A DNA stretch of 64,000 nt, taken from positions 323,890-387,889 of the forward strand of contig CAYNKA010000003.1 of the NCBI GenBank assembly GCA_964397655.1, read 5' to 3'. The notes below the pieces were generated by a model that had not been told where the DNA came from, ran no database searches, and saw only the letters and a program-made list of their open reading frames with translations. The position numbers and the translations under genes were made by a program. Shown here piece by piece: positions 1-64,000 of the stretch; position 1 is the first letter of the stretch; each line of letters starts with the position of its first letter. This stretch comes from an uncultured Spirochaetaceae bacterium. Its GTDB lineage: Bacteria; Spirochaetota; Spirochaetia; DTKZ01.

Positions 1-161
1 GGCGATTTCCGACATCGCCGATTTGAGCCAAGCGAAATTCACGGATCCCATACCGTTACGATCGGATCGTTACTCCACGTAATCCATTTTCCGGCATTTT
101 TTCGTTCGTTTTCCAGCGAGCCCTGATTATATTGTTAATACCACAAGAGGGAGAAATATTC

Positions 162-686
162 ATGAAAGTACTTGCCGCTTTTGGATCCAGCATCATTGCG
201 ATTGTTTTTTTCGGATGCGCAACGATGCCTAAAGGAGCAACGACCGTTCAAAATTTCGAAAAAGAAAAATATCTCGGCAAATGGTATGAAATAGCCAGAT
301 TTGATTTTAGATTCGAAAAAGATTTGAACAATACCTCGGCGGAATATTCGATTCTCGAAAACGGGAATATCGGTGTTGTGAATAGAGGCTATAATTACAA
401 AAAGAACGAGTGGAAAGAAGCACGTGGGCAAGCTAGATTCAGGGGCAAGGATTCCGTAGGGGAACTGGAAGTATCGTTCTTCGGACCATTCTATTCTGCG
501 TATAACATCCTTGCGCTGGATAATGAATACCGATATGCTTTGATAGCCGGCAAAAGCACCGAATATTTATGGATTCTGTCGCGTGAAAAGCAGATTCCCG
601 ATGAAATCAAGCAGAAGTACGTGCATATCGCCGAAGCCTTGGGCTATGACACAGGCAAATTAATCTGGGTTGAGCATACTACCTAA
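162..686 (+). CDS. blc: Bacterial lipocalin (outer-membrane lipoprotein Blc)
   Basis: Lipocalin signature YLGKWYEIARFD. The N-terminus has a signal peptide with the lipobox FFGC. An RBS-like AAGAGGGAGAAA precedes the internal ATG at 162. The gene is markedly AT-rich compared with the rest of the window. Confidence 0.85.
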   Translation: MKVLAAFGSSIIAIVFFGCATMPKGATTVQNFEKEKYLGKWYEIARFDFRFEKDLNNTSAEYSILENGNIGVVNRGYNYKKNEWKEARGQARFRGKDSVGELEVSFFGPFYSAYNILALDNEYRYALIAGKSTEYLWILSREKQIPDEIKQKYVHIAEALGYDTGKLIWVEHTT

Positions 687-765
687 ACCCGAGCAGTGGT
701 CACAATTACCGACGGAACCGCACCTCACCCGACGCATGTTCCCTTCCCCTCTCGCGTCATCCTCC

Positions 766-1134
766 CTAACTCGCCTTCTTCCCCTCCACCAGCTGGGTGA
801 GCTCGTCACGGGAGACGGCTTCCTCGTCCGTGAAATACAGGAAGGTCTTTCCCTTCTCCATTCCGCCGTGGCCTGAAAAATAAAAGAAGAGGAGATCCTC
901 CGATCCGACCTTCAAGTTCTTCATGGCCGTCCGTAGATTCGCGGAAGCGGCGCTTTTCCCTTCGAGAACCGAAGCCTCCACATTGACGATGCCCCGCGCC
1001 TTCAGCCGGTCCAGGAATTTCTGCACGATCGCCTTGTCTCTACCGAATATACCGGCGGCCCGGAGCCGCGTCAGAGGGAAATCGGGTAGTTTTCGGGTAA
1101 GTCGGCGGCCGGAGACCCGCGACGACCGCGGCAC
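766..1134 (-). pseudogene. Truncated caspase-domain (peptidase C14) fragment, His half only
   Basis: The translation contains DLLFFYFSGHGG, the His-box region of a caspase p20 fold. It lacks the downstream catalytic Cys box. The ORF stops at TAG 766 with a second stop three codons later, exactly where the AT-rich blc islet begins. Confidence 0.5.
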
Positions 1135-1228
1135 GTGCTCTCGGCTCGGCTCGGAAGATTGACCCTCCGCCGCCCGCTGCGCGATAATTCATTTGAGAGC
1201 CGTCTTCGCGACGGCAAAGGAGGCTGCG

Positions 1229-1825
1229 ATGAAGGCAGGAAACGTGTTCATCGTGACGCTTCTCTCGACGCTCGTCGATCTGCTCGGAGCCGAGACCATC
1301 ACGACGCTCGATTTCGACTCGGTCAAAGCGGTTCACGGCAGGGTCGTCGCTGCGGGCTACCTCGCGAAGTTCGGCATCGCCTTGAGCGACGTGACGCCGG
1401 GCACGCTGGTCGTGATCGACGACGCCAAGAATTTCTACGGAGGAAGGGCGCTCGCCGCCCGGTCCGCCCCCAACGTCCTCACCCAGATAAACTCGAACGA
1501 TCCGGTGAGTTATACGCTCAGGCTTCCGTCCCCGGTCCGGTCGGTGCGGTTCACCAGGCCAGCCCTGCTCGCCGGCCCAACGGGCATCACCTTTCCCCAA
1601 TGGAAGGCCGAAGCCCTCGACGAAGCGGGGAGGCTTCTTTCCCGGACGGGCGAGCCCCTGGGAAGCGGAGCCGCCTATTATTCCGACGTCCCGGCAAAGA
1701 CCTTCGACCTGGAGGGACCGGGGATCAGGGCGCTGAGATTCAGTTCGAACAACATGCATTTCGCCGCATTCAGCGCCCTCGCGATCGACGATCTCGTCCT
1801 CGTCGGCGAGTCGAAGGCGGAGTAG
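1229..1825 (+). CDS. Hypothetical exported protein, first gene of the WD40-caspase operon
   Basis: SD AAGGAGG lies 6 nt upstream of the ATG at 1229. The N-terminus MKAGNVFIVTLLSTLVDLLGA is signal-peptide like. A 4-nt gap separates it from the next gene. High GC3. Confidence 0.6.
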   Translation: MKAGNVFIVTLLSTLVDLLGAETITTLDFDSVKAVHGRVVAAGYLAKFGIALSDVTPGTLVVIDDAKNFYGGRALAARSAPNVLTQINSNDPVSYTLRLPSPVRSVRFTRPALLAGPTGITFPQWKAEALDEAGRLLSRTGEPLGSGAAYYSDVPAKTFDLEGPGIRALRFSSNNMHFAAFSALAIDDLVLVGESKAE

Positions 1826-1829
1826 CCTC

Positions 1830-4800
1830 GTGTGGAATAAGAGGATCCCGATCGTCGTTCTCACGGCCCTGGCCGTCGCCGCGGCGCTTTCTGCCGGAGA
1901 CGCGGAAGTCGTCGTACAGACCGGACACGCGGGACAGGTGAATTCCTTCGCCGTCAGCCCCGATTCGAGGCTCGTGGCGAGCGCCGGCAGCGACGGCACG
2001 ATCGTCGTCTGGAGCGCGTCGACGGGAAGGCAACTCAGGACCTTGAAGGGCCATGCGTCGCAGGCGATGTCCGTGGCATGGGGCGGCGACGGGAGCCGCA
2101 TCGCGAGCGGAGGCACCGACGGGACCGTCCGGGTATGGATCGCGGCGGACGGGCGCGAGGAGCGCCGTTTCCGAGTCTCCGCCCCCATCGTCGATTCCGT
2201 CGCGATGAGCCGGAACGGCGGCATCCTCGCGGCAGGCGGCAACGACGGAGCGATCCGGCTCTGGGACCTCGGCTCCGGAAGGGAACTCGGGACCCTCGCC
2301 GGCCACGCGGGCAACGTCGCGGCCCTCGCCTTCGATCCCACCGGCGCGTTCCTCGCGAGCGGGAGCTACGACCACGAGGTAAGGATCTGGGACGTCGGCA
2401 CCGGCCGGACCCTCAGACTGCTCGAGGGGCATCCGGCCGCGGTGATGGGAACTGCGTGGAGCAGGGACGGCCGCTGGATCGCGAGTTCGGGCGGCGGGTA
2501 CGCCGGGGCGGCGACGGTCATCGTATGGGACGCGGAAACCGGAAAGGCCCGTCACCGCTTCACCGTGAACGACGAGTGGGTTTCCTCGGTCGTGTTCGGT
2601 CCGGACGGAAGGTACCTCATAGGCGGCACGAACACGCGGGGAAGGGCCCTCCGGGTGTTCGATCTCGCGAAGGGAGCCGACGCAGGCACCCTCCGAACGA
2701 ACACGGACGCGGTCTTCTGCGTGGGCTTCAGCCCAGACGCGAAGTTTTTCGCCTACGGAGGCGCCCGCGACGCCGTCACGATCGTGGATGCGAAGACCTG
2801 GAGGGAAATCCGGACGTTGGAAGGGCTCGTCCGCGGGACGAGTTCGACTGCGGTCGGCCCGAACGGGGACATCCTCGCGAGCGCGTCGGAAGACTCGATC
2901 CGGATCTGGGATCTCCGCCGGGCGAAGGAGACGCGCAGGATAGCAGCGGGAAGCTACGTCGCCGCGGTCGCCTTCTCGCCCAGGGGCGATCTCCTGGCCG
3001 CGGCCTGCCGCGACGCGACCGTCGGCCTGTGGAACCTCGCGGACGGCAGGAAGGTCCGCACCTTCTCGGGCCACAGGGCCGCGGTTCGCTGCGTCGCCTT
3101 CGATCCTTCGGGATCCGTCCTCGCGAGCGGAAGCGACGACTCCACGGTCAGGCTCTGGAACGTCGCCTCGGGCGAACTCGTCCGTACGCTCGCGGGCCAC
3201 GCCGATTTCGTCCATGCCGTCGCCTTCGGCCCCGACGGCAGCTTCCTCGCCTCGGGCAGCGGCGACACGACGATCAAGGTCTGGGACCCCGGGACGGGCG
3301 GAGAGCTCGGGACCCTCGCCGGCCACGAGAACTGGGTGGAAGCCCTCGCCGCCGGGCCGGACGGCAGGTCCCTCGTCTCCGGGAGCGGCGACGAAACCGT
3401 GAAACTCTGGGACGTGGAGAAGCGGATCGAGACGAGGACCTTCGCGGGGCACACGGACCGGATCGCCTCCGTAGCCCTGGCCGCGGACGGAAAATCCGCC
3501 CTTTCGGGGAGTGAAGACGGCAGGCTCATCGTCTGGGACCTCGCCTCGGGCAGGGAGACGCTCCGGATGGAAGGAGCGGCCGGGGGGATCGTTTCCGCCG
3601 CCTTCGAACCGGACGGAAGGGCCCTCGTTTCCGGGAACAAAGACGGTTCGGTGAAGATACGGAACCGGAAAACCGGCGCGGAGATCGCCTCGCTCATCGG
3701 CTTCAGGGACGGGGAATGGATCATCATCACCCCCAAAGGCTACTTCGAAGCATCCCCCGGGGGTGCGAAACACCTCAACGCGAGGATCGGCGACGAGGCC
3801 TACGCCATAGACCAGTTCTACGCGAAATTCTACCGGCCAGAACTCGTCCGGGCCGCCCTCGCCGGGGGTGCCGTGCCGGAGGGCGAAACGCTCAAGACGG
3901 TTCTCGCCGAACGGAGCGCTCCGGAGGTCGAGATCCTCTCGCCCCGGAACGGAGAAACGACCGAGGCTTCGAGCGCGGCCCTCGACCTCCGGATACGGGA
4001 CACGGGCGGCGGCGTGGGCGACGTCCTCGTCTACCTGAACGGCTCCCAGGTGGCGAACGAGACTCGCGGCCTCTCGGTCCGGCCCGAAAGGCCCGACCCC
4101 GTGAGGCTGAGGACCCTGACGCTGCCCCTCGTCGCGGGCGAGAACTCGATCAAGGTCGTGGTCCTGAACCGGGACGGCTCCATGGAGTCGAACCCGGCAG
4201 TCGTCGTCGTGACGTCGAAGGCCGTGCTCTCGAAGCCGAACCTCTACGCGCTCGCCGTCGGCATCGACACCTACAGGAACGAGTCCATTTCGCTCGCCTA
4301 CGCGGTCAGGGACGCCGAGGCCTTCGCCGAGGCCCTGAAGTACAGCTCGGCGCCTCTCTTCGAGCGGATAGAGGTCGAAGTTCTCACCACGCCGGAGAAG
4401 ACCACGAAAGAGGCCGTGGTCAAGGCCCTCGAGAGGATGAAGGCGAAGGTGAAACCGAACGACTTCTTCGTCTTCTACGACGCCTCCCACGGAATCGTGG
4501 AAGAGGAGGGGGACTCGCAGTATTTCCTGCTCACGAGCAACGTCCTTCTCCTGTCCTCGAGACGCATAGCGGCCGACGCGCTGAGCCAGAAGGAACTCGC
4601 GAGCCTCCTGGGAGGCATCCCCGCCGAGAAGAAGCTCGTCGTCCTCGACACCTGCAACGCGGGGAAAGGCGGAAAGGAGATCGCTGCGGCTCTCATGAAG
4701 ACTCGCGGCCTCACCGAGGCGACGGCGATCAAGCTGCTCAAGCGGGCCATCGGCTCTGCCGTCTTCGCCGCCTCGTCGGACACCCAGCAGGCGCTGGAAG

Positions 4801-5009
4801 GCTACAAGGGGCACGGCCTCTTCACCTACGTCCTCATCGAGGGGCTCAGGGGCAAGGCCGACACGAGGAACGACGGCTTCATCACCGTACTCGGCCTCGC
4901 CGAATACGCGGAGGAGGAGGTCGTCCGCCTCTCCGAGGAAGTGTTCAAGCGCCAGCAGACTCCCACCATCCAGACGAGCGCGAACTTCCCCATAGGCAAG
5001 GTGCGGTGA
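1830..5009 (+). CDS. Secreted WD40-repeat (~14 blades) protein with C-terminal caspase-like peptidase C14 domain
   Basis: N-terminal signal peptide MWNKRIPIVVLTALAVAAALSAG. Repeated GH..xV..VAFSPDG...ASGS.D.T[IV][KR][LV]W[DN] WD40 units run through residue ~600. The C-terminus has caspase dyad motifs FVFYDASHG (His) and VVLDTCNAG (Cys). Confidence 0.9.
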   Translation: MWNKRIPIVVLTALAVAAALSAGDAEVVVQTGHAGQVNSFAVSPDSRLVASAGSDGTIVVWSASTGRQLRTLKGHASQAMSVAWGGDGSRIASGGTDGTVRVWIAADGREERRFRVSAPIVDSVAMSRNGGILAAGGNDGAIRLWDLGSGRELGTLAGHAGNVAALAFDPTGAFLASGSYDHEVRIWDVGTGRTLRLLEGHPAAVMGTAWSRDGRWIASSGGGYAGAATVIVWDAETGKARHRFTVNDEWVSSVVFGPDGRYLIGGTNTRGRALRVFDLAKGADAGTLRTNTDAVFCVGFSPDAKFFAYGGARDAVTIVDAKTWREIRTLEGLVRGTSSTAVGPNGDILASASEDSIRIWDLRRAKETRRIAAGSYVAAVAFSPRGDLLAAACRDATVGLWNLADGRKVRTFSGHRAAVRCVAFDPSGSVLASGSDDSTVRLWNVASGELVRTLAGHADFVHAVAFGPDGSFLASGSGDTTIKVWDPGTGGELGTLAGHENWVEALAAGPDGRSLVSGSGDETVKLWDVEKRIETRTFAGHTDRIASVALAADGKSALSGSEDGRLIVWDLASGRETLRMEGAAGGIVSAAFEPDGRALVSGNKDGSVKIRNRKTGAEIASLIGFRDGEWIIITPKGYFEASPGGAKHLNARIGDEAYAIDQFYAKFYRPELVRAALAGGAVPEGETLKTVLAERSAPEVEILSPRNGETTEASSAALDLRIRDTGGGVGDVLVYLNGSQVANETRGLSVRPERPDPVRLRTLTLPLVAGENSIKVVVLNRDGSMESNPAVVVVTSKAVLSKPNLYALAVGIDTYRNESISLAYAVRDAEAFAEALKYSSAPLFERIEVEVLTTPEKTTKEAVVKALERMKAKVKPNDFFVFYDASHGIVEEEGDSQYFLLTSNVLLLSSRRIAADALSQKELASLLGGIPAEKKLVVLDTCNAGKGGKEIAAALMKTRGLTEATAIKLLKRAIGSAVFAASSDTQQALEGYKGHGLFTYVLIEGLRGKADTRNDGFITVLGLAEYAEEEVVRLSEEVFKRQQTPTIQTSANFPIGKVR

Positions 5010-5036
5010 GGGCCTCCGCGGAAACCGGAAAGAATT

Positions 5037-6209
5037 TCAGGAGCTGAATTTCCCCTCGGGCGGTCTGTCCCGCTTTCCGCGCTCGAAGGAGATCGATTTC
5101 GTCGGGCAGACTCCTATACAGGTCCCGCACGCGAAGCAGTCCGGGATCGTCCGGTCCCTCCGGAGGATCGCCCCCATGACCGAAGAGGGGCAGGCCTTCT
5201 CGCAGCTTCCGCAGGCCGTGCACGAGGAATAATCGACCTTTATTTTCCAGATGCTCGCCTTCTCCGCCAGCCATCCGGCGAGGCCGAAGGGGCAGAAGAA
5301 ATGGCACCAGGGCCGGTATACGAAGAGGGATGCCGCGAGAAGGACCGCGAGCGCCGCGATTCCGGAGACGAGCAACTTCGCCGGGTTGAAGATCTTGAAG
5401 GGGTCGATCGGCTCCACGATGTCCGCGGACCACAGGAACGCGACCACAACGATCGCGACGAGAAAAACGATCCGGACGGTGTTCGATACGGCGAACGGCG
5501 CCTTGATCTGCGGCAGCAGGCCCTTGGTGTCCTCCCTGTTCCTGCCGAGCCGGAACAGCAGGTCCTGCAGGGTGCCGAACTGGCAGCCCCAGGAGCAGAG
5601 GAACTTGTTGAGGACGATCGTACCGCCGACGAGCATGACGAGGAAGGCGACGAGTCGGGGCGGGAACACGGCTCCGCTTCGCGCGAAGAGGACGATCGCG
5701 TCCTTCACCGTGCCCATGGGACTCGGGTCCGAGCCGAGGACTACGCCGAAGACGAAGACGCCGGCGCCGAGAAGGCCGAGACGGAGCTTCGGGCCTATCC
5801 TTCCCGCCCGGAGGAGACGGAAAACGACGAAGAGAAAGACCGCCCAGCCGGCGAATTTTGCCGCGATCTTCTTCCAGTTCTTCGACTCCTCTTCGCGCTC
5901 GAGGGCCGAAGCCTTCTTCGCCCCGTCCGCGATCTCGGCCGTCGACAGGCCGGTCTCCGAAAGCCGCTTCCGGAGATCGTCCTTCGACGCCGGTTTGAAC
6001 ATCTTTTGGACGGTTTCCTTCGAGAGCGAGTTGGCGGCGGCGAATTCCTCGATAGTCATGTCCCCCCGGACCGTGATCTCGGACGGGACCGGAGCGGTCT
6101 CCGGCTTGCCTCCCCAGAGACTCATGGAAAGATGGGACAGGGCTGCCGCCACCGCGACCGCGGCGAGCGAGACGACGAATACGCCGAGAATCGACTTTTT
6201 GTTTCTCAC
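5037..6209 (-). CDS. 4Fe-4S ferredoxin-type polytopic membrane protein (NapH/MauN-like)
   Basis: GTG start with a GGAGGTG SD. Multiple TM helices. Cys clusters CHFFCPFG, CTACGSCEKACP and CFACGTCIGVCP. Confidence 0.85.
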   Translation of the reverse strand: MRNKKSILGVFVVSLAAVAVAAALSHLSMSLWGGKPETAPVPSEITVRGDMTIEEFAAANSLSKETVQKMFKPASKDDLRKRLSETGLSTAEIADGAKKASALEREEESKNWKKIAAKFAGWAVFLFVVFRLLRAGRIGPKLRLGLLGAGVFVFGVVLGSDPSPMGTVKDAIVLFARSGAVFPPRLVAFLVMLVGGTIVLNKFLCSWGCQFGTLQDLLFRLGRNREDTKGLLPQIKAPFAVSNTVRIVFLVAIVVVAFLWSADIVEPIDPFKIFNPAKLLVSGIAALAVLLAASLFVYRPWCHFFCPFGLAGWLAEKASIWKIKVDYSSCTACGSCEKACPSSVMGAILRRDRTIPDCFACGTCIGVCPTKSISFERGKRDRPPEGKFSS

Positions 6210-6264
6210 GGATCACCTCCGGAATATACTATAAGCGCAGCACGCTCCCGGCGCAAGGAACGAC

Positions 6265-6291
6265 AAAAAAGCGGTCCCTCGGAGGTACCGC
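6265..6291 (-). terminator. Rho-independent terminator downstream of the aldo-keto reductase gene
   Basis: Hairpin GCGGTCCC-tcgg-aGGtACCGC. On the minus strand it is followed by a T6 run (A6 at 6265-6270 on plus). Confidence 0.5.
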
Positions 6292-6347
6292 TCGATACTG
6301 CGACGCGCCCGCCTTTAATCTCGGAAAGCGCCGGGTTCGTTATTCGT

Positions 6348-7334
6348 TCAAGATATGGCTTCCACGTCGGCCCGCATCTTCGCGATGTCCGCGGCCTCCA
6401 GGGTGACGCTGCCGCCTCCGACGTTCTCCTCGATCTGCGGAATCTTCCGGGCTCCGCAGAGCACGTTCACGTTGCTTCCCGTGCCCTGGGCAGCGGTCCA
6501 GGCGATGACGAGATGGGTCATCGTACAGGAGTATTTTCTGCAGAGCGGTGCCCATTTCTCGGAAAGCTCGACGACCTTCACCAGGTTGTCCTTCTCGAAC
6601 CACTTGATCTTACTCTTGGCGAGACCCATGTTGACCGGAGTCCCGGGCTTGTACTTTCCGGTGAGGATCCCCCGTTCGAGCGGGGAATAGGCCTGGAAGG
6701 AAACGCCGTTCCGCGCGCAGAGGTCGAAGAATTTCTTCTCCGCCCCCCGGTCGAGCATGCTGTACTTCTCCTGGATGATGTCGAGCTGGCCGTACTTCGC
6801 GTATTCCTTGAACTGCTCCTCGTTGAGGTTCGAGGCGCCGATCGCCCGGATCTTACCCTGCTTCTTGAGATCCATGAGAAAGCCCATCGTGTCCGCGATC
6901 GGACAGGGGAATTCCGGAAGCGCCTGCCAGTGAACGATGTAGATGTCGATGTAGTCGGTCCTGAGCCGCTTCAGGCTGATCTCGAGCTCTTCCTTGAGCC
7001 GCTCGGGCCGGGAATTGCGGACGATCCTGACCCCGTCACGTTCCATGAGCAGGGCGCCTTCCTTGATGTCCCAGCGAATCCCGCATTTCGTGGAAAGAAC
7101 GTACTTGTCGCGGCGGCCTTCGAGCGCCCTGCCCACGACCTCCTCGCCGTGGCCGAGGCCGTAGGCCGGAGCCGTGTCTACCAGGGTGATGCCGAGTTCC
7201 CTCGCCTTGTGGATGGTCCGGATCGACTCCGCGTCGTCGCTCGGCCCCCAGTTGCTGTCGCCGCCGATGGCCCATGCGCCGAGGCCCACGACCGACGCAT
7301 CGATGCCTGACCTGCCTATCTTCATCTGCTTCAT
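6348..7334 (-). CDS. Aldo/keto reductase family oxidoreductase
   Basis: AKR motifs LVDTAPAYGLGHGEEVVGRAL, IDIYIVHW and GASNLNEEQ. Length 328 aa. Confidence 0.9.
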   Translation of the reverse strand: MKQMKIGRSGIDASVVGLGAWAIGGDSNWGPSDDAESIRTIHKARELGITLVDTAPAYGLGHGEEVVGRALEGRRDKYVLSTKCGIRWDIKEGALLMERDGVRIVRNSRPERLKEELEISLKRLRTDYIDIYIVHWQALPEFPCPIADTMGFLMDLKKQGKIRAIGASNLNEEQFKEYAKYGQLDIIQEKYSMLDRGAEKKFFDLCARNGVSFQAYSPLERGILTGKYKPGTPVNMGLAKSKIKWFEKDNLVKVVELSEKWAPLCRKYSCTMTHLVIAWTAAQGTGSNVNVLCGARKIPQIEENVGGGSVTLEAADIAKMRADVEAIS

Positions 7335-7438
7335 ATCGGACTCCTTTCAGGTTTTTCGTTTCACGCACGGACCAGGAAGGCTCGGCCACGGACGGCCGAT
7401 TTCCCGGTCACTGCCCGATGATCATACCAATTACCGAG

Positions 7439-7449
7439 TTGTATGACAA
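7439..7449. promoter_or_regulatory. Palindrome TTGTatgACAA, candidate GntR-type operator upstream of the AKR gene
   Basis: Perfect 4-bp inverted repeat with a 3-nt spacer, about 100 bp upstream of the AKR start. A GntR/FadR-family regulator is encoded nearby. Confidence 0.3.
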
Positions 7450-7485
7450 CCCGTCGACATCTCCCACGTGCCCATGAGATGAAGC

Positions 7486-7513
7486 GAAAAAAACGGCCCC
7501 GATTTCGGGGCCC
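7486..7513 (-). terminator. Rho-independent terminator after the aldolase/TRAP operon
   Basis: Stem GGCCCC-gatttc-GGGGCC. It is preceded on plus by A7, giving a T7 tract after the hairpin on the minus strand. It sits immediately downstream of the aldolase stop. Confidence 0.55.
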
Positions 7514-7535
7514 GTGCGCGAGGGAAGGGTTCGTA

Positions 7536-8309
7536 TCAGCCGCCCCGAATGAAACCCAAGACTCTCTTCGCTCCCATCGCCATGAAGCTGATGTCGTCGC
7601 CGCAGGAGATGAAATCGACGCCCTTGCCGAGCCACATTTTGAGGTACTCCTCGTCGCCCGGGCCGACCGAGACTCCGCAGGGCTTCCCCGCGGCCTTGCT
7701 GCGGGCGATCGCCCGGTCGCACAGGGCGAGGACCTCGGGATGGGAGGTCTCGCCTATCCGGCCGATCGAGGCGGAAAGGTCGTTAGGGCCTAGGATGAGG
7801 GCGTCGAGCCCATCCACCGACAGAATGCCGTCGATGTTCCTGACGGCGGCCTCGTGCTCGATCTGGACGATCCGGAGGAAGGAGGAATCCGCACCGGCGA
7901 GATAATCCTCCGCAGGGATCGTTCCGTAACGATTGGCCCGTCTCGGACCGAAGCCCCGGACTCCCTTCGGGGGATAACGGCAGGCTGCGACGGCCCGTTC
8001 CGCTTCCTCCTTTGTACACACCATGGGGACGATGATGCCGTCGGGTCCCATTTCGAGGACCGGCTTGATGATCGTCGCGTCGTTCCATACTACCCTGACG
8101 ATCGCGGCCGCCCCGCCGGAGTTCGCCGCGACTATGTGGGCGAGGACCTTCTCCTTGTCGAAGGGGCCGTGCTCCGCGTCTATCCATACGAAGTCGTAGC
8201 CGAAAAAAGCCATGGCCTCGGAAATGGAGGGATCCGTGAGGAAAACGTGCCCTCCGACCGCGAGTTCGCCGCTCTTGAATTTCGCCAAAAGGCCTCGAAC
8301 CTTATCCAT
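7536..8309 (-). CDS. HpcH/HpaI-family 2-keto-3-deoxy sugar-acid aldolase
   Basis: The 257-aa translation matches the HpcH/HpaI aldolase fold, for example DFVWIDAEHGPFD and CGDDISFMAMG. It is co-oriented with the TRAP transporter genes. Confidence 0.85.
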   Translation of the reverse strand: MDKVRGLLAKFKSGELAVGGHVFLTDPSISEAMAFFGYDFVWIDAEHGPFDKEKVLAHIVAANSGGAAAIVRVVWNDATIIKPVLEMGPDGIIVPMVCTKEEAERAVAACRYPPKGVRGFGPRRANRYGTIPAEDYLAGADSSFLRIVQIEHEAAVRNIDGILSVDGLDALILGPNDLSASIGRIGETSHPEVLALCDRAIARSKAAGKPCGVSVGPGDEEYLKMWLGKGVDFISCGDDISFMAMGAKRVLGFIRGG

Positions 8310-8324
8310 GTCGTCGTGCGCTCC

Positions 8325-9614
8325 TTACATCAGCCCGAAGTGCTTCGGAAGGAAAAGAACCGTATCCGGTACGTAGGTGATGACGAACAAGACGACGATC
8401 ATCGCGACGATGGGCCACAGGATTTCCCTCATGATGGCCTTGAGCGGAGTGCCCGAGATCGCCGCGGTTATGAACAGCAGCATGCCGAACGGCGGCGTGG
8501 AGAGCCCCACCATCATATTGAAGGTCACGACGAGGCCGAAGTGGATCAGGTCGACTCCGAGCGAGGTCGCCACGGGAAGAAGGATGGGGACGAATATCAG
8601 CTGAATCGTCGACGTGTCGATGAACATGCCGAGAACGAGAATGACGATGTTCACCAGGAACAGGAAGAAGTTCGGGTCGTGAGAAATGCCGAGGATCCAA
8701 TTGCCGAGCTGGGCCGCGATCTGCTCACGAGCGACGATGTAGGAGATGATGGAGGCGGCGCCGATCATGATGCTGGTGGCCCCGATGTCCTTGACGGAAT
8801 CCGCGAGGACCTGGAAGAACTGCTTGGGGCCGAAGGCCCTGTAGGCGAAGACGGAGATGAGGATGGCGTACATGCCTGCGACTGCACCCGCCTCGGTCGG
8901 CGTCATGACTCCCGAATAGATACCCGCCAAGAGAAGGACCGGAGTGAGGAGCGCGGGCACGGCCTGAAGGGTGAAGGTGATGAACGCCCGGACTCCGATC
9001 CTTTCGCCGCGCGGGTAATTTCGTTTCTTCGAAATGATCGCGATGTAGATCATGAGCGCGATCGCGAGGAGGATCGCGGGGATCATCCCGCCGAGGAAAA
9101 GGGCGCCCACCGAGGTCCCCGAGAGCATGGCGTAGATGACGAGCGGTATGCTCGGGGGAAAAATGGGACCGATGGTCGCCGAGGCGGCGGTGATGGAACA
9201 GGAAAACGGTGAATCGAAACCGGCCTCGTTCATGGCGGCTATCTCGATCTTTCCCAGCCCCGCGGCGTCCGCGATCGCCGATCCCGTCATGCCGGCGAAG
9301 ATGAGCGAGCCCAGCACGTTCACGTGACCCAAGGCACCGCGAAGGCCTCCGCACAGCCCATTGGCGAACTTGAAGATCATGTCGGTCACCTTGCCGGAGT
9401 TCATGACGTTGGCGGTGAAGATGAACAAGGGAACCGCGATGATGACGTAGTTGGTATAGTAGGTATTGACGACCTGGTTGATCACCAGTCCGAGGTCCCC
9501 TCCTTTTATGAGGAAGTACGCCGTGGCGGAGGAGATCATTCCGAGGGCGATGGGCATCCTCAGGAAAAAAATGAGGACGAAAATGATCAAGGAGACCGTT
9601 AACGCGATACTCAT
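8325..9614 (-). CDS. dctM: TRAP transporter large permease subunit
   Basis: 429-aa polytopic membrane protein with DctM-like sequence. Its start overlaps the dctQ stop. Confidence 0.9.
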   Translation of the reverse strand: MSIALTVSLIIFVLIFFLRMPIALGMISSATAYFLIKGGDLGLVINQVVNTYYTNYVIIAVPLFIFTANVMNSGKVTDMIFKFANGLCGGLRGALGHVNVLGSLIFAGMTGSAIADAAGLGKIEIAAMNEAGFDSPFSCSITAASATIGPIFPPSIPLVIYAMLSGTSVGALFLGGMIPAILLAIALMIYIAIISKKRNYPRGERIGVRAFITFTLQAVPALLTPVLLLAGIYSGVMTPTEAGAVAGMYAILISVFAYRAFGPKQFFQVLADSVKDIGATSIMIGAASIISYIVAREQIAAQLGNWILGISHDPNFFLFLVNIVILVLGMFIDTSTIQLIFVPILLPVATSLGVDLIHFGLVVTFNMMVGLSTPPFGMLLFITAAISGTPLKAIMREILWPIVAMIVVLFVITYVPDTVLFLPKHFGLM

Positions 9615-10129
9615 TTGAACACCTCGGCATTCTTGTGATCGGCGCTGTCGCTGATTTTCTTCATCACCACCTTCACGTCTTCGACGATTTCCGGAACGGT
9701 GTATCCGATGATAGAACAGACGAAGTAGACGAAAGGCATGAAAATGTAGGTATAGGAAATGCGGACCGTTCCCGTCATCTGGAAATGCAGGAACAGGGAA
9801 TATTTATAGGAAGGCACGATGAGGGCGAGAAAGGTGACGACGATGATGAGATTGCCCAATACCCGGCTCATCGCCGCCCGACGAGGTTTGAGCTTGTCGT
9901 ACACCAGGGTGAACTTGACGTGTGACGTCCTCCTCATCGTGTAGCTTGCCCCGAACATGACGAGCCACACGAAGGATACGACGATGATTTCCTGGGTCCA
10001 GGTCAGCGGGTGTTTCACCACATAGCGGAAAAAAACCTGAAGAATGAAGGTGACGAACATGATGACGAAGGCAACGATCGGGATGTAAAGTTCGACTACG
10101 TTTCTGAGGAGATACAGGGCTTTTTTCAT
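9611..10129 (-). CDS. dctQ: TRAP transporter small permease subunit
   Basis: 172-aa, 4-TM protein lying between dctP and dctM. This is the typical DctQ position and size. Confidence 0.85.
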   Translation of the reverse strand: MKKALYLLRNVVELYIPIVAFVIMFVTFILQVFFRYVVKHPLTWTQEIIVVSFVWLVMFGASYTMRRTSHVKFTLVYDKLKPRRAAMSRVLGNLIIVVTFLALIVPSYKYSLFLHFQMTGTVRISYTYIFMPFVYFVCSIIGYTVPEIVEDVKVVMKKISDSADHKNAEVFK

Positions 10130-10184
10130 GCGAAGTCCTCTCTAGAAACGAGGGGCCGCCGGAGCGGCGTCCCCTCGTTCGCAA

Positions 10185-11198
10185 TCATTTCGCGGCGGCC
10201 TGGACCTTCTTGAACATTTCCATGTCCCAGGTCTTGGCGAACTTGGAGTTGATGTACTGATCGAGGACGTGCTTGCTGAACGCCTCGATGTCCGCCTCGT
10301 ACACCTTGAGCCCGGCCTTCTTGAAGAACTCGACGAGTTCGGCTTCGGCCTTCAAGTTGGTCTCGTCGCAGTACTTGATCCCAGCCTTCACGCCTTCCAT
10401 GACCCAGCCCTTCTGCTTCTCGGACAGGGACTGCCATTTCTTTTCGTTGATTGCGGGCCAAACGCTGTCGACGAGGTGGTTGGTGATGGTGATGGACTTC
10501 GTGACCTCGAAGAACTTCGCGTTCTTGGTGCTCGGAAGGGGATTGTCCTGTCCGTCGACGGTCTTCGTCTGGAGGGCCATGTAGAGCTCCGAGAAGGAGA
10601 TCGGAGTCGGATTCGCCCCGAGGGCCTTGCCGAGGAAGAGCCAGGAATCGGAGTTCGGCATGCGGAGATTCACGCCCTTGAGATCTTCGGGCGTCTTGAT
10701 CTGCTTGTCCGCGACGAGGTTGATCTGACGGGTGCCGAGGTACTGGGCGCCGAGCGGCCTTATGCCTTGCTCCTTGGCGATGCGTTCGAACACTTCCTTG
10801 CCGACCTCTCCGTTGAGGACCTTCGTCATGTGGTCGTAGCTCCTGAAGATGTAGCCCGCGGTGAACATGGAAACCCAGGGCGAACCGTCGGTGAGCCACG
10901 AAGCGGCCGTGGCGGTGATGTCCGCCTGACCGGACTTGACGGCGGAGACTTCCTGCTCCTGCTTGAAGAGAGAAGCCGAATCGTAGGTGAGCACCTTGAT
11001 GTTGCCCGCGGAATTCTTCTCCACGACTTCCTTGAACACTCTCATCGCCCCGGCATGGGCGTCCTTCGGAACGGCGGTCATGGTGTAGACGAGTTCGACC
11101 GGCTTGTCCGCCGCGGGAGCGGCTTCCTTGGAGCCTCCGGCGAACGCGAGCCCGCCGACGAGAACCGACACGAACAGAATGACAGATAGTTTCTTCAT
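10185..11198 (-). CDS. dctP: TRAP transporter substrate-binding protein (DctP family)
   Basis: Internal ATG at 11198 with an AGGAGGAAT RBS. Signal peptide MKKLSVILFVSVLVGGLAFA. DctP-like periplasmic domain. Confidence 0.9.
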   Translation of the reverse strand: MKKLSVILFVSVLVGGLAFAGGSKEAAPAADKPVELVYTMTAVPKDAHAGAMRVFKEVVEKNSAGNIKVLTYDSASLFKQEQEVSAVKSGQADITATAASWLTDGSPWVSMFTAGYIFRSYDHMTKVLNGEVGKEVFERIAKEQGIRPLGAQYLGTRQINLVADKQIKTPEDLKGVNLRMPNSDSWLFLGKALGANPTPISFSELYMALQTKTVDGQDNPLPSTKNAKFFEVTKSITITNHLVDSVWPAINEKKWQSLSEKQKGWVMEGVKAGIKYCDETNLKAEAELVEFFKKAGLKVYEADIEAFSKHVLDQYINSKFAKTWDMEMFKKVQAAAK

Positions 11199-11268
11199 AG
11201 CTGGATTCCTCCTCTTCGGAATTACTTCATTCGGGCCGGATCGTTTCCGTCCCGAGTCGAGCACGGTT

Positions 11269-12006
11269 TCATGTCGTCGCCTCGATGGTTTCGTGCAGCC
11301 TCTTCATCTCTTCGACGACCTTGACGTTCTGCCGAGAAACATCCAAGTGATCGCGGATCGCGTTCTCCGCCGCGTCGGGATCGCCGGTCCGTATGGCTTC
11401 CAGTACGGACCTGTGCCGCCTGAGACCGTCTTCATTGCCGCCCGGCACCTGAATGCCCTTGCCTATGACGTCGGTGAGCAGCGCCGTCATCGTCCCCACG
11501 AACATGCCGAGCAGCCTGTTCTTGCTGGCGTGCGCTATGGCGATGTGGAAATCGGCGTCCAGGCGAATCCGGACCGGCAGGTCCAGCTTTCGGCTTTCCA
11601 TTTCGGAGAGGATGAGCTGAACCTTCTCCAAGTCCTCCTTGGAGGCGTTCAGGGCCGCCAGCCGGCAGGACGCCACCTCCAGGATGATCCGCATGTTGTA
11701 GACATCGTCGATGCTGATTCCTTCCGTATGGATGATGCGCTGAATCGCGTTCGAGACCGTATCCGATCCGGGCTTCGTGATGTAGGAACCTTCGCCGTTG
11801 CGCAGTTCGATCAAGCCGCGTTCTTTCAGGAGTTTGAGGGCCTCTCGTATCACCGTGCGGCTTACTCCGAATTTGTCGGCGAGTGCCTGCTCGGAAGGGA
11901 GTTTCTCCGCCATTTCGGAATCCGGCTTGATGATCGCGTTCTCGAGGATCTGAGCGATCTGTTCGTACAAATGGGTGCGGTTTATTTTATAGTCGATGGT
12001 CTCCAA
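11269..12006 (-). CDS. GntR family (FadR/FCD subfamily) transcriptional regulator
   Basis: N-terminal wHTH LPSEQALADKFGVSRTVIREALKLLKERGLIE. C-terminal FCD-like helical domain. It is the first gene of the TRAP/aldolase operon. Confidence 0.9.
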   Translation of the reverse strand: METIDYKINRTHLYEQIAQILENAIIKPDSEMAEKLPSEQALADKFGVSRTVIREALKLLKERGLIELRNGEGSYITKPGSDTVSNAIQRIIHTEGISIDDVYNMRIILEVASCRLAALNASKEDLEKVQLILSEMESRKLDLPVRIRLDADFHIAIAHASKNRLLGMFVGTMTALLTDVIGKGIQVPGGNEDGLRRHRSVLEAIRTGDPDAAENAIRDHLDVSRQNVKVVEEMKRLHETIEATT

Positions 12007-12033
12007 CAGGGTCCCTCGTTTCAGAAAATCCGT

Positions 12034-12050
12034 CGCCTGTAGGACAGGCG
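12034..12050. promoter_or_regulatory. Perfect palindrome CGCCTGTaggACAGGCG, candidate GntR autoregulatory operator
   Basis: 7-bp inverted repeat with a TGT...ACA core, about 30 bp upstream of the gntR-family start codon. Confidence 0.4.
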
Positions 12051-12272
12051 TATAGGTACACCATCCACTATCGGCAGCAAAAAGTCAAGCGAGGCGTTTT
12101 CGAGTCAACTGAATCACGCTCCCCCCGGAAAACGTGAACCGAGACACCTCTGAAAGGATTTCCGCTCGAAAGTACTCCTATGAAAACACTGTTCCTATAT
12201 ATGAACATGAGTATAGCACAGCTTCGCGGGCGAGTCAAATATTTTCCTCTGTCAAGCTCCTCGTCCCATGGC

Positions 12273-13643
12273 TCATCTCGACGGCGCCTGAACCGTGAAA
12301 AAACACCCCTCCCTCCCTAAAAACCTGAAAACGCCGTGGAGCCGTTCGGCAAGCGACCTCACCAGAACGAGCCCGAGACCCCGGGGATGCTCGAAGTCGA
12401 AGTCCGGAGGCGGTCCCGCTCCGTCGTCGGAGACCGAAAGCGAGAGACCTTCGATCGATTTCACGAGCTCCACCCTGATGGTTCCCTTCATTGCTCCGGG
12501 GAAGGCGTGCTTCACGGAATTGGTGACGAGTTCGTTCGCAATGAAGCCCCAGATCGTAGCCGCCGCGGCGTCCGTGTAAACTTCGTCGAGTCTCAACTGC
12601 ATCCCGATCACGGCGGTATTCACCGAGTACGATTCGACGACGTTCGCGACTATCGACGAAATATAAGAATCGAGCCTGAGGTCCGAAACGGACTCGTTGC
12701 GGAAGACGAGACCGTACAGGGATACGATCGAATCGATGCGGCCGCGGAGATCCTTGAGGACATCGGCGGTCGTCTGATTTCCCGTACGTTCGATCTCCAT
12801 GTTGACGATGTTCCGGATCAGCGTCATGCCGTCCTTCATTCTGTGGTTGAGGTCGAGGATGAAGGCGTCTTTCTGGTGAAGCGAGTTCTGAACGAGCGCG
12901 TGGAGCCGTTTCTGCTCGGTCACTTCGCGGAGGAAGACGAAAAAGCAGCCGCACCTCGGAAGATAGGATACGTTCGCCTCGAGGTCGATGATCTTCCCGT
13001 CCTTCCGGCGATGACGAGTCTCCATCCGCTCGGAACCGCAGCCCGCGATGCGCGAGAGTCGGGCCTGGAGGGCCGTCGGATTCGTGTTCTCCGAGAGCTC
13101 GGCCACGTTCTTGCCGAGCAGTTCGTCCCTGCCGAAGCCGGAAATGCGGCAGTAGGCGTCGTTCACCTCGAGGATCCTGCCTTCCCGGTCGTGGACCGCG
13201 AATCCTTCCATGGTAGCCTCGATGACTGAACGATAGCGCTCCTCGAGCAGTTTCCGCTCCGTCACGTCGAAGACGGTCGCCGCGATCACTTCCCTTCCGT
13301 CGGAGTCCTCCGGATACAGACGCCTCGCATAGATGACGACGTCCAGGACGCGCCCGTCCTTCCGCAGGAATCTCGTCGTCGCGGAGCCGAGTTCGTCGAG
13401 TTCAGTGAAAGCGTACAGCTCCCGCCCCGCCCGTTCGTATTCTTCGTCGGAAGGATACAAGAGGCGCGAGGACCTCCCTATCAATTCGCCCTCGGAGTAT
13501 CCGACCAGCTTACAGAGGCAAAGGTTCGCTTTCTCGAATTTTCTGTCCACGAGAAGGATGGACGCCGAAGGATTCGCGTCGAAAAGGGTCCTGAACGATG
13601 CCTCGCTCCTGCGAAGCGACGCTTCGATGGTTTTCGCCTTCAC
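12273..13643 (-). CDS. PAS-domain sensor histidine kinase (HisKA_2/HWE-type)
   Basis: Two PAS-like segments, then an H-box LHQKDAFILDLNHRMKDGMTLIRNI (HisKA_2 type), then an ATPase domain with ELVTNSVKHAF...DDGAG. Confidence 0.85.
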   Translation of the reverse strand: MKAKTIEASLRRSEASFRTLFDANPSASILLVDRKFEKANLCLCKLVGYSEGELIGRSSRLLYPSDEEYERAGRELYAFTELDELGSATTRFLRKDGRVLDVVIYARRLYPEDSDGREVIAATVFDVTERKLLEERYRSVIEATMEGFAVHDREGRILEVNDAYCRISGFGRDELLGKNVAELSENTNPTALQARLSRIAGCGSERMETRHRRKDGKIIDLEANVSYLPRCGCFFVFLREVTEQKRLHALVQNSLHQKDAFILDLNHRMKDGMTLIRNIVNMEIERTGNQTTADVLKDLRGRIDSIVSLYGLVFRNESVSDLRLDSYISSIVANVVESYSVNTAVIGMQLRLDEVYTDAAAATIWGFIANELVTNSVKHAFPGAMKGTIRVELVKSIEGLSLSVSDDGAGPPPDFDFEHPRGLGLVLVRSLAERLHGVFRFLGREGCFFTVQAPSR

Positions 13644-13872
13644 CCCGAGCCTCCTCGAATGCGCCGACGTCGGCCCCAGGTCGTTCAGGAAGGATCATAT
13701 TCGTTCTTCCAGAGCCATACCGTGCGCATGGATTCGAAGAAACAAACCGATGTCCACGTTCATTATCGCGAACTGCGCACGAAAAAGCAAATTCGTACCG
13801 AGAGCGAACGCGCGCGGATGGCTCCATCATCTTGCAATTTCACGCGTTTCAACCAAGAATTATCGTTACGGG

Positions 13873-14673
13873 ATGACAGATGAGATGAAGGCTTCGCTCC
13901 GGATCGTCACGATTTATATCGTCACCGCCTCCCTCTGGATCGTTCTATCGGACAAGGCCATCTCCTTCGTCGCCGACGACATCCAGGCCCTAACCTGGTT
14001 CGCGACGGCGAAAGGCCTCGCTTTCGTCGCCGTGACCGCGACCCTTCTATTCCATCTCATCAGGAGGGAACTCGGCGCGAAGAACGCGGTTATCGAGGAG
14101 TTGAAAACGAGCATAAGGCACCGCGAAGAGCTCGCGAACGAACTTCACCACAGGATCAAGAACAACCTTCAGGTCGTGAAGAGCCTCATTTCACTCGAAG
14201 CGGAAGCGGAGGAACGGAAGGACGTCTTGGTGGCCACAGTCCTGGACGATATCCAATCGATAAGCGCGGTATTCGAAATCGTCTACGAAAACCGCTCGAT
14301 GTCGAATATTCCGCTCGATGAAGCCGTGCGTAGGTTCGTGGCCCAGAAACGATCAGGCATTTCCAAACTGGAGATAGAGGCGGACATCCGGGCGGGGATC
14401 GACTACCGGATCGAGACGATGACGTCCATCATCCTGCTGCTGAACGTAGTCATCGACTCGGCGGGGAAGAACGGTATCAACGCACCCAGGATGAGAATCA
14501 CGGCAAGCGATCCGAAGAGAATCGAATTATCCTGCACGAACGTCCGATGCGATGACTGCTTGAACCTCATATCTAAGAACCAGCTGGCGGAAATCTACCT
14601 CCGGTCCTTCGACGGCAGGATGAGTACGTCGAACGGCAGGATCATGATAGACATAGGGAACGGACCCGAATGA
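13873..14673 (+). CDS. Membrane-anchored sensor histidine kinase (HisKA_2 type)
   Basis: Two N-terminal TM helices, H-box ELANELHHRIKNNLQVVKSLISLEA, and a C-terminal HATPase-like region. GC is lower (about 54%) than the flanks. The ORF-track 5' extension overlaps the divergent kinase, so it was trimmed to an internal ATG. Confidence 0.75.
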   Translation: MTDEMKASLRIVTIYIVTASLWIVLSDKAISFVADDIQALTWFATAKGLAFVAVTATLLFHLIRRELGAKNAVIEELKTSIRHREELANELHHRIKNNLQVVKSLISLEAEAEERKDVLVATVLDDIQSISAVFEIVYENRSMSNIPLDEAVRRFVAQKRSGISKLEIEADIRAGIDYRIETMTSIILLLNVVIDSAGKNGINAPRMRITASDPKRIELSCTNVRCDDCLNLISKNQLAEIYLRSFDGRMSTSNGRIMIDIGNGPE

Positions 14674-14745
14674 GCCCGGATTCGCTCAAGGGGGGCCGCG
14701 ATCGTCTCGATATTTAAAGAAGAGACGAATCGGAGGAAAGTACCC

Positions 14746-15018
14746 ATGGTCATGGTCTGCAGAATCAAGGCGTCCCAATTCCGGGAATGGAACAGGCTGA
14801 TCCTCGCTTCCTCGGCCGCGCATCGGGCCGCGGGGCTCACGTTGCTCAACATGTGGAGGACCCAGGAGGATCCGGATAGCGTGTTCTTCATCTTCTCCGT
14901 CCGCGATATGGAAACCGCCAAGTCCTACATCGACGAACCGCACAACGCCGAAGCGTTGGGGCTCCCCGGCCTCTCGGACGGTGAATACCACTTCGTGGAA
15001 AACACCGACGGCTACTGA
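14746..15018 (+). CDS. Small ABM/Dabb-like alpha+beta-barrel protein (hypothetical)
   Basis: RBS GGAGGAAAG 6 nt before the ATG. 90 aa. An intrinsic terminator follows. Confidence 0.55.
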   Translation: MVMVCRIKASQFREWNRLILASSAAHRAAGLTLLNMWRTQEDPDSVFFIFSVRDMETAKSYIDEPHNAEALGLPGLSDGEYHFVENTDGY

Positions 15019-15035
15019 AGGACCCGACGAAGCCG

Positions 15036-15068
15036 CCGCGGGGAGCATCGCCCCGCCGGCTTTTATTT
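15036..15068 (+). terminator. Rho-independent terminator
   Basis: GCGGGG-agcatcg-CCCCGC stem followed by cggcTTTTATTT. Confidence 0.5.
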
Positions 15069-15345
15069 CAATTCAAGTTCTCATTGATAGAGGATGATCG
15101 AGAAATTCGGAAGCAGTTCCGGGACTACCCTCCCTCCGTCACGCGAGCTGTTCCATCCGTTCGTGGTAATCCCCGCCCTGACCGCCAGGCCTTTCACTCC
15201 GGTCGTTATGAACCAATCGGTATTGGTGATCGTCGTGTAGCGGCCTTCCACCTCGTACGCGTAGTTGTCCGTGACGAACCGCGCCAGGAAGCCGAAGACT
15301 CCGGAAGGCCTTCGCCGGAACAGGTAGATTGAAAGGTGGATGCAC

Positions 15346-15684
15346 ATGAATCTGCAACCAACGACGAAGAAGATGGACGAGCAGCGCGTTCTGATCACCC
15401 TGAGCGGACGGCTCGACGTTCTTCGAACTCAAGGCCTCAAAGCCGAATTCAAGAAAAACATCGAACTCGGCATGAATCGCGTCGTCGTCGATCTCGGCAA
15501 CGTCAATTTCATAGACAGCTCGGGAATCTCTTCCCTCGTCTCGCGTCTGAAATACACGCGTGAAGCCGGCGGTTGGTTTCGGATCACCGGCGTTTCCGGC
15601 CAGGTGAAGACCGTACTCGCCATCACGAAACCGGACCGCGTGTTCGAATTCTACCCGGACACCGAGACCGCTCGCGGGGAATGA
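15346..15684 (+). CDS. STAS-domain anti-sigma-factor antagonist (SpoIIAA-like)
   Basis: RBS AGGTGG 7 nt before the second ATG. STAS motif VVVDLGNVNFIDSSGISSLV with the conserved phosphorylatable Ser. Confidence 0.85.
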   Translation: MNLQPTTKKMDEQRVLITLSGRLDVLRTQGLKAEFKKNIELGMNRVVVDLGNVNFIDSSGISSLVSRLKYTREAGGWFRITGVSGQVKTVLAITKPDRVFEFYPDTETARGE

Positions 15685-15967
15685 CGGTAGACCTCATGGC
15701 GAACCGGGATCGGTTTCCTCCCCTTGCCTGCCCCGTCGGCCTCTGAACTCCCCATAACAATTACGCGTCTCATACTGAAGCCCGCTCTGTTCGATTAATC
15801 TTGATTGTTTTAGTCATGATTATTATTTTTTGAATAATGCATCGCTTTGCGTCGAAGGCCTTTCGGGGGAGATCGGAAAGAAAATAACTCATAAAAATAT
15901 CCCAAGCGGCTCGTCCCGAGGGCGACGGCCTCCGAGAGAGGTCGAAAACAAAGGTTGAGGAGGATCT

Positions 15968-17338
15968 ATGAACCGGAAGTTGCTGGCAGCTTCGATGGTG
16001 TTGGCCGTAGGCGTCGTATTCCTTTCCTGCAACGCGGCCTCCGCCTCGGAAGGAGACGCGCCCGCGGTCGCGAACGTCAAGGATCTCAAGGCCGGGATCT
16101 CCGACGGAAAAGTCGTCCTGAGCTGGACCGATCCCGACGACTCGGCCTTCGCCAACGTGGAGATCAGCGGCGACGGGTTCGCGACCCTTACGGCGGGCAA
16201 GGGCGTCCGGACCGCCGCGGTGAACGGCCTCACGAACGGCACCGCCTACGGCTTCATCGTTAAATCCGTCACTTCATCGGGGACGAAGAGCTCAGGCGTT
16301 TCCGTGACGGCGACCCCCTTCGAGAGCGTCTCCGACGCGTACATCTGGTACGGTAACGGCCAGGTCACCTTGAGGTACGGGGATCCGAAAACCGCGGGCT
16401 CGGACAAGGTGGAGATCGCCGGCACCGACGTTCCCGCGTTCACCGTCGCCAACGGAAGCGCGACATGGGGGAGTACGCCGGTTTCGGGACTCGTCGACGG
16501 AAAAAGCTACTCATTCACCATCAGGGTCGTCGACAAGCAGGGCAACAGGGAAACCGCCGGCGTGAGCCTCACGGGGACTCCGGGGCTCTACCTGACCGAA
16601 GGCGGGACGTCCGTTCCGGAGGTCCTCAACCTGGTCGAAGGGAACACCAAGCAGCTCTACGCCAAGAGCGGAGCCTCCACGGTTGGCGCGACCTGGGAGT
16701 CGTCCAACACGTCGGTAGCGACCGTGGATTCCTCGGGACTCGTCACCGGCGTCGCCGGGGGATTGACGAGCGTCAAGGCGACCTACGGGTCCTACGCCAC
16801 GACGGTCGGCGTCGCGGTCTGGCAGTCCGGCGAAACCTCCTACGCCTTCATGACGACCGACGGCGCTCCGGACGCCCGTTATTCCTTCAATCAGGGATAC
16901 CGCATGCAACTGGCCTCGGACATAACCTTCCCCATCAGCGCGACCGCCGTGAAAATATCGGGCTCGGAGCGTTCCAACTTCGGCTTCGATCTCAACAAGA
17001 TCGTGGGCTCGACCACGTACCGAATGCGGTTCGAACTGCGCACGAACGGCCAGTACAGGATACGAAGGCTGGTAGACACGGCGCCGACCGTCCTCGTCCC
17101 CTGGACTTCGCATTCCGCCATCCACACGGGGCTCGACATCGCCAACACGGTGGAGCTCACCCAGGAAACCCCCGGCGTCATCGGGATCGCCGTCAACGGG
17201 ACGACAATTCAAACCGTCACGGACCCGGATTCCGTCGACTACGCGGGAGGCAGCGCCTACGCCCGCGTGGGGCTCGCCACCTCGTATCACCAGGACTATT
17301 CGTCGACCGGGCAGGAAATCGTCCAATTCTCGTACTGA
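15968..17338 (+). CDS. Lipoprotein with Fn3-like and Big_2 (bacterial Ig-like) domains
   Basis: RBS GGAGGA. Signal peptide plus lipobox FLSC. Big_2 signature LVEGNTKQLYAK...SSNTSVATVDSSGLVTGVAGG...VKATY. AT-rich upstream region. Confidence 0.85.
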   Translation: MNRKLLAASMVLAVGVVFLSCNAASASEGDAPAVANVKDLKAGISDGKVVLSWTDPDDSAFANVEISGDGFATLTAGKGVRTAAVNGLTNGTAYGFIVKSVTSSGTKSSGVSVTATPFESVSDAYIWYGNGQVTLRYGDPKTAGSDKVEIAGTDVPAFTVANGSATWGSTPVSGLVDGKSYSFTIRVVDKQGNRETAGVSLTGTPGLYLTEGGTSVPEVLNLVEGNTKQLYAKSGASTVGATWESSNTSVATVDSSGLVTGVAGGLTSVKATYGSYATTVGVAVWQSGETSYAFMTTDGAPDARYSFNQGYRMQLASDITFPISATAVKISGSERSNFGFDLNKIVGSTTYRMRFELRTNGQYRIRRLVDTAPTVLVPWTSHSAIHTGLDIANTVELTQETPGVIGIAVNGTTIQTVTDPDSVDYAGGSAYARVGLATSYHQDYSSTGQEIVQFSY

Positions 17339-17355
17339 CGGCGCGGTATGCGCCG

Positions 17356-17385
17356 CGTCCGGACCGGCCGGCCCCGGTCCGGACG
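17356..17385 (+). terminator. 12-bp-stem hairpin (CGTCCGGACCGG-ccggcc-CCGGTCCGGACG) downstream of the lipoprotein gene
   Basis: Perfect 12-bp stem located 18 nt after the stop codon. No U-tract follows, so it may be a terminator or a stabilising/REP-like element. Confidence 0.4.
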
Positions 17386-17440
17386 ATTCCGGAGCGCCGA
17401 AACTGAGCTGTAGAGAGGTTTCCCGCCCCTTCAAGGCCTC

Positions 17441-18955
17441 GTGATTTCTTTCTATGAGAATTGCTGTTTTGGGATTACACTGAAAGGGATCGAGGCGTTC
17501 GATCCGATTCTCCTCGTCGGTAGGGAACAGGTGGGTGAGCGAAAGACGGGAAAAACCCGTCGCGCCGAGAAAGATCGATATCACGAGTTCATCGAGCTGG
17601 CAGCGGACGGGATTCTTCTCGGCACCCGGGACGGAATCATTCTCGAAGCGAACTCCCGCATGTGCGAAATGGCCGGCGTTCCCGAGAAAGAGCTCGTCGG
17701 AAAGAAAATCTCCGAAGTCCTCTTCTCGCCCGAAACCCTGAAAGGCAACCCTTTCCGCTTCGACCTGCTGTACGAGGGGAAAACGGTCGTCCGGGAGCGG
17801 ACCATCGTCAGGCCCGACGGCACGGAGCTCGTGATCGAGATGCGGACCAGGATGATGCCGGACGGCACCCTGCTTTCCATTCATCGGGACATGACCGCCC
17901 GGAAGGTGAACGAGGAGAAACTCCGCGAAAGCGAGGCCAAGTACCGCTCGCTCTTCGAAGCGATGGCCCAGGGTGTCGTGTACATTGACCGATCAAGAAC
18001 CATCCTCTCGGTGAATCCCGCGGCGGAAAGAATCCTGGGAGTCCCCAAAGAACGGCTGATCGGACGCCGCATGAGCGATCCTGAATGGCGGGCGGTCCGC
18101 GAGGACGGCACTCGTGTGCTCGAAAAGGATCGCCCCTCAGTGGTGTCGCTCAGGACGGGGCTGCCGAATCACGCGGTCATGGGAATCGTCATCGGGGGCG
18201 GCGAGATCGGCCCCTGGTTGAGCGTACATGCGGTCCCGCTCTTCCGACCCGGCGAAACCCGTCCCCACCAGGTCTTCGTCACCTTCGAGGACGTGACGAT
18301 GATGAAGGCGGCCGACGCGGCCCGCGAGAGGGCCCTCAAGGAAAAGGACGTGCTCATGCGCGAACTCCAGCACCGCGTGAAGAACAGCCTCCAGCTCGTG
18401 CAGAGCATGCTTTCGCTCGAGGCGGGCCGTACGGAGCCTTCCCAGTCGAAGGAGGTTCTCCTCGCCGCCCGCTCGCGCGTTCACAGCATGGCCCTTTTCT
18501 TCGAGCGCCTCTACAAATCGCCGGAATTGGGAACGGTGGAGCTTAATCTCTACCTCAAGGATTTCCTCGACTCGCTGAATTCGCTGTACGAGCTGGACAA
18601 AGGCAAGATAGGCATCGTCGGCACGTTCGACGACGTGAAGCTCGACCTGAAGAGAACCGTTCCGGTGTGCCTGATCCTCAATGAGCTCGTGGTGAACTCG
18701 ATCAAGCACGCCTATCCGAAGGAAGCCGGAGGTCCTATCCACGTGTCCCTCAGGAAATCGGCCGGGAATTCCGTCATCCTCTCCGTTTTCGACAACGGCA
18801 GGGGATTCCCGCCCGGCTTCGACCGCATGTCCGCGTCAGGGATCGGCCTTCTTCTCGTCCACATGCTGAGCGAGCAGATCGGGGGCGATCTCCTCCTGGG
18901 AAAAAGCCTCGAGGGGGGAGCTGCGGTTCAGGTACAGTTCCCCGCCATGAGCTGA
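17441..18955 (+). CDS. PAS-domain sensor histidine kinase (HisKA_2 type)
   Basis: PAS segments, then LMRELQHRVKNSLQLVQSMLSLEA, then an HATPase domain with ELVVNSIKHAY...DNGRGF. The exact start is uncertain. Confidence 0.8.
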   Translation: MISFYENCCFGITLKGIEAFDPILLVGREQVGERKTGKTRRAEKDRYHEFIELAADGILLGTRDGIILEANSRMCEMAGVPEKELVGKKISEVLFSPETLKGNPFRFDLLYEGKTVVRERTIVRPDGTELVIEMRTRMMPDGTLLSIHRDMTARKVNEEKLRESEAKYRSLFEAMAQGVVYIDRSRTILSVNPAAERILGVPKERLIGRRMSDPEWRAVREDGTRVLEKDRPSVVSLRTGLPNHAVMGIVIGGGEIGPWLSVHAVPLFRPGETRPHQVFVTFEDVTMMKAADAARERALKEKDVLMRELQHRVKNSLQLVQSMLSLEAGRTEPSQSKEVLLAARSRVHSMALFFERLYKSPELGTVELNLYLKDFLDSLNSLYELDKGKIGIVGTFDDVKLDLKRTVPVCLILNELVVNSIKHAYPKEAGGPIHVSLRKSAGNSVILSVFDNGRGFPPGFDRMSASGIGLLLVHMLSEQIGGDLLLGKSLEGGAAVQVQFPAMS

Positions 18956-19250
18956 CCGACCGAGGGAAAAGCCCTCATTCGACGGTCGGCCGTTCCGCCG
19001 AAGGAAACCTCACGCCGAATTTCGTCCGACCTTCCTCATCGGAATGGAATATCGCCCCTCCCGGAGAGCCTCCCTGAAAAGCAGGAGCGACTGTTCGATC
19101 GTTGCCGGTACCGAGGCGGAAGAGCCGCGGTCGATCGGGCCCGAGTCTCATGCGCAGCTCCGCACGGCCTCCACCCTTTCGGCGATGCGGGCCGCGGCTA
19201 CCTCGCGGAATACGCCGGGGCGGCGGGCCGCCTTTCGCGGCCCCGAACGT

Positions 19251-20324
19251 TCAGGGTTTCACGCGAGCCTTGGGCAGCAGGCGCCTCAGGCCGCCGGGCA
19301 CGACGGACAGCACCGCGGCCTCGATCCTGCCCCGGTTTCTCTGGTAGAAGATTCCCAAAGCGATGATCGCGATCCCCAGGAAGCTGAGCGCGAAGGGGAA
19401 GAGCAGGGAGTCACGGAAAACCCGGTGGGCGAGATATCCGAGGTAGCCGAGCACGCCCGAGGCGCCGAAGACTATGAACGCGCGGCGATCCAGGGCGACC
19501 GAGAGAAGCACGAGCGCGCAGTTCAACAGGCAGTAGAGGAATTTGTTGAGTTCGCTGTCGCTGTTCATCAGGGACAGGCCGCCCCAGAAGGCCGCCAGAC
19601 CGAAGAGATAGCCCCAGAAGGCGTAATCCTCCTTCGTCTTTCTGTCCACGAGGAAGGAAACGACGAGCATGACGAGGCCGAACACGAGAGAGACCCAGAG
19701 CCGTTCGTCCCAGCCGAATTCGTTCTTCCCGAAAAGCAGGGGCGTCAGGTCCATCGACATGTACCAGAGCGTGAAGGCGATCGGCGCCGTCAGGAAGGGG
19801 AAGCGGACGAACCGGAGCGCGGCGAGGCCTGCGGCTATCGTCCCGACCTCCATGAGGAGCCAGCTTCCCTTGACCCAGACGTGATAGTTGCGGTAGGTGC
19901 CCGGATCGTCCTGAGGCCAGATGCCGACGAACCGCTGGAGGCCGTAGACGGCGAGCGGCGTCATGCACACGGCCATCGTGAAGAGCAGGCCGCCGGGAAC
20001 CTTGAGTCCGCGCTTGAACCAGAGCGCCCGCCCCGCGAACACGAAACACAGGGCGTAAGCCAGCGAGACGAGGAAGATGCCGCCTCCCCCGAGTCGTTCC
20101 CATGCTTCGGTCATGAACCAGCCCATGGCGCCCATCACGACGAGCGCCCCGAAGTAATAAGCCACGTTCGCGAGATCGAACCGTTGCTGGTTCTCGATCC
20201 GCTCGTCGAGGGCCCTCCACAGCTCGTCCGCCTGATCCTGCGAAATAAGCCCCCTTCCGGCGGCCCAATCCAAATCCTTTTTCCCGAATTTCACTGTCTC
20301 ATCCTCGCACGACGGGTTTCTCAT
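19251..20324 (-). CDS. DUF2157-like polytopic membrane protein
   Basis: 357 aa. Soluble N-terminal ~50 aa followed by about 9 TM helices. Confidence 0.75.
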   Translation of the reverse strand: MRNPSCEDETVKFGKKDLDWAAGRGLISQDQADELWRALDERIENQQRFDLANVAYYFGALVVMGAMGWFMTEAWERLGGGGIFLVSLAYALCFVFAGRALWFKRGLKVPGGLLFTMAVCMTPLAVYGLQRFVGIWPQDDPGTYRNYHVWVKGSWLLMEVGTIAAGLAALRFVRFPFLTAPIAFTLWYMSMDLTPLLFGKNEFGWDERLWVSLVFGLVMLVVSFLVDRKTKEDYAFWGYLFGLAAFWGGLSLMNSDSELNKFLYCLLNCALVLLSVALDRRAFIVFGASGVLGYLGYLAHRVFRDSLLFPFALSFLGIAIIALGIFYQRNRGRIEAAVLSVVPGGLRRLLPKARVKP

Positions 20325-20461
20325 TCAAATATACAGGCCGTTCCGTAAAAACGCAAAAACGCCGGCGGACGGACACCCGCGGCCGGAAACGAAGATACCC
20401 CGGAACAAGCTCCGAGGTATTGACCTCTGCCTGCTGATCCACCCATGAAAGTAAAAATCGA

Positions 20462-20490
20462 ATGCAAAAAACATGCCGATCCGTTATAAT
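20462..20490 (+). promoter_or_regulatory. Sigma70-like promoter (TGCAAA-16-TATAAT)
   Basis: -10 TATAAT at about 20485-20490 with a -35-like TGCAAA, about 40 bp upstream of the OMP gene start. Confidence 0.3.
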
Positions 20491-20527
20491 CTTTGGTTGC
20501 AGCATGCTGCGAAAAAGGGGGAACCTC

Positions 20528-21178
20528 ATGAAGAAACCGGTCGCTGTTTTCGCGTTGTTCGCCGTCCTCATCCTGACCGGCCTGCAGGCCGAGGAAACCG
20601 TTCCGAAAGACGAGACCTACGTCGGCTTCGGCGGCATCGTTTCCTTCCTCGGCGGGGATTTCGACGGGAAGATGTTCTTCTACGATTACACGGAGGCGAT
20701 TGCGGTGCCGAAGGTCGACCCCGGATTCGGGTTCGAAGTCACCTTGGGCATTCGATCGGGTCACTTCGGTCTGGAGATCTTCCTGAACTATGCCGGAAGC
20801 GACGGAACCTTCGGGAACGCGAGCTACGACGTACAGCGGATTCAGCTGGGGGTCGGAGGGAAGTTCTTCCCTCTGCCGGAACAGATCCTCCAGCCCTTCT
20901 TCAGCGCCGGCATAGGAGCGGAATTCCTCGTCGTCAAGGACGGTTCGGTCAACTCTTTGAGCGAAAGGGGCGACGCGACCTTCTCCGGAATCGATTTCAG
21001 GATCGGAGGAGGCCTCGCGTATTACATCACCTCGCGGTTCGCCGTGAACTTGAAGGCCGAATTCGTCCATGCGACGTTCAACGAAGCGGAAGGAGTCGAG
21101 GGAGTCAAGAAGACGATCAGTCCCTCCCTCAAGGCCCCCGGCTTGGTATGCGGGGTGATCTTCACCTATTCATTCTGA
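20528..21178 (+). CDS. Outer-membrane beta-barrel protein (OmpA-like N-domain / OmpW-like)
   Basis: RBS AAGGGGGAAC. Signal peptide MKKPVAVFALFAVLILTGLQA. Alternating beta-strand pattern with a C-terminal aromatic ...IFTYSF. Confidence 0.8.
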   Translation: MKKPVAVFALFAVLILTGLQAEETVPKDETYVGFGGIVSFLGGDFDGKMFFYDYTEAIAVPKVDPGFGFEVTLGIRSGHFGLEIFLNYAGSDGTFGNASYDVQRIQLGVGGKFFPLPEQILQPFFSAGIGAEFLVVKDGSVNSLSERGDATFSGIDFRIGGGLAYYITSRFAVNLKAEFVHATFNEAEGVEGVKKTISPSLKAPGLVCGVIFTYSF

Positions 21179-21242
21179 AGGCCGGCCGATCGGCCAGCGA
21201 CGAGCGAGTTGCCGGTGCCGGAAAGGCAAGGGAACTCCGAAG

Positions 21243-22025
21243 TCATCGAGTTCTCCCCTCCTCCGGATCCCGGGTTCCGGCGCAGACCTCCACCCTGTTT
21301 CCGTCGGGATCGAGGACGACGCTTTCGTAGTAGCCGTCGCCGGTCCGCCTCGGCCCGTCCAGGACGGTAAAACCGTCGTCGCGGAGCCTCCGGGTGAGAT
21401 CGTCCACCCGGGCCTCGCCGCCGACCGCGAGGGCGAGGTGGGTGAGGCCGAAACGCTCCGCTCCGGGCGCGGGTCTCGCCGGATCGAGCCGGGTGGTCTT
21501 CATGACCTCGATCCCGGCCCCGCCTTCGAAGCGAAGGAAGCGGGACTCGAAGCCCTTCGCGGGATTGCGGTAGGGCGCCCCCGCACGGGCGCCGAAGTAG
21601 CCGACGTAGAAGCGGACGCAGCGCTCGACGTCGTCGGTCCAGAGGGCGGCGTGCTCCAGGCTCGCGCCCCTGAACGTCGCGGGAGCACCGTCCTCGCGCC
21701 TCCGGCCCATCTGGATGAGCTCGACCGGCACGCCGTTCTCCTCGACGAAGGCGACGAGGACGCCCTCCTGAGGGCTGTTCGGCTCGATGACGATGCGCCT
21801 TCCCTCGAGAGCCTTCGCGAGGTCGTCCACCTCGAAGGCGACGTGAGGCAGGGTCTTCACGATTTCGGGCAGGGGACAGTCCTCGTCGTAGCGCATGAGC
21901 TCGATGCCGAACTCGGATCCCTCGTAGCCGAAGTGATGGAGCTTGTAGTCCTCCAGGTAGACCTCGCCTTCGACCGGCTCCTTCACCGGTATGCCGACGT
22001 GATGAAAACGCAGGCCGTTGTTCAT
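21243..22025 (-). CDS. VOC-family (glyoxalase/bleomycin-resistance/dioxygenase) protein with two VOC domains
   Basis: Two repeats of a HHVGIPV.../THLALAV-type beta-alpha-beta-beta-beta module. Confidence 0.85.
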   Translation of the reverse strand: MNNGLRFHHVGIPVKEPVEGEVYLEDYKLHHFGYEGSEFGIELMRYDEDCPLPEIVKTLPHVAFEVDDLAKALEGRRIVIEPNSPQEGVLVAFVEENGVPVELIQMGRRREDGAPATFRGASLEHAALWTDDVERCVRFYVGYFGARAGAPYRNPAKGFESRFLRFEGGAGIEVMKTTRLDPARPAPGAERFGLTHLALAVGGEARVDDLTRRLRDDGFTVLDGPRRTGDGYYESVVLDPDGNRVEVCAGTRDPEEGRTR

Positions 22026-22062
22026 GATGTTTTCCTCTTTAGCGGCCGGGCGGCATTCCGGC

Positions 22063-22512
22063 TCAGCCCCATTTCTGAATTTCCACGATGTTGCCCTCGG
22101 GGTCGCGGGCGTAGGCGAGGCGGATGTCGCCCGCGCCGGAGATACGGGTCCTCACGATCTTCCCGACCAGGCCTCCTCCGTTCCTCATCACCGCCTCGAC
22201 GCAGGCCTCGACGTCGTCCACGGAAAAGGCGATGTGGGCGAAACCTTCCAGGTTGGGCGTCTTGGCTTCCGCGGCTACCTCGTCGTCGTATTGGAAGATC
22301 TCGAGGGTAGGACCGCCCTTCCCCCAACCGGGAAGGCTGAGATGCATGCCGCGCACGTGCGCCTTCTCGAGGGCCGTGACCTCATCCACCCACTGCCCGC
22401 GAGCGTCCCGCTCCGGAGGCAGCGGCCTGCAGCCGAAGACGTCGACGTAGAACTTCGCGAGCCTCTTCCAATCCTTGGCGACGATGTTCGTGTGGACGTA
22501 TTTTGTCTTCAT
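22063..22512 (-). CDS. VOC-family / glyoxalase-like protein
   Basis: MKTKYVHTNIVAKDWKRLAKFYVDVFGC...FAHIAFSVDD. Internal ATG chosen because it overlaps the HIT stop. Confidence 0.85.
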   Translation of the reverse strand: MKTKYVHTNIVAKDWKRLAKFYVDVFGCRPLPPERDARGQWVDEVTALEKAHVRGMHLSLPGWGKGGPTLEIFQYDDEVAAEAKTPNLEGFAHIAFSVDDVEACVEAVMRNGGGLVGKIVRTRISGAGDIRLAYARDPEGNIVEIQKWG

Positions 22513-22865
22513 ACCCGGCTCCCGTGAACGACATGCCAATGCAGGTGTTTCGAGTCCTGATACGAGCCGAGGTTCGTGATCACCCTGCACGCTCCCTTCT
22601 CCCCGACCAGGTCCGCGGCCACCTCACGCACGACCTTGAGCAGCTCCAAGATGAGACCGTCGTCCTCGTCCGTGAGCGCGACGAGGGAAGCGATGTGCCG
22701 CTTCGGGATCACCACGACGTGCGTCTCGTAGGCGGGACGGGTATGGAGGAAGGCGAGCACGTTCGCGGTCTCCCTCACCTTCACGACCGGGGTTTTCCCG
22801 CTCAGGACCTCGTCGCAGTAGAAGTCGGACGTCGGGCAGTCCATAGCCGCTGGCATCTCCGTCAT
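22509..22865 (-). CDS. HIT-family (histidine triad) nucleotide hydrolase
   Basis: HIT motif HLHWHVV at the C-terminus. Length 118 aa. Confidence 0.9.
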   Translation of the reverse strand: MTEMPAAMDCPTSDFYCDEVLSGKTPVVKVRETANVLAFLHTRPAYETHVVVIPKRHIASLVALTDEDDGLILELLKVVREVAADLVGEKGACRVITNLGSYQDSKHLHWHVVHGSRV

Positions 22866-22874
22866 CGCCGCCTC

Positions 22875-23312
22875 CTACTCCGAAAGATAGCCGATCACGA
22901 GTTCGACGACCTGACCGTCCGCCGAGAAGACGATCTTGGCATCCCCGAACGAGGGCGGCCCGAATTTTCCACGGGCTCCGTTCGAGAAGGCGTAGCCTTC
23001 GATCGGGATGCCGAGAAAGTTCGTATCCAGCTTGGCGTTCGCGTTCCTGTCGTGGAAGCATTTCACGGCGTATTCGCCGAAGGGGACGCCCTCGAATTTC
23101 ACCTCGGACCTTCCGCCCGAAATCCGGCCGAAGGCGCCTCGGAAGGGAAGGTCCCGTCCGAAGTTCTTCTCCGAGTCCGTCAAGGCGACCGCCACCTGTC
23201 CCTGGTCGGAATTCAGGCCCGTGACGCGCACGATCATGGCGCCTCCCGCTCCTTGCGGATGGACGGAGGCGGACAGGAGGGTCACGGCGACGACGAAGGC
23301 GAGCTTGTTCAT
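22875..23312 (-). CDS. DUF2141-family exported protein
   Basis: Signal peptide MNKLAFVVAVTLLSASV followed by about 120 aa of beta-rich domain. Confidence 0.75.
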   Translation of the reverse strand: MNKLAFVVAVTLLSASVHPQGAGGAMIVRVTGLNSDQGQVAVALTDSEKNFGRDLPFRGAFGRISGGRSEVKFEGVPFGEYAVKCFHDRNANAKLDTNFLGIPIEGYAFSNGARGKFGPPSFGDAKIVFSADGQVVELVIGYLSE

Positions 23313-23508
23313 GCGGTCGTACCTCTCCTCCGATGGTATCACGGAGTGGCGCGATCGGAAAGCCGGAAAGCGCGGACGAAACAGGAGAAAAGGGATTCGT
23401 CTTGCGCCGGCGCGTGCGGCAACCTATACTTCTTACCATCCCGGCGCGGCATCGGTAGATCGGCAGGGACTCGGCTGAAAAAGTTTCCGAAAGGCGGGCT
23501 TTCGACGT

Positions 23509-25065
23509 ATGGAAACGAGAAACAACGAAACAATCGTCGTCATCGGCGGCGGTCTGGCGGGCATGATAGCCGCCTGCTATCTGCGGAAGTTCGGGCGGAA
23601 GACCATCGTCCTCGAGCGCAACGATCATACGGGCGGCAATATGTCCGGCTTCAAGCGGGAGGGGTACTCCTTCGACGGGGGAGACCAGTCCTTCGAAAGC
23701 CTCGGGATCGTCTTTCCCATCCTCCGGGACCTCGGGATCTACGATAAAATCCGATGGTCCAGGGTCCGCTACCGCTTCGCGTCCCCGGATTTCGATTTTT
23801 TCATCGATTCGTACGAGGACATCGAAAACGCTCTTCTCGCCGCCTTTCCCGGCGAAACGGGCATCAAGGAAATCTTCCGGGAGGTCAGGCGCGTATCGGC
23901 CTTCCTCGAGCGGCATTGCTTCCGCGATTCCCTCCCCCTCCTGAACGATTTTTCCTTCGGAAAGCTCCTGGGCCTGCTCCCCTCGCTGCCGGCCCTCCGG
24001 AAGTGGGCCACCTTCGACTACCGCAGGAAGGTATGCTCGGCGGTCAAGTCGCCGGCTCTCCGCAACTGGCTCACGCAGATCGGCTATTATCACATGCCCT
24101 TCCTGTTCTTCGCCGGGTTCTGGGACCTCTGGATGCGCGACTACTGGTATCCGGCCGGCGGCATGCAGAACCTGCACGACGTCATCGCGGACCATTACCG
24201 GTCGATGGGCGGGGAACTCCGGTGCGGCACGACCGTGAGGAAAATCGAGGTCGCGTCCGGCAGGGCGGTGGGAGTCAGGACCGAGGAGGGCGAGTTCGTT
24301 CCCGCGGACAGGTTCGTGTACGCGGGCGACTACAAGAACCTGGTGTCGGGCATCCTCGACGAATCGCTCTTCCCGGAAAAGAGGCTCCGGTATCTGAAGG
24401 ACGCCAAACTTACCGAGAGCCTCGTCGGCGTGTTCCTCGGGGTCTCCTTCCCTCCCGAGGAACTGGAGGCGACCCTGAGGGCGAACCACGTCTTCTGGTT
24501 CCCGAATTACGAGGCCGTCTTCCCCGACGCGGACTCCCCGGAGTCCGTCCACCGGCGGATGTGGGTAACCTCGAATTTCTTCATGAAGGAAAACCCGAAT
24601 TCCGCGCCCCCGGGCGAGTCGGCCCTCGTGCTCCAGACCTACAGTTCGATCGACTGGAACCGCTTCTGGAAGAACGGGGGGGACGGCCTGCCCCGCACGC
24701 AGGAGTACCAGGACCTGAAGCGGGAGGTCGGGATGCAGCTCGTCGAGCTCGCGGAAAACTACCTGCCCGGCCTTTCGAAAAAAATAACCTATTTCGAGGT
24801 CGGGACTCCGCTCACCATCAAACATTTCACCATGAACTCGATCGGCTCGTCGGGAGGCTGGTGCTACGACGACAAACTCTCCCCGCTTTGGCGGAGCCCA
24901 ACGAAGACCCTCCTGTCCACGCCCGTTCCCAACGTCCACACCGCGGGCCACTACACCGTCTGGCCCGGCGGCGTGATTTCCGCGGCGCTCTCCGGCAGAC
25001 TCGTCGCCAACATCGCGGCGGGGCGCCCCGTACTCTCCCCCCTGAGGAGGCCCGGTCATGGGTAA
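23509..25065 (+). CDS. FAD-dependent oxidoreductase, phytoene-desaturase (CrtI/CrtD)-like
   Basis: N-terminal dinucleotide-binding motif IVVIGGGLAGMIAACYL...VLERNDHTGG. About 518 aa, CrtI-family length. Overlaps the next crtI-like gene by 8 nt. Confidence 0.75.
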   Translation: METRNNETIVVIGGGLAGMIAACYLRKFGRKTIVLERNDHTGGNMSGFKREGYSFDGGDQSFESLGIVFPILRDLGIYDKIRWSRVRYRFASPDFDFFIDSYEDIENALLAAFPGETGIKEIFREVRRVSAFLERHCFRDSLPLLNDFSFGKLLGLLPSLPALRKWATFDYRRKVCSAVKSPALRNWLTQIGYYHMPFLFFAGFWDLWMRDYWYPAGGMQNLHDVIADHYRSMGGELRCGTTVRKIEVASGRAVGVRTEEGEFVPADRFVYAGDYKNLVSGILDESLFPEKRLRYLKDAKLTESLVGVFLGVSFPPEELEATLRANHVFWFPNYEAVFPDADSPESVHRRMWVTSNFFMKENPNSAPPGESALVLQTYSSIDWNRFWKNGGDGLPRTQEYQDLKREVGMQLVELAENYLPGLSKKITYFEVGTPLTIKHFTMNSIGSSGGWCYDDKLSPLWRSPTKTLLSTPVPNVHTAGHYTVWPGGVISAALSGRLVANIAAGRPVLSPLRRPGHG

Positions 25066-26533
25066 GAGAATCGTCGTCATCGGCGCGGGGCTCGCGGGCC
25101 TCGGAACCGCCGCCCTCCTAGCCAAGGAAGGCTTCGAGGTCGTCCTCGTGGAGAAGAACGGCCGGCCGGGAGGCAGGGCCCAGGTCTGGGAAGAGAAGGG
25201 ATTCCTCTACGACATGGGGCCTTCCTGGTACCTCATGCCCGAAGTCTTCGAGCGCTTCTTCGGCCTCTTCGGAAAATCGGCGGCGGACCATTACCGCCTC
25301 GTCCGGCTCGACCCGTCCTACCGGGTCTTCACCGGGGGGAACGACAGGATGGACATACCCGCGGACCCGAAGGCGGCTGGGGCAGTCTTCGAGAAAATCG
25401 AGCCGGGGGCGGGTAAAAGGCTTGAAGCCTTCCTCGCCTTGTCCAAGCGCCAGTACGAAACGGCGATGGCGCATTTCCTGTATCGGGAGTACGGTTCTCT
25501 CCTCGACTTCCTCGATCCGAAAATACTTGTCGAAGCGCGGAAGCTCAATTTCCTGTCGAGCGTGGACGGCCTCGTCTCGAAATACTTCGCGGACCCGAGG
25601 CTCAGGCACATCCTCGAATACACCATGGTGTTCATCGGCGGAAGCCCGAAGACGACGCCGGCCTTCTATTCCCTCATGACCCACATCGACATGAACCTCG
25701 GGGTCTGGTATCCGATGGGCGGAATCAATATGGTCGCAAGCGGTCTCGAGTCGGTCTGCAGGGGGCTCGGCGTCCGCATCCTCCTCGGAACTCCTGCGAC
25801 GAAGATCGAAACCCGGGGCGGACGCGCCGTCGCGGTCGCGACTCCTTCGGGCGGGATCGAGGCCGACGCCGTGGTCTCGAACGCCGACTATCACCACACG
25901 GAATACGGGCTCCTGCGGCCGGAGGAGCGCGGCTATTCGGACGCTTGGTGGAACCGCAGGGTCCTCTCCCCCTCGGCCTTCATCATCTACCTCGGCCTCG
26001 GCAGGAAGATCGACGGCCTTCTCCACCACAATCTCTATTTCCACGACGCCTGGGACGAGCACTTCGACACGATCTTCAAGACCCCGTCCTGGCCCGAGAA
26101 ATTCTCCTACTACGTGTCATGCCCCTCGAAGACCGACCCGGCGACGGCTCCCGCGGGGATGGAGAACCTCTTCTTCCTCGTTCCTGTCGCGCCGGGCATC
26201 GAGGACGGCGACGAGGTCAGGGAAGCCTTCTACGACAAGGTCATGGACCACTTCGAGGGGATGATCGGGGAAAAGGTCAGGGACTCCGTCGTCGTGCGGC
26301 GGATCTTCAGCCAGCGGGACTTCGTACGCGAGTACCATTCATTCAAGGGCTCGGCCTTCGGTCTCGCCCACACCCTCTTCCAGACCGCCGCGTTCAGGCC
26401 TGCCATGAGGAGCCGTACGATCGGGAACCTGTACTACTCCGGGCAGTACCCCCACCCCGGCGTCGGCATGCCGATGACGCTCATCTGCGCGGAGATCGCA
26501 GCCGCGAAGATCGCCAAGGACTTGGGCGGCTGA
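25058..26533 (+). CDS. Phytoene desaturase-family (CrtI-like) carotenoid desaturase
   Basis: RBS AGGAGG. IVVIGAGLAGLGTAALLAKEGFEVVLVEKNGRPGGRA. 491 aa, typical CrtI family. Confidence 0.8.
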   Translation: MGKRIVVIGAGLAGLGTAALLAKEGFEVVLVEKNGRPGGRAQVWEEKGFLYDMGPSWYLMPEVFERFFGLFGKSAADHYRLVRLDPSYRVFTGGNDRMDIPADPKAAGAVFEKIEPGAGKRLEAFLALSKRQYETAMAHFLYREYGSLLDFLDPKILVEARKLNFLSSVDGLVSKYFADPRLRHILEYTMVFIGGSPKTTPAFYSLMTHIDMNLGVWYPMGGINMVASGLESVCRGLGVRILLGTPATKIETRGGRAVAVATPSGGIEADAVVSNADYHHTEYGLLRPEERGYSDAWWNRRVLSPSAFIIYLGLGRKIDGLLHHNLYFHDAWDEHFDTIFKTPSWPEKFSYYVSCPSKTDPATAPAGMENLFFLVPVAPGIEDGDEVREAFYDKVMDHFEGMIGEKVRDSVVVRRIFSQRDFVREYHSFKGSAFGLAHTLFQTAAFRPAMRSRTIGNLYYSGQYPHPGVGMPMTLICAEIAAAKIAKDLGG

Positions 26534-26558
26534 TCCGCGCCTTCCTCCTCCCGCCGCC

Positions 26559-26590
26559 CCGGTGCCGGCGAACTCGTTCTGAGGCACCGG
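26559..26590. terminator. Hairpin CCGGTGCC-(16 nt)-GGCACCGG between convergent crtI-like and cyclase-domain genes
   Basis: 8-bp perfect stem in the 74-bp convergent intergenic region. Confidence 0.3.
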
Positions 26591-26607
26591 GCCGCCTCGG
26601 CCCCGCC

Positions 26608-27309
26608 TCAGCTCGGCCCGGACGCGTTTTTCCGACCTATCGTTAAAATCCCGCGAAACCGGAGATAGAAGAAGCCGTAGACCGCGAGCATCGAGAAATT
26701 GTAGAAAAAATCCTCGAGGGGGATCGAAAGGATCCGGAGGCCCCAGATCGCCGACGGCGAATAAAGGACGACGGGGATGGATGTGAGCAGATGGTTGAAG
26801 AACAGAAAAAGCGGAAAACTCGCCAGCAGCATGAGCAGGAAGTTCCGGGACTTGAGCGGCGAGCCGGGGAGGAAGGCGTCGCCGAGGAAGCAGCCGGCGC
26901 AGACGAAAAGTACGACCACGGTATATCCCTGTCCGAAGAAAAGGAAGCCCCCGGCGAGGAAGGCCGCTGCCGCGGAGAGGGAAAGGGCCTTGGGAACGCG
27001 GACGGGAGCGTCCTTCCGGAACCAATCGAGACACTCCAGCACGAAGAACATGCTGTAGGGCACCGTGACGAAGAAGAGGATCTCCTCGAGGGGGAGGAAG
27101 AAAAGCCGCACGGACAGGACATGGACCGGATTGAAGCTCCAATATCCGGCCTTCGAGAAGAACGCGTCCCAAGCGACGAAGATCGCGCCTCCCGAGAGGA
27201 CGGCGAGCCCCACCGCGGGGCTCCTCCGCCAATAGGCGACCCGCCGCTCGAAGGAGGCGAGGAGCGGGAAGACGATGATCGAGAGATTTATCCAGAGGTA
27301 GGTGCTCAT
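26608..27309 (-). CDS. Lycopene-cyclase-domain membrane protein (CrtYcd-type)
   Basis: 233-aa polytopic membrane protein with two homologous halves each carrying a PLEE/PLED motif, as in heterodimeric-type lycopene cyclase domains. Confidence 0.7.
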   Translation of the reverse strand: MSTYLWINLSIIVFPLLASFERRVAYWRRSPAVGLAVLSGGAIFVAWDAFFSKAGYWSFNPVHVLSVRLFFLPLEEILFFVTVPYSMFFVLECLDWFRKDAPVRVPKALSLSAAAAFLAGGFLFFGQGYTVVVLFVCAGCFLGDAFLPGSPLKSRNFLLMLLASFPLFLFFNHLLTSIPVVLYSPSAIWGLRILSIPLEDFFYNFSMLAVYGFFYLRFRGILTIGRKNASGPS

Positions 27310-27353
27310 GGAGAGAATTTAGGGAATCCGAATCGAAAAGGCAACGCAGTTCT

Positions 27354-27776
27354 TCACACCTCGAAGTCGTAGGACTTGAAGTTCTCGTAGAGTCTTCCCG
27401 TCTTCGCGGTGAACCGGAGCACGCAGTAGTCCGGGTCCTTGACCCCGCCGGGGTAGTACATGGTGTCGCCGTCGCGCCAGATCCGGTCCTTCGTCCCCTG
27501 GTCCTCGAGGACCTCCATCGTGCCCTTCAGCATGAGGCCCCGGAAGAACCTGCCGTCGTAGAAGTAAATCGAGGCCTTGGGGTTCTTCCGGTACTGCCCC
27601 ACCCGGCGGGACGAGGTGTTCGTGGTGAAGCAGAAGGTCTTGAGGCCGTCGTGTTCCCGAGGCTTCAGCATGGCCTTCAGGTTCGGGAAGCCCTCCTCGT
27701 CCACCGACCCGATGATCGTCTTCCCGCTTTTTTCCACGACGGCGAGCGCCGTCTTCGTCACGTCCTTGGCCATCAC
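27354..27776 (-). CDS. Pyridoxamine 5'-phosphate oxidase-family (FMN-binding split barrel) protein
   Basis: 140 aa with a PNPOx-like fold (GFPNLKAMLKP...TNTSSRRVGQYRKNPKASIYFYD). Confidence 0.8.
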   Translation of the reverse strand: MMAKDVTKTALAVVEKSGKTIIGSVDEEGFPNLKAMLKPREHDGLKTFCFTTNTSSRRVGQYRKNPKASIYFYDGRFFRGLMLKGTMEVLEDQGTKDRIWRDGDTMYYPGGVKDPDYCVLRFTAKTGRLYENFKSYDFEV

Positions 27777-27800
27777 GTTCTCCTTTTCATCTCCGTTCTC

Positions 27801-27814
27801 GGTCCGCGGACCGG
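27801..27814. promoter_or_regulatory. Perfect 14-bp palindrome CGGTCCGCGGACCG in the divergent promoter region
   Basis: Self-complementary 14-mer between the PNPOx start and the lapA-like start. Confidence 0.25.
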
Positions 27815-27922
27815 TCGAACATCAGTTATACCATGGATTCCACGGCGGACGCACCGGTTGCGAAACAGGGATTTTTTTCGTAGAATTCGGGCATCGACGG
27901 ACGTCGATCTCGGAGGAAAGGA

Positions 27923-28207
27923 ATGAACAAGCTGTTTTTCACGCTGGTGTATCTCGCGCTTTTCACGATCCTGCTCGTCCTGAATTTCGCGAACAAAAGC
28001 GCGGTCAACATCTTCGGTTTCATCTACCGGGACGTTCCGGTCGTGGTGATCGCGCTTTCGAGCTTCCTCCTCGGCGTCCTGTACGCCTTCGTCCTCTGCG
28101 CGGTGAGCCATTTCCGCAAGAGAAGGAAGATCAAGGAGCAGGAAGAACCGCAGGCCCGCCCCGAATCTCCGCGGCAGGAACCGCCCGCGGTCCCGCCTTC
28201 GAATTAG
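27923..28207 (+). CDS. LapA-family (DUF1049) small inner-membrane protein
   Basis: RBS GGAGGAAAGG. Two TM helices followed by a basic then Pro/Glu-rich tail. Confidence 0.75.
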   Translation: MNKLFFTLVYLALFTILLVLNFANKSAVNIFGFIYRDVPVVVIALSSFLLGVLYAFVLCAVSHFRKRRKIKEQEEPQARPESPRQEPPAVPPSN

Positions 28208-28320
28208 AAGCCGCCCTTCCCTGCGCAGTCGAGGGAGTCACCGAGTTTCTCCCGATCTCCTCCACGGGACACCTCATACTCGTGAACCAAGATGTTCGAC
28301 GTCATCATCCTGATCGCGAT
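28207..28320 (+). pseudogene. Degenerate remnant of the 5' end of uppP (partial duplicate of 31492-31640)
   Basis: Translates to AALPCAVEGVTEFLPISSTGHLILVNQ, compared with UppP LKAALLGVVEGVTEFLPISSTGHLILVNQ. Nucleotide identity is about 85-90% over about 110 nt, with a 29-nt deletion. There is no start codon and stops are in frame. Confidence 0.55.
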
Positions 28321-28398
28321 CGAGCGGCGGCCTCACGAGGAGACCGTCTGTTCCGTTCCGGGCTCGAGCAGTTTCATGGATGATCGGAAAGGGTCGGC

Positions 28399-28812
28399 CT
28401 ATGCGGACGGGCCGTCTTGAAAGGCGGAGGCGATGATCCGCCTCAGTTCGGCGTCGCTCCAGGGTTTCTTCAGGACGGCGAGGATGTAATCGAAACCGCG
28501 TACCCGGTTTATCATCTCATCGTCCGCGTTTCCCGTCACCATGATGGCCTTGATTTGAGGATACTTCGTGTGGACCTTTTCCAGGAATTCGTCTCCCGTG
28601 AGCCCGGGCATGAGCCAGTCGGAGATGATCAGGACGACCCGGATCTCGTCCCTGCTCAGATCCTCTATGGCCTTCAACGCGTCGTTCGCATTGAGCGCCT
28701 GTTCGTAGATGAATTTGTTCCCGAACGCGCTCTTCAATTCCTGAACCAGGGAGAGCAGGATGATCATTTCATCGTCTACGCAGAGAATCGCCTTGTTTTT
28801 CATGAAGAACAT
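28399..28812 (-). CDS. Single-domain response regulator (CheY-like receiver)
   Basis: ILCVDDE...LIISDWLMPGLTGDEF...IMVTG, carrying the Asp and Lys receiver signatures. Confidence 0.85.
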   Translation of the reverse strand: MFFMKNKAILCVDDEMIILLSLVQELKSAFGNKFIYEQALNANDALKAIEDLSRDEIRVVLIISDWLMPGLTGDEFLEKVHTKYPQIKAIMVTGNADDEMINRVRGFDYILAVLKKPWSDAELRRIIASAFQDGPSA

Positions 28813-28822
28813 CTCTCCTCTA

Positions 28823-30565
28823 TCACGTTTTCTCGTCGTGCGCGGGCAAGGTGACGACGAACTCCGTTTTTCCTGGCCGGGAAGTGAAGTCCAACGTTCC
28901 TTTGAATTTTTCGACGATTCGCCTGCAGATATCAAGCCCCAATCCCATTCCCGCTCCATGCTTGCGTGTCGTGAAGAAAGGCTCGAAAATGCGGTTCCGG
29001 ATGCTCTCCGGGATTCCTGGGCCCGTGTCCTCCACGGAAATCCAAATCCGCCCGTTTCCGGTTCCCGTCCGGAAGGTGAGGGTTCCCCTGAAATCCATGG
29101 CCTGGGCCGCGTTCCTGATGATGTTCAGCAGCACCTGGTCGATTCCGTCGGCGACGCAGAGAACCGGCTCCGGGGACAGTTCCGAGCGGATCTCTATCCC
29201 GTGCTTCAACAAATTGTGCATGAGGGTGAGGACCCTCTTGAGTTCCTCGTTGACGTCAACGATCCGGTTCTCCATGGTTTCCGGCGACAGGTATGATCTC
29301 AACGCAGCGACCACGGCCGACGCCTTCTTCCCCGATTCGCCGATGATCTCCGCCATACGGCGGGCGACGACGGAGCCGCAGACGGCGGTCAGAATCTCGG
29401 GGGCCCCCTCCGTCCGCAGATACGGAACGAGCTCGTCGATCCTGCCCAACAGATACATGTCGCCGAGGATGTCCGCGATGCGCTCCGCCTCATCGATTCC
29501 GGCTTTCTGCAGGATCTCCGCCGCATCCCTTTTCGCCTTCCTGTCGTACAGGGGAAGGTTCGGGGTCCGGTTCTCGGCGAATCCGATTTCGAAGACGCGA
29601 AGATACAGTTCCCTCCCGGTTTCGTTCAGGCCGGTGAAGAATGCAGGCTGGTCCTTCAGCGATCCGTCGAAATACCCCAACAGGTTGTTGTTCGCGGATA
29701 TGATGGCGCCGAGGGGAGTGTTGAACTCGTGGGCGATGCCTGCGGAGAGCTGTCCCAAGATCGAGAGCTTGCCGGATTCCACCAGGCGTTCCTGCAGAAG
29801 GCTCTGCTCCGCGAGAGCCGCCTCCAGATCGGAGGTCCTCTCCGCTACACGAGCCTCGAGGCGGGCGTTCAGCTCCAGGAGCTCGGAGCTCTTTTCATGA
29901 ATGTTCCGGCTCATGTCGTTCAGGAGGTCGATGATCACGTCCATGTCCCGGTAACCGCTGTCGTCGATGCTATAGTCGTAGTTGCCCGCCCGTATCTCCT
30001 GAATTCCCTTCTCGACTGCGGCGAAGACCCGTCTCACCCTTTTTCTCAGGATGAACAGGATGACGAAAATGTTCGAAAGGAGGACCGTCACGATGAGCGC
30101 GGCCGTGATGAAGGAAAAGATCTCGATCATCTCGACGAACCGGCTCTCGTTGTACTCGATCGAGACGTTGCCCAGGCGGATATTCCGGAATTCGATCCGG
30201 CGGGCCTGAGGCTCGATCCATCGGGAATGCGCGTTCGCCTTCCTTTCGTAGACGATTCCGAATCCCTCGGCCTCTATCCTGATGCCGGAAATCCGGCCCG
30301 ACGAGATGAGGACCTCCGCAATCCGCACGACCTGCGCGGTCTCGACGTTGTAGAGAGGTTCCTTGAGGATGATCGCGATCTCATCGGCGGTGACGCGGGC
30401 CTCATGGTTCGCGTCCTTCCGCGTCAGGTAGATCACCAGAAAGAGGGAGCACATCTGCACGCAGAGAATGATCAGGATCGAGGTGATCAGGGAGATCGAC
30501 AGGCTCTCGTCCATGAGGCTCTTGCGACGCCGTCTTCTTCTGTCCGCCGACATGGTCGTGCTCAT
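28823..30565 (-). CDS. Sensor histidine kinase with periplasmic domain, HAMP, HisKA and HATPase
   Basis: Two TM helices. H-box SAGIAHEFNTPLGAI. N/G-boxes LLNIIRNAAQAM and DTGPGIP...GAGMGLGL. ATGA overlap with the upstream SBP gene. Confidence 0.85.
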   Translation of the reverse strand: MSTTMSADRRRRRRKSLMDESLSISLITSILIILCVQMCSLFLVIYLTRKDANHEARVTADEIAIILKEPLYNVETAQVVRIAEVLISSGRISGIRIEAEGFGIVYERKANAHSRWIEPQARRIEFRNIRLGNVSIEYNESRFVEMIEIFSFITAALIVTVLLSNIFVILFILRKRVRRVFAAVEKGIQEIRAGNYDYSIDDSGYRDMDVIIDLLNDMSRNIHEKSSELLELNARLEARVAERTSDLEAALAEQSLLQERLVESGKLSILGQLSAGIAHEFNTPLGAIISANNNLLGYFDGSLKDQPAFFTGLNETGRELYLRVFEIGFAENRTPNLPLYDRKAKRDAAEILQKAGIDEAERIADILGDMYLLGRIDELVPYLRTEGAPEILTAVCGSVVARRMAEIIGESGKKASAVVAALRSYLSPETMENRIVDVNEELKRVLTLMHNLLKHGIEIRSELSPEPVLCVADGIDQVLLNIIRNAAQAMDFRGTLTFRTGTGNGRIWISVEDTGPGIPESIRNRIFEPFFTTRKHGAGMGLGLDICRRIVEKFKGTLDFTSRPGKTEFVVTLPAHDEKT

Positions 30566-31332
30566 GGCCTGCCGGGACCGCGGTCCATATACTGCCGGAC
30601 GAACTTCTCGTAAACGCCGTTCTTCAGGCCCTCGCCGTTCGCCTCATCGAAGGCTTTCCGAAGGCGCCTTCCCCTTTCCGTATTCCCGAAGATGCTGTAC
30701 ACCTTCACCTTTTCCACGGGCAAGGGAAGGACACGGACCTTGTCCTCATAACCGTATTGACGGAGATAATGCACGAAGGAGACGAGGTTGAGATCCAGCA
30801 CCGCGTCCACGCGGCGGGCAATGAGCATCTTGAGCTGGACTTCCCGGTAGTCCTCGCTGGATATGAGGTCGAAGGCGATCCTTTCGTGGACCAGCAGGGG
30901 CGGTATGTAAGCCGACTTGATGAACCCGATCCTCCGGTCGAAAAGGTCTTCGGGCCTGCGGACCGCGGTTATTGGGCTGTCCCGAAGCACGGCCATGCAG
31001 ATCGTTATTTCCGTCAGATGGGTGTTCGGGAACAGGAAAACCGCTTCCCGTTCCGGGATCTTCGTAAGGTGGGATATGACGTCGACCTCGCCGTTCTCGA
31101 GCATGCTTTCTATTCTTTTTATCGGGAAGGGGCCGACCACCTCGAGCCCGACGCCCATGCGCGGGGCGATATATTCCCGCCAATAGTCCACGGTTATTCC
31201 CCTGTGCCCGCTTCTCTCTCCTGCGACGGTGTTGAACGGCTCCAGCTGATAGATCGCCATGCGGACCGTCTCCGACGCGGCGGCATGGCAGACGAGGACG
31301 GAAAGCAGCACAGTAATCCGGGCTGTTTTCAT
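30562..31332 (-). CDS. Periplasmic substrate-binding protein (family 3 SBP-like), partner of the kinase
   Basis: RBS GAGGAGG 8 nt before the ATG. Signal peptide MKTARITVLLSVLVCHAAA. About 250-aa SBP_bac_3-like domain. Confidence 0.75.
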   Translation of the reverse strand: MKTARITVLLSVLVCHAAASETVRMAIYQLEPFNTVAGERSGHRGITVDYWREYIAPRMGVGLEVVGPFPIKRIESMLENGEVDVISHLTKIPEREAVFLFPNTHLTEITICMAVLRDSPITAVRRPEDLFDRRIGFIKSAYIPPLLVHERIAFDLISSEDYREVQLKMLIARRVDAVLDLNLVSFVHYLRQYGYEDKVRVLPLPVEKVKVYSIFGNTERGRRLRKAFDEANGEGLKNGVYEKFVRQYMDRGPGRP

Positions 31333-31479
31333 GCAGTGGACCTCCTCATGAAAAAGAAGGCTCATGGTCCATGATACGCTCATAATAATGCTTCAGGGAG
31401 CCGAATTCAAAAATCTGCCGGCCTTCCAGCCCGGCCTGCCCCACTTGCGCGTTTCGCGATTTTCCACTACTAGAATGGC

Positions 31480-32283
31480 ATGACGGAACTACTGAAAGCC
31501 GCCCTTCTCGGCGTCGTGGAGGGAGTGACCGAGTTCCTCCCGATCTCATCGACGGGACACCTCATCCTCGTGAACCAGTTCATCTCCTTCGGCGCGGAAT
31601 TCACGAGGATGTTCGACGTGATCATCCAGCTCGGCGCCATCCTCGCCGTCGTCGTTATCTTTCGGGACAAGCTCTTTCCCTGGGGAAAGACGAAAACACC
31701 GGAGGTGAGGAAGGAAACTTACGATCTCTGGAAGAAGAGCGTCGTCGGCGTCCTCCCCGCCCTCGTCGTGGCCGGCCTGTTCCACGACACGATCGAGAAG
31801 CACCTCTTCTCTCCCTACGTGGTCGCGATCTCGCTCGTCCTGGGGGGCGTAGCGCTTATAGCCATGGACCGGAGGGCTCATAGGGTAACCGTCGCATCCC
31901 TCCCCGCCCTGGGTTACCGGACGGCATTCCTCGTAGGCGTCTTCCAGTGCCTCGCCATGATACCGGGAACCTCACGCTCGGCCGCGACCATCGTGGGGGC
32001 GCTGCTCCTCGGCTGCTCCCGGCCGGTCGCCGCGGAATTCTCCTTTTTCCTGGCCGTTCCGCTCATGGCCGCGGCGACGGGCTATTCCCTGCTCAAGATA
32101 GGATTCGGCATGACGGGGACGGAAGCCGCCGCCCTGGCGGTAGGTTTCGTCGTCTCGTTCCTGACGGCCTGGGCCGTCGTCGGAAAATTCATCGAGTTCG
32201 TCAAGCGGCGCGACTTCGTCCCCTTCGGCTGGTACCGGATCGCGCTCGGCGCCGGAGTGCTGCTCTGCTTCATCCTGAAATAG
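31480..32283 (+). CDS. uppP: Undecaprenyl-diphosphate phosphatase
   Basis: UppP/BacA motifs VVEGVTEFLPISSTGHLIL and PGTSRSAATI. 267 aa, 8 TM helices. Confidence 0.9.
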   Translation: MTELLKAALLGVVEGVTEFLPISSTGHLILVNQFISFGAEFTRMFDVIIQLGAILAVVVIFRDKLFPWGKTKTPEVRKETYDLWKKSVVGVLPALVVAGLFHDTIEKHLFSPYVVAISLVLGGVALIAMDRRAHRVTVASLPALGYRTAFLVGVFQCLAMIPGTSRSAATIVGALLLGCSRPVAAEFSFFLAVPLMAAATGYSLLKIGFGMTGTEAAALAVGFVVSFLTAWAVVGKFIEFVKRRDFVPFGWYRIALGAGVLLCFILK

Positions 32284-32308
32284 CCGTCAGGAAATAGGAG
32301 ATTTTCGA

Positions 32309-33082
32309 ATGCCGGACTGGAACCCCGACCTCTACCTGAAATTCAGGAACGAGCGCACCCAACCGTCGATCGACCTCGCCGCGAAGATCGAACTCGAGAG
32401 TCCGGCGTCCATCCTCGACATAGGATGCGGGCCGGGCAACAGCACCCAGGTCCTCGCGCGCCGCTGGCCGGAGGCGGAGGTCGCCGGCCTCGACAACTCG
32501 GCGTCGATGATCGAGAAGGCCGGCAAGGATCATCCGGGGCAGCGCTGGATCCTCGGCGACGCCGCTTCCTTCGAGCCGGGCCGCTCGTGGGACCTCGTAT
32601 TCTCCAACGCGTCCATCCAATGGATTCCGGACCACGAGCGGCTCATCCCGAAATTCTTCGGCCTGGTGGCGAAGGGGGGAGCGCTCGCGATACAGATCCC
32701 GAGGTTCGACGCCATGCCGCTCTACCGGGCCATCGTCGAGACGGCGGCGGGCGCGAAGTACCGGGACCACACGCGGGGCTGCGGCGAGCTCTCCACCTAT
32801 CACGACGAGTCGTTCTACTACGGGCTCCTGTCCGGCCCCGCGGCGAGGCTGGACATGTGGGAAACCTCCTATTTCCACGTCCTCGGGTCGCTCGAGGCCC
32901 TCGGCGACTTCATCCGGAGCACGGGCATGAAGCCCTATCTCGACCGCCTTCCGGCCGAAGCGGACCGGAGGAGCTTCGAGGCCGAGGCGCTGGAGAGGTG
33001 CAGGGACTCGTATCCGGCCCGGGCGGACGGCAGGATACTCTTCCCCTTCCGGAGGCTCTTCTTCGTGGCGTACCGAGCGTGA
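32309..33082 (+). CDS. tam: Trans-aconitate 2-methyltransferase-like SAM-dependent methyltransferase
   Basis: RBS TAGGAG. Translation MPDWNPDLYLKFRNERTQPSIDL...ILDIGCGPGNST, the Tam family N-terminus plus SAM motif I. Confidence 0.8.
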   Translation: MPDWNPDLYLKFRNERTQPSIDLAAKIELESPASILDIGCGPGNSTQVLARRWPEAEVAGLDNSASMIEKAGKDHPGQRWILGDAASFEPGRSWDLVFSNASIQWIPDHERLIPKFFGLVAKGGALAIQIPRFDAMPLYRAIVETAAGAKYRDHTRGCGELSTYHDESFYYGLLSGPAARLDMWETSYFHVLGSLEALGDFIRSTGMKPYLDRLPAEADRRSFEAEALERCRDSYPARADGRILFPFRRLFFVAYRA

Positions 33083-33120
33083 ACGATCCGGGCTTGCCCC
33101 GAAGAATCGGCGTCGATAGA

Positions 33121-33336
33121 ATGGGAAACGCAATCGGAGGCGACGTGGACGGCAGACGAAGATCGGACGTGAAACCCGGAGCGAAGGTTTCGATCGTGCT
33201 CAAGGAAGACCAGCGTTCGGGAAAGCTCACCGAGGGAATCGTGGCGGACATCCTCACGAACTCGCCGGAGCATCCGCACGGAATCAAGGTGAGGCTCGCG
33301 AACGGGCTGGTCGGCCGGGTGAAGATCATACATTGA
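33121..33336 (+). CDS. YwbE-family small protein (DUF2196)
   Basis: 72 aa. KLTEGIVADILTNSPEHPHGIKVRLANGLVGRV is typical of the YwbE family. Confidence 0.7.
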   Translation: MGNAIGGDVDGRRRSDVKPGAKVSIVLKEDQRSGKLTEGIVADILTNSPEHPHGIKVRLANGLVGRVKIIH

Positions 33337-33349
33337 CGAGGAGGCTTCG

Positions 33350-33868
33350 ATGAAGGAGACATTCCTGCTCCTGGCGGACTACAACGCAAAGACCAACCGG
33401 GAAATGCTCGAAGTGCTCGACAAGGTCCCGGCGGGCAAGCTGACCGAGAAGAACGGTCTCTTCTTCGAATCGATCGCGGGCACCTTGAACCACCTTCTTC
33501 AGGCCGACGTCTTGTGGCTCGAGCGGTTCGCGGCGAACGTCCCCGAGCTCGCCGACGTCGCGTCGAAACTGCCAGCCGTGAAGCCGAAGGATCCGAAGGG
33601 ACCCGCATTCGCCGATCTTCCCGCATTCAGCAAGACCCGCGCCGCCGCGGACGAGGCGATCGGGGAGGCGATGAGGCTCTTTCCGGAGGGCAGGTACGGT
33701 TCGACCCTCGTCTACCGGAACATCAAGGGCGAGGAGCAGAAAAAGATCGCCTGGCAGGCGGTGCTCCATTTCTTCAACCATCAGACCCATCACCGGGGGC
33801 AGGTGGCCGCGGCCCTCGACCAAATCGGCGTGCAGAACGATTTCTCCAACCTGATCTGGAAATTCTGA
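33350..33868 (+). CDS. DinB-family (DinB_2) metal-dependent hydrolase-like protein
   Basis: DinB four-helix-bundle pattern with ...LNHLLQADVLWLERF... and the HQTHHRGQ His triad. Confidence 0.8.
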   Translation: MKETFLLLADYNAKTNREMLEVLDKVPAGKLTEKNGLFFESIAGTLNHLLQADVLWLERFAANVPELADVASKLPAVKPKDPKGPAFADLPAFSKTRAAADEAIGEAMRLFPEGRYGSTLVYRNIKGEEQKKIAWQAVLHFFNHQTHHRGQVAAALDQIGVQNDFSNLIWKF

Positions 33869-33935
33869 CCCGCGGGCGGCATCGAGGCCGCCCCTGCGGT
33901 TTACACGAGGCCGGAAGCCGGCTATCATTCCATCT

Positions 33936-34754
33936 ATGGACCACACGATCATCACGAGCAGGACCAAATTCTTCGGGCTCATCGCGGACCCGATCGGCCA
34001 CGTCCGGGCCCACGCCTACGGCAACATGAACCTCGCGAAGCGGGGGCTCTTCGGGGAATACGTCTACGTTCCCCTGCACGTCGCGGCCGCCGACCTCGCC
34101 CGCGTGCTCGACGGACTTCGGGGAACGAAAAACTTCGGAGGCGCCATCGTCACCATGCCTCACAAGGAGGCGATCATCCCCCTCCTCGACGAAGCATCGC
34201 CCATGGTGAAACTCGTCGGGGCCTGCAACATCGTCAAGAGGGAGGAGGATGGGAGGCTTTTCGGCGAGAACCTCGACGGAGAGGGCTTCGTCCGGGGACT
34301 CCTGAACGAAGGCCGAGCAGTTGAGGGAAGAAGCTTCTACCTGGCCGGCGCGGGCGGCCTCGCCTCGGCGGTCTCCTTCGCCCTCGCCAAACACGGCGCC
34401 GCTTCCATCGTCCTCGTCAACAGGACGACGGCCAGGGCCGAAGCGCTCGCGGCACGGATCGGAAAGGCGTTTCCGAAGGTGGATGTCAGGGTCGGACCCG
34501 GCCCGGAGGAACGGTTCGACGTCGTGGTGAACACGACCTCCGTCGGCCTCGAGGAGGACGACCCTCCCTCGATTCCCGAGGGCGTCATGCGCCGAGGCGC
34601 ATTCGTGGCGGACTGCATCGCGGCCCGCGACACCACGGCCCTCCTCGAGAACGCGAGGAAGGCGGGACTTCCCTGCCAGAACGGCATACCCATGATCGAG
34701 ACGCAGTCGAACCTCATTCTGGACCTCTTCGGAGCCCGGAAACGGGAATCGTGA
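33936..34754 (+). CDS. aroE: Shikimate dehydrogenase
   Basis: FGLIADPIGHVRAHAYGNMN...AIVTMPHKEA...GACNIV and YLAGAGGLASAV (NADP site). Confidence 0.85.
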   Translation: MDHTIITSRTKFFGLIADPIGHVRAHAYGNMNLAKRGLFGEYVYVPLHVAAADLARVLDGLRGTKNFGGAIVTMPHKEAIIPLLDEASPMVKLVGACNIVKREEDGRLFGENLDGEGFVRGLLNEGRAVEGRSFYLAGAGGLASAVSFALAKHGAASIVLVNRTTARAEALAARIGKAFPKVDVRVGPGPEERFDVVVNTTSVGLEEDDPPSIPEGVMRRGAFVADCIAARDTTALLENARKAGLPCQNGIPMIETQSNLILDLFGARKRES

Positions 34755-35722
34755 AGCTCAAGCTCTTCGTCGACCTCGACGGGGTCCTCGCGGACTTCGA
34801 CGGCGGAGTCCTCGCCCTCACGGGAAAGCTCCCGAGGGACCTCGAGCCGAAGCGCATGTGGGGCATCCTGGCCAGGGCGCCGGGCTTCTACGCGAACCTC
34901 GCCTGGACGCCTGGGGGTCGCGGGCTCTGGGAACGCCTCCGTCCCCACCGCCCCACCGTGCTCACCGGGCTTCCCATGGGGAAGTGGGCCGAACCCCAGA
35001 AGCTCGCCTGGTGCGCCCGCGAGCTCGGCCCCGACGTGCCGGTCGTCGCGTGCATGTCGCGCGAGAAGGCGGCGAAAGGCAGGGCCCTCACGCCGCAGGA
35101 CGCCGTCCCCGTGCTCATCGACGACAGGGAGAGCCTCGGGGAGGCCTGGACGGCGATGGGAGGGGTCTTCATCCACCACAAGGACCCCGAGGCGAGCGCC
35201 GCGGCCTTCGAGAGCCTGGCCGGCGGGAACAGGGCGACCATCAGGCCCCTCAGGCTCGAAATCGAGCTCCCGGCCCTGCGCAGGCTCATCAACGAGGCTT
35301 TTCTCACGGTCGCCGAAGAGTTCGGGCTCACTTCGGAGAACGCGCCCACGAACCCCGCCTTCATCACCGAAGAAAACATCCTGGAACAGGCGCGGAAGAA
35401 ATCGACGGTCTTCTACGGAGCGTACCTTGCCGAGGAACTCGCGGGCTGCTACGCCCTCGAAAAGGCGAACGAAGCGATCTGGTACCTCGAACGGCTCGCC
35501 GTGCACCCCTCGCGCAGGCACGCGGGCCTCGGCGGCCTTCTCCTCGACGACTGCCTCGCGCGGGTGAGGGAAAGCGGCGGGGAAAAGGTATCGATCGCGA
35601 TCATCGACGAAAACACCCGGCTCAAAACCTGGTACATCGGACACGGCTTCACGGAAACCGGAAAGAAGACCTTTCCCCGCCTCCCCTTCACGGTCTGCTT
35701 CCTGGAAAAGAACGTGCGCTGA
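34751..35722 (+). CDS. Fusion protein: HAD-superfamily 5'(3')-deoxyribonucleotidase-like domain plus GNAT N-acetyltransferase domain
   Basis: GTGA overlap with the aroE stop. N-terminal HAD motif I FVDLDGVLADF. C-terminal GNAT core LAVHPSRRHAGLGGLLL. Confidence 0.75.
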   Translation: MKLKLFVDLDGVLADFDGGVLALTGKLPRDLEPKRMWGILARAPGFYANLAWTPGGRGLWERLRPHRPTVLTGLPMGKWAEPQKLAWCARELGPDVPVVACMSREKAAKGRALTPQDAVPVLIDDRESLGEAWTAMGGVFIHHKDPEASAAAFESLAGGNRATIRPLRLEIELPALRRLINEAFLTVAEEFGLTSENAPTNPAFITEENILEQARKKSTVFYGAYLAEELAGCYALEKANEAIWYLERLAVHPSRRHAGLGGLLLDDCLARVRESGGEKVSIAIIDENTRLKTWYIGHGFTETGKKTFPRLPFTVCFLEKNVR

Positions 35723-35768
35723 TAGCTCCGGGGCTGGAGGTTGCGATTCGCGGCCGAGGGCGGTATCA

Positions 35769-35933
35769 TTGAAGCGGGAACGAAAGGAGGTTTCGCCGTG
35801 GAAGTCCGAGCTCTACTTCGCGGTATCGAAGCAGGTGCCGGAAGCCGAAAACGTCCCGATTTCGGGGACTTTCCTGAGCAAGGTGTTCGAAGACCCCTAC
35901 AGCGCGGTGCCGGAGTGGATGAAGGAAAGGTAA
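35769..35933 (+). CDS. Small hypothetical protein (about 54 aa); start uncertain (TTG)
   Basis: Only the frame giving ...SPWKSELYFAVSKQVPEAENVPISGTFLSKVFEDPYSAVPEWMKER has the genome-typical high GC3. The obvious AAGGAGG-7nt-GTG at 35798 lies in the +1 frame, whose translation is low-complexity and GC3-poor. Confidence 0.4.
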   Translation: MKRERKEVSPWKSELYFAVSKQVPEAENVPISGTFLSKVFEDPYSAVPEWMKER

Positions 35934-35980
35934 GCCGCCGCCGGGGAAAAAGGAAAAAAACTCAAAAAACAATATTTCTA

Positions 35981-36010
35981 TTACACAACCTGCCCGAAAT
36001 GCGCTAAAAT
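35981..36010 (+). promoter_or_regulatory. Sigma70-like promoter TTACAC-18-TAAAAT for the hybrid kinase gene
   Basis: Lies in an AT-rich stretch about 135 bp upstream of the ATG at 36143. Confidence 0.35.
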
Positions 36011-36142
36011 CTACGGAAGGAATTACGTCGTGGCTTTCGCCGAAACGGAAACCTGAAGACCGCCCCTTCACCGAATGATACCACGGGTAACGGGAAAAAA
36101 GTCTCGGCACGGGCTCGACATACTGCTTATCAGCGAGGTATC

Positions 36143-40420
<4,278 letters not shown>

Positions 40421-40427
40421 GGCTGCA

Positions 40428-41513
40428 ATGGAAGAACGAAAACCGACCATCCTGATCGTGGACGACACCGCGGAGAACATCGCCATCTTGAGCGTCCTCC
40501 TCATGGGGACCTACAAGGTGAAGGTCGCGACGAACGGGGAAAAGGCCCTCGAGGTGGCCGCTCAGGAGATCCCCGATCTCATCCTCATGGACGTCATGAT
40601 GCCGGTCATGGACGGCTACGAGGCCTGCCGCCGGCTCAAGGAGAATCCGCTCCTCGCGGACATACCCGTCATCTTCCTCACGGGGAGATCTCAGATCGAC
40701 GACGAGACCATGGGGTTCAAGCTCGGAGCCGTGGATTACATCACGAAGCCGATCAGCCCTCCCATCGTGCTCGCGAGGATCAAGACCCATCTCACGCTCA
40801 AGCAGGCGCGGGACTTCCTCAAGGACAAGAACGAGTATCTGGAGGCGGAAGTCGCCCGGCGCATCCGCGAGATCGCGGTCGTCCAGGAAGTGACCATCAC
40901 AGCCCTCGCGTCGCTCGCCGAGACCCGAGACAACGAAACGGGCTCCCATCTCAAGAGGACCCGTCTCTACGTGGAGGAACTCGCCGAGGTCCTCAAGAAC
41001 CGCGACGGCTACGGGGAAGAGCTCTCCGGCGACAACATCGGGCTCATCGTCAAATCGGCTCCGCTCCACGACATCGGGAAGATCGGAATTCCGGACAACA
41101 TCCTGCTCAAGCCCGCGGACCTCTCCCAGGAGGAGTTCGACCTCATGAAGACGCACACCGCCATAGGCAGGGAGTCCATCATCCGCGCGGAGCGGCTCAT
41201 CGAAGAGCCGGAGACCTTCCTTCGGTTCGCGAAGGAGATGACCTATTCCCACCACGAGCGATGGGACGGCGGCGGCTATCCCGACGGGCTTGTGGGGGAG
41301 GCCATTCCGGTATCCGCCCGCCTCATGAGTCTCGCCGACGTCTACGACGCCCTCGTCACACGGAAGGTCTACAAGAAGGCCTTCCCTCACGACATGGCGA
41401 GAGACGCCCTGCTTTCCGGCACCGGGAAGCAGTTCGATCCGGCGGTCGTCGACGCCTTCATGGCGGCCGAGAACCGATTCAAGGTCATAGTGAAGGAGTA
41501 TCCGGACGATTAG
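40428..41513 (+). CDS. Response regulator with HD-GYP c-di-GMP phosphodiesterase domain (RpfG-like)
   Basis: SD GTGAGG 5 nt before the ATG at 40428. Receiver ILIVDD...LMDVMMPVMDG. HD domain HDIGKIG. GYP motif HHERWDGGGYPDG. Confidence 0.9.
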   Translation: MEERKPTILIVDDTAENIAILSVLLMGTYKVKVATNGEKALEVAAQEIPDLILMDVMMPVMDGYEACRRLKENPLLADIPVIFLTGRSQIDDETMGFKLGAVDYITKPISPPIVLARIKTHLTLKQARDFLKDKNEYLEAEVARRIREIAVVQEVTITALASLAETRDNETGSHLKRTRLYVEELAEVLKNRDGYGEELSGDNIGLIVKSAPLHDIGKIGIPDNILLKPADLSQEEFDLMKTHTAIGRESIIRAERLIEEPETFLRFAKEMTYSHHERWDGGGYPDGLVGEAIPVSARLMSLADVYDALVTRKVYKKAFPHDMARDALLSGTGKQFDPAVVDAFMAAENRFKVIVKEYPDD

Positions 41514-42274
41514 AGGATTCCGGCGCCGGTCCTGAGCGAATTGAGCGGATTCCCCGCGAGGTCCTCAGCGAGGGCGAACAGCGCCTTCTTGAGGCCCGAG
41601 AACGAAGCGGGGTCCAACTCGACCGCCGCTGCCCTGCGCAGATCCAGAGGCCGCGTGTGGGCTACGTAACGGACTGCCCCCTGCGAAAAAGCCGCATCGC
41701 CCTCGGGGAATGCCGCCCCCGAAGCGCAGCGCGGGCAGAGCAGACCGTGGCCGCCGCGCCGGTAGAGAAAGGCCTCGCCCTCCTCCGCCCTCCTGCCGCA
41801 CAGGCCGCAGACGTCGAGCTCGGGGAAGGTCCCGGAAAGGTCGAGGTAGCGGAGGAGCACCTGGACGAGGAGCCGGGGCACGGCCTCCTCGGGGCAGGAG
41901 TCGAGGAAACGCAGGCCCGAAAGGAGAAGGGAGAAGACCTCCTCCGCGTCGCCGCCGTAGGTCTTGAGCACGGTCTCCACCCACAGGGAGGCGGCGAAGA
42001 ATTTCGGCAGGCTTCCCCGGACGCCTTCGAAGAATTCCCGGCAATCGAGATCCGTGATCTTGACCGAATCCTTGACCGGGTCGCGATAGAGAAAGAAGGT
42101 CCCCGAGCAGAGCGGATTCGTGATGCTCCTGAGCTTCCCCTTGGCGGAATACGCTCCGTAGGCCACGGCGTCCATGATCCCGTGCTCCGGCGAGAGGAAG
42201 ACCACTCCCTTGTGGATCTCGCCGAAGCGGTTGTTCTTGAGCACGATCCCCTCGGTCCTGAAGTTCCGCTTCAC
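41510..42274 (-). CDS. recO: DNA repair protein RecO
   Basis: N-terminal OB fold (EGIVLKNNRFGE...) and a C-terminal C4 zinc motif C..C...C..C (CGLCGRR...CPRC). ATGA overlap with the upstream MFS gene. Confidence 0.8.
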   Translation of the reverse strand: MKRNFRTEGIVLKNNRFGEIHKGVVFLSPEHGIMDAVAYGAYSAKGKLRSITNPLCSGTFFLYRDPVKDSVKITDLDCREFFEGVRGSLPKFFAASLWVETVLKTYGGDAEEVFSLLLSGLRFLDSCPEEAVPRLLVQVLLRYLDLSGTFPELDVCGLCGRRAEEGEAFLYRRGGHGLLCPRCASGAAFPEGDAAFSQGAVRYVAHTRPLDLRRAAAVELDPASFSGLKKALFALAEDLAGNPLNSLRTGAGIL

Positions 42275-43647
42275 CTGCCGTCCCTCGCGACGATCCTCTC
42301 CCTGATCTTCTCGTAGGCCTTCCTGTCGATCGGGTAGAACCAGTGAACCGCGATCCCCGCGACGCAGAACGCGGCGGGAAACACGCCGGAGAGCAGGCCG
42401 ATGCCGAGGAGGGCCGGCGCACCCTGATGATCGGCCGCGGGGACGAAGCCCGAGAGGCTCAGGACCCAGCCCGAGAGGGCCACGGCGAAGGCCTGCCCCA
42501 GCTTGCTCACGAAGGTCCAGAGGCCGTAATAGATCCCCTCCCTCCTCCGGCCGGTCTCCGCGTAGTCGAACTCGGTGACGTCGGGAAGGATGGCGAAGGG
42601 CATGGCGTATTGGACCGAGAAGCCGATCCCTGCTACCGCCATGACGACGTAGGCGAAACCCGGGCCGAACCGGCCGCCGAGGAAGAAGAAGGCCAGCACC
42701 GACGCGGAGAACAGGCCCATGCCGAGGTTGTAGGTGTGCTTTTTCCCGATGCCTCGGGAAGCCCGGATCCAGACCGGAATGAACACGAGGGCGAAGGCGA
42801 GAAGCAGGATGAGCGCGGGGAGGAAGGCCTCCCGGTCCCGGTACACGTATTGAAAGTAATAGACCAGGGAGGTCTGGACCACGGTCACGCCCGTGATGTG
42901 GAGGGCCCAGGGCACGAGCACGAGGAGGAAGGGCTTGCGCTTGAGAACGTCCAGGGTTGCGGAAAACGAACCCTCGTCAGCGTCCTCCGCCGCCGCGCCC
43001 GGCTCCCGCACCGTGATCACCGTGACGAGGGCGGTCGCGGTCATGATCCCGCCCATGACCGAGGCCATGACGAGCCAGCCGGTCCCGGGGTCCGCGAAGG
43101 CCCCGGCCAGGGGAAGGACCGCTGCCGCGCCTATGAAGGTCCCGAGCACGGCGCTCGTCATGCGGTAGCCGTTCAGGACGGACCTCTCGTGATAGTCGGT
43201 CGTGAGTTCCGGCGTGAGCGCCCCGTAGGGGATGCTCACGAAGGTGTAGGCCGTGTTGAGGAGGCAGTAGGCGAAGACCGCCCAGAGGAACAGCATCCTC
43301 TGATCCGCGATGCCGGGATCCCTGAACATGAAGAGCATGGAAAAAAAGAGAAGGACCGCGCCTGCGAAGATCCAAGGCTTCCTCCGTCCCCAGCGGGTAC
43401 GCGTCCGGTCAGAAAGGACTCCGACGATCGGATCGGTGACCGCGTCCCAGACCTTCCCGATCATGAGGGCGGTTCCCGCGAGGCCGGCCTCCAGGCCGAG
43501 CCGGTTCGTGAGGTAGTAAAGGAGGTAGAATCCCATGATGGTGAAGAAGAGGTTTCCGCCGAGGTCGCAGACGCCGAAGCCGAGCTTGGTCCTGAGGGAA
43601 AGGCTTTCCTCCGCCGCGCCGCCGTTTTCTTGCGATGTGGTTTTCAT
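42271..43647 (-). CDS. MFS transporter, glycoside-pentoside-hexuronide (GPH):cation symporter family
   Basis: GPH N-terminus KLGFGVCDLGGNLFFTIMGFYLLYYLTN. 12 TM helices. Internal ATG (MKTTSQ) chosen. Confidence 0.8.
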   Translation of the reverse strand: MKTTSQENGGAAEESLSLRTKLGFGVCDLGGNLFFTIMGFYLLYYLTNRLGLEAGLAGTALMIGKVWDAVTDPIVGVLSDRTRTRWGRRKPWIFAGAVLLFFSMLFMFRDPGIADQRMLFLWAVFAYCLLNTAYTFVSIPYGALTPELTTDYHERSVLNGYRMTSAVLGTFIGAAAVLPLAGAFADPGTGWLVMASVMGGIMTATALVTVITVREPGAAAEDADEGSFSATLDVLKRKPFLLVLVPWALHITGVTVVQTSLVYYFQYVYRDREAFLPALILLLAFALVFIPVWIRASRGIGKKHTYNLGMGLFSASVLAFFFLGGRFGPGFAYVVMAVAGIGFSVQYAMPFAILPDVTEFDYAETGRRREGIYYGLWTFVSKLGQAFAVALSGWVLSLSGFVPAADHQGAPALLGIGLLSGVFPAAFCVAGIAVHWFYPIDRKAYEKIRERIVARDGR

Positions 43648-43862
43648 CGTCCGGTTTCCGTCCCGACAAGGATAGCACATTTTCCCGGCGCCGGGAAACG
43701 GTCGGGCGGAACCGGCGCGGTCCGGTTCCGAGACGATCTCCGCCGTACGGCCGGCGTTCATTTTTTTGCCGAATCATCCTGAAGGTCATGGTATTTCGAT
43801 CCTTGTTCTCCACGAAAAGTGTTTCCTGATGGTCGTAAATGAACGATGAGGAAATCGGGATG

Positions 43863-43891
43863 TTGACAACCGGAATCATCTGTATTAGATT
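43863..43891 (+). promoter_or_regulatory. Near-consensus sigma70 promoter TTGACA-17-TAGATT in a 450-bp non-coding region
   Basis: Perfect -35 hexamer, 17-nt spacer, -10 TAGATT. Plus-oriented, about 210 bp upstream of the TetR coding start. Confidence 0.45.
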
Positions 43892-44002
43892 CTTAGTACA
43901 CTAGCATATAGTGCCTAAAAGCGAAAATCGGTTTTCCGTTTCATCTTCGGTTCCTTTCCGGGCGTCGAGCCGGACCGAGGGATCGAGGCGGGAGGGCTCA
44001 AA

Positions 44003-44030
44003 GGAGGCAGTAAAGCCTCCCTTGCCTTTT
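44003..44030 (+). terminator. Hairpin GGAGGC-agtaaa-GCCTCC plus U-rich tail (attenuator or sRNA 3' end candidate)
   Basis: Perfect 6-bp GC stem followed by cttgccTTTTccTT. Lies about 110 nt downstream of the promoter above and about 70 nt upstream of the TetR ORF. Confidence 0.35.
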
Positions 44031-44099
44031 CCTTCGCGAGGCGGTATATTCTACTTCGCTTTGTTAACGATCGTTCGGTAACTTGACGGGAGTGCGACC

Positions 44100-45365
44100 A
44101 TAAAAAGATACAATCAGCGGGAACGGATCATCCGGGCCGCATTCAAGGAGTGGGGGAAAACCAACTACTCCAACACCAGCCTCAGCCTCCTCACGAACGG
44201 GCTCGGCATCACGAAGCCGGCGCTCTACAAGCATTTCATGAACAAGGAGGAGCTCCTCCGGGCGATGGAGATCCGGTTCGTGGACGACTACCTGACCGCC
44301 CATCGGGATTATCAGCGGGAAGCGGCCGGCATGCCCTTCGAGCAGGCGCTTCGGAGCCTCGTGCGGAAGCTCTTCGGCTTCTACCACGACAATCCCTATT
44401 ATTACGTCTTCTTCCTGATCCAGATGCTCAAGCATCCGTTCTCGCAGCAGCCCGACGTCCACGAACTCATGAAGGAGCAGCTCGCGCTCTTCAGGGACTT
44501 CTTCCGGAAAAACCTCGCGAACGAGACCGCGCAGGAGAGCCGGGACCGTCTCCACTATTTCTACGTCGCGACGACCTTCTGGTTCTCCCCTCATTTCATC
44601 GACGGCTGCAAGGGAACCTCCAAGACGCCGAAACTCTCGAGCGCCGAGATCGACGCCGCGGTCGAGGAAACCTGCCGGTTCTGCCTCGGAGGAGTCGTGC
44701 GGGACAAGAAAAGCGCCCGCGTCGACTACGAAGGCATCGAAAAAAGCTGCGCGGTTCTCCCGGCGGACAGCCTTCCTCGGGACAGAATCCTCTCCGCGAT
44801 CGAGGAGGTGATCACGGAAGAAGGGGTGCAGAACACGACGATCGACAAGATCGCCGCGAAGGTGGGCATGTCCAAGAGCAGCCTCTACTTCTTCTTCAAG
44901 AACAAGGACGAGATGCTCACGAAGATGGTGGAGCGGGAACAGCAGCATCTGCGCAGGATCGTGAGGGAGCGCCTCGACGGTCTCGCGACCTTTCCGGAGC
45001 GGGCTTACGGCTTCATGATCGCGATGGCCTCCTACGCCATGAACAACCCCGCATTGCTCACCGCCATCGGCTGGCTCCGGTCCCAGAACATCGACTTCGG
45101 GGTGAAGCATCCCGGCAAGGATTTCACCGAGGAGTTCTTCTTCTTCATCCGGGAGGCCGAGCGTGAAGGCGTGCTCGCCCTCTCGGACGACCGGGCCCTC
45201 CGCGCCGGCGCTCTGCTCCACGTGATATCGATGCACGTGATCATGGCGATGCAGCGCATCGGCCGCAGCCGCGACGAGATCGTCGCGACCGTACGGAATT
45301 TCCACGCCTATTACCTGCACGGCTTGCTGGCGGCGGGAGAAAAGGAACCCGTCGAGAAACCATGA
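44100..45365 (+). CDS. Tandem TetR-family regulator (two TetR_N HTH domains in one about 420-aa polypeptide); non-canonical or unknown start
   Basis: HTH 1: RIIRAAFKEWGKTNYSNTSLSLLTNGLGITKPALYKHFMNKEEL. HTH 2: RILSAIEEVITEEGVQNTTIDKIAAKVGMSKSSLYFFFKNKDEML. HTH 1 lies upstream of the first in-frame ATG (44238). No ATG/GTG/TTG lies in frame between the stop at 44079 and the HTH. GGGAG sits 7 nt before ATA at 44100. Confidence 0.7.
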   Translation: MKRYNQRERIIRAAFKEWGKTNYSNTSLSLLTNGLGITKPALYKHFMNKEELLRAMEIRFVDDYLTAHRDYQREAAGMPFEQALRSLVRKLFGFYHDNPYYYVFFLIQMLKHPFSQQPDVHELMKEQLALFRDFFRKNLANETAQESRDRLHYFYVATTFWFSPHFIDGCKGTSKTPKLSSAEIDAAVEETCRFCLGGVVRDKKSARVDYEGIEKSCAVLPADSLPRDRILSAIEEVITEEGVQNTTIDKIAAKVGMSKSSLYFFFKNKDEMLTKMVEREQQHLRRIVRERLDGLATFPERAYGFMIAMASYAMNNPALLTAIGWLRSQNIDFGVKHPGKDFTEEFFFFIREAEREGVLALSDDRALRAGALLHVISMHVIMAMQRIGRSRDEIVATVRNFHAYYLHGLLAAGEKEPVEKP

Positions 45366-45376
45366 AAGGAGTGTTT

Positions 45377-46765
45377 ATGAATCCCATGCGGCTCCTTCTC
45401 CTCCCGGCCCTCCTGGCATTCCTCGCGGCGCCGACGTTCGGAGAAGAGGAACTCGTCCTCGACTTGGACACCGCCGTGAACCTCGCCCTCCGGAGCAACC
45501 TCGGCATCGAGATCGAGACCCTCGGGCTCGAGGTCAAGCGGAACGCGAAGGACACGGCCTACAACATCTACTACCCCCAGGTCACGGCGGGCGCGAGTTT
45601 CTCGCGGCCCAACGTCGCGCCGAGCGCGACGACGCTCGTTCCCGACATGACCTCAATCGGTCCGGGACCCACCTTCGACCGGGTAAGGCCGTATTCCCCG
45701 GACCTTCCGCGCAACTACCTCTCCGCGAAGCTCCAGGCCCAGCTCAACCTCTCGCTGGTCCAGATCCAATCGATCCGGCTCACGGTCCAGGACTGGGAGG
45801 CCGGGCTTCTCAACCTCGAAAGCGCGAAGAAGAGGCTCGCGCTCGACGTGAAGAAGTCCTTCTTCAACATCCTCGTGCTCGAGGAGAACATCAGGCTCAC
45901 GGAGCAGAACATCCAGGCAGCGGTCACCCGCTACGAGACGGCCAGGGGCAACTACCGGAACGGGCTCGTGGACGAGTACGCGATGCTGAGCGCGCAGGTC
46001 GCCGTGGAATCCCTGAAACCGGTGCTCGAGGAGATCAGGAACGGCTACAAGACCGCCCTCCTCTCCTTCAAGATGACGATAGGGCTCGATTTCGACAAAT
46101 CGATAAAACTGAAAGGTTCCATCGAACCGGAAATTTCGAGGTTCGACGCGAAGGAACTCGCCGGCAGATTCATGGACGGCAGGCTCGACGTTCGAAGCCT
46201 CGTGCTCGCCGGGAAGATCGCGGAAACCCAGGAGAAGCAGAGTAGGGCTTCCCTGTACCCGACCCTGAGCCTCATTTACTCGATGGACCCGACGCTCCAG
46301 GGCGACCCCCTGAAGGACTCCTGGACCAAGGACTGGGAACAGCAGAGCGGGGCCTTCGTGCTCGGCCTCAACCTTTCGCTCGACAACTTCATCCCGGGCT
46401 CGGCCGCGGAGAACAGGATCAGGAACGCGGCCATCGCGCGGGAACAGAACAGGGTCCGGCTCGCACAGGCGCTCCAGGCCGCGGAGCTCGAGATCCGCCG
46501 AATCGTGATGGCGCTCGAGAAGTCGAGGAATTCCATGGAGGTCCTCAAGCTCAACATCGAGCTCGCCGACAAGGCGAACCGCATGGGACAGGAGGCCTAC
46601 AAGGCCGGTCTCAAGGAATACTCGCAGATCGAGACCACCGAGGTGAACCTCCAGGAGGCCAAGTTCAACCTCCTCAAGGAAAAGCTCAACTACCTCACCG
46701 GGCTTCTCGACCTCGAGAACGCCCTGAACGCGACCATCGACACGATAAAAGGAAGGAAACAATGA
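45377..46765 (+). CDS. TolC-family outer-membrane efflux protein
   Basis: SD AAGGAG 5 nt before the ATG. Signal peptide. Two-repeat TolC architecture, about 460 aa. Start of the efflux operon. Confidence 0.85.
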   Translation: MNPMRLLLLPALLAFLAAPTFGEEELVLDLDTAVNLALRSNLGIEIETLGLEVKRNAKDTAYNIYYPQVTAGASFSRPNVAPSATTLVPDMTSIGPGPTFDRVRPYSPDLPRNYLSAKLQAQLNLSLVQIQSIRLTVQDWEAGLLNLESAKKRLALDVKKSFFNILVLEENIRLTEQNIQAAVTRYETARGNYRNGLVDEYAMLSAQVAVESLKPVLEEIRNGYKTALLSFKMTIGLDFDKSIKLKGSIEPEISRFDAKELAGRFMDGRLDVRSLVLAGKIAETQEKQSRASLYPTLSLIYSMDPTLQGDPLKDSWTKDWEQQSGAFVLGLNLSLDNFIPGSAAENRIRNAAIAREQNRVRLAQALQAAELEIRRIVMALEKSRNSMEVLKLNIELADKANRMGQEAYKAGLKEYSQIETTEVNLQEAKFNLLKEKLNYLTGLLDLENALNATIDTIKGRKQ

Positions 46766-47745
46766 AGGGAAAGACGGTAAAGATCATCGTCATCGTCGTC
46801 GTGATCCTCCTCGCCGCGGGGGGGTTCTTCTTCGCCGAGTACAAGAAACGGGCCGGAACCGGGGCGAAGAACGACCCCAAGAGCAAGCTCGTCCAGAACG
46901 TCGAAACGGTCTTCGCGGTGAACACCACGAAGGCGGTCCTCGGACAGATCAACGACTACATCGAGCTCAACGGCGACGTGGAGACGAAGTCGAGCGTCGA
47001 CATATACGCGGACACATCGGGCAAGCTCGTGCGGCTTCCCATAACGGTCGGCGACCGCATCACGAAGGACCAGGTGATCGCCCTCGTGGATCCCTCCAGG
47101 CCCGGCTCCAACTTCGTGGCAAGCCCCGTGAAATCGCCCATCTCCGGGACCATAACGAACATCCCCGTCTACGTGGGGAGCACCGTGACCCAGGCCACGC
47201 CCATCGCGAGGGTCACCACGACCGACCAGGTCGAGATCCGAACAGTCGTGGCCGAACGCTTCATCTCCAAGATGAAGGTGGGGCTCGAAGCCGTTCTCAG
47301 CTTCGAGGCTTACCCCGGGATTTCCTTCAAGGGTTACATAACCGAGCTCAGCCCGGTCGTGGATCCCCAGACGAGGACCCTCGAGGTCAAGCTCAGGCTC
47401 GCCCAGCCCGACGGCAGGATCAAGCCGGGCATGTTCGCCGCGGTCAAGATCGTCACGGAAAGAAAGACCTCGATCGTGAAGGTGCCGTCCGACTGCCTCG
47501 TCAAGCGATTCGGGGGAAACTACGTGTTCGTCGTGAAGGCGGACCCCGCGGATCCCGCCAAGACCGTCGTGGAGCGCAGGGAGGTGACTCCGGGCATCCA
47601 GATCGACAACAAGCTGGAAATCCTCTCCGGCCTCGCGCCGAACGAGGAGATCGTCTACCAGGGGCAGACGCTCCTCGAGGACAAGTCCCAGGTCAAGGTC
47701 GTCGGCAAGGTGGATCCCCTGCCCTCTACCGACACGGTCCAGTAG
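46762..47745 (+). CDS. Efflux RND transporter periplasmic adaptor (membrane fusion protein)
   Basis: ATGA overlap with the upstream gene. N-terminal TM helix, then lipoyl, beta-barrel and MP domains (HlyD_D23-like). Confidence 0.9.
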   Translation: MKGKTVKIIVIVVVILLAAGGFFFAEYKKRAGTGAKNDPKSKLVQNVETVFAVNTTKAVLGQINDYIELNGDVETKSSVDIYADTSGKLVRLPITVGDRITKDQVIALVDPSRPGSNFVASPVKSPISGTITNIPVYVGSTVTQATPIARVTTTDQVEIRTVVAERFISKMKVGLEAVLSFEAYPGISFKGYITELSPVVDPQTRTLEVKLRLAQPDGRIKPGMFAAVKIVTERKTSIVKVPSDCLVKRFGGNYVFVVKADPADPAKTVVERREVTPGIQIDNKLEILSGLAPNEEIVYQGQTLLEDKSQVKVVGKVDPLPSTDTVQ

Positions 47746-47754
47746 GAGGGCAAG

Positions 47755-50700
47755 ATGATCGCTAAAACAGCCGTTTCCCGGCCTACCACCTTCCTCATCG
47801 TATTCGTACTCGTGGTGGGTTTCGGTCTCTATACGGCGTCCGACCTTTCCATCGACCTGTATCCCGACGTGACCCCGCCGGTCCTGCTCGTCTTCACGAA
47901 CTACTCCGGCGTAGGGCCGGAGGAGATAGAAACCACCGTCACGCGCCCCCTCGAGGCGGCACTGAGCAACGTGGCGAACATCGACAAGATAACGTCGGTG
48001 TCGGCGGAGGGCTCCAGCCAGATAACCATACAGTTCGTCTACGGCACGAACATGGACGAGGCGCCCAACGACGTGCGCGACAAGCTCGAATTCGTGAAGG
48101 ACAACCTTCCCGACGACGCGACGACTCCCCAGATCTTCAAATTCGACCCGTCGATGATCCCCATCCTCATGCTCGCCGTGAAGGGAAACCGCAGTCCGGA
48201 GGAGCTCAAGAAGATCGCCGAGGACACGATCCAGCCCAGGATCGAACAGGTGGAGGGAGTCTCGCTCACCTCCGTGAGCGGGGGCCGCGAGAGGGCCATC
48301 ATGGTGGAGATCCCCCAGAACCGGCTCGAGGCCTACAACCTCACCCTCACGCAGATTTCCCAGAGCCTGAAGGGTCAGAACATCCAAATAAGCGCAGGAT
48401 CCATAACGGAGGGAAGCAAGAACTACCTCATCCGGACCTCGGGCGAGTACAAGACCATCGACGAGATCAAGAACACGGTCATCGCCTACAAGGGTTCGCA
48501 GTTCACGGCGCGGGAGGCCGGGGTCAAGAACAGCCAGGTCGTCAGGCTCCGCGACATCGCCAACGTGTACGACGGCTTCAAGAAGGAAACGAACAACGTC
48601 TTCATCAACGGCCAGCCCGGCGTGTACATCACCGTCCAGAAGCAGAGCGGAACGAACTCGGTGAAGACCGCGGACAACGTCATGGCGAGGCTCAAGAAGA
48701 TCAACCAGGAGATCCCTCGGGGGATCAGCGTGGAAGTGCTGCACGACACCACGAAGATCATCCGCAACTCCCTCGCCGAGGTCTCGTCGACCGCGACCTC
48801 CGGGGCCTTTCTCGCGGTCGTCATCCTCTTCGTGTTCCTCAGGAGCGTCAGGACGACCCTCATCATCGGCATCTCCATCCCGGTCTCGATCGTCATAACC
48901 TTCATGCTCATGTACTTCACGGGCCTCACGCTCAACATGATGACCCTCACGGGACTCGCCCTCGGGGTCGGCATGCTCGTGGACAACTCCATCGTCATCC
49001 TCGAAAACATCTACCGCTACCGCGAGAAGGGGACCAAGCTCACCGCCGCCTCCATTCTGGGCACCCAGGAAATGATCACCGCGATCACGGCCTCCACGCT
49101 CACCACCATCGTCGTCTTCGCGCCCGTGGTCATCTTCCGCACCGAGCTCGGCATGATGGGCGAGATGCTCGCGAGCCTCTCCTTCACGGTGGTAATCTCC
49201 CTCACCGCGAGCCTTTTCGTCGCGATCTTCCTGGTGCCCGTTCTCACGAGCAAGTACCTCCCGATCTTCTCGCGGAAGGAGGAGCCGCTCACCGGCTTCA
49301 GGAAGCGGATCGACGACGCCATGGGGAAATTCTTCGAACGCATGGACGAGGCCTACAAGAATTCGCTCCGCTTCGTCCTTAAGCACCGCGTCTCCACGAT
49401 CCTGGGAATAATCGTCATTTTCGCCGGAAGCTTCCTGCTCGTACCCCTGACGGGCTTCGAGTTCATGCCGACGATGCAGCAGGACTCGGTCTCCGTGAAC
49501 GTCGAGCTCCCCATCGGGACCAAGCTCGAGATCACCCAGTCGGTGCTCAAGCAGCTCGAGCTCATCGTCCAGCAGGAGGTCAAGGGCTACCAGAACATAG
49601 CGATCTCCGCAGGATCGAGGTCCTTCTTCGGCTTCCTGGGAGCGACGCAATCGCACAAGGGCACCATCTCGATCACGCTCCCGCCCTTCAAGGACAGGAT
49701 CGACGACTCCCATACCGTGGAGCAGAAGCTCAGGAGCCATTTCAACGATTTTCCGTCGGCGGTCTTCTCGTTCCGGCAGAACCGCGGGTTCGGCGGCAAC
49801 GCGAATCCCATCGACATCCTCGTGAAGTCCGACGACCTCGTAAAAAGCAAGGAAGTCGCGCAGAAGATCAGGGACATCATCAAGGCGGAGATCCCCGAGG
49901 CCACGGAGCCGACCATCGACCTCAAGGACGGTCTTCCCCAGGTGGAAATCATCATCGACCGCGACCGCGCCTACGACCTCGGCCTCAACATCGCCACCAT
50001 CGGCCAGGAGATCAGGGCCAACATCGACGGAATCACATCCTCCCAGTACCGGGAAAAAGGGTCCGAATACGACATCGTCGTTATCCTCGATCCCAAGGAC
50101 AGGGACGCGATTCCGGACCTCAACAAGATTTCGGTGACCAACTCCCAGGGCAGGAGAATTTCGCTCGCGAGCTTCGCCAGGCTCGAACGGACCACGGGCC
50201 CGGTGACGATCAACCGCGAGAACCAGATCCGCACCGTGCACGTCACCGCCGGCGTCCTCAAGGGCACCGACCTCAACAAGATCGAGACGGGCATCCGCTC
50301 GCTCATCACCGAACGGATACCGGCCGACGAATCCTACACGATCGAGTTCTCGGGCGACTACGCCGACCTCATGAAATACGGCTACAAGATCGTCATCATC
50401 CTCATCATCTCCGTAGCCCTCGTCTTCGGCGTCATGGCGAGCCAGTTCGAGTCCCTCCTCGACCCGTTCATCATCATGTTCACCATCCCGCTCACCCTCA
50501 TCGGGGTCATCGCCATCCACGTGCTCACGAAGACGAACTTCAGCATGTTCACCGCGGTGGGCATCGTGACGCTCGCGGGCGTGGTCGTGAACAACGGCAT
50601 CGTCCTCGTGGACTACACGAACATGCTCCGCAAGCGGGGCAGGCCCATCATCGACGCCTGCGTCGAGGCCGGCGGCAACAGGCTCAGGCCCATCCTCATG

Positions 50701-50976
50701 ACCACGCTCACCACCGTCCTCGGCCTCCTTCCCGTGGCCTTCGTGCAGAGCGAAGGGGCCGACCTCGTCACCCCCATCAGCAAGACCCTCCTCGGGGGGC
50801 TCTCAGTGAGTTCGTTCTTCACCCTGTTCCTGATCCCGGTGATCTACGCCATCTTCAACGAACAATCCGAGAAATGGAACCGGAAAAAGGAGGAGAGGCG
50901 CCAGCGGATCCGCGAGACCAGGAAGCGGACCATGGCCTCGGAGGCGGCGAAGCCCCAAGGAGGGGCGGAAGCATGA
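47755..50976 (+). CDS. Efflux RND transporter permease (AcrB/HAE1 or CzcA-like)
   Basis: 1073 aa, 12 TM helices, two large periplasmic loops. RBS GGAGGG. Confidence 0.95.
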   Translation: MIAKTAVSRPTTFLIVFVLVVGFGLYTASDLSIDLYPDVTPPVLLVFTNYSGVGPEEIETTVTRPLEAALSNVANIDKITSVSAEGSSQITIQFVYGTNMDEAPNDVRDKLEFVKDNLPDDATTPQIFKFDPSMIPILMLAVKGNRSPEELKKIAEDTIQPRIEQVEGVSLTSVSGGRERAIMVEIPQNRLEAYNLTLTQISQSLKGQNIQISAGSITEGSKNYLIRTSGEYKTIDEIKNTVIAYKGSQFTAREAGVKNSQVVRLRDIANVYDGFKKETNNVFINGQPGVYITVQKQSGTNSVKTADNVMARLKKINQEIPRGISVEVLHDTTKIIRNSLAEVSSTATSGAFLAVVILFVFLRSVRTTLIIGISIPVSIVITFMLMYFTGLTLNMMTLTGLALGVGMLVDNSIVILENIYRYREKGTKLTAASILGTQEMITAITASTLTTIVVFAPVVIFRTELGMMGEMLASLSFTVVISLTASLFVAIFLVPVLTSKYLPIFSRKEEPLTGFRKRIDDAMGKFFERMDEAYKNSLRFVLKHRVSTILGIIVIFAGSFLLVPLTGFEFMPTMQQDSVSVNVELPIGTKLEITQSVLKQLELIVQQEVKGYQNIAISAGSRSFFGFLGATQSHKGTISITLPPFKDRIDDSHTVEQKLRSHFNDFPSAVFSFRQNRGFGGNANPIDILVKSDDLVKSKEVAQKIRDIIKAEIPEATEPTIDLKDGLPQVEIIIDRDRAYDLGLNIATIGQEIRANIDGITSSQYREKGSEYDIVVILDPKDRDAIPDLNKISVTNSQGRRISLASFARLERTTGPVTINRENQIRTVHVTAGVLKGTDLNKIETGIRSLITERIPADESYTIEFSGDYADLMKYGYKIVIILIISVALVFGVMASQFESLLDPFIIMFTIPLTLIGVIAIHVLTKTNFSMFTAVGIVTLAGVVVNNGIVLVDYTNMLRKRGRPIIDACVEAGGNRLRPILMTTLTTVLGLLPVAFVQSEGADLVTPISKTLLGGLSVSSFFTLFLIPVIYAIFNEQSEKWNRKKEERRQRIRETRKRTMASEAAKPQGGAEA

Positions 50977-51263
50977 AGCGCATGGAAATAATCCTGAACC
51001 ATTCCATCGAGGAAGACCTTCTCGAGCTGCTCTCCCGGAAGAAGGTCGCCGCGAAGTACACGCGGTATCCCGAGGTGCACGGCGCCGGGCATTCCGAACC
51101 GAAGCAGGGCAACTCGGTGTGGCCGGAGGAGAACGTCGTGTACGTGATCTACTGCAGGGAGGAGGAGGCCGAGGTCATACGCGAGACGGCACGCGAGCTC
51201 AAAAGCTACTTCCCGAAGGAAGGGGTGAAGGTCTTCGAAACGAATGCCGAACAAACGGTCTGA
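50973..51263 (+). CDS. P-II-like small protein (DUF3240-like) translationally coupled to the RND permease
   Basis: ATGA overlap with the RND gene stop. RBS AAGGAGGGG lies inside the end of the RND gene. 96 aa with a beta-alpha-beta-beta-alpha-beta pattern. Confidence 0.65.
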   Translation: MKRMEIILNHSIEEDLLELLSRKKVAAKYTRYPEVHGAGHSEPKQGNSVWPEENVVYVIYCREEEAEVIRETARELKSYFPKEGVKVFETNAEQTV

Positions 51264-53463
51264 ACTGCTCGCGCCCGCGGGGGGCTTTTCCGCGGGCGTC
51301 TACGCCCTCAGGAACGGCGCGGACGCCGTGTACCTGGGCCTCAAGGCGTTCTCCGCCAGGAAGAGCGCGAGGAATTTCTCGCTCGACGAGCTCTCGGCGA
51401 TAAAAGCCTTCGCCGAGCGGGAGGACAAGAGGGTCTACGCGGCCTTCAACACCCTCGTCAGGGACGGGGAGCTCGCGGAGGCGGCGGAACTCCTCCACGA
51501 ACTCGAAGCCCTCGAAATCGACGGGGTCATCGTCCAGGATCTCGGCATGCTCCGCATGCTGAGGCGGCACTTCCCCGGCCTCGCGGTCCACGCCTCCACG
51601 CAGATGGCGGTTCACAACTCCGAGGGAGTCGCGTTCCTGAAGAGGGAGGGAGTCCGCAGGGTCGTCCTCGCCCGCGAGCTCTCCTGGGAGGAGATCGCGG
51701 CGATCCGCCGCGATCACGAGGACATCGAACTCGAGGTCTTCATCCACGGAGCCCTCTGCTATTCCTTCTCCGGCCTCTGCCTCGCCTCCGGCATGCTCCT
51801 GGGCAGGTCCGGAAACCGCGGAGAATGCGCGCAGATATGCCGGAGCTGGTTCGAGTCGGACGGCGTCGAAAGCCTTCCTCCCCGGGGTTATTATTTCTCA
51901 TGCAACGACCTTTGGGCGGGCGACGAGGTCCTCCGCCTGCAGGAGCTCGGAGTCGATTCCTTCAAGATCGAGGGCCGCATGAAGCCTCCCGAATGGGTGA
52001 GCGCGGTCGTCTCCTATTACAGGACCATCCTCATCGGAGGCAGGGAAAAGACGAAAGCCGAGGCCGCGGAGAAAGCCCGTACGATCTTCTCCCGGCGCAC
52101 GACCAGGGGCTACGGTCCCGCGGCCGGGGGCGAAAACATACTCTCCGCGGACTATCCCGGCCACCGCGGCATACCGGCGGGGACCGTGGAATCGGTGAGG
52201 CGGGAAGGCTTCGTGCTCGTGCTCGAAACCGATCTCTCCCTCCGCGACGGACTCCTCTTCTTCCAGAAGACGGGGAGCGGGGACTTTCCCAGGCCGGTCC
52301 CCTTCGCCGCGACCTTCCCGGCCGAGGAGCGAAGGACCTCCGCCCGGGCCGGGGAACGCGTCCTCGTCGCCTCGGAGCCGCTTCCCGGGATCGGCGACCG
52401 GGTCTACAAGATTTCCTCGCATTCCGCGGCGCTTCCCGAGGTGACGGAAAATTTCCCGAAGAAGACCATCCCCGTCGCGCTCGCGGTAAGGCTCCTTCCC
52501 GGCGAGATCCGCCTGGAATTCATCCCCGGGAAACCGCTCCTTCCCCCCGCGGTCTTCTCGCGGACGATCAGGGTGGAGGGCGCGAAGAAGGCCAGGCCGT
52601 TCCGCGACGTGGTCGAGGAGAGGCTTTCCGCGCCGGGGGACTCCCGCTTCTCGGTAGAATCGTTCGCCTTCGTCAACGAGTCGGGCTTCGGCGACGAGGG
52701 GATCTTCGTCAATCCCTCCGAGCTCAAGGAGACGAGACGCTGGGCCTTCGCCCTCCTCGAGGAGGCGTACGTGTCGGCTCGGACGGCGCGGGCGGCAGCA
52801 GCGACGGGAGGCGCCGGGAATGCGGCAGTGAAGCCGGATCCTCTCCCCGATCCGGGTTTCCGCATACCCGAGCGTGCCCTCGTCGCCGACCGTGAGACGG
52901 GGCTCCCCTTCGTAGCGGACCCCCGGCAGCTCGCGATCGGGCGCCTCCACCGCTCCGAAGACGGCTTCGCGTATCTCGCCCTCGCGCCGGTGCTGTTCCG
53001 CGCCTCGGACTACCTCGCCCGGGTCGAGGCATTCATCCGAAGGTCCCTGCGGGAGGACGGAGGAATCCGCTTCCGGATCGGCCTCGGCAACGTCGGGCAC
53101 CTCGGCTTCGCCTCCTCCTTCGCGGAGGAGGAAAGGGTCGAGTTCTTCGCTGACTGGGGCCTGTACGCGGCGAACCGCGAAACGATCCGCCTGCTTCGCG
53201 AGCGCGTTCCGCGTCTATCGTTCTATTATCCGTGGATTGAAAACCCCGCTCCCGCAGGAGCCGGCCTGCCCGCGGGGCGGTTCGGGAATTTCAAGCCCCC
53301 CCTTTTCCTGAGCAGGGCCTGCGTGTGGAAGCAGGCGGCCGGCGCCTCGTGCGAAGGCTGCGCCGCGGACCGTTCGACCCTCGTCCGGCAGGGGAAGAGG
53401 AGCTTCCGTCTCCGGACGGTGCGCGTCGCGGGCTCCTGCATCTCCCTGCTGTCCGAGGCATGA
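51244..53463 (+). CDS. Peptidase U32 family protein (collagenase-like, PrtC/YegQ-like) with long C-terminal extension
   Basis: U32 core LLAPAGGFSAGVYALRNGADAVYLG and the E..hGALCYSFSG.C catalytic signature. 739 aa. Confidence 0.85.
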   Translation: MPNKRSELLAPAGGFSAGVYALRNGADAVYLGLKAFSARKSARNFSLDELSAIKAFAEREDKRVYAAFNTLVRDGELAEAAELLHELEALEIDGVIVQDLGMLRMLRRHFPGLAVHASTQMAVHNSEGVAFLKREGVRRVVLARELSWEEIAAIRRDHEDIELEVFIHGALCYSFSGLCLASGMLLGRSGNRGECAQICRSWFESDGVESLPPRGYYFSCNDLWAGDEVLRLQELGVDSFKIEGRMKPPEWVSAVVSYYRTILIGGREKTKAEAAEKARTIFSRRTTRGYGPAAGGENILSADYPGHRGIPAGTVESVRREGFVLVLETDLSLRDGLLFFQKTGSGDFPRPVPFAATFPAEERRTSARAGERVLVASEPLPGIGDRVYKISSHSAALPEVTENFPKKTIPVALAVRLLPGEIRLEFIPGKPLLPPAVFSRTIRVEGAKKARPFRDVVEERLSAPGDSRFSVESFAFVNESGFGDEGIFVNPSELKETRRWAFALLEEAYVSARTARAAAATGGAGNAAVKPDPLPDPGFRIPERALVADRETGLPFVADPRQLAIGRLHRSEDGFAYLALAPVLFRASDYLARVEAFIRRSLREDGGIRFRIGLGNVGHLGFASSFAEEERVEFFADWGLYAANRETIRLLRERVPRLSFYYPWIENPAPAGAGLPAGRFGNFKPPLFLSRACVWKQAAGASCEGCAADRSTLVRQGKRSFRLRTVRVAGSCISLLSEA

Positions 53464-53508
53464 GGCGGAGTCCGGGCCCCTCTTCGCCGGCCTCCGGACG
53501 GCCGCCTC
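53462..53508. terminator. Compound hairpin between convergent genes (candidate bidirectional terminator)
   Basis: Outer stem GAGGCGG/CCGCCTC spans both stop codons (U32 TGA and the giant-gene TGA). It encloses an inner TCCGG/CCGGA stem. Confidence 0.35.
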
Positions 53509-56500
53509 ACTTGACCACCATCACCTTTCTGATCTCGTCGATGTCGGGTCCCACGACGCGCACGAAATAGATGCCGCGCGCCACGACCCGGCCTCCCATG
53601 TTTTTCCCGTCCCAGGTATAGGTGTAGCTTCCCTTGCCCTGGTTGCCCCGGTGCAGGACGTAGACCAGGCTGCCGTCGAGCGAGAACACCTGGGCCGAGA
53701 CCATGCCGGACCGCGAGAGCTCGTAGGTGAGGATCGCCTTTTCGGCGTTCTCCGGATTTATCACGTTGTTGAAGATGCTCACGCCGGCCCGCTGGGTCTT
53801 GCCCTTGTCGAGGTTGAAGCTCCAGGGGGCGAGGCTCGTCGGCGTCGAGGCGTCCGTGAGTCTCGCGCAGAACAGGTTCCCGAGCCGGAAGATGAATTCG
53901 ATCTTCTTTCCGGCCTCCATCTCGGAGTCGGTTTCGGGTATGAGGAAATTCCTGAGCGCCCCGGAGACGGAGTACGGGCTCACGCCTCGGGCTCCGGTGT
54001 TCGCGAGGGGGTTGAGCCCCTCGATGCGGATCGGCAACCAGATCGCCGGGAAGTTGACCATCGCGTCGTCGTCGGAGACGTTGAAGTACTTCGAGTCCAC
54101 GTCCGCGTCGAAGAACAGGGTGAGCGGAAGGTTCGTGTAGCCGCTCGCGGCGATCTGCGCCTGGAGGATGACGTCCAGGGGCCTGAGCCGGCCCGTTCCG
54201 TCGAAGGTCCTGAGCGAGGACGAGGTCCCGCCCACGGATTCCGAGTTGATTCCGTCCGAGGCCCAGAGCGGCGAGACCACGCCGAGCCCCACGTCCGTGA
54301 TGCGGTGGACGTCGGTGTCGAGCATGGCGTTCTCGGAGTCGTCGAACACGGTGTTGACCGTCGCCACCTTGAGCGTCGCGCCCACCGCGTCGTTCGCGGT
54401 GATCGCCCGGTTGAGGTTGAACCAGGCGTCCCATACGCTGTTGGAGCTGCTTCCCCGGGTGATCACGTCCATTCCGGTTATGGTGAAGGCGTCGCCCACG
54501 AAGGCGAACTGGGAAGCGCTCACTTGAGCGCTCTTGTCCTTGGAGCCGAAGACCGGTTCGGTGAATTTCACGTACATCCTCGTGTCCCCGACCGATGCGA
54601 GGGTGAGCTGGATTCTGGGAGGCACGCGCTCGATGATAGCGATCGGCGTCGTCGAGGAGGGAAGAAGGTTCCCGGCGAGGTCGGTGATGTACGCCTTCGT
54701 CGCGTCGTAGCTCACGTACATCTCCGTGGTGAGGCCCCAGGGATGGCCCGAATCCGCCAGCGTGAGCGTGAAATAGGGGTCGTCCGGGAGGTTGCCGGTG
54801 AAGCCGGAACTCGCGGGCACGAAGAGGCTGTTGTTGACGTCTGAGATGAGGCCCTGGTTGAAGGTGTTGACGAGGGGGCTCACCCCGACCTGTTCGACGT
54901 AGAAGGCCTCGTATTCGTTGAGCGAATCGAGATCGTAGTTCAGCGTCCTGTCCCTGACGCCGCGCGGGACGTCGGGCTGCCCGATGGACGTGCGATAAAC
55001 GGTTCGTCCCGGCATGTCGGGGTGCGCGAGGGGAACCGTCGTGGTCGTTGGATTCCAGTCCGCGTCCTCCGAGGAGTTGTCCTGGATGAAGAATTCCAGG
55101 CGGTTCACGAGGTTCGTGGTGGTCGTAGCGCGGGAGACTATTTCATAGCTCGTGCCCGGGATGAAGGTCGAGAAGCAGGGCGGGTCCGTGTCCCAATAGG
55201 CGTAGAATCCTCCGCCCAGGGTGTAGGGGACGAAGGTTCCGGCGTAGGGAGCCACGGTGCCGTCCACCGCATTCGGCGTCACGGCCTTGTCGCGAATGAA
55301 GGAATTCGACGCCACCGTGATTCCCGTCGCGGCCGCGGGATTCGGCACGTTCGCATGCCATCCCGGCCACCGCGGGTCCGCGGTGCTGCCGGTGGCGTTC
55401 CAGCCCGAAAGGTAGATCCTGAGCCGGTAGTCGGCCGGCCGGTAGAGGGCGTTCGTCGGATCGATGCCGTCCCTCGCGCCGCGGCTCATGGCGGCCGTGC
55501 CCGTGTAGGTGTAGGAAAAATAGCCCGCGACGGTCGCGGTGCCGGAGGAGGCCGTCATATCGCCCCCCCACTTCGACGCCGCGTCGAAGGCGGCCTGGGC
55601 TCTGACGTTCGAGGCGGGCGAGCCCGCTCCCGCGAGCATCGCGGCGTCCGTTCCGACGTCGACCCGCTCCGAGTAGTAGAGATCGAAGAAGTTGTGCGCG
55701 TCGAAATGCGTGGAGGCCGGCGTCGAGTGCGGCGCCCGTCCGTACTCGATTTTCCAGAGCACGGGGCCTGCACGGTCCACCGTGGCGGTGTAACTCGCGA
55801 AAGTGTTGTAGCCGTAGCTCCTCGCGGGGTTCTTGTGACTGTCGAAGAAGGCGGTCTTCCGGAAGAACAGGTCCGGGAGGTTCGTCTTGTGCGTGCCGGT
55901 CCGGTCGGTGCTCGCAGCCTGCCCTTCGACGGGAGCTGCGCCTCCCGAGCCGACGGCGTCCGTGTTCCAGGTCCCGCCGACGACCGTGGTCCGCACATAG
56001 AAGGACGTGAGGTCGCCCTGCCCGTTCGTCGAGGTCGTACAGAGCGCGTCGGTGAAGGCGTCCGCGAAGACGAGGCCCGCTCCCCCGCCCGGCGTCGTCA
56101 GGGCGCCGGTATTCGTGTAGGACATGGAGGCCGCCGCGAGGGCCGCGTTGATCTCGTCGTTCGAGTTCTCGATCGCCTTGTTGAAGGTGAGTCTCACCAC
56201 GTTGTCCTTCACGGTCTCGACGAGAACGAGCTCCGGTCGGAGAAAGTCCCAGCCCGTGTTGTTTCCGCCGTCCACGACGTTGTTGTTCGTCTCACCGGCC
56301 TTCACGGATGCCGCGGAAACCCAGCCGCCCTCTGCGTCCGTGTCCGCGCCGTCCGCGGAAGAGAGCGTGCACCAGCTCACGGTCATGTTGAGGGCGACCG
56401 CGTACGAGGATGTGCCCCACATGGTCGCCGTGGCGGCTGCGGTGTAGTTGAAGACGGGGTGGTTCATGGAGTTGTCCGGGATCGCAAGGGTCCAGGCAGC

Positions 56501-59500
56501 GCTCCCGGTCATGGAGGTCCCGTTCACGTAGAAGTTGCCGTCGACACTGATCGTCGATCCGTCGAGCGGCGACAAGGCGAAGGCCGGGGCCGGCCCCCCG
56601 AAGGCGACGACGCTGTTCGCGGCGGCCGTCCCGCCCCCCGGAAGGTAGGCGATCCCGGTCTGCGTGTAATAGGCGAAGCGCGTGTCGTCGGAATCCGCGA
56701 TGTTCGTATCTCCGTTCCCGTCCCAGTCGGGATCGTTCGCGTCGTAGGCCGCGCCGAACAAGGCGAAGGCTCCCGTCGTCGAGAGGGTCCTGCCGTTGAG
56801 GTTCGCCGTTCCCCGGTAGCCCAGGAAACGGCCGCACGACAGGTTCGTGACAAGCCTGACCGTGACGCCCGGCGTGTCGAAGTAGAGCGTCGTGCCGGGA
56901 AGACTTATCGTCCCCGCCCCTGCGTCCCAGTCGCCCGACACGGTCGTGCGGAGGCGCAGGCCTCCGGCGGTCGCGGTGTAGGTCTGTCCGTGGCTCGAGA
57001 CGTAGTGCGTCCCGTCGAGCTCGACGTAGCCCGTCGCGGTCACGCCCACGGTCCCCGCGGCGCTCGCGACGCCCGGCGAACCCGTTCCCGAGCCGATGCC
57101 GCCGAGGACGACGTTGTTTCCCGAGATCGTGAGGCTCTCGAGGGCGGTCGCGGTCGATGTTCCGATGATGCCGGACACCGTGACGTCGCCCGTTCCCGCC
57201 GCGAGGCTGAGGAGCTCGGTCCCGGTTCCCGTGCCCGTGATCGTGGAACCGAAGGAAACATTCCCCGTCGCCGCGCCCGTATTCATCGCCACGTCCCCGG
57301 TGAGGGTCACGGGCTGGGCGTTGAACGATATGTTGGCGTTGTTCGTCGCGATGTCCCCTGCGATGCTCACGGCGCCGGCTCCGGTCTTCGTGAAGGCCCC
57401 CGCGAGATTGAAGTCGGCCGCGGTATCGGCGGCTCCGCCGACGTCTTCGACGGTGAGGAGCCCGCCGTTCGACAGCGTCACCCCCCCTCCTGCCGCGGTC
57501 GTCACCGTGTTGTGAAAGGTCATGGCTCCGGTCGTCGTCAGGTCGATCCCGACCCCTGCCAATGCCTGGCTCGTGTTCACCGGCTGGAAGAACTCTATCG
57601 TAGCGACGGTCCCCGTCGTCACGATCCTCGAAGCGAAAACCTCGCCGTTCCAGGTAACCGCGGCCCCGCTCACGACCGTGAGCACGCCGATCCGGTTCGC
57701 CCCGGCCGCCCCGCCGATCCGCCCGTTCGCGGCCCCGCTCGCGGCTCCGAAGCTCACGTTCCCCGTTCCCGCGGTCACCGTGAGATCGTAGGGCGTGCCC
57801 GGACTGTCTATCGTCGCGGCGTTCGCGAACGAGACGTTCCCGATCCCGGCACCGGTACTCAGCGCCACGGCGCCGGTCAGCGTCACGGGGCCCGCGAACG
57901 AGATGTCGTCGGCCGTCGTCGTGATGTCTCCGGCGGTCGACACCGCGCCCGCCCCGGTCTGCTGGAAGGAACCGTTGAGATTGAAATCGGCTGCGGCCAC
58001 GATGGTGAGGAGCCCGCCGTTCGAAAGGGTGACCCTGCCGTCGCCCGTCGCGGTCACCGTGTTGTTGAAAGTCATGGCCCCGGTAGTCGTCAGGTCCAGC
58101 CCGATCGCCGCGGCAGCGTTCGTGTTCACCGGCTGGTTGAAGACGATCGAGCCCACGGTCCCCGTCGTCGCGATCCTCGAAGCGAAAACCTCGCCGTTCC
58201 AGGTAACCGCGGCCCCGCTCACGACCGTAAGCACGCCGATCCGGTTCGCTCCGGCCGCCCCGCCGATCCGTCCGTTCGCGGCTCCGCTCGCGGCTCCGAA
58301 GCTCACGTTCCCCGTGCCCGCGGTCACCGTGAGGTCGTAGGCCCCGCCTATCGTCGCCGCGTTCCCGAACGAGACGTTCCCGGTCCCGGCACCGGTGCTC
58401 AGCGCCACGGCGCCGGTCAGCGTCACGGGGCCCGCGAACGAGATGTTGCCGGCCGTCGTCGTGACGTCGCCGGCGGTCGACACCGCTCCCGCCCCGTCCT
58501 GCGTGAAGGCCCCGCCGAGGGCGAAATCGGCTGCGGCCGCGATCGTGAGCAGGCCCGTGTTCGTTACGGTCACGGTCCCCGAACTCGCGGTGGACACGGC
58601 GCCGTTGAAGGTGACCGCGGCGCCGTTCAGGTCGAGACCGCTCCCGCCCGTCATGACGAAACCGGCCTGGAAGATGTAGTCCGTTCCCGTCATGTCGTTG
58701 AGCGCTGCCCCGTTCGTGTCCACGGCCTGGTTGAAGGCGGTCGTCCCGGTTCCCGCGATCTGCCGGATCCTCGCCGCGAACACCTCGCCGTTGAAGGTGA
58801 CGTTCGCCGCGCTGTTGATCCTGAGGACGCCGATCCGATTCGCCCCTGCCGCCCCGCCGATCCTTCCGTTCGCCGCTCCGCTCGCGGCTCCGAAGCTCAC
58901 GTTCCCCGTGCCCGCGGTCACCGTGAGGTCGTAGGCCGTGCCCGGACTGTCTATAGTCGCGGCGTTCGCAAAGGTGATGTTCCCTCCGACCCCCGCGGTC
59001 GTGGAAAGCGCGACCGCTCCCGTCAGGGTCACGGCCCGGTAGAAATCGACGTTCCCCGCGTTCGTCGTCACATCGCCCGCGGTGGAGAGCGCGCCCGAGA
59101 GCGTCGCGCCGAAGGCGACCGTCCCCGCCCCGGTTGCCGTGATGTCGCCTGCCGGGGCGATCGTCGTCGTTCCCACGGAGTCGATCGTCACCGCTCCGGT
59201 CGAAACGTTGATCTGGGCGGATAGGTCGACCGTCGCTCCGGCGCCCGTCGCGTCGATATTCACCGCGCCGCTCCCGGAACTCAAAGCCGCAGCGATCGTG
59301 ACGTTCCCCGTGTGATTGATCACGATGTCGTTGTTCGTCGTCGTGATCGTGGCCCCGGTGTTGTCGAAGGTCGTTCCCGCGCTCGAGAAGCCCGAGGGCG
59401 TCGTCACGGTCCCGTTCAGGTCCACGGCCCCGCCGTTCGTGATGGAGAGACTCGCGGCGCTGAACGTGCTCGTCACCGTGACGCCGCCCGAGGCGTCGCT

Positions 59501-62500
59501 CACCGTGACCGTCCCGAGCTGAGTCGCGCCGACCCCTCCCGTGAAGCCGAGACTTCCGGTGCCCGCGTTCAGCGTCAGGGTCTGTCCTCCGGCGGTCGTT
59601 CCCGTGAGCGTCGAGGAGAACGAGATGTTCCCCGCTCCGGCCCCGGTGTCCAGGGCGACGTTCCCCGTGAGCGTCACCGCCCCGTCGAAGCGTATGCCGT
59701 CGTTCGTCGTCGTGATGTCTCCGGCGATGCTCACCGCGCCGGCGCCGTTCTGCAGGAAAGCCCCGTTGAGGCTGAAATCCACGTTCCCCGTATCCGCCGC
59801 GCTCGTCGTGTCCACGATGGTGAGGAGCCCGCCGTTCGAAAGGGTGACCCTGCCGTCGCCCGTCGCGGTCACCGTGTTGTTGAAAGTCATGGCCCCGGTA
59901 GTCGTCAGGTCCAGCCCGATCGCCGCGGCAGCGTTCGTGTTCACCGGCTGGTTGAAGACGATCGAGCCCACGGTCCCCGTCGTCGCGATCCTCGAAGCGA
60001 AAACCTCGCCGTTCCAGGTAACCGCGGCCCCGCTCACGACCGTAAGCACGCCGATCCGGTTCGCTCCGGCCGCCCCGCCGATCCGTCCGTTCGCGGCTCC
60101 GCTCGCGGCTCCGAAGCTCACGTTCCCCGTGCCCGCGGTCACCGTGAGGTCGTAGGCCCCGCCTATCGTCGCCGCGTTCCCGAACGAGACGTTCCCGGTC
60201 CCGGCACCGGTGCTCAGCGCCACGGCGCCGGTCAGCGTCACGGGGCCCGCGAACGAGATGTTGCCGGCCGTCGTCGTGACGTCCCCTGCCGTCGACACCG
60301 CGCCCGCCCCGTCCTGCGTGAAGGCCCCGCTGAGGTTGAAATCCGCCGCGGCGGCCATCGTGAGCAGGCCCGAATTCGTGATCGTCGCCGTACCGGTCCC
60401 GGTGGCGGTCACCGCGACGTCGAAGGTGAAGGCGTTGCCGTTCAGGTCGAGGCCGGCTCCGTTCGTGTTCACCGCCGCGCCGAAGTGCGTGGTCCCGCTC
60501 CCCGCGGTCTGCGACACCGAGGCCGCGTACAGCGTCGAACTCACCGTCACGTCGTTCGCGTTCGTGATCGAGAGGGCGTTGAGCCGGTTCGTTCCCGTGT
60601 TACCCACGGCCCCCGTGAAGGTGATGTTCCCCGCGGCTCCCCCGCTCACCGTGAGGGAGGAGTTTCCTGAGGTTTCGGAATGGACCGTGCTCTGGAACTG
60701 GACGATCCCGCCTCCCGTCGCCGTGACCGAGGTCGCGGTCGCCTGGAGGATCACGGGATCGGAGAAGGTGATGGTGCCGGCCGCTCCGCTCGAGGTCACG
60801 GTCGGCGTCGCGGCCGAGTTGAAGTAGATGTTCCCGCTCGTCGGATTGAGCGTGATCGTTCCCGTGGAGGTCGCGAGCGAACCGTTGATCCGCAGGTCGG
60901 CGGCGGGCGTGAGGTTGATGTAGCCCGTGCCGCCCGAGGCGTTCACCGCGGCCGCCACGGTGAGGTCTCCCGCATTCGTCGTCGCGTCGAAGGTTCCCGT
61001 TACCGTGCATGCGTTCAGGGTATAGCCGTCGGCGTCGTTCAGGGAGACGGCGCCGGCGTTCGTTATCGCGACGGTCGCGAAACCGTTGTCCGTCCTGTTC
61101 AGCGTGATCGAGTTCGTCCCCGCGGCGAGCGTCGTGAGACCCGTCACCGCGACCGCCCCGCTCTGCGTCACGTTTCCCGCGCTCGTGAGCGTGAAACTCG
61201 CGGCGCTCACCGCCGCGAGGAGGGAACCCGAGTCCTCGGTGATCGTCACCGCCCCGCCGGTCAGATCGAGGCTCCCGAAGTTCGTCGTGTCGCCGGCTTG
61301 GTCGCCCAAGGTTATGAGGTTCGCGCCTGCGTTCAGGGTGGCGAGGCCCGTAACCGCGATCGTCGTCGCCGCGGCGTCGGTGATGGTCCCGGCGCTCGTC
61401 AGGGTGAAGAAGCCCGAGGCGTTCACCCCGGTGAGGACCGTTGCCGAGTCCTCGGTCACGGTGACGTTCGTTCCGGAAAGGTTGAGGCTCCCGAAGTTCG
61501 TGGTATCGGTTCCGAAATCGCCGAGTACGATCGTCGTCCCGGCGGAGAAGGTCGCGAGGCCCGTCACGGCGATCGTCGTTCCGTTCGCGTCAGCGATGGA
61601 CCCCGAGCTCGTCAAGGAACTGTTCGTGTTGGCATAGAGATAGGTGATCGTCATGTCCGAGTCCTCGGTGACGGTCACCGTGTTCCCGGTCAGACTCAGG
61701 CTCCCGAAATTCGTCGTGTCGTCGTTGCCGATCGTTATGTCGTAATACGTCCCGCCGTTGTGGGCGTCCAGGGTGGCGAGTCCCCCGACGCTGATCGTCG
61801 TGGTCGCCGCGTCCGTGATGGTCCCTCCCGTCGCGGTGACCGAGAGGTTCGCCGCCGTGTTCACGTTTCCGAGGACGATCGCGTTCACGTCCACGAGGGT
61901 TACGTTGTTCGCGTTCGTGACGACCACGGTGCCGAAGTCGTTCGTCGGGGTGTCGAGGGTGATGTCGTAGTAGGTCGGTCCCGCGACCATCGCCGAGAGC
62001 GTCGTCGTCCCGCTCACGACGAGGGGCTGGGCGTTGTCCGTGATCGTCCCCCCGGCGCTGAGCGTGAGGTTCGTCGCGGTCACGCCGTTCGTGGTCGATA
62101 CCGTGTCGACGACGAGGCCGTCGACGTCCGTGAAGGACACCGTGGCCCCGGTTGCTCCGACCGCGAAGGTGTCCGCGTCGTTCCCGGTCTGCGTGAGGGT
62201 GAAGGTGCCCGCCCCGGTGAGGAGGAGGCCGCCCGTCACGACCGTTCCCCCGGTCTGGTTGACGCCGGTCCCTGTCCCGTTCAGGATCAGGGTCCCGCCG
62301 CCAGTGGCGAGGTTCGAGGCGAGGGTGAGCGAGGGCCCGTTCAGGCTGAGGACCGTGGCCGCGCCGTTCGTGGTGATGTTTCCGTTCACGGTCATCGCCG
62401 CGCCGAGCGTCGTGATCGTGACGTTGCTCGCCGTCGTTCCGGCGGTGATGGGCCCGGTCACGGTGAGGCCGCCGGCCGAGTCGTAGAGCGTGAAGGCTCC

Positions 62501-64000
62501 GCCGCGGGTGACGCTGCCCACGGTGCCTATGGTGTTCCCGACGTTGCCGAGATTCAAGGTCCCGGCCGCGGCGGCCTGGACTGCCGTGACCGTGCCCACG
62601 TTCATGGAGGCGTTCTGGCTGACCGCGCCGGTGATGTCCGCCGGAGCGGTCTGGCCGATCGCCAGCGTTCCGTTCGGCGCCGTGACCGTGCAGAGGCCGA
62701 CCGTGGTCGCGTTCCTGATCACGACCGCCGTGGCCGAGGCGCTCGTGGTGGATAGGGTGCCGGTGCTCAAGGCGACGGCCCCGTCGCCTCCGTCGATGAG
62801 GATCGTGCCCGACCCCGCTCCGATCGTTATCCCGGCGGCGAGGGAGACCGAGGTCCCCGCGTTGTTCGTCCCGTTCACCGTTATGGCGCCCGAGGTCGTC
62901 GTGAGCCCCGCGTTCACCGTGACGGCCGCGGTCCCGTTCGCGGTCAAGGTCACGTTCCCCGAGCCGTTTGCGGTCACGGCGTTGGAGATCGTGATGCCGC
63001 CCGTCGAAGAGACGACGGATACGGCGTAGTTTCCGACGGTTGTCGAGATCGTTCCGCCCGTCGTGACCGCTCCGCCGGCCGTGATGTCGATGAGGCCGCC
63101 CGAGGAGGTGACGCTTCCGCCCGTTCCCAGGGCGATTCCCGTGGCCTCGTTTATGTAGACAGCTCCAGCCGCGGTCAGCCTCAGGGTTCCCACGTTCGTG
63201 TCGAGGCAGGCCGTCCCGGTGCCGGTCCCGACGCCGCCCGCTGTATTTATGACGAGGACGCTCGTCGAGTTCGTCGCCCCGATCCGCGAGGGGTCCGCCG
63301 CCTCGACGATGCTTCCCGCGGTCGTGGTGAGGTTTATCTGGGCATTGCCCGTGGACTCGACCACATCCAGCGTCATGGTACCCGCGGACTGCAGGGTGAT
63401 CGCCCCGTTCCCGGTCTGAATCAGCGAATCCGAGTCCATCGTGAGTACATTCGTCGCCGTGAGACCGATCGTCCCCGCGCCGGTCGTTACGATATTGCCG
63501 TAGACCAGCATCGCGTTCGCGCCGGTCGTGTCGATCGTGATGTTTCCGGTACCGGACTGGATCGTGACGCCGTTCGCGAGAGTGAAGCCCGCACCGGAGT
63601 TGATGTCCACGACGCCGGTCCCGGCGGCCGAAACTCCGCCGTTAAGGACGATATTGCCGCTCGTGGAGGTGACGGTGAGCGCGGAGTTCCCCGTGGTCGC
63701 GAGGGAGGTGTCGACGGTGATCGCCGCCGCCGTGCCGCCGAGAATGGCGAGCGGGTCCGTGAAGGTCGCGGAGGTGACGTTGACGGCGCCGGAATTTGCT
63801 CGACCGATCGTGATCGACGAGAAGCCGTCCACGAGGTAGCCGATCTCGGTCGCGTCGAGATTGAACGTGCCGGTCGAGCCGTTTCCGATCCCGACGGTCG
63901 TGGCGGCCGAGGAAGGCTGGAGCGTCAGGGCGCCCCCCGTGCTCGACACATTCCCCCCGAGGCTGATGACGTTCGAGGTCAGGGTGATGAAACCCGATCC
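53507..64000 (-). CDS. Giant repeat-rich surface protein (more than 3480 aa in window, 5' end beyond window) with T9SS/FlgD-Ig-like C-terminal domain
   Basis: Open reading frame runs to the window edge. It is dominated by G/T/A/S/N/V-rich beta-helix/autotransporter-like repeats (GNITIDT..., TVTAGTGNVSFGAASGAANGRIGGAAG...). The C-terminal about 90 aa (...LTYELSRSGMVSAQVFSLDGSLVYVLHRG...YTWDGKNMGGRVVARGIYFVRVV...KVMVVK) resemble a Por-secretion-tail / FlgD-Ig sorting domain. Confidence 0.85.
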   Translation of the reverse strand, partial: GSGFITLTSNVISLGGNVSSTGGALTLQPSSAATTVGIGNGSTGTFNLDATEIGYLVDGFSSITIGRANSGAVNVTSATFTDPLAILGGTAAAITVDTSLATTGNSALTVTSTSGNIVLNGGVSAAGTGVVDINSGAGFTLANGVTIQSGTGNITIDTTGANAMLVYGNIVTTGAGTIGLTATNVLTMDSDSLIQTGNGAITLQSAGTMTLDVVESTGNAQINLTTTAGSIVEAADPSRIGATNSTSVLVINTAGGVGTGTGTACLDTNVGTLRLTAAGAVYINEATGIALGTGGSVTSSGGLIDITAGGAVTTGGTISTTVGNYAVSVVSSTGGITISNAVTANGSGNVTLTANGTAAVTVNAGLTTTSGAITVNGTNNAGTSVSLAAGITIGAGSGTILIDGGDGAVALSTGTLSTTSASATAVVIRNATTVGLCTVTAPNGTLAIGQTAPADITGAVSQNASMNVGTVTAVQAAAAGTLNLGNVGNTIGTVGSVTRGGAFTLYDSAGGLTVTGPITAGTTASNVTITTLGAAMTVNGNITTNGAATVLSLNGPSLTLASNLATGGGTLILNGTGTGVNQTGGTVVTGGLLLTGAGTFTLTQTGNDADTFAVGATGATVSFTDVDGLVVDTVSTTNGVTATNLTLSAGGTITDNAQPLVVSGTTTLSAMVAGPTYYDITLDTPTNDFGTVVVTNANNVTLVDVNAIVLGNVNTAANLSVTATGGTITDAATTTISVGGLATLDAHNGGTYYDITIGNDDTTNFGSLSLTGNTVTVTEDSDMTITYLYANTNSSLTSSGSIADANGTTIAVTGLATFSAGTTIVLGDFGTDTTNFGSLNLSGTNVTVTEDSATVLTGVNASGFFTLTSAGTITDAAATTIAVTGLATLNAGANLITLGDQAGDTTNFGSLDLTGGAVTITEDSGSLLAAVSAASFTLTSAGNVTQSGAVAVTGLTTLAAGTNSITLNRTDNGFATVAITNAGAVSLNDADGYTLNACTVTGTFDATTNAGDLTVAAAVNASGGTGYINLTPAADLRINGSLATSTGTITLNPTSGNIYFNSAATPTVTSSGAAGTITFSDPVILQATATSVTATGGGIVQFQSTVHSETSGNSSLTVSGGAAGNITFTGAVGNTGTNRLNALSITNANDVTVSSTLYAASVSQTAGSGTTHFGAAVNTNGAGLDLNGNAFTFDVAVTATGTGTATITNSGLLTMAAAADFNLSGAFTQDGAGAVSTAGDVTTTAGNISFAGPVTLTGAVALSTGAGTGNVSFGNAATIGGAYDLTVTAGTGNVSFGAASGAANGRIGGAAGANRIGVLTVVSGAAVTWNGEVFASRIATTGTVGSIVFNQPVNTNAAAAIGLDLTTTGAMTFNNTVTATGDGRVTLSNGGLLTIVDTTSAADTGNVDFSLNGAFLQNGAGAVSIAGDITTTNDGIRFDGAVTLTGNVALDTGAGAGNISFSSTLTGTTAGGQTLTLNAGTGSLGFTGGVGATQLGTVTVSDASGGVTVTSTFSAASLSITNGGAVDLNGTVTTPSGFSSAGTTFDNTGATITTTNNDIVINHTGNVTIAAALSSGSGAVNIDATGAGATVDLSAQINVSTGAVTIDSVGTTTIAPAGDITATGAGTVAFGATLSGALSTAGDVTTNAGNVDFYRAVTLTGAVALSTTAGVGGNITFANAATIDSPGTAYDLTVTAGTGNVSFGAASGAANGRIGGAAGANRIGVLRINSAANVTFNGEVFAARIRQIAGTGTTAFNQAVDTNGAALNDMTGTDYIFQAGFVMTGGSGLDLNGAAVTFNGAVSTASSGTVTVTNTGLLTIAAAADFALGGAFTQDGAGAVSTAGDVTTTAGNISFAGPVTLTGAVALSTGAGTGNVSFGNAATIGGAYDLTVTAGTGNVSFGAASGAANGRIGGAAGANRIGVLTVVSGAAVTWNGEVFASRIATTGTVGSIVFNQPVNTNAAAAIGLDLTTTGAMTFNNTVTATGDGRVTLSNGGLLTIVAAADFNLNGSFQQTGAGAVSTAGDITTTADDISFAGPVTLTGAVALSTGAGIGNVSFANAATIDSPGTPYDLTVTAGTGNVSFGAASGAANGRIGGAAGANRIGVLTVVSGAAVTWNGEVFASRIVTTGTVATIEFFQPVNTSQALAGVGIDLTTTGAMTFHNTVTTAAGGGVTLSNGGLLTVEDVGGAADTAADFNLAGAFTKTGAGAVSIAGDIATNNANISFNAQPVTLTGDVAMNTGAATGNVSFGSTITGTGTGTELLSLAAGTGDVTVSGIIGTSTATALESLTISGNNVVLGGIGSGTGSPGVASAAGTVGVTATGYVELDGTHYVSSHGQTYTATAGGLRLRTTVSGDWDAGAGTISLPGTTLYFDTPGVTVRLVTNLSCGRFLGYRGTANLNGRTLSTTGAFALFGAAYDANDPDWDGNGDTNIADSDDTRFAYYTQTGIAYLPGGGTAAANSVVAFGGPAPAFALSPLDGSTISVDGNFYVNGTSMTGSAAWTLAIPDNSMNHPVFNYTAAATATMWGTSSYAVALNMTVSWCTLSSADGADTDAEGGWVSAASVKAGETNNNVVDGGNNTGWDFLRPELVLVETVKDNVVRLTFNKAIENSNDEINAALAAASMSYTNTGALTTPGGGAGLVFADAFTDALCTTSTNGQGDLTSFYVRTTVVGGTWNTDAVGSGGAAPVEGQAASTDRTGTHKTNLPDLFFRKTAFFDSHKNPARSYGYNTFASYTATVDRAGPVLWKIEYGRAPHSTPASTHFDAHNFFDLYYSERVDVGTDAAMLAGAGSPASNVRAQAAFDAASKWGGDMTASSGTATVAGYFSYTYTGTAAMSRGARDGIDPTNALYRPADYRLRIYLSGWNATGSTADPRWPGWHANVPNPAAATGITVASNSFIRDKAVTPNAVDGTVAPYAGTFVPYTLGGGFYAYWDTDPPCFSTFIPGTSYEIVSRATTTTNLVNRLEFFIQDNSSEDADWNPTTTTVPLAHPDMPGRTVYRTSIGQPDVPRGVRDRTLNYDLDSLNEYEAFYVEQVGVSPLVNTFNQGLISDVNNSLFVPASSGFTGNLPDDPYFTLTLADSGHPWGLTTEMYVSYDATKAYITDLAGNLLPSSTTPIAIIERVPPRIQLTLASVGDTRMYVKFTEPVFGSKDKSAQVSASQFAFVGDAFTITGMDVITRGSSSNSVWDAWFNLNRAITANDAVGATLKVATVNTVFDDSENAMLDTDVHRITDVGLGVVSPLWASDGINSESVGGTSSSLRTFDGTGRLRPLDVILQAQIAASGYTNLPLTLFFDADVDSKYFNVSDDDAMVNFPAIWLPIRIEGLNPLANTGARGVSPYSVSGALRNFLIPETDSEMEAGKKIEFIFRLGNLFCARLTDASTPTSLAPWSFNLDKGKTQRAGVSIFNNVINPENAEKAILTYELSRSGMVSAQVFSLDGSLVYVLHRGNQGKGSYTYTWDGKNMGGRVVARGIYFVRVVGPDIDEIRKVMVVK
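58001..58475. repeat. Intragenic direct repeat copy A (about 475 bp, identical to 59816-60290)
   Basis: By eye, base-for-base identical to copy B. It encodes ...DGEGDRPLVDGAGELLELRG...-frame repeats of the giant protein. A further about 90%-identical copy lies at about 57450-57990. Confidence 0.7.
59816..60290. repeat. Intragenic direct repeat copy B (about 475 bp, identical to 58001-58475)
   Basis: Same sequence as copy A, 1815 bp downstream. Identity breaks at both ends. Confidence 0.7.

Follow-up and report, generated by a model that had tools for sequence, protein, structure and literature searches.

What would a caspase-fold protease be doing outside the cytoplasm, in the company of a second exported protein? 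Discussion of bacterial caspase homologues has dealt almost wholly with cytoplasmic roles in cell death, signalling or defence against phages, and we know of no characterised extracytoplasmic C14 protease. The question is raised by a two-gene unit of a free-living spirochaete, located on the plus strand of the 64,000-nucleotide stretch of DNA that we analysed (the window), in which a small partner gene is followed by a large gene encoding WD40 repeats and a caspase domain (Table 1). On balance, we believe that this unit is an operon for a Sec-exported, two-subunit, Arg/Lys-specific clan-CD protease complex, in which the partner is the targeting or binding subunit. A full-text literature search returned no description of the architecture or of the gene pair.

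Table 1. Features of the two-gene unit and its upstream flank, in window coordinates (the arrow marks predicted cleavage).
Feature	Positions	Strand	Remarks
Remnant of a second, separately encoded exported caspase	766..1134	-	Homology only in 773-1041 (269 bp)
Promoter-like TTGACC-18 nt-GATAAT	1159..1188	+	About 40 nt 5' of partner start; consensus match only
Partner gene, 198 aa, exported stand-alone beta-jelly-roll protein	1229..1825	+	ATG 1229, TAG 1823-1825
Partner signal peptide, aa 1-21, MKAGNVFIVTLLSTLVDLLGA↓ET	1229..1291	+	Hydrophobic, sequence not conserved; low-confidence helix 6-18
Partner mature jelly-roll domain, aa 22-198	1292..1822	+	Model, fold search, motifs
WD40x14-linker-Ig-caspase gene, 1059 aa	1830..5009	+	GTG start, 4 nt past partner stop
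Large-protein signal peptide, aa 1-22, MWNKRIPIVVLTALAVAAALSA↓GD	1830..1895	+	Cleavage predicted after A19 or A22
WD40 blades 1-7, aa 25-320, first propeller	1902..2789	+	Repeat count, AF2 model
WD40 blades 8-14 and extra strand 618-625, aa 321-625, second propeller	2790..3704	+	pLDDT 93-98
Conserved linker module, aa 626-698 (motif from F625: FRDGEWIIITPKGYFEAS...FYRPELV)	3705..3923	+	Beta-meander and three helices
Ig-like beta-sandwich, aa 699-796	3924..4217	+	All-beta model; Big_7 just below cut-off
Peptidase C14 domain, aa 805-1059	4242..5006	+	PF00656, alpha/beta fold in model
Catalytic His887 codon, YDASHG	4488..4490	+	Invariant in alignments
Asp940-Thr941-Cys942, LDTCNAG, catalytic Cys with Asp at -2	4647..4655	+	Invariant in alignments
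Thr958-Arg959-Gly960, candidate autoprocessing site between p20-like and p10-like parts	4701..4709	+	Conservation and disordered loop

The initial annotation had described the large protein as 1059 residues with an N-terminal leader, about 14 WD40 blades and a C-terminal caspase domain, and this layout was confirmed by the open reading frame, Pfam matches, the AF2 model and, for the leader, the comparison of homologues. The 4-nucleotide gap (cctc) that it gave between the genes was also correct, while the partner is 198 and not 199 residues long. An AGGAGG lies 5 nt 5' of the partner ATG and a GGAG 7 nt 5' of the large-gene GTG. The promoter-like site agrees with the consensus at 10 of 12 positions, and the region contains two such sites compared with 0.2 expected from shuffles. 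GC3 is 0.82 in the partner reading frame (counted from TTG 1193) and 0.87 in the large gene.

The pairing of the two genes is not peculiar to the window. In all 15 informative contexts (the window; L001, L002, L003 and L016, which are near-identical and were counted once; L004; L005; L007; L008; L009; L011; L012; L014; and L017-L021), a close stand-alone partner lies directly 5' of a WD40 or WD40-caspase gene. The pair was found in Spirochaetota, Acidobacteriota and unassigned metagenome lineages with a constant gene order, and the gap is -4 nt (an ATGA overlap) in 7 of the 13 loci where the start of the large gene is intact. In pairwise comparisons, the identity of the partner (51-77%) and that of the propeller region (37-70%) co-vary (r = 0.64). 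The partner, which could have been an unrelated housekeeping protein, is none: it is conserved together with WD40-caspase genes and coupled to them in translation. Metabolic genes, which differ from locus to locus, flank the pair, and there is no defence-island context. In two relatives, L004 and L009, the large gene is frameshifted, which may reflect an assembly error or decay.

A search with the C-terminal half returned 81 relatives, from Nitrospirae, Desulfuromonadaceae, Geobacteraceae, Smithella, Syntrophales and Sulfurovum. The partner is restricted to the two-propeller clade and is not common to all exported WD40-caspases; a scan of species-representative genomes, a collection without the window's own genome, gave only two loci, one in Mesoterricola and a weak match in Acidimicrobiales. 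The arrangement, described initially as unusual, is less rare than that word implied, given these 81 relatives and a survey that as early as 2012 took N-terminal helices of prokaryotic caspase homologues to be probable signal peptides (PMC3501461). Two candidates for a third component were rejected, as neither has a counterpart in the window: an upstream exported protein of 475 residues occurs in Acidobacteriota-type loci only (L007 and L009; 60% identity), and a 610-residue protein containing HExxH occurs in L008 only.

Judged by their sequences, both products carry N-terminal export signals. Each N-terminus begins with a basic n-region, continues as a hydrophobic core 12-15 residues long and closes with small residues at the cleavage motif (ALSA↓GD in the large protein, LLGA↓ET in the partner), and both show the features of Sec type I signals (n-region, h-region, small residues at -3/-1), with segments of the same kind across homologues. 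In the AF2 model of the large protein, the pLDDT stays below 50 over residues 1-25, of which 9-21 form a helix; in the partner model, the N-terminal helix is followed by the first strand at residue 24. The partner segment is hydrophobic, yet its sequence varies among 30 homologues. Similarly, all 13 loci with intact large-gene 5' ends encode a hydrophobic leader, unrelated in sequence, that abuts the conserved first strand PELVVQTGH, and some relatives have lipoboxes (LLNGC, LFAC, LSSC). Our claim of export is based on this comparison of homologues and not on SignalP or a hydrophobicity score; a home-made score of 2.0-3.4 for the leaders and 1.5-1.8 for cytoplasmic controls separates the two poorly when used alone. 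The signal peptides proposed in the initial annotation are upheld by their retention across homologues. Outer-membrane-factor-like, membrane-fusion-like and RND (PF00873) efflux proteins are encoded in the window, which points to a diderm; all named relatives of the RND protein are spirochaetes. A free catalytic cysteine is unusual in an oxidising compartment, and this counts against an exported protease.

In the AF2 model, residues 25-612 of the large protein form 14 WD40 blades and leave no space for an NTPase domain. The blades are PF00400 repeats of the kind that makes seven-bladed propellers, and their division into two propellers of seven follows from the repeat count and from alignments of about 280 residues to seven-bladed propellers. 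What had been taken for one beta-rich linker comprises two units, the linker module and the Ig-like sandwich. The linker matched no Pfam family in a Pfam scan; G679 is invariant among the aligned homologues, and F625, E629, W630, T634, G637, R669 and P670 are nearly so. The Ig-like region scored 23.5 bits against the Big_7 cut-off of 24.1, and PF17957 is on record for many of its homologues.

The caspase domain matches PF00656 with an E-value of 6.8e-15 (55.8 bits, cut-off 21.4) over profile positions 3-225 of 233. Neither YDASHG (His887) nor LDTCNAG (Cys942) varies in alignments of 13 and of 45 homologues, so the conservation of the dyad, on which the initial annotation depended, is secure, and the C14 order of His followed by Cys, in SHG and DxCxxG motifs, is found in alignments A2, A3 and A4. 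By profile match and motifs, the large protein belongs to peptidase family C14, and its intact dyad predicts proteolytic activity. Its His motif lines up with SGHG of the T. brucei metacaspase MCA2, which is reached by the C14 family profile only (E = 1.6e-3), as a phmmer search with the C-terminal 444 residues gave no match among PDB sequences. The invariant D940-T-C942 places the acidic S1 residue at -2 of the cysteine in the manner of orthocaspases and metacaspases, and not as in the QACRG of caspases. An Asp in this position is tied to basic P1 specificity in metacaspase structures, and from the invariant Asp940 we infer that the enzyme cleaves after Arg or Lys. In the TRG loop, Thr and Arg are invariant in the alignment of 13 homologues, R959 and G960 are conserved at 90% or more in that of 45, and residues 958-973 have a pLDDT below 50. 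The position of this motif is compatible with autoprocessing after a basic residue.

The fold of the partner, initially given as unknown, is in the structure model a confident beta-jelly-roll, which fold comparison likens to carbohydrate-binding (CBM) and adhesin modules. Its fold neighbours are ligand-binding modules and not known protease inhibitors; with CBM-like and DUF4465/BtuJ-like jelly-roll surface proteins it shares 7-13% sequence identity. Neither Pfam nor NCBIfam gave a match to the partner, and it defines a sizeable extracellular domain family of at least 749 cluster representatives at 50% identity without a model in either collection. One to three copies of the domain are found in giant proteins of 2-5.5 kaa, adhesin-like in character, together with Big_7, Ig_3, I-set, PKD, cadherin, Calx-beta and LamG domains, and further copies occur in PEP-CTERM proteins; neither the giant nor the PEP-CTERM proteins have a caspase nearby. 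These settings of the domain also speak for export of the partner. The conserved motifs FD, YLa..G, N.LTQ, FTRP.L.aG, P.W.A.A and DDL are also present in the giant-protein copies, and because these motifs are identical in stand-alone and giant-protein copies, we rejected the idea of a pair-specific surface on the partner. The window partner, with its C-terminus ...DDLVLVGESKAE, has no PEP-CTERM tail (PEP motif, TM helix, basic tail), which is limited to the divergent relatives P0033/L006 and P0198/L015. Taken together, the jelly-roll fold and the membership in a large extracellular domain family make a role in binding or targeting more likely than one as substrate or inhibitor.

In the protease complex that we propose, both proteins would be made in matched amounts and would associate after Sec export. 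The putative complex would then act outside the cytoplasm, in the periplasm or on the surface of the diderm spirochaete. The jelly-roll subunit and the propellers would provide target recognition through a glycan or protein ligand, and the caspase domain, to judge by Asp940, would cut after Arg or Lys. The protease is probably a zymogen, which may process itself at the invariant Thr-Arg-Gly, where a flexible loop joins the p20-like half to the p10-like half. The initial reading stands at its core, a module for proteolysis or sensing outside the cytoplasm that has an exported partner of its own, on the strength of the export signals, the dyad and the co-conservation. In the mechanism suggested there, the propellers would capture a substrate and the partner might be that substrate or an inhibitor.

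WD40 is the commonest accessory domain of prokaryotic caspase homologues, being present in 10.9% of them (PMC3501461). Prokaryotic orthocaspases with WD40 (TeMC9 and Gloeobacter paralogues; PMC3501461, PMC5756287) resemble the window protein in the C14 p20-type domain, the His/Cys dyad and the Asp at -2 of the cysteine, which is consistent with basic P1 specificity. However, the order is reversed here (leader, WD40, C-terminal caspase), and the export signal, conserved linker, Ig-like domain and obligatory jelly-roll partner gene are not described in those surveys. Apaf-1-like/STAND NTPase-WD40-caspase proteins and EACC1-associated caspases (PMC7159879) also join a WD40 propeller to a caspase effector, but they are cytoplasmic, whereas the window protein is predicted to be extracytoplasmic and has no NTPase, adaptor or EACC1 element. 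We found no NACHT/NB-ARC-type NTPase among the Pfam matches for the C-terminal part, the four flanking ORFs or the best 25 of 56 full-length matches, and the NCBIfam model NF047832 (caspase_w_EACC1) scored 71.7 bits for the C-terminal part and 69.6 for the full length, below its cut-off of 140. The closest working analogy is with the gingipains RgpA and Kgp of Porphyromonas gingivalis (C25, clan CD), in which a clan-CD cysteine protease is combined with an Ig-like domain and non-covalent jelly-roll adhesin modules. This likeness is functional and at the level of a generic fold match only: gingipains have no WD40 propellers, whereas the window protein is of family C14 and not C25, lacks the T9SS C-terminal domain and has its adhesin-like part encoded by a separate gene instead of within a polyprotein. 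Pfam scans gave no Peptidase_C25 or T9SS family (for the full-length protein, among the best 25 of 56 matches).

Alternative explanations concern both the location of the large protein and the role of its partner. The bacterial WD40-caspases described so far are mostly regarded as cytoplasmic (PMC5756287), and the same would hold here if the leader were a start-codon artefact and the upstream gene an unrelated neighbour. This is almost certainly wrong, as the sequence contradicts it: no in-frame ATG, GTG or TTG between 1830 and the first blade would allow a start that skips the leader, leaders are present in 13 of 13 intact homologues, and the adjacency is kept in 15 contexts with unrelated flanks. 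It is also highly unlikely that the N-terminal segment is an uncleaved signal anchor tethering the protein to the cytoplasmic membrane with its bulk facing the periplasm. A stretch of about 14 hydrophobic residues followed by a small-residue c-region is of the cleaved Sec type, and homologues show sites such as AQA↓, AHA↓ and SSA↓, although the better of the cleavage motifs (ALSA↓G) has at -3 a Leu, which is acceptable and not optimal, and some relatives are lipoproteins and likewise membrane-tethered.

As to the partner, a dedicated periplasmic inhibitor or folding chaperone that silences the exported protease until it reaches its destination has precedents in AprI/Inh, the operon-encoded periplasmic inhibitors of serralysin-type proteases, and in staphostatins, which do likewise in the cytoplasm. 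Like AprI/Inh, the window partner is small, exported and all-beta and shares an operon with an exported protease, here with translational coupling, and its higher conservation relative to the propellers would be expected if it were bound to a conserved part of the enzyme. We nevertheless find this role doubtful. The protease in the AprI/Inh case is a metalloprotease, with a different inhibitor fold and gene order, and the occurrence of the same domain and motifs in unrelated, caspase-free giant surface proteins and PEP-CTERM proteins is better accounted for by a general binding module, as is the kinship in fold to ligand-binding modules, none of them a known protease inhibitor. We regard it as unlikely that the propellers, with or without the partner, detect within the envelope a ligand that stems from an invader or from damage, and activate the caspase against envelope targets, as an NTPase-free counterpart of WD40/STAND-caspase systems. 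The combination of WD40 and caspase does recall Apaf-like systems with their logic of a sensor and an effector (PMC7159879), divergence is faster in the propellers than in the partner, and relatives have multi-paralogue clusters of exported WD40/caspase genes, including WD40-PDZ-thioredoxin-C14 fusions (L013). On the other hand, there is no NTPase, death-like adaptor or EACC1 element, PADLOC gave a generic caspase match only, and the metabolic, variable flanks do not resemble a defence island. The more specific version, in which the jelly-roll and both propellers recognise a foreign or damage ligand (phage, predator or toxin) and unleash the caspase on envelope proteins, is distinctly unlikely; if true, it would make the pair the counterpart, outside the cytoplasm, of apoptosome-like immunity.

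Under the preferred reading of a two-subunit exported protease, a protease of the "cell-death" type is placed outside the cytoplasm by predicted export. The locus presents, as a clean and portable unit of two genes that recurs in several phyla, a caspase-fold protease and canonical WD40 propellers predicted to be exported along with a jelly-roll partner. As a tractable model, it could show what the caspase fold does outside the cell, whether WD40 serves as an extracellular recognition platform and which ligand the partner domain binds.

A second caspase gene next to the unit, initially noted as degenerate, is indeed so. Its match to PF00656 (E = 9.4e-6) covers profile positions 39-110 only and ends just past the His motif SGHG, without the Cys. 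The remnant is 90% identical in nucleotide sequence to an internal piece of an intact gene of a relative (L004, 6531-7784), which encodes a signal-peptide-bearing caspase of 417 residues.

The two-gene arrangement described in the initial annotation was confirmed: on the plus strand, the stop codon of the partner gene is followed by a 4-nt spacer and the GTG of the large gene. Third-position GC is 0.82 for the partner ORF (as listed from TTG 1193) and 0.87 for the large gene, similar to other genes of the window. As there is no convincing terminator between the two genes and the gene downstream of the large one (5037-6209) is convergent, the pair looks like one transcription unit with translational coupling.

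Features of the gene pair and the neighbouring caspase ORF (window coordinates; residue numbers refer to the large protein)
Feature	Position	Strand	Remarks
Sigma-70-like site TTGACC-18-GATAAT	1159-1188	+	Upstream of partner; consensus match only
Partner ORF, 198 aa	ATG 1229 to TAG 1823-1825	+	AGGAGG 5 nt upstream of start
Large-protein ORF, 1059 aa	GTG 1830 to 5009	+	GGAG 7 nt upstream of start
Linker module	Residues 626-698; 3705-3923	+	Motif from F625: FRDGEWIIITPKGYFEAS...FYRPELV; about 75 residues, from last blade to Ig-like domain
Second caspase ORF, 122 aa	766-1134	-	C14 profile positions 39-110 only

Both products are predicted to be built for export, as initially suggested. The large protein starts with the leader MWNKRIPIVVLTALAVAAALSA, followed by GD, and the partner with MKAGNVFIVTLLSTLVDLLGA, followed by ET. 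A crude hydrophobicity score, which alone is not decisive, was 2.0-3.4 for leaders and 1.5-1.8 for cytoplasmic controls, and we infer export from the comparison of homologues, among which leaders are kept in kind for both proteins. In all 13 homologous loci with intact 5' ends, the large protein begins with a basic-then-hydrophobic leader of unrelated sequence that stops a few residues before the first strand, PELVVQTGH. Some more distant relatives carry a lipobox (LLNGC, LFAC, LSSC) instead. Partner homologues have a variable hydrophobic N-terminus and then a well-conserved 175-residue domain (30 of 30 aligned). Among the other products of the window are one outer-membrane-factor-like and one membrane-fusion-like protein, and an RND (PF00873) transporter whose named relatives all belong to Spirochaetales. 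These genes point to a diderm host, so that "exported" here means the periplasm or beyond.

The estimate of about 14 WD40 blades agrees with the 14 repeats that we counted between residues 27 and 612, each 41-46 residues long, and with the PF00400 (WD40) Pfam match (E 7.5e-113). An AlphaFold2 model calculated from a 45-sequence alignment (mean pLDDT 83.6) predicts 56 strands in residues 25-612, a beta-meander with three helices in 626-698, an all-beta sandwich in 699-796 and an alpha/beta domain in 805-1057. The region previously called a beta-rich linker is indeed beta-rich, but it consists of two parts, the meander/helix module and the Ig-like sandwich. The module is strongly conserved in the family alignment and matches no Pfam family; it is found throughout the WD40-caspase family and is retained even by members without propellers. 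The sandwich is Big_7-like with a score of 23.5 bits, just under the cut-off of 24.1, and the annotations of many homologues list PF17957.

The C-terminal domain is a Peptidase_C14 domain (55.8 bits in Pfam, cut-off 21.4), and its dyad is intact, as first read. His887 (YDASHG), Cys942 and Asp940 (both in LDTCNAG) do not vary among 13 close homologues or in a broader set of 45. The His and Cys are found in all orthologues linked to a partner, even where the Pfam score is weak, and the Asp in all of these but one. When the family profile is aligned with the T. brucei metacaspase MCA2, the His motif falls on SGHG. Thr958-Arg959-Gly960 is also invariant and, according to the alignment and the model, lies within residues 958-973, the one long loop of this domain that is disordered. 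Autoprocessing of metacaspases and orthocaspases after a basic residue occurs in this loop, and the tripeptide is a possible autoprocessing site.

The second caspase gene is degenerate, as had been stated. Its ORF stops just after the SGHG motif and is without the catalytic Cys. At the same position, the syntenic locus L004 carries an intact gene for a 417-aa caspase that has a signal peptide. Only 269 bp of that gene (773-1041) are left in the window, and the ORF is a remnant and not a working second protease. The remnant (773-1041, minus strand) is 90% identical in DNA to L004 7369-7637, whereas identity drops to 74% over the syntenic 6 kb around it (window 1301-7346). It is odd for a decaying caspase fragment to be more conserved than the working genes next to it; recent recombination or transfer is one possibility.

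The partner, 198 and not 199 residues long, had been correctly read as exported, but its fold is not without parallel: the domain, at 1292-1822 in the window, is a beta-jelly-roll. Its fold neighbours are carbohydrate-binding modules (CBM29, CBM4, CBM22, CBM61), DUF4465/BtuJ surface binders, MAM domains and the K1 cleaved-adhesin domain of Lys-gingipain. Searching 1.84 billion cluster representatives (at 50% identity) with a profile gave 749 relatives at E <= 1e-3 (P0132-P0147 and others), 225 of them at 1e-30 or better. Neither Pfam nor NCBIfam has a model for this family, and the locus exposes a large unannotated extracellular domain family. Giant proteins of 2,000-5,500 aa, built of Big_7, Ig_3, I-set, PKD, cadherin-like, Calx-beta and LamG modules, contain the domain one to three times, and it is also found joined to PEP-CTERM tails. 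Both contexts independently support export. Stand-alone and giant-protein copies share the same conserved motifs, which hence reflect the fold or a ligand site common to both and not a caspase-specific interface.

In loci from other genomes and metagenomes, close stand-alone partners (roughly at least 49% identity to the window partner) adjoin a large exported WD40 gene amid otherwise unrelated flanking genes, which bears out the claim of a dedicated exported partner. Such a partner lies directly upstream in the window, in L001/L002/L003/L016 (near-identical and counted as one context) and in L004, L005, L007, L008 and L009. The partner has the same position directly 5' of the WD40 gene in L011, L012, L014, L017, L018, L019, L020 and L021. 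A Mesoterricola MAG (Acidobacteriota) is the source of one of these loci, and the window comes from a spirochaete. Where complete, the downstream gene encodes the linker as well as a caspase domain in which the catalytic His and Cys are both present. The start of the large gene is intact in 13 loci; the gap between the genes is -4 nt in seven of them, and 4, 5, 8, 18, 27 and -32 nt in the others. Pairwise identities of partner and propeller co-vary (r = 0.64), the partner being the more conserved. The exceptions (L006, L015, L022, L024, L026) have divergent partners with at most 45% identity that are PEP-CTERM-tailed, membrane-anchored or multidomain, and no WD40 neighbour. Conversely, there is no partner gene in L013, a locus with a relative of the caspase half. 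By this sequence comparison, the partner is tied to a single clade, that of two-propeller proteins 1,050-1,240 aa long, and not to exported WD40-caspases generally.

Several of these loci have features of their own. L013 (1-14325) is a cluster of exported WD40/caspase paralogues, every gene of which has a signal peptide or lipobox; it includes a 997-aa WD40 + PDZ + thioredoxin + Peptidase_C14 fusion and a DUF4384 protein. Its 774-aa gene runs on in frame from a preceding 345-aa WD40 ORF that has a signal peptide, suggesting that the gene is split or read through. In Acidobacteriota-type loci, a 475-aa exported protein without a Pfam match precedes the partner (L007 1775-3202 and L009 3-1349, 60% identical to each other), and in L008 (1250-3082) the gene ahead of the partner codes for an exported protein of 610 aa that contains HExxH and weakly matches astacin/matrixin. 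The window has no counterpart of either, and they may be lineage-specific third components. The large gene is split by frameshifts in L004 (about 9812-9834) and L009 (about 2753-3272), which could be assembly errors or gene decay.

Among prokaryotic caspase homologues, WD40 is the accessory domain reported most often, and about 15% of the homologues have predicted transmembrane helices, mostly a single N-terminal helix that is probably a signal peptide (PMC3501461). Exported caspase homologues in themselves will not surprise specialists. The described WD40 forms are regarded as intracellular, and wherever their domain order is given (Metacaspase-NACHT-WD40; TeMC9, with C-terminal WD40) the caspase is N-terminal to the repeats (PMC3501461, PMC5756287). 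An exported WD40-linker-Ig-caspase or a jelly-roll partner is described neither in a survey of conflict systems (PMC7159879) nor in one of prokaryotic WD40 proteins (PMC5587647). The full-text literature, subscription journals being outside its scope, likewise yielded neither this architecture nor its partner, an absence that is not proof. The pair is best seen as an orthocaspase-type C14 protease that is exported, scaffolded on propellers and probably made of two subunits; as a module it is conserved, well defined and open to experiment, and its compartment is unexpected. As a working analogy, the gingipain surface complex comes closest: there, a clan-CD cysteine protease with an Ig-like domain non-covalently binds jelly-roll adhesins. 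However, the catalytic family differs, a T9SS signal is absent and the fold match is generic; the likeness does not amount to membership.

The original observation stands, and its interpretation is supported in part, with the corrections given. Beyond products built for export, coupled genes and intact catalytic residues, we propose that the two mature proteins would form a complex outside the cytoplasm, with recognition supplied by the jelly-roll subunit and the propellers. The protease would cut after Arg or Lys, because an Asp lies two residues before the catalytic Cys, and self-cleavage at Arg959 would activate it. The partner might instead be an inhibitor or chaperone of the protease, for which AprI/Inh is a precedent; as its domain is used in unrelated giant surface proteins, we regard such a role as unlikely.

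The logic of a WD40 sensor and a caspase effector would also fit a device for envelope surveillance or defence, but the Pfam matches listed (the best 25 of 56 for the full-length protein) include no NTPase, there is no adaptor and no defence-island context, and the EACC1-type score is below the cut-off, making this distinctly improbable. There is a slight chance that the N-terminal segment is an uncleaved signal anchor, leaving the protein membrane-tethered and still facing the periplasm. That the protein is cytoplasmic and its leader a start-codon artefact is scarcely credible, being contradicted by the leaders of the 13 intact loci and by the lack of any in-frame start codon between 1830 and the first blade, so that skipping the leader would cost blade 1. 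We retain the complex outside the cytoplasm as the preferred reading.

Elsewhere in the window, a lipocalin (Blc-like, PF08212) lipoprotein gene (132-686, plus strand) looks recently acquired; its GC3 is 0.45 vs 0.74-0.90 for nearly all other window genes. A giant 3480-aa ORF (53507-63949, minus strand) comes close to the end of the window; it has the look of a filamentous surface protein, DUF5649 repeats are its sole Pfam match and the partner domain is absent from it. Unrelated to the caspase pair, the segment 36143-41513 (plus strand) holds a 1425-aa hybrid sensor kinase with dCache, PAS, HisKA, HATPase, two receiver domains and Hpt, followed by an overlapping 368-aa ORF, the N-terminus of which resembles a response-regulator receiver.

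Follow-up and report, generated by a model that had tools for sequence, protein, structure and literature searches.

A spirochaete family of predicted giant beta-helix proteins with a FlgD-Ig/T9SS-type-A-like C-terminal domain

Protein export to the outer membrane of spirochaetes is poorly understood, and T9SS-type sorting domains are regarded as a hallmark of Bacteroidota and the FCB group; the T9SS itself has been reported only from Bacteroidetes and the FCB group (PMC5837995; bioRxiv 10.1101/2025.01.03.631275). Its type A cargo in Bacteroidota includes gingipain RgpB, PorZ, PorU and SprB-type giant adhesins. An Ig-like domain is also found in the hook-capping protein FlgD (PF13860; PDB 3osv, 7eh9, 7bhq), where it is inserted in a Tudor-like barrel that accompanies an N-terminal domain, the whole protein measuring ~140-300 aa and being encoded in a flagellar gene context. 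Beta-helical counterparts include the TpsA proteins (FHA, HMW1, EtpA, HxuA), the autotransporters Hbp, Hap and UpaB, the tapirins and the DUF5649 'stalk' proteins (PMC8286594); DUF5649 is catalogued as a stalk domain of surface fibrillar adhesins and, according to the same survey, did not co-occur with a known adhesive domain (Monzon et al., 2021, PMC8286594). For spirochaetes, a literature search found no description of a giant beta-helix family with T9SS or FlgD-Ig C-terminal domains; the family has no name of its own, its members being called 'FlgD immunoglobulin-like domain containing protein' or, for some fragments at NCBI, 'T9SS type A sorting domain-containing protein [Treponema sp.]'.

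The protein described here belongs to this spirochaete family and departs from each of the better known systems. Unlike Bacteroidota T9SS cargo, its host phylum is Spirochaetota, T9SS genes were not found nearby, and a family-specific module of ~980 aa precedes the C-terminal domain. With FlgD it shares the Ig-like part (PF13860) only: the N-terminal and Tudor-like parts are absent, the Ig-like domain sits at the end of the protein and not inside another domain, and the protein is ~20 times larger (at least 5,000 aa). Compared with the beta-helical adhesins, it has no TPS domain, beta-barrel translocator or known adhesive head, and ends instead in a chain of Ig domains with a C-terminal Ig-like tail. 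The window, that is, the whole 64,000-nucleotide stretch of DNA analysed, contains the following features:

ends at 53463: convergent U32 peptidase gene, 44 bp from the stop of the giant gene
53507-64000, minus strand: 10.5-kb 3' portion of the giant gene, with 3,496 codons before the stop (its 5' portion falls outside the window)
53507-53509, minus strand: stop codon of the giant gene
53510-53794, minus strand: 95-aa Ig-like domain at the C-terminus, FlgD-Ig / T9SS-type-A class; its last residues are ...VARGIYFVRVVGPDIDEIRKVMVVK
53795-56737, minus strand: conserved non-repetitive module of ~980 aa, with homologues at E = 0, which defines the spirochaete family
56738-64000, minus strand: Thr/Gly/Ala/Asn-rich predicted beta-helix (solenoid) repeats, residues 1 to ~2,420 of the window part
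57998-58582, minus strand: 195-aa segment, downstream copy; shares 96% identity with 59813-60397
59813-60397, minus strand: 195-aa segment, upstream copy; shares 96% identity with 57998-58582
61061-61258, minus strand: best-scoring DUF5649 (PF18886) repeat, residues 914-979 of the window part

The open reading frame is a genuine gene that stays open to the window edge, as the initial annotation had proposed. On the minus strand, 53507-63997 reads through 3,496 sense codons to a single terminal stop (the 3,480 aa of the ORF list being counted from the first GTG), its in-frame GC3 of 0.89 is that of true genes of the window, and a gene is called at the equivalent position of a near-identical JGI contig. 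Both strings quoted in that annotation, ...YTWDGKNMGGRVVARGIYFVRVV... and KVMVVK, are present in the translation. The Gly/Thr/Ala/Asn-rich composition that it described is real: T, G, A, S, V and N prevail over roughly the first 2,400 residues of the window part, and beyond these the composition becomes ordinary. Its three-part layout also holds; the sizes given (3000, 900 and 90 residues) need correcting to ~2,400, ~980 and 95 aa because their sum exceeds the ORF.

The JGI contig carries the whole gene, coding for 5,040 aa (copy P0022). This copy came from a search of protein representatives; a search for homologous proteins returned only proteins of less than 2,000 aa, the full-length protein not among them. 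It starts with a signal peptide of the Sec / signal peptidase I type (MGRAAVIGKSRIFLLAAFLALSFAQA, cut before G), the N-terminal signal sought upstream of the window being read from the near-identical contig and not from window DNA, and it contains no other hydrophobic 19-mer. Among the 56 representatives of more than 2,500 aa in the family, 42 likewise have a signal-peptide-like start, as do most complete genomic ORFs. The repeat region extends ~2,150 residues beyond the window up to the signal peptide, giving ~4,500 residues of predicted beta-helix in the full-length copy. The window variant should measure ~5,645 aa because it adds one extra 605-aa super-repeat to these 5,040 aa.

This super-repeat is marked by the two 195-aa copies, which are spaced 1,815 nt (605 aa) apart, and it is recently duplicated: the JGI contig lacks one 1,815-bp unit of the window, placeable anywhere between 57997-59811 and 58469-60283, and the two sequences differ by this clean indel and only 3 other differences. 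The 605-aa length difference could be an assembly collapse instead of biological variation. Tandem Repeats Finder detected no tandem array in the DNA, the repetition residing at the protein level plus the one 1,815-nt duplication; at that level, self-BLAST of the whole protein gave only the trivial match and the internal repeats were recovered by searching with protein chunks. Structure prediction models the repeat units as a beta-helix, and the Foldseek matches of this model are non-significant (E >= 0.46). The fold neighbours of the protein include HxuA, HMW1, EtpA, FHA, Hbp and Hap. The beta-helix-like repeats of the initial annotation gain support from Pfam, which finds DUF5649 in five stretches of the window part (72.4 bits). 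The protein thus shows the repeated stalk domains (DUF5649, beta-helix models) that enter the definition of fibrillar adhesin-like proteins, and no adhesive Pfam domain was found in it.

Downstream of the repeats, the ~980-aa module matches no Pfam family. It is modelled (pLDDT 87.7, with fold matches) as a beta-helix cap leading into a string of beta-sandwich (Ig-like) domains; Foldseek searches with the whole multi-domain model returned only generic Ig-chain matches (TM < 0.15). Overall, the fold neighbours are all extracellular adhesins, passengers, S-layer proteins or tailspikes.

At the very end of the protein, sequence profiles support a reading of the last ~95 aa as a FlgD-Ig / T9SS-type-A-like domain. 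Taken in isolation, these residues pass the curated cut-off of PF13860 (FlgD_ig), 27 bits, with a score of 35.2 (E = 1.2e-8), and that of TIGR04183 (T9SS type A sorting domain), 23 bits, with a score of 28.6 (E = 1.1e-6), so the resemblance to sorting domains and FlgD-Ig noted at the outset is more than chance. The match to TIGR04183 extends to 71 of 71 family members (E <= 0.01), and the C-terminal domains of the PorU and PorZ models are matched by 70 and 67 of them, respectively. On the other side, the full-length window protein falls below the TIGR04183 cut-off (19.4 bits), the domain scores 14 bits against PF18962 where 27 are needed (12 of 71 members at E < 0.01), and FlgD models outscore TIGR04183 (7e-12 vs 1.6e-8), FlgD being the best match among both profiles and PDB sequences. 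The domain is also the most conserved part of the protein, with a mean column identity of 65% vs 25%, unusual next to T9SS type A cargo, and the invariant motif of the family, VARGxYF.R...E.RK, is present here. A second ORF bearing the domain was found neither in 1.19 Mb of spirochaete flanking DNA nor in the window, even at E <= 10; uniqueness in the flanking DNA is more in keeping with a dedicated partner than with a general sorting signal.

Relatives of the conserved C-terminal module number 480 in a set of species-representative genomes, with E = 0 and 29-53% identity along the conserved C-terminal 1,100-1,200 aa (query residues ~1-1196). Among proteins clustered at 50% identity, 531 clusters have a representative that matches at E <= 1e-30; the proteins measure 2,000-6,600 residues. 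Metagenome contigs, scanned with all 3,496 aa of the fragment, yielded no relative. About 76 of the best 80 of the 480 loci are titled Spirochaetota, the others being for the most part short MAG contigs or records with a missing or wrong label, and four spirochaete MAG loci have the convergent U32-peptidase neighbour seen in the window. Judged by locus titles and synteny, the family thus appears essentially restricted to Spirochaetota, and the host falls outside the Bacteroidota or FCB group to which the initial annotation had pointed. The same order of parts, from signal peptide through beta-helix and module to C-terminal domain, is present in the cultured Alkalispirochaeta alkalica DSM 8900 (locus L024) and in Candidatus Marispirochaeta associata JC231, and the family is also carried by complete spirochaete chromosomes such as OY764868.1, OZ271854.1 and OY776510.1; compared with these relatives, the window copy is among the longest, belongs to an N-terminal class with a W-x-G...W...NW motif, and has the U32 peptidase gene in place of an adjacent convergent lipoprotein gene.

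This predicted lipoprotein gene directly follows the giant gene, in convergent orientation, in 57 of 64 related loci; being absent from both the window and the adjoining DNA of the near-identical contig, it cannot encode an obligatory adjacent partner. Components of the T9SS, whose core comprises PorK/L/M/N, SprA/Sov, PorT, PorU and PorV, were seen neither in the 64-kb window nor in a further ~15 kb of that contig (~79 kb in all), flagellar genes neither in the window nor in the adjoining contig, and a secretion-machinery gene was not seen among the conserved neighbours of 80 related loci, only some of them annotated. MFP/OEP genes nearby belong to a TetR-regulated RND (AcrB) efflux set. In a Treponematales-like subset, a patatin-like phospholipase, a hexapeptide transferase and a NusG-II protein are encoded by conserved upstream genes; none is secretion machinery. 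The window contains no detected tRNA or Rfam family, and the hairpin in the 44-bp convergent gap folds no better than shuffled sequence (z = -1.58), which gives no ground for calling a terminator there.

What, then, is the protein? We think it probable that it is a very long fibre of the spirochaete envelope or surface, exported by Sec, whose tail binds a conserved partner. Sec would carry it over the inner membrane; the conserved module and C-terminal domain, by analogy with T9SS cargo, would form the cell-proximal end and dock on the partner, to cross or attach to the outer membrane or sheath, while the variable N-terminal beta-helix would project as a stalk and serve as an adhesin or coat fibre. 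At ~23 residues and 0.48 nm per rung, such a stalk would be on the order of 100 nm long, and the copy number of the 605-aa unit would alter its length. For most relatives, the convergent downstream lipoprotein is a candidate for this partner; in the lineage of the window its gene is not adjacent. A more specific version of this scheme can be offered tentatively: a spirochaete route, independent of the T9SS or remotely related to it, may recognize the conserved FlgD-Ig/T9SS-like domain and export or anchor a single giant beta-helix fibre per genome, with the convergent lipoprotein (~90% of loci) as its outer-membrane receptor or anchor.

A genuine T9SS cargo, recognized by SprA/Sov and PorV, cleaved by PorU and attached to the surface, on anionic LPS, would make the host an FCB-type bacterium or a spirochaete with an unrecognized T9SS. 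The TIGR04183 score of the isolated domain and its match in every member, the similarity of most members to the PorU and PorZ C-terminal domains and the NCBI names are all consistent with this, as is the typical cargo layout, an extreme C-terminal domain (...RKVMVVK and stop) with an N-terminal Sec signal peptide (P0022, relatives), and a PorV/PorQ-family barrel has been noted in Brachyspira (bioRxiv 10.1101/2025.01.03.631275). The label is nevertheless unproven, and unlikely on phylogenetic grounds, because the family is spirochaetal, whereas the T9SS has been reported only from Bacteroidetes and the FCB group, and no T9SS gene was seen in ~79 kb around the gene; the weak PF18962 scores, the sub-threshold full-length score, the better FlgD scores, the single domain-bearing ORF and the conserved neighbours, partly annotated, in which no secretion gene was seen also speak against it. 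If the FlgD resemblance is taken literally, the Ig-like domain could be a binding module and not an export signal, in a structural envelope protein of the periplasm tied, for example, to the flagella or to the inner face of the outer sheath. Spirochaete flagella are periplasmic, the sequence supports Sec export only, and an outer-membrane translocator was not found nearby; the periplasm could be the final location. We nonetheless find it doubtful: the FlgD N-terminal domain and flagellar neighbours are lacking, an unbranched beta-helix of ~100 nm would sit awkwardly in a thin periplasm, and both the cataloguing of DUF5649 stalks as parts of surface fibrillar adhesins (PMC8286594) and the uniformly extracellular fold neighbours point elsewhere.

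The beta-helix next to the module, of pectate-lyase fold, might also be a lyase, depolymerase or carbohydrate-binding unit carried on a stalk, making the protein a giant polysaccharide-active enzyme or binding protein. This is quite improbable given that Pfam and NCBIfam find no catalytic family anywhere in the protein, that non-enzymatic adhesins of the same fold match equally well and that catalytic residues were not identified. Secretion by a type V pathway, as an autotransporter or two-partner adhesin, or by a type I pathway, as an RTX-like one, is suggested by size, beta-helix architecture and the fold neighbours from HxuA to Hap. It is hardly credible: the domain scans largely refute it, and these readings are rejected for want of a TPS domain, an autotransporter barrel or RTX repeats, Pfam giving only DUF5649 in the window part and the full-length gene (no PF05860, no PF03797). 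Export genes of the TpsB/Omp85 or ABC/MFP kind do not adjoin the gene, the MFP/OEP genes in its vicinity being those of the efflux set, and the N-terminal signal peptide speaks against type I.

For the window itself, the analysis provides a full-length gene model and a corrected taxonomic inference (spirochaete, not FCB). More broadly, it reveals a large family (at least 531 clusters at 50% identity, 480 genomic loci) in which a sorting-type domain is the best-conserved part; either T9SS-like machinery reaches Spirochaetota or the domain fold serves another targeting mechanism; automatic T9SS type A annotations in Treponema sp. assert a pathway that is unproven. The question is experimentally accessible in cultured hosts such as A. 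alkalica. If a dedicated spirochaete route is true, T9SS type A labels in Spirochaetota would misname a different system, and the 'T9SS sorting domain' fold would be an envelope-targeting module outside the FCB group.

Translation of the minus strand at 53507-63997 gives 3,496 stop-free codons and then a single stop at 53507-53509, and the frame remains open as far as the edge of the window, in agreement with the initial annotation; the 3,480 aa of the ORF listing are counted from the first GTG. The GC3 of this frame is 0.89, as in the other real genes of the window (62-68% GC). Until about residue 2,400 of the window part, the majority of residues are T, G, A, S, V or N, as expected from the low-complexity Gly/Thr/Ala/Asn-rich repeats first described, and composition is ordinary beyond; both C-terminal strings originally quoted are found in the translation. 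The proposed sizes (3000, 900 and 90 aa) add up to more than the ORF: within the window, the repeats come to about 2,400 aa, the non-repetitive module to about 980 aa and the tail to 95 aa. An exact match to the U32 peptidase protein next door occurs in JGI metagenome 3300022666, on contig Ga0248168_1000033 (289,911 bp), where the giant gene is called at 5,040 aa; this protein, P0022, is 100% identical to the window protein over its last 1,196 aa (exhaustive HMMER search). The N-terminal signal peptide that was to be sought upstream is present on this near-identical full-length copy: P0022 begins with MGRAAVIGKSRIFLLAAFLALSFAQA/GWSDDFHWSGGDGSLAWNSGANW, which is a Sec/signal peptidase I-type signal peptide, as its charged n-region, hydrophobic core and AXA site show, and no second hydrophobic segment occurs across the 5,040 aa.

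The window is another contig, apparently of the same population or a sister one, and the two assemblies are very close. Window positions 5968-27338 are identical to the JGI contig, and single-base differences are confined to 46275, 46277 and 57199 (22 kb compared). Within the giant gene there are only three other differences besides a clean 1,815-bp (605-aa) insertion that the window carries in the repeats:

57997-60397, extra 605-aa super-repeat region, absent as an extra unit from Ga0248168_1000033

Two segments of the window part, residues 1201-1395 and 1806-2000, share 96% identity, and 300 nt of their DNA are the same. The extra unit may reflect either copy-number variation of fibre length or assembly collapse in either assembly; if the N-terminal part of the window's protein matches the JGI copy, this variant would be 5,645 aa long.

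Pfam detects DUF5649 repeats alone in the whole window fragment (72.4 bits, 5 stretches) and nothing between repeats and tail. The T9SS/FlgD-Ig pattern first read in the C-terminus holds in part: the isolated last 95 aa pass PF13860 FlgD_ig (35.2 bits, cut-off 27) and TIGR04183 (28.6 bits, cut-off 23), but they miss PF18962 (14 bits, cut-off 27), and the full-length window protein stays under the TIGR04183 cut-off with 19.4 bits. A PDB sequence search with the tail retrieves FlgD alone (3osv, 7eh9, 7bhq; E about 1e-3). The AlphaFold2 model of the last 1,196 aa (59 sequences) is all-beta with a mean pLDDT of 87.7, and as a whole it matches generic Ig-chain proteins alone in Foldseek. The repeat-region model (701 residues; pLDDT 86.8, pTM 0.82) has short strands throughout, and its Foldseek matches are all beta-helix/solenoid proteins (HxuA, RsaA, HMW1, EtpA, EspC, VacA, IcsA), none of them significant (E ≥ 0.46).

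The family is largely spirochaetal. Against a word-indexed database, the C-terminal 1,196 aa find few relatives, the named ones being Spirochaetia and Treponema, while an alignment-based scan of one genome per GTDB species yields 480 encoded relatives. About 76 of the best 80 of these 480 loci bear spirochaete titles (Spirochaetota, Spirochaetales, Spirochaetia, Alkalispirochaeta, Marispirochaeta, Oceanispirochaeta, Sediminispirochaeta, Treponematales), including two cultured hosts, Alkalispirochaeta alkalica DSM 8900 and Candidatus Marispirochaeta associata JC231; the remaining loci are short MAG contigs labelled Clostridiaceae or Bacteroidota, a sulfidic-cave MAG labelled Borreliella and one record whose title names no organism. 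Complete spirochaete chromosomes are also among the carriers (OY764868.1, OZ271854.1, OY776510.1 and OY759746.1). Directly beside the giant gene, 44 bp away, lies:

51244-53463, plus strand, U32 peptidase (collagenase-type, with DUF3656), convergent to the giant gene

This convergent neighbour is common to the window and four spirochaete MAG loci (L002, L014, L047 and L068; 39-47% identity), and L068 also has the tail closest to the window's (71% identity over 274 aa). Because of this synteny and the spirochaetal titles of the best loci, we conclude from comparative evidence that the source organism is a spirochaete, and the early hint of an FCB-type lineage is abandoned. By exhaustive search the family counts 531 cluster representatives (E ≤ 1e-30), the longest having 6,656 aa. 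Complete genomic ORFs span 1,900-4,360 aa, most with a signal peptide at the start, as have 42 of the 56 representatives longer than 2,500 aa. Two N-terminal classes can be told apart, 'Q-S-R-I-P ... NWL ... VVFFEVPD' and 'YTW-G ... W ... NW', the window's protein belonging to the second. In many relatives (e.g. P0072, P0035, P0046, P0093) a conserved G-Q-S-R-I-P stands directly after the signal-peptide core, so that their mature N-terminus may expose a glutamine; this recalls the 'Q-rule' of Bacteroidetes (PMC5837995), whereas the window's protein has A-Q-A/G instead.

Elsewhere in the family another gene takes the convergent position. Of the 64 related loci that extend far enough downstream, 57 have a convergent gene of 380-460 codons 3' of the giant gene's stop; it lies within 500 nt of that stop in 55 of the 60 copies with a measurable position. 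Its product is a predicted lipoprotein because a lipobox cysteine follows the signal sequence; it has no Pfam family apart from a weak similarity to CBM_4_9 in one copy (E = 0.006). Examples from four related loci are:

L008, 13447-14577, minus strand, convergent predicted lipoprotein
L006, 13479-14756, minus strand, convergent predicted lipoprotein
L012, 13617-15011, minus strand, convergent predicted lipoprotein
L024, 11614-12957, minus strand, convergent predicted lipoprotein

Neither the window nor the JGI contig's adjoining DNA has a lipoprotein homologue, and in the window the U32 gene stands in its position, so the lipoprotein partner is a lead for the family and no part of the window's locus. 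The arrangement in L002, L014, L047 and L068 marks a sub-lineage with the U32 gene in the lipoprotein's place.

Elsewhere in the window, on the plus strand, 1830-5009 encodes a 1,059-aa WD40 beta-propeller protein (364.7 bits, 7 stretches), and 15968-17338 a 456-aa Big_2-domain protein with a faint fn3 signal and without the giant protein's C-terminal domain, probably another envelope protein. Adjacent amino-oxidase/phytoene-desaturase-like genes (518 and 491 aa) and a minus-strand lycopene-cyclase-domain gene (233 aa) at 23509-27309 resemble a small cluster of carotenoid type. At 36143-41513 on the plus strand, a hybrid sensor kinase of 1,425 aa (dCache, PAS, HisKA, HATPase, two receiver domains, Hpt) precedes a receiver-HD-domain response regulator. 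The plus-strand genes at 44238-50976, for a TetR-family regulator, an outer-membrane factor, a membrane-fusion protein, an AcrB-type RND pump and a small P-II-like ORF, were rejected as a secretion system for the giant protein: their content is that of a TetR-led RND efflux operon.

Could the giant protein nevertheless be genuine T9SS cargo? Its tail stands at the extreme C-terminus of a protein with a signal peptide; TIGR04183 is matched by 71 of 71 family tails, and the C-terminal domains of the PorU and PorZ models by 70 and 67 of the 71; NCBI titles family fragments 'T9SS type A sorting domain-containing protein [Treponema sp.]'. Yet FlgD models outscore TIGR04183 on the family tails, and most of these miss PF18962. 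The tail is also the best-conserved part of the protein: mean column identity is 65% there and 0.85 in its last 25 residues, but 25% over the 1,000 aa before it, whereas the sequence of T9SS sorting domains is usually poorly conserved. A tail HMM finds no second ORF even at E ≤ 10, neither in the window nor in spirochaete flanking DNA totalling 1.19 Mb; this uniqueness, together with the strong conservation, points to a conserved partner dedicated to binding the tail more than to a promiscuous sorting tag. T9SS genes are absent from the window and from the JGI contig over 10 kb upstream of the giant gene, and across 80 loci, only some of them annotated, the conserved neighbours showed no gene for secretion machinery. 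Judged from these stretches, the host genome probably lacks a T9SS. Finally, the host is spirochaetal, whereas T9SS has been reported from Bacteroidetes and the FCB superphylum only (PMC5837995; bioRxiv 10.1101/2025.01.03.631275), although a PorV/PorQ-family barrel has been noted in Brachyspira (bioRxiv 10.1101/2025.01.03.631275). We thus regard T9SS cargo as unlikely.

The assembled picture is of a Sec signal peptide, about 4,500 aa of beta-helix, a conserved cap and beta-sandwich chain and a conserved terminal Ig-like domain, in a family restricted to spirochaetes. We hypothesize, with moderate confidence, a Sec-exported fibre that docks by its conserved C-terminal end on an envelope partner. 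The protein would leave the cytoplasm via Sec, its conserved end would dock on a conserved envelope partner in order to be translocated or anchored, and the N-terminal helix, the variable part, would project as a fibre. If each rung takes about 23 residues and 0.48 nm, this fibre would measure in the order of 100 nm, and its length may change in 605-aa steps. Adhesion, a coat or polysaccharide binding are candidate functions. Alternatively, the protein might stay in the periplasm as a structural component, which we consider as improbable as T9SS cargo; that it acts enzymatically on polysaccharides seems less likely still, and secretion as a type V or type I adhesin very unlikely indeed.

The family is filed in databases under automatic names, and no paper describing it was found in the literature searched. 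The family stands apart by its host phylum, by a module of about 980 aa specific to it, by the strong conservation of the tail and by the conserved lipoprotein gene nearby. Without demonstrating a new mechanism, these giant beta-helical, presumably envelope proteins with a T9SS/FlgD-type tail pose a testable puzzle of spirochaete envelope biology.

Follow-up and report, generated by a model that had tools for sequence, protein, structure and literature searches.

A giant gene and its modules

The window, that is, the whole 64,000-nt stretch of DNA analysed here, ends inside a giant gene of an uncultured spirochaete. The frame continues without a stop as far as the window edge, so that the 5' end is to be sought beyond it, and the start at 63949 in the list of open reading frames is not the true start of the gene. 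The downstream neighbours are a convergent U32 peptidase gene and then an RND efflux operon. The single hit of a terminator scan at the 3' end of the gene falls within coding sequence, and searches of the window for Rfam families and tRNAs give no hits.

In the direction of transcription, the visible part of the gene presents a set of stalk-type repeats, an array of modules designated A to F, and a long non-repetitive C-terminal module (Table 1).

Table 1. Features of the giant gene, in window coordinates
Feature	Position	Strand	Remarks
Giant gene, 3' part	53507..64000	-	at least 3497 codons in the window
DUF5649 (PF18886) stalk-type repeats	61061..61900	-	period ~213-222 nt; 63-81% mutual identity
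Module A, 188 aa	59789..60352	-	98.3% nt identity to module D
Perfect repeat copy in module A	59812..60283	-	aa 1240-1397 of the window-partial protein
Module B, 216 aa, diverged	59141..59788	-	missing from the JGI contig
Module C, 201 aa	58538..59140	-	76-78% nt identity to A, D and E; missing from the JGI contig
Module D, 180 aa	57998..58537	-	
Perfect repeat copy in module D	57997..58468	-	aa 1845-2002 of the window-partial protein
Module E, 191 aa	57425..57997	-	adjoins D on the downstream side in the gene
Module F, 186 aa, diverged	56867..57424	-	last of the array
C-terminal module, non-repetitive, ~1047 aa	53507..56650	-	conserved across Spirochaetota
FlgD Ig-like domain (PF13860)	53552..53707	-	extreme C-terminus; 30.6 bits vs cut-off 27
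Segment missing from the JGI contig, 1815 bp / 605 codons	58469..60283	-	equivalently 57997-59811

The stalk-type repeats score 72.5 bits against the DUF5649 profile (gathering score 25), in four stretches, and are a second, older repeat family. FlgD structures match the C-terminus of the protein with E about 1e-3. Structure modelling shows a beta-helix, adhesin-like fold for the modules and a right-handed beta-helical shaft for the protein; as modelled, this is a secreted fibre built on an array of ~190-aa beta-helix modules, probably displayed on the cell surface. Complete orthologues carry signal peptides, as judged by eye. Tandem Repeats Finder misses the module array, owing to a period longer than 500 nt and to the divergence of the modules.

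An exact repeat within the module array

When the window is compared with itself, the two copies of the repeat agree base for base over 472 bp, both within the single minus-strand reading frame. Their offset of 1815 bp is 3 x 605 codons, so they are in frame with one another. The original prediction of a perfect 475-bp repeat at this spacing was right as to existence and distance and slightly long as to extent: the segments it named, 58001-58475 and 59816-60290, begin 4 bases too far in and are identical at 472 of their 475 positions, the three mismatches lying at the right end. The third copy it placed at about 90% identity also exists, as module E, at a slightly lower 87-88%: 87.9% over aligned columns against the 472-bp tract, 85.7% if gap columns are counted, and 87% against A and D over the whole module. 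Module C is a fourth copy. Chance origin of the tract is excluded, as the longest other exact repeats are 63 bp within the giant gene and 22 bp in the remaining 53.5 kb of the window.

The edges of the tract differ in character. Past its right end, at the same offset, some 180 bp of similarity remain (58469-58650), at 92% falling to 66-76%; beyond 58650 identity drops to a background of about 35%. At 57997 the identity breaks sharply, owing to eight extra codons inserted in copy A where the module ends.

These features are best explained, as far as the sequence can tell, by a recent gene-conversion tract laid down between old paralogous modules; this is preferred to recent duplication because identity is confined to 472 of the 1815 bp. 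Duplication does operate in the family, to judge from near-complete tandem duplications in some orthologues (2077/2121 bp in L037, 1102/1110 bp in L039, and in L026, where the orthologue is split, a 2082-bp repeat at a spacing of 2058). Recent segmental duplication of a module is nevertheless a most improbable source of the present identity: the 472 bp fall far short of the spacing, two diverged modules stand between the copies, A and D differ at nine positions in their first 70 nt, and the flanks of the tract are only distantly related, so that most of the duplicated segment would need later replacement. Recent tandem duplication in particular is rejected, since identity covers 472 of 1815 bp; selection at the protein level is rejected as the cause as well, since synonymous sites are also identical.

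In the proposed sequence of events, a recent conversion between the non-adjacent modules A and D would have made the identical tract, and a perfect tract of this length would then serve as a substrate for homologous recombination. Crossing over between A and D would delete 1815 bp in frame (605 codons: B, C and one module-equivalent), leave a hybrid A/D module, and shorten the beta-helical shaft by ~12-15 nm.

A second public version, 605 codons shorter

An independent contig corresponding to such a product exists. The JGI metagenome contig Ga0248168_1000033 (locus L001; IMG metagenome 3300022666) differs from the window by five substitutions over ~21 kb and by a clean in-frame gap of exactly 1815 bp. 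Positions 1-17225 of L001 correspond to window 41244-58468, and 16754-20942 to window 59812-64000: a single 472-bp tract has the outer flank of the A copy on one side and that of the D copy on the other. The missing segment comprises modules C and B and one repeat copy; what is left is one hybrid A/D module, and B-C is not elsewhere in the contig as checked up to 1278 bp past the window. Sequence resembling B-C may occur farther along in the JGI contig, in the 4.6 kb at the 5' end of the gene, which lie outside the window. The JGI gene call on the one-copy form is 5040 aa, which implies a window form of about 5645 aa. Two of the five substitutions fall inside the tract, where about 0.07 would be expected; this excess is unexplained by simple deletion, and may point to additional conversion or to a consensus built from copies that were not identical.

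Thus, the gene has two lengths at the 472-bp repeat, whether the difference is natural or arose in one of the assemblies. The original prediction had offered two consequences of the repeat, loss or gain of 1815-bp units or assembly collapse; a contig without exactly 1815 bp means that at least one of these is true, as the JGI form is the product predicted for repeat recombination or for collapse. The balance tilts, though not steeply, toward a real variant, because the fragment that a collapse should leave over, B-C, is absent from the protein collection. Most likely, then, at least two natural length forms of the gene occur, of about 5645 and 5040 aa. Taken jointly, a conversion tract between A and D, a crossover deletion, and length variants in vivo make an account that we hold to be somewhat better than an even bet. 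Here we infer deletion in vivo rather than in silico, and with it a recombination pathway and a selective value, if any. With a single variant pair known, the window and JGI forms, nothing points to switching that is repeated or still under way.

The competing account keeps the repeat but makes the JGI form a collapse, in which the assembler passed from the flank of A through the repeat and straight on to module E, leaving out the B-C loop; biological length variation would then be not yet demonstrated. It is the weaker contender, with perhaps half the credit of the real-variant reading. A perfect repeat of 472 bp exceeds the k-mers typical of short-read assemblers. Shorter contigs tend to break within the orthologous giant gene: at 21 loci a contig end lies within 10 kb on the side carrying the repeats alone, at three on the opposite side alone, and of 53 loci whose upstream contig end is nearby, 46 have an open frame reaching that end. 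Precedent exists in BadA, whose repeats were overlooked by earlier Sanger sequencing (PMC8859334). Against collapse, a skipped loop usually persists as an orphan contig, here of ~1.5 kb with a product of ~450 aa. No such fragment is found in the protein collection, where the best match to B-C is 73% identical over 33%, and this collection does include JGI fragments from 1-2 kb contigs as well as other proteins of the JGI contig. Moreover, the two assemblies sample different populations, as substitutions separate them. Scans of metagenome contigs with the A-region protein and with a 39-mer at the tract edge give no matches; that collection evidently lacks the source samples.

Error might instead lie in the window: the loop could have been traversed the wrong number of times, B-C could stem from a different strain or from elsewhere in the gene, or consensus polishing could have erased slight differences between the two copies. 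At two sites of the tract the JGI copy disagrees with both copies in the window, so there is natural variation within it, and the true copy number of the unit formed by B-C and the repeat could exceed one. Even so, we think a faulty two-copy arrangement improbable. B-C is in frame, unique, and homologous to the adjacent modules; it fits an assembly graph only between two copies, and its placement thus requires at least two copies of the tract in the window's sample. Chromosome-level relatives also contain similar interspersed perfect repeats.

For practical purposes, the annotated length of such a gene is unreliable without long reads: two public versions stand 605 codons apart, and at most orthologous loci examined the contig stops within the gene. 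The pair would also be a natural example of both sides of concerted evolution, a conversion-made repeat together with the predicted deletion product in a sister population.

Relatives and known systems

Among orthologues from chromosome-level MAG records, there are perfect in-frame repeats of up to 2 kb, for example 1044 bp at a spacing of 2910 (L061) and 1532 bp at a spacing of 1818 (L032). The C-terminal module defines a wider circle: a protein search returns five proteins at 35-45% identity, and 349 stretches are confirmed in GTDB species genomes, of which 80 were kept (27-50% identical, nearly all titled as spirochaetes). None of the protein-search relatives exceeds 45% identity over the C-terminal module, 57% over the module array or 73% over B-C alone. 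These proteins point to a large and so far unstudied family in environmental spirochaetes, made up of giant, secreted beta-helix proteins in which the repeat regions turn over fast and the ~1050-aa C-terminal module is conserved.

A bolder proposal, for which we see a minor chance, is that this uncharacterised family of beta-helix proteins with the ~1050-aa C-terminal module constitutes a contingency locus of free-living spirochaetes. Constant intragenic conversion would keep the modules identical and so permit frequent in-frame change of fibre length; frameshifts could also switch the gene off, as the split orthologue L026 might illustrate. If this were so, surface reach, attachment, and susceptibility to phage or grazers might change.

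That repetitive adhesins vary in length through recombination is well established, and the locus offers little conceptual novelty on that score. The alpha C/Rib proteins of group B Streptococcus, SasG/Aap and Esp have DNA-identical in-frame repeats, arranged head to tail in arrays of many units of ~240-390 bp; changes in their number alter protein length, and in such pathogen proteins repeat loss or gain alters antibody recognition. Here, by contrast, two diverged modules lie between the tracts, and one crossover would remove three module lengths. The original prediction spoke of antigenic variation; an immune sense of the word is doubtful for this protein because the organism is an environmental spirochaete. 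In other spirochaetes, vlsE of Borrelia and tprK of Treponema pallidum encode surface proteins diversified by gene conversion, with silent donor cassettes copied into one expression site. In the giant gene all copies share one reading frame, and conversion would homogenise rather than diversify. Antigenic variation of the cassette type is rejected: the window contains no donor copies, and outside the giant gene, over 53.5 kb, no exact repeat is longer than 22 bp.

With the TpsA exoproteins (FHA, HMW1, EtpA, HxuA) the giant protein shares a right-handed beta-helical shaft, but the ~1050-aa C-terminal module and the FlgD-Ig-like end are foreign to that class. The TPS domain (PF05860) is absent from the N-terminal 700 aa of eight complete orthologues and from the extra 426 aa that the JGI contig supplies, the N-terminus of the window's own gene lying outside the window. 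TpsA systems have an adjacent TpsB (Omp85-type) gene; here the neighbour on the visible, downstream side is the U32 peptidase gene. A classical TpsA protein is rejected, as the orthologues lack the TPS domain. So is type IX secretion (T9SS) cargo with a type A C-terminal sorting domain: TIGR04183 scores 22.7 bits, below its cut-off of 23. The FlgD_ig profile PF13860 fits better. No T9SS components are found among the genes scanned in the 64-kb window.

DUF5649 has been listed as a stalk domain that does not occur alongside a known adhesive domain (Monzon et al. 2021, PMC8286594). The giant protein resembles the fibrillar adhesin-like proteins of that survey in having it; these are a bioinformatic class with no mechanism attached, silent on repeat identity and recombination.

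A close parallel is BadA of Bartonella henselae, a trimeric autotransporter adhesin encoded by a gene of ~12 kb with a stalk of repeated modules; closely related strains have alleles set apart by multi-module blocks, a difference ascribed to recombination, and blocks of four domains were overlooked before long-read sequencing (PMC8859334). BadA is a trimeric coiled-coil and neck fibre with a beta-barrel anchor, as opposed to the modelled beta-helix and unrelated C-terminal module found here, and belongs to a host-associated alphaproteobacterium, where pseudogene donors flank it; around the giant gene of this environmental spirochaete no donor copies are seen within 53 kb. For block alleles of the BadA type there is one near-identical contig, possibly collapsed, that lacks 1815 bp with its breakpoint inside the repeat. 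Like BadA, the present gene encodes a giant fibre with long in-frame repeats, 472 bp of them identical, with further copies at 87% and 77%.

The repeat tract and the gene that carries it

Two stretches of the window, 57997-58468 and 59812-60283, are identical over 472 bases when the window is compared with itself at an offset of 1815 bp. The original prediction had placed 475-bp repeats at 58001-58475 and 59816-60290: the perfect repeat is real and the offset is exactly 1815 bp, as stated; the predicted pair starts 4 bases late and takes in 3 mismatches at its end (472/475 match). Identity ends abruptly at 57997; past 58468, similarity continues in the same register for ~180 bp, falling from 92% to 66-76%, then to a background of ~35%. 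The predicted third copy exists as module E, with 87.9% identity to the tract in aligned columns (87% across the whole module), a little below the 90% proposed; a fourth, module C, is 76-78% identical. Chance can be dismissed, because the next-longest exact repeat is only 63 bp within the gene and the longest is 22 bp in the other 53.5 kb of the window.

The repeats lie within a single minus-strand reading frame that ends at 53507 and is open at the window edge, so that the window holds its last 3497 codons. The ORF list places the start at a GTG, 63949; the true start lies further upstream, because no stop intervenes between that codon and the edge (63950-64000); the gene call on a second version of the locus, the JGI contig, implies ~1540 further codons upstream, outside the window. 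The first ~2400 of the 3497 codons encode T/G/A/V-rich repeats. These include DUF5649 repeats (PF18886, 72.5 bits), which a survey of fibrillar adhesin-like proteins classes as a stalk domain (PMC8286594). At 61061-61900 lies a second, older family, made of DUF5649-type units with a period of ~213-222 nt and 63-81% mutual identity. Six modules of 180-216 aa span residues ~1217-2378. The tract forms the final 157 codons of modules A and D, which are not neighbours, as B and C lie between them.

Modules of the giant gene, in window coordinates
Module	Position	Strand
A	59789-60352	-
B	59141-59788	-
C	58538-59140	-
D	57998-58537	-
E	57425-57997	-
F	56867-57424	-

Alignment with relatives from many phyla identifies the ~190-aa module as a super-repeat found widely among 'beta strand repeat-containing' and filamentous-haemagglutinin-like proteins. 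Complete orthologues start with apparent signal peptides, judged by eye, and no TPS domain was found in the N-terminal 700 aa of eight of them. Together, these features point to a predicted secreted beta-helical fibre of an uncultured spirochaete, outside the TpsA family. The last ~1047 aa (53507-56650) are non-repetitive and end in an FlgD Ig-like domain (PF13860, 30.6 bits), which FlgD structures match at E about 1e-3.

The neighbours at 44238-53463 are a TetR regulator, the OEP-MFP-AcrB (RND) efflux operon that it regulates, a small P-II-like ORF and a U32 peptidase gene, downstream of the giant gene and convergent with it; no functional link between these neighbours and the giant gene is evident.

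A second version with one copy of the tract

Exact look-up of the U32 peptidase led to JGI contig Ga0248168_1000033 (metagenome 3300022666; 289,911 bp), on which the giant gene is annotated as 5040 aa long. It and the window's source are separate records, and their RecO sequences differ. Where the two overlap, five substitutions and a single structural difference separate them: bases 1-17225 of the extracted JGI locus equal window 41244-58468, and 16754-20942 equal window 59812-64000. That is, the JGI contig has one copy of the tract and lacks exactly 1815 bp, in keeping with the prediction of contraction by 1815-bp units or of assembly collapse. Its single module opens with the 5' portion of A, continues through the tract and closes with the 3' end of D, after which E follows directly; the frame is intact. 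As the shared JGI stretch holds no match better than 86% to modules B and C, the two-copy form cannot be derived from it; the one-copy form would then be the derived state, whether the deletion arose in vivo or during assembly.

We consider a real deletion variant the better reading, though not by a wide measure of confidence. The two records sample slightly different populations, as their sequence differences show, and the one-copy form, with no exact repeat longer than 58 bp, poses no assembly problem. Collapse of the JGI contig is less probable, and its support comes from the family at large, where shorter contigs struggle with the giant gene: of 80 orthologous loci, 21 have a contig end within 10 kb solely on the repeat side and 3 solely on the other, and the open frame reaches the contig end in 46 of the 53 loci with an upstream end nearby. 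A loop skipped by an assembler is, however, normally left behind as an orphan contig. The product of a B-C orphan (~450 aa) should then appear in a collection of 5.8 billion proteins that covers fragments encoded on JGI contigs of 1-2 kb as well as further proteins of Ga0248168_1000033; the best match there is only 73% over a third of the length, which argues for the deletion variant. A fault in the window's own arrangement is improbable: B-C fits only between two copies, which requires at least two tracts in that form. The true number of loops (B-C plus tract) could be higher than one.

Origin and consequence of the identity

Recent duplication is unlikely as the origin of the repeat: identity covers just 472 of the 1815 bp, the intervening modules are old and diverged, and the tract ends at an 8-codon indel on one side and fades through 92-66% identity on the other. 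A and D differ at 9 positions in their first 70 nt. This is the pattern expected of gene conversion between old paralogues. In a permutation test on runs of identical polymorphic sites, 0 of 5000 shuffles reached the observed A-D run (A-E and D-E, P about 0.016), which supports conversion between modules. Protein-level selection is excluded as the cause, because synonymous sites are identical too.

The tract also holds two of the five substitutions between the assemblies, against ~0.07 expected at the rate found elsewhere, 3 per 20,470 bp (Poisson P ~0.002). At 58334/60149 and 58420/60235, the plus strand has G in both window copies and A in the single JGI copy. The two changes leave the amino acid unaltered, and one of them matches the variant found in module E, which suggests further small conversions. 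The only differences outside the repeat, over ~20.5 kb compared, are at 57200, 46276 and 46278; through the last two, residue 301 of the outer-membrane efflux protein (OEP gene, 45377-46765) is Tyr in the window and Phe in the JGI contig.

A crossover between the A and D tracts would remove 605 codons in frame. Beta-helices have roughly 20-25 residues per 0.48-nm coil; by this general geometry, rather than from a model, the helix would be shortened by ~12-15 nm. The same block would be gained through the reciprocal crossover between sister chromosomes. Any selective role might lie in attachment distance, or in avoidance of phage, grazers or antibodies. Since nothing in the records examined points to a source associated with a host, it is doubtful that 'antigenic variation' applies in its immune meaning.

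Related genes and known systems

The C-terminal module was confirmed by tblastn in 349 stretches of GTDB species genomes; identity is 27-50% across the 80 loci kept, nearly all of them titled Spirochaetota. This ~1050-aa module, conserved across the phylum, is uncharacterised, with Pfam coverage of the last ~50 residues only. Three loci with a spirochaete-type module are titled Clostridiaceae (L013), Bacteroidota (L040) and Borreliella garinii (L054, a sulfidic-cave MAG); these titles probably reflect mistakes in binning or naming.

In behaviour, the nearest analogue is BadA of Bartonella henselae, whose alleles differ by blocks of stalk domains; four-domain blocks were overlooked there until long-read sequencing (PMC8859334). 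TpsA adhesins share a similar shaft fold, as predicted here; membership fails for want of the TPS domain. T9SS cargo was rejected (tail model 22.7 bits, just under the cut-off of 23), as was a cassette-type variation system, because the other 53.5 kb of the window holds no donor copies. The phenomenon is thus already known; what is new is its occurrence in an uncharacterised spirochaete protein family.

Perfect in-frame repeats are a recurrent feature of that family: among 12 orthologous genes on chromosome-level or very long MAG records, eight have repeats of at least 100 bp and four of 1.0-1.5 kb. The repeat in Ca. Marispirochaeta associata JC231 reaches 2077 bp. Nearly complete tandem duplications occur in L037, L039 and L026, and interspersed tracts of the window's kind in L061 (1044 bp at a spacing of 2910) and L032 (1532 bp at 1818). 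Within intact frames, every spacing is a multiple of three. In L026 (OY764342.2, 484-12973) the gene is split into overlapping frames, 484-6162 and 6098-12973, near the point where the copies of a perfect tandem repeat of ~2058 bp shift in spacing from 2058 to 2059. Either a sequencing error or a genuine frameshift, marking a pseudogene or a phase switch, could account for the split. The gene in L064 (CBDESZ010000025.1, 1948-9632) also appears interrupted: the frame of the C-terminal module opens only at 9632, with perfect repeats of 476-986 bp upstream.
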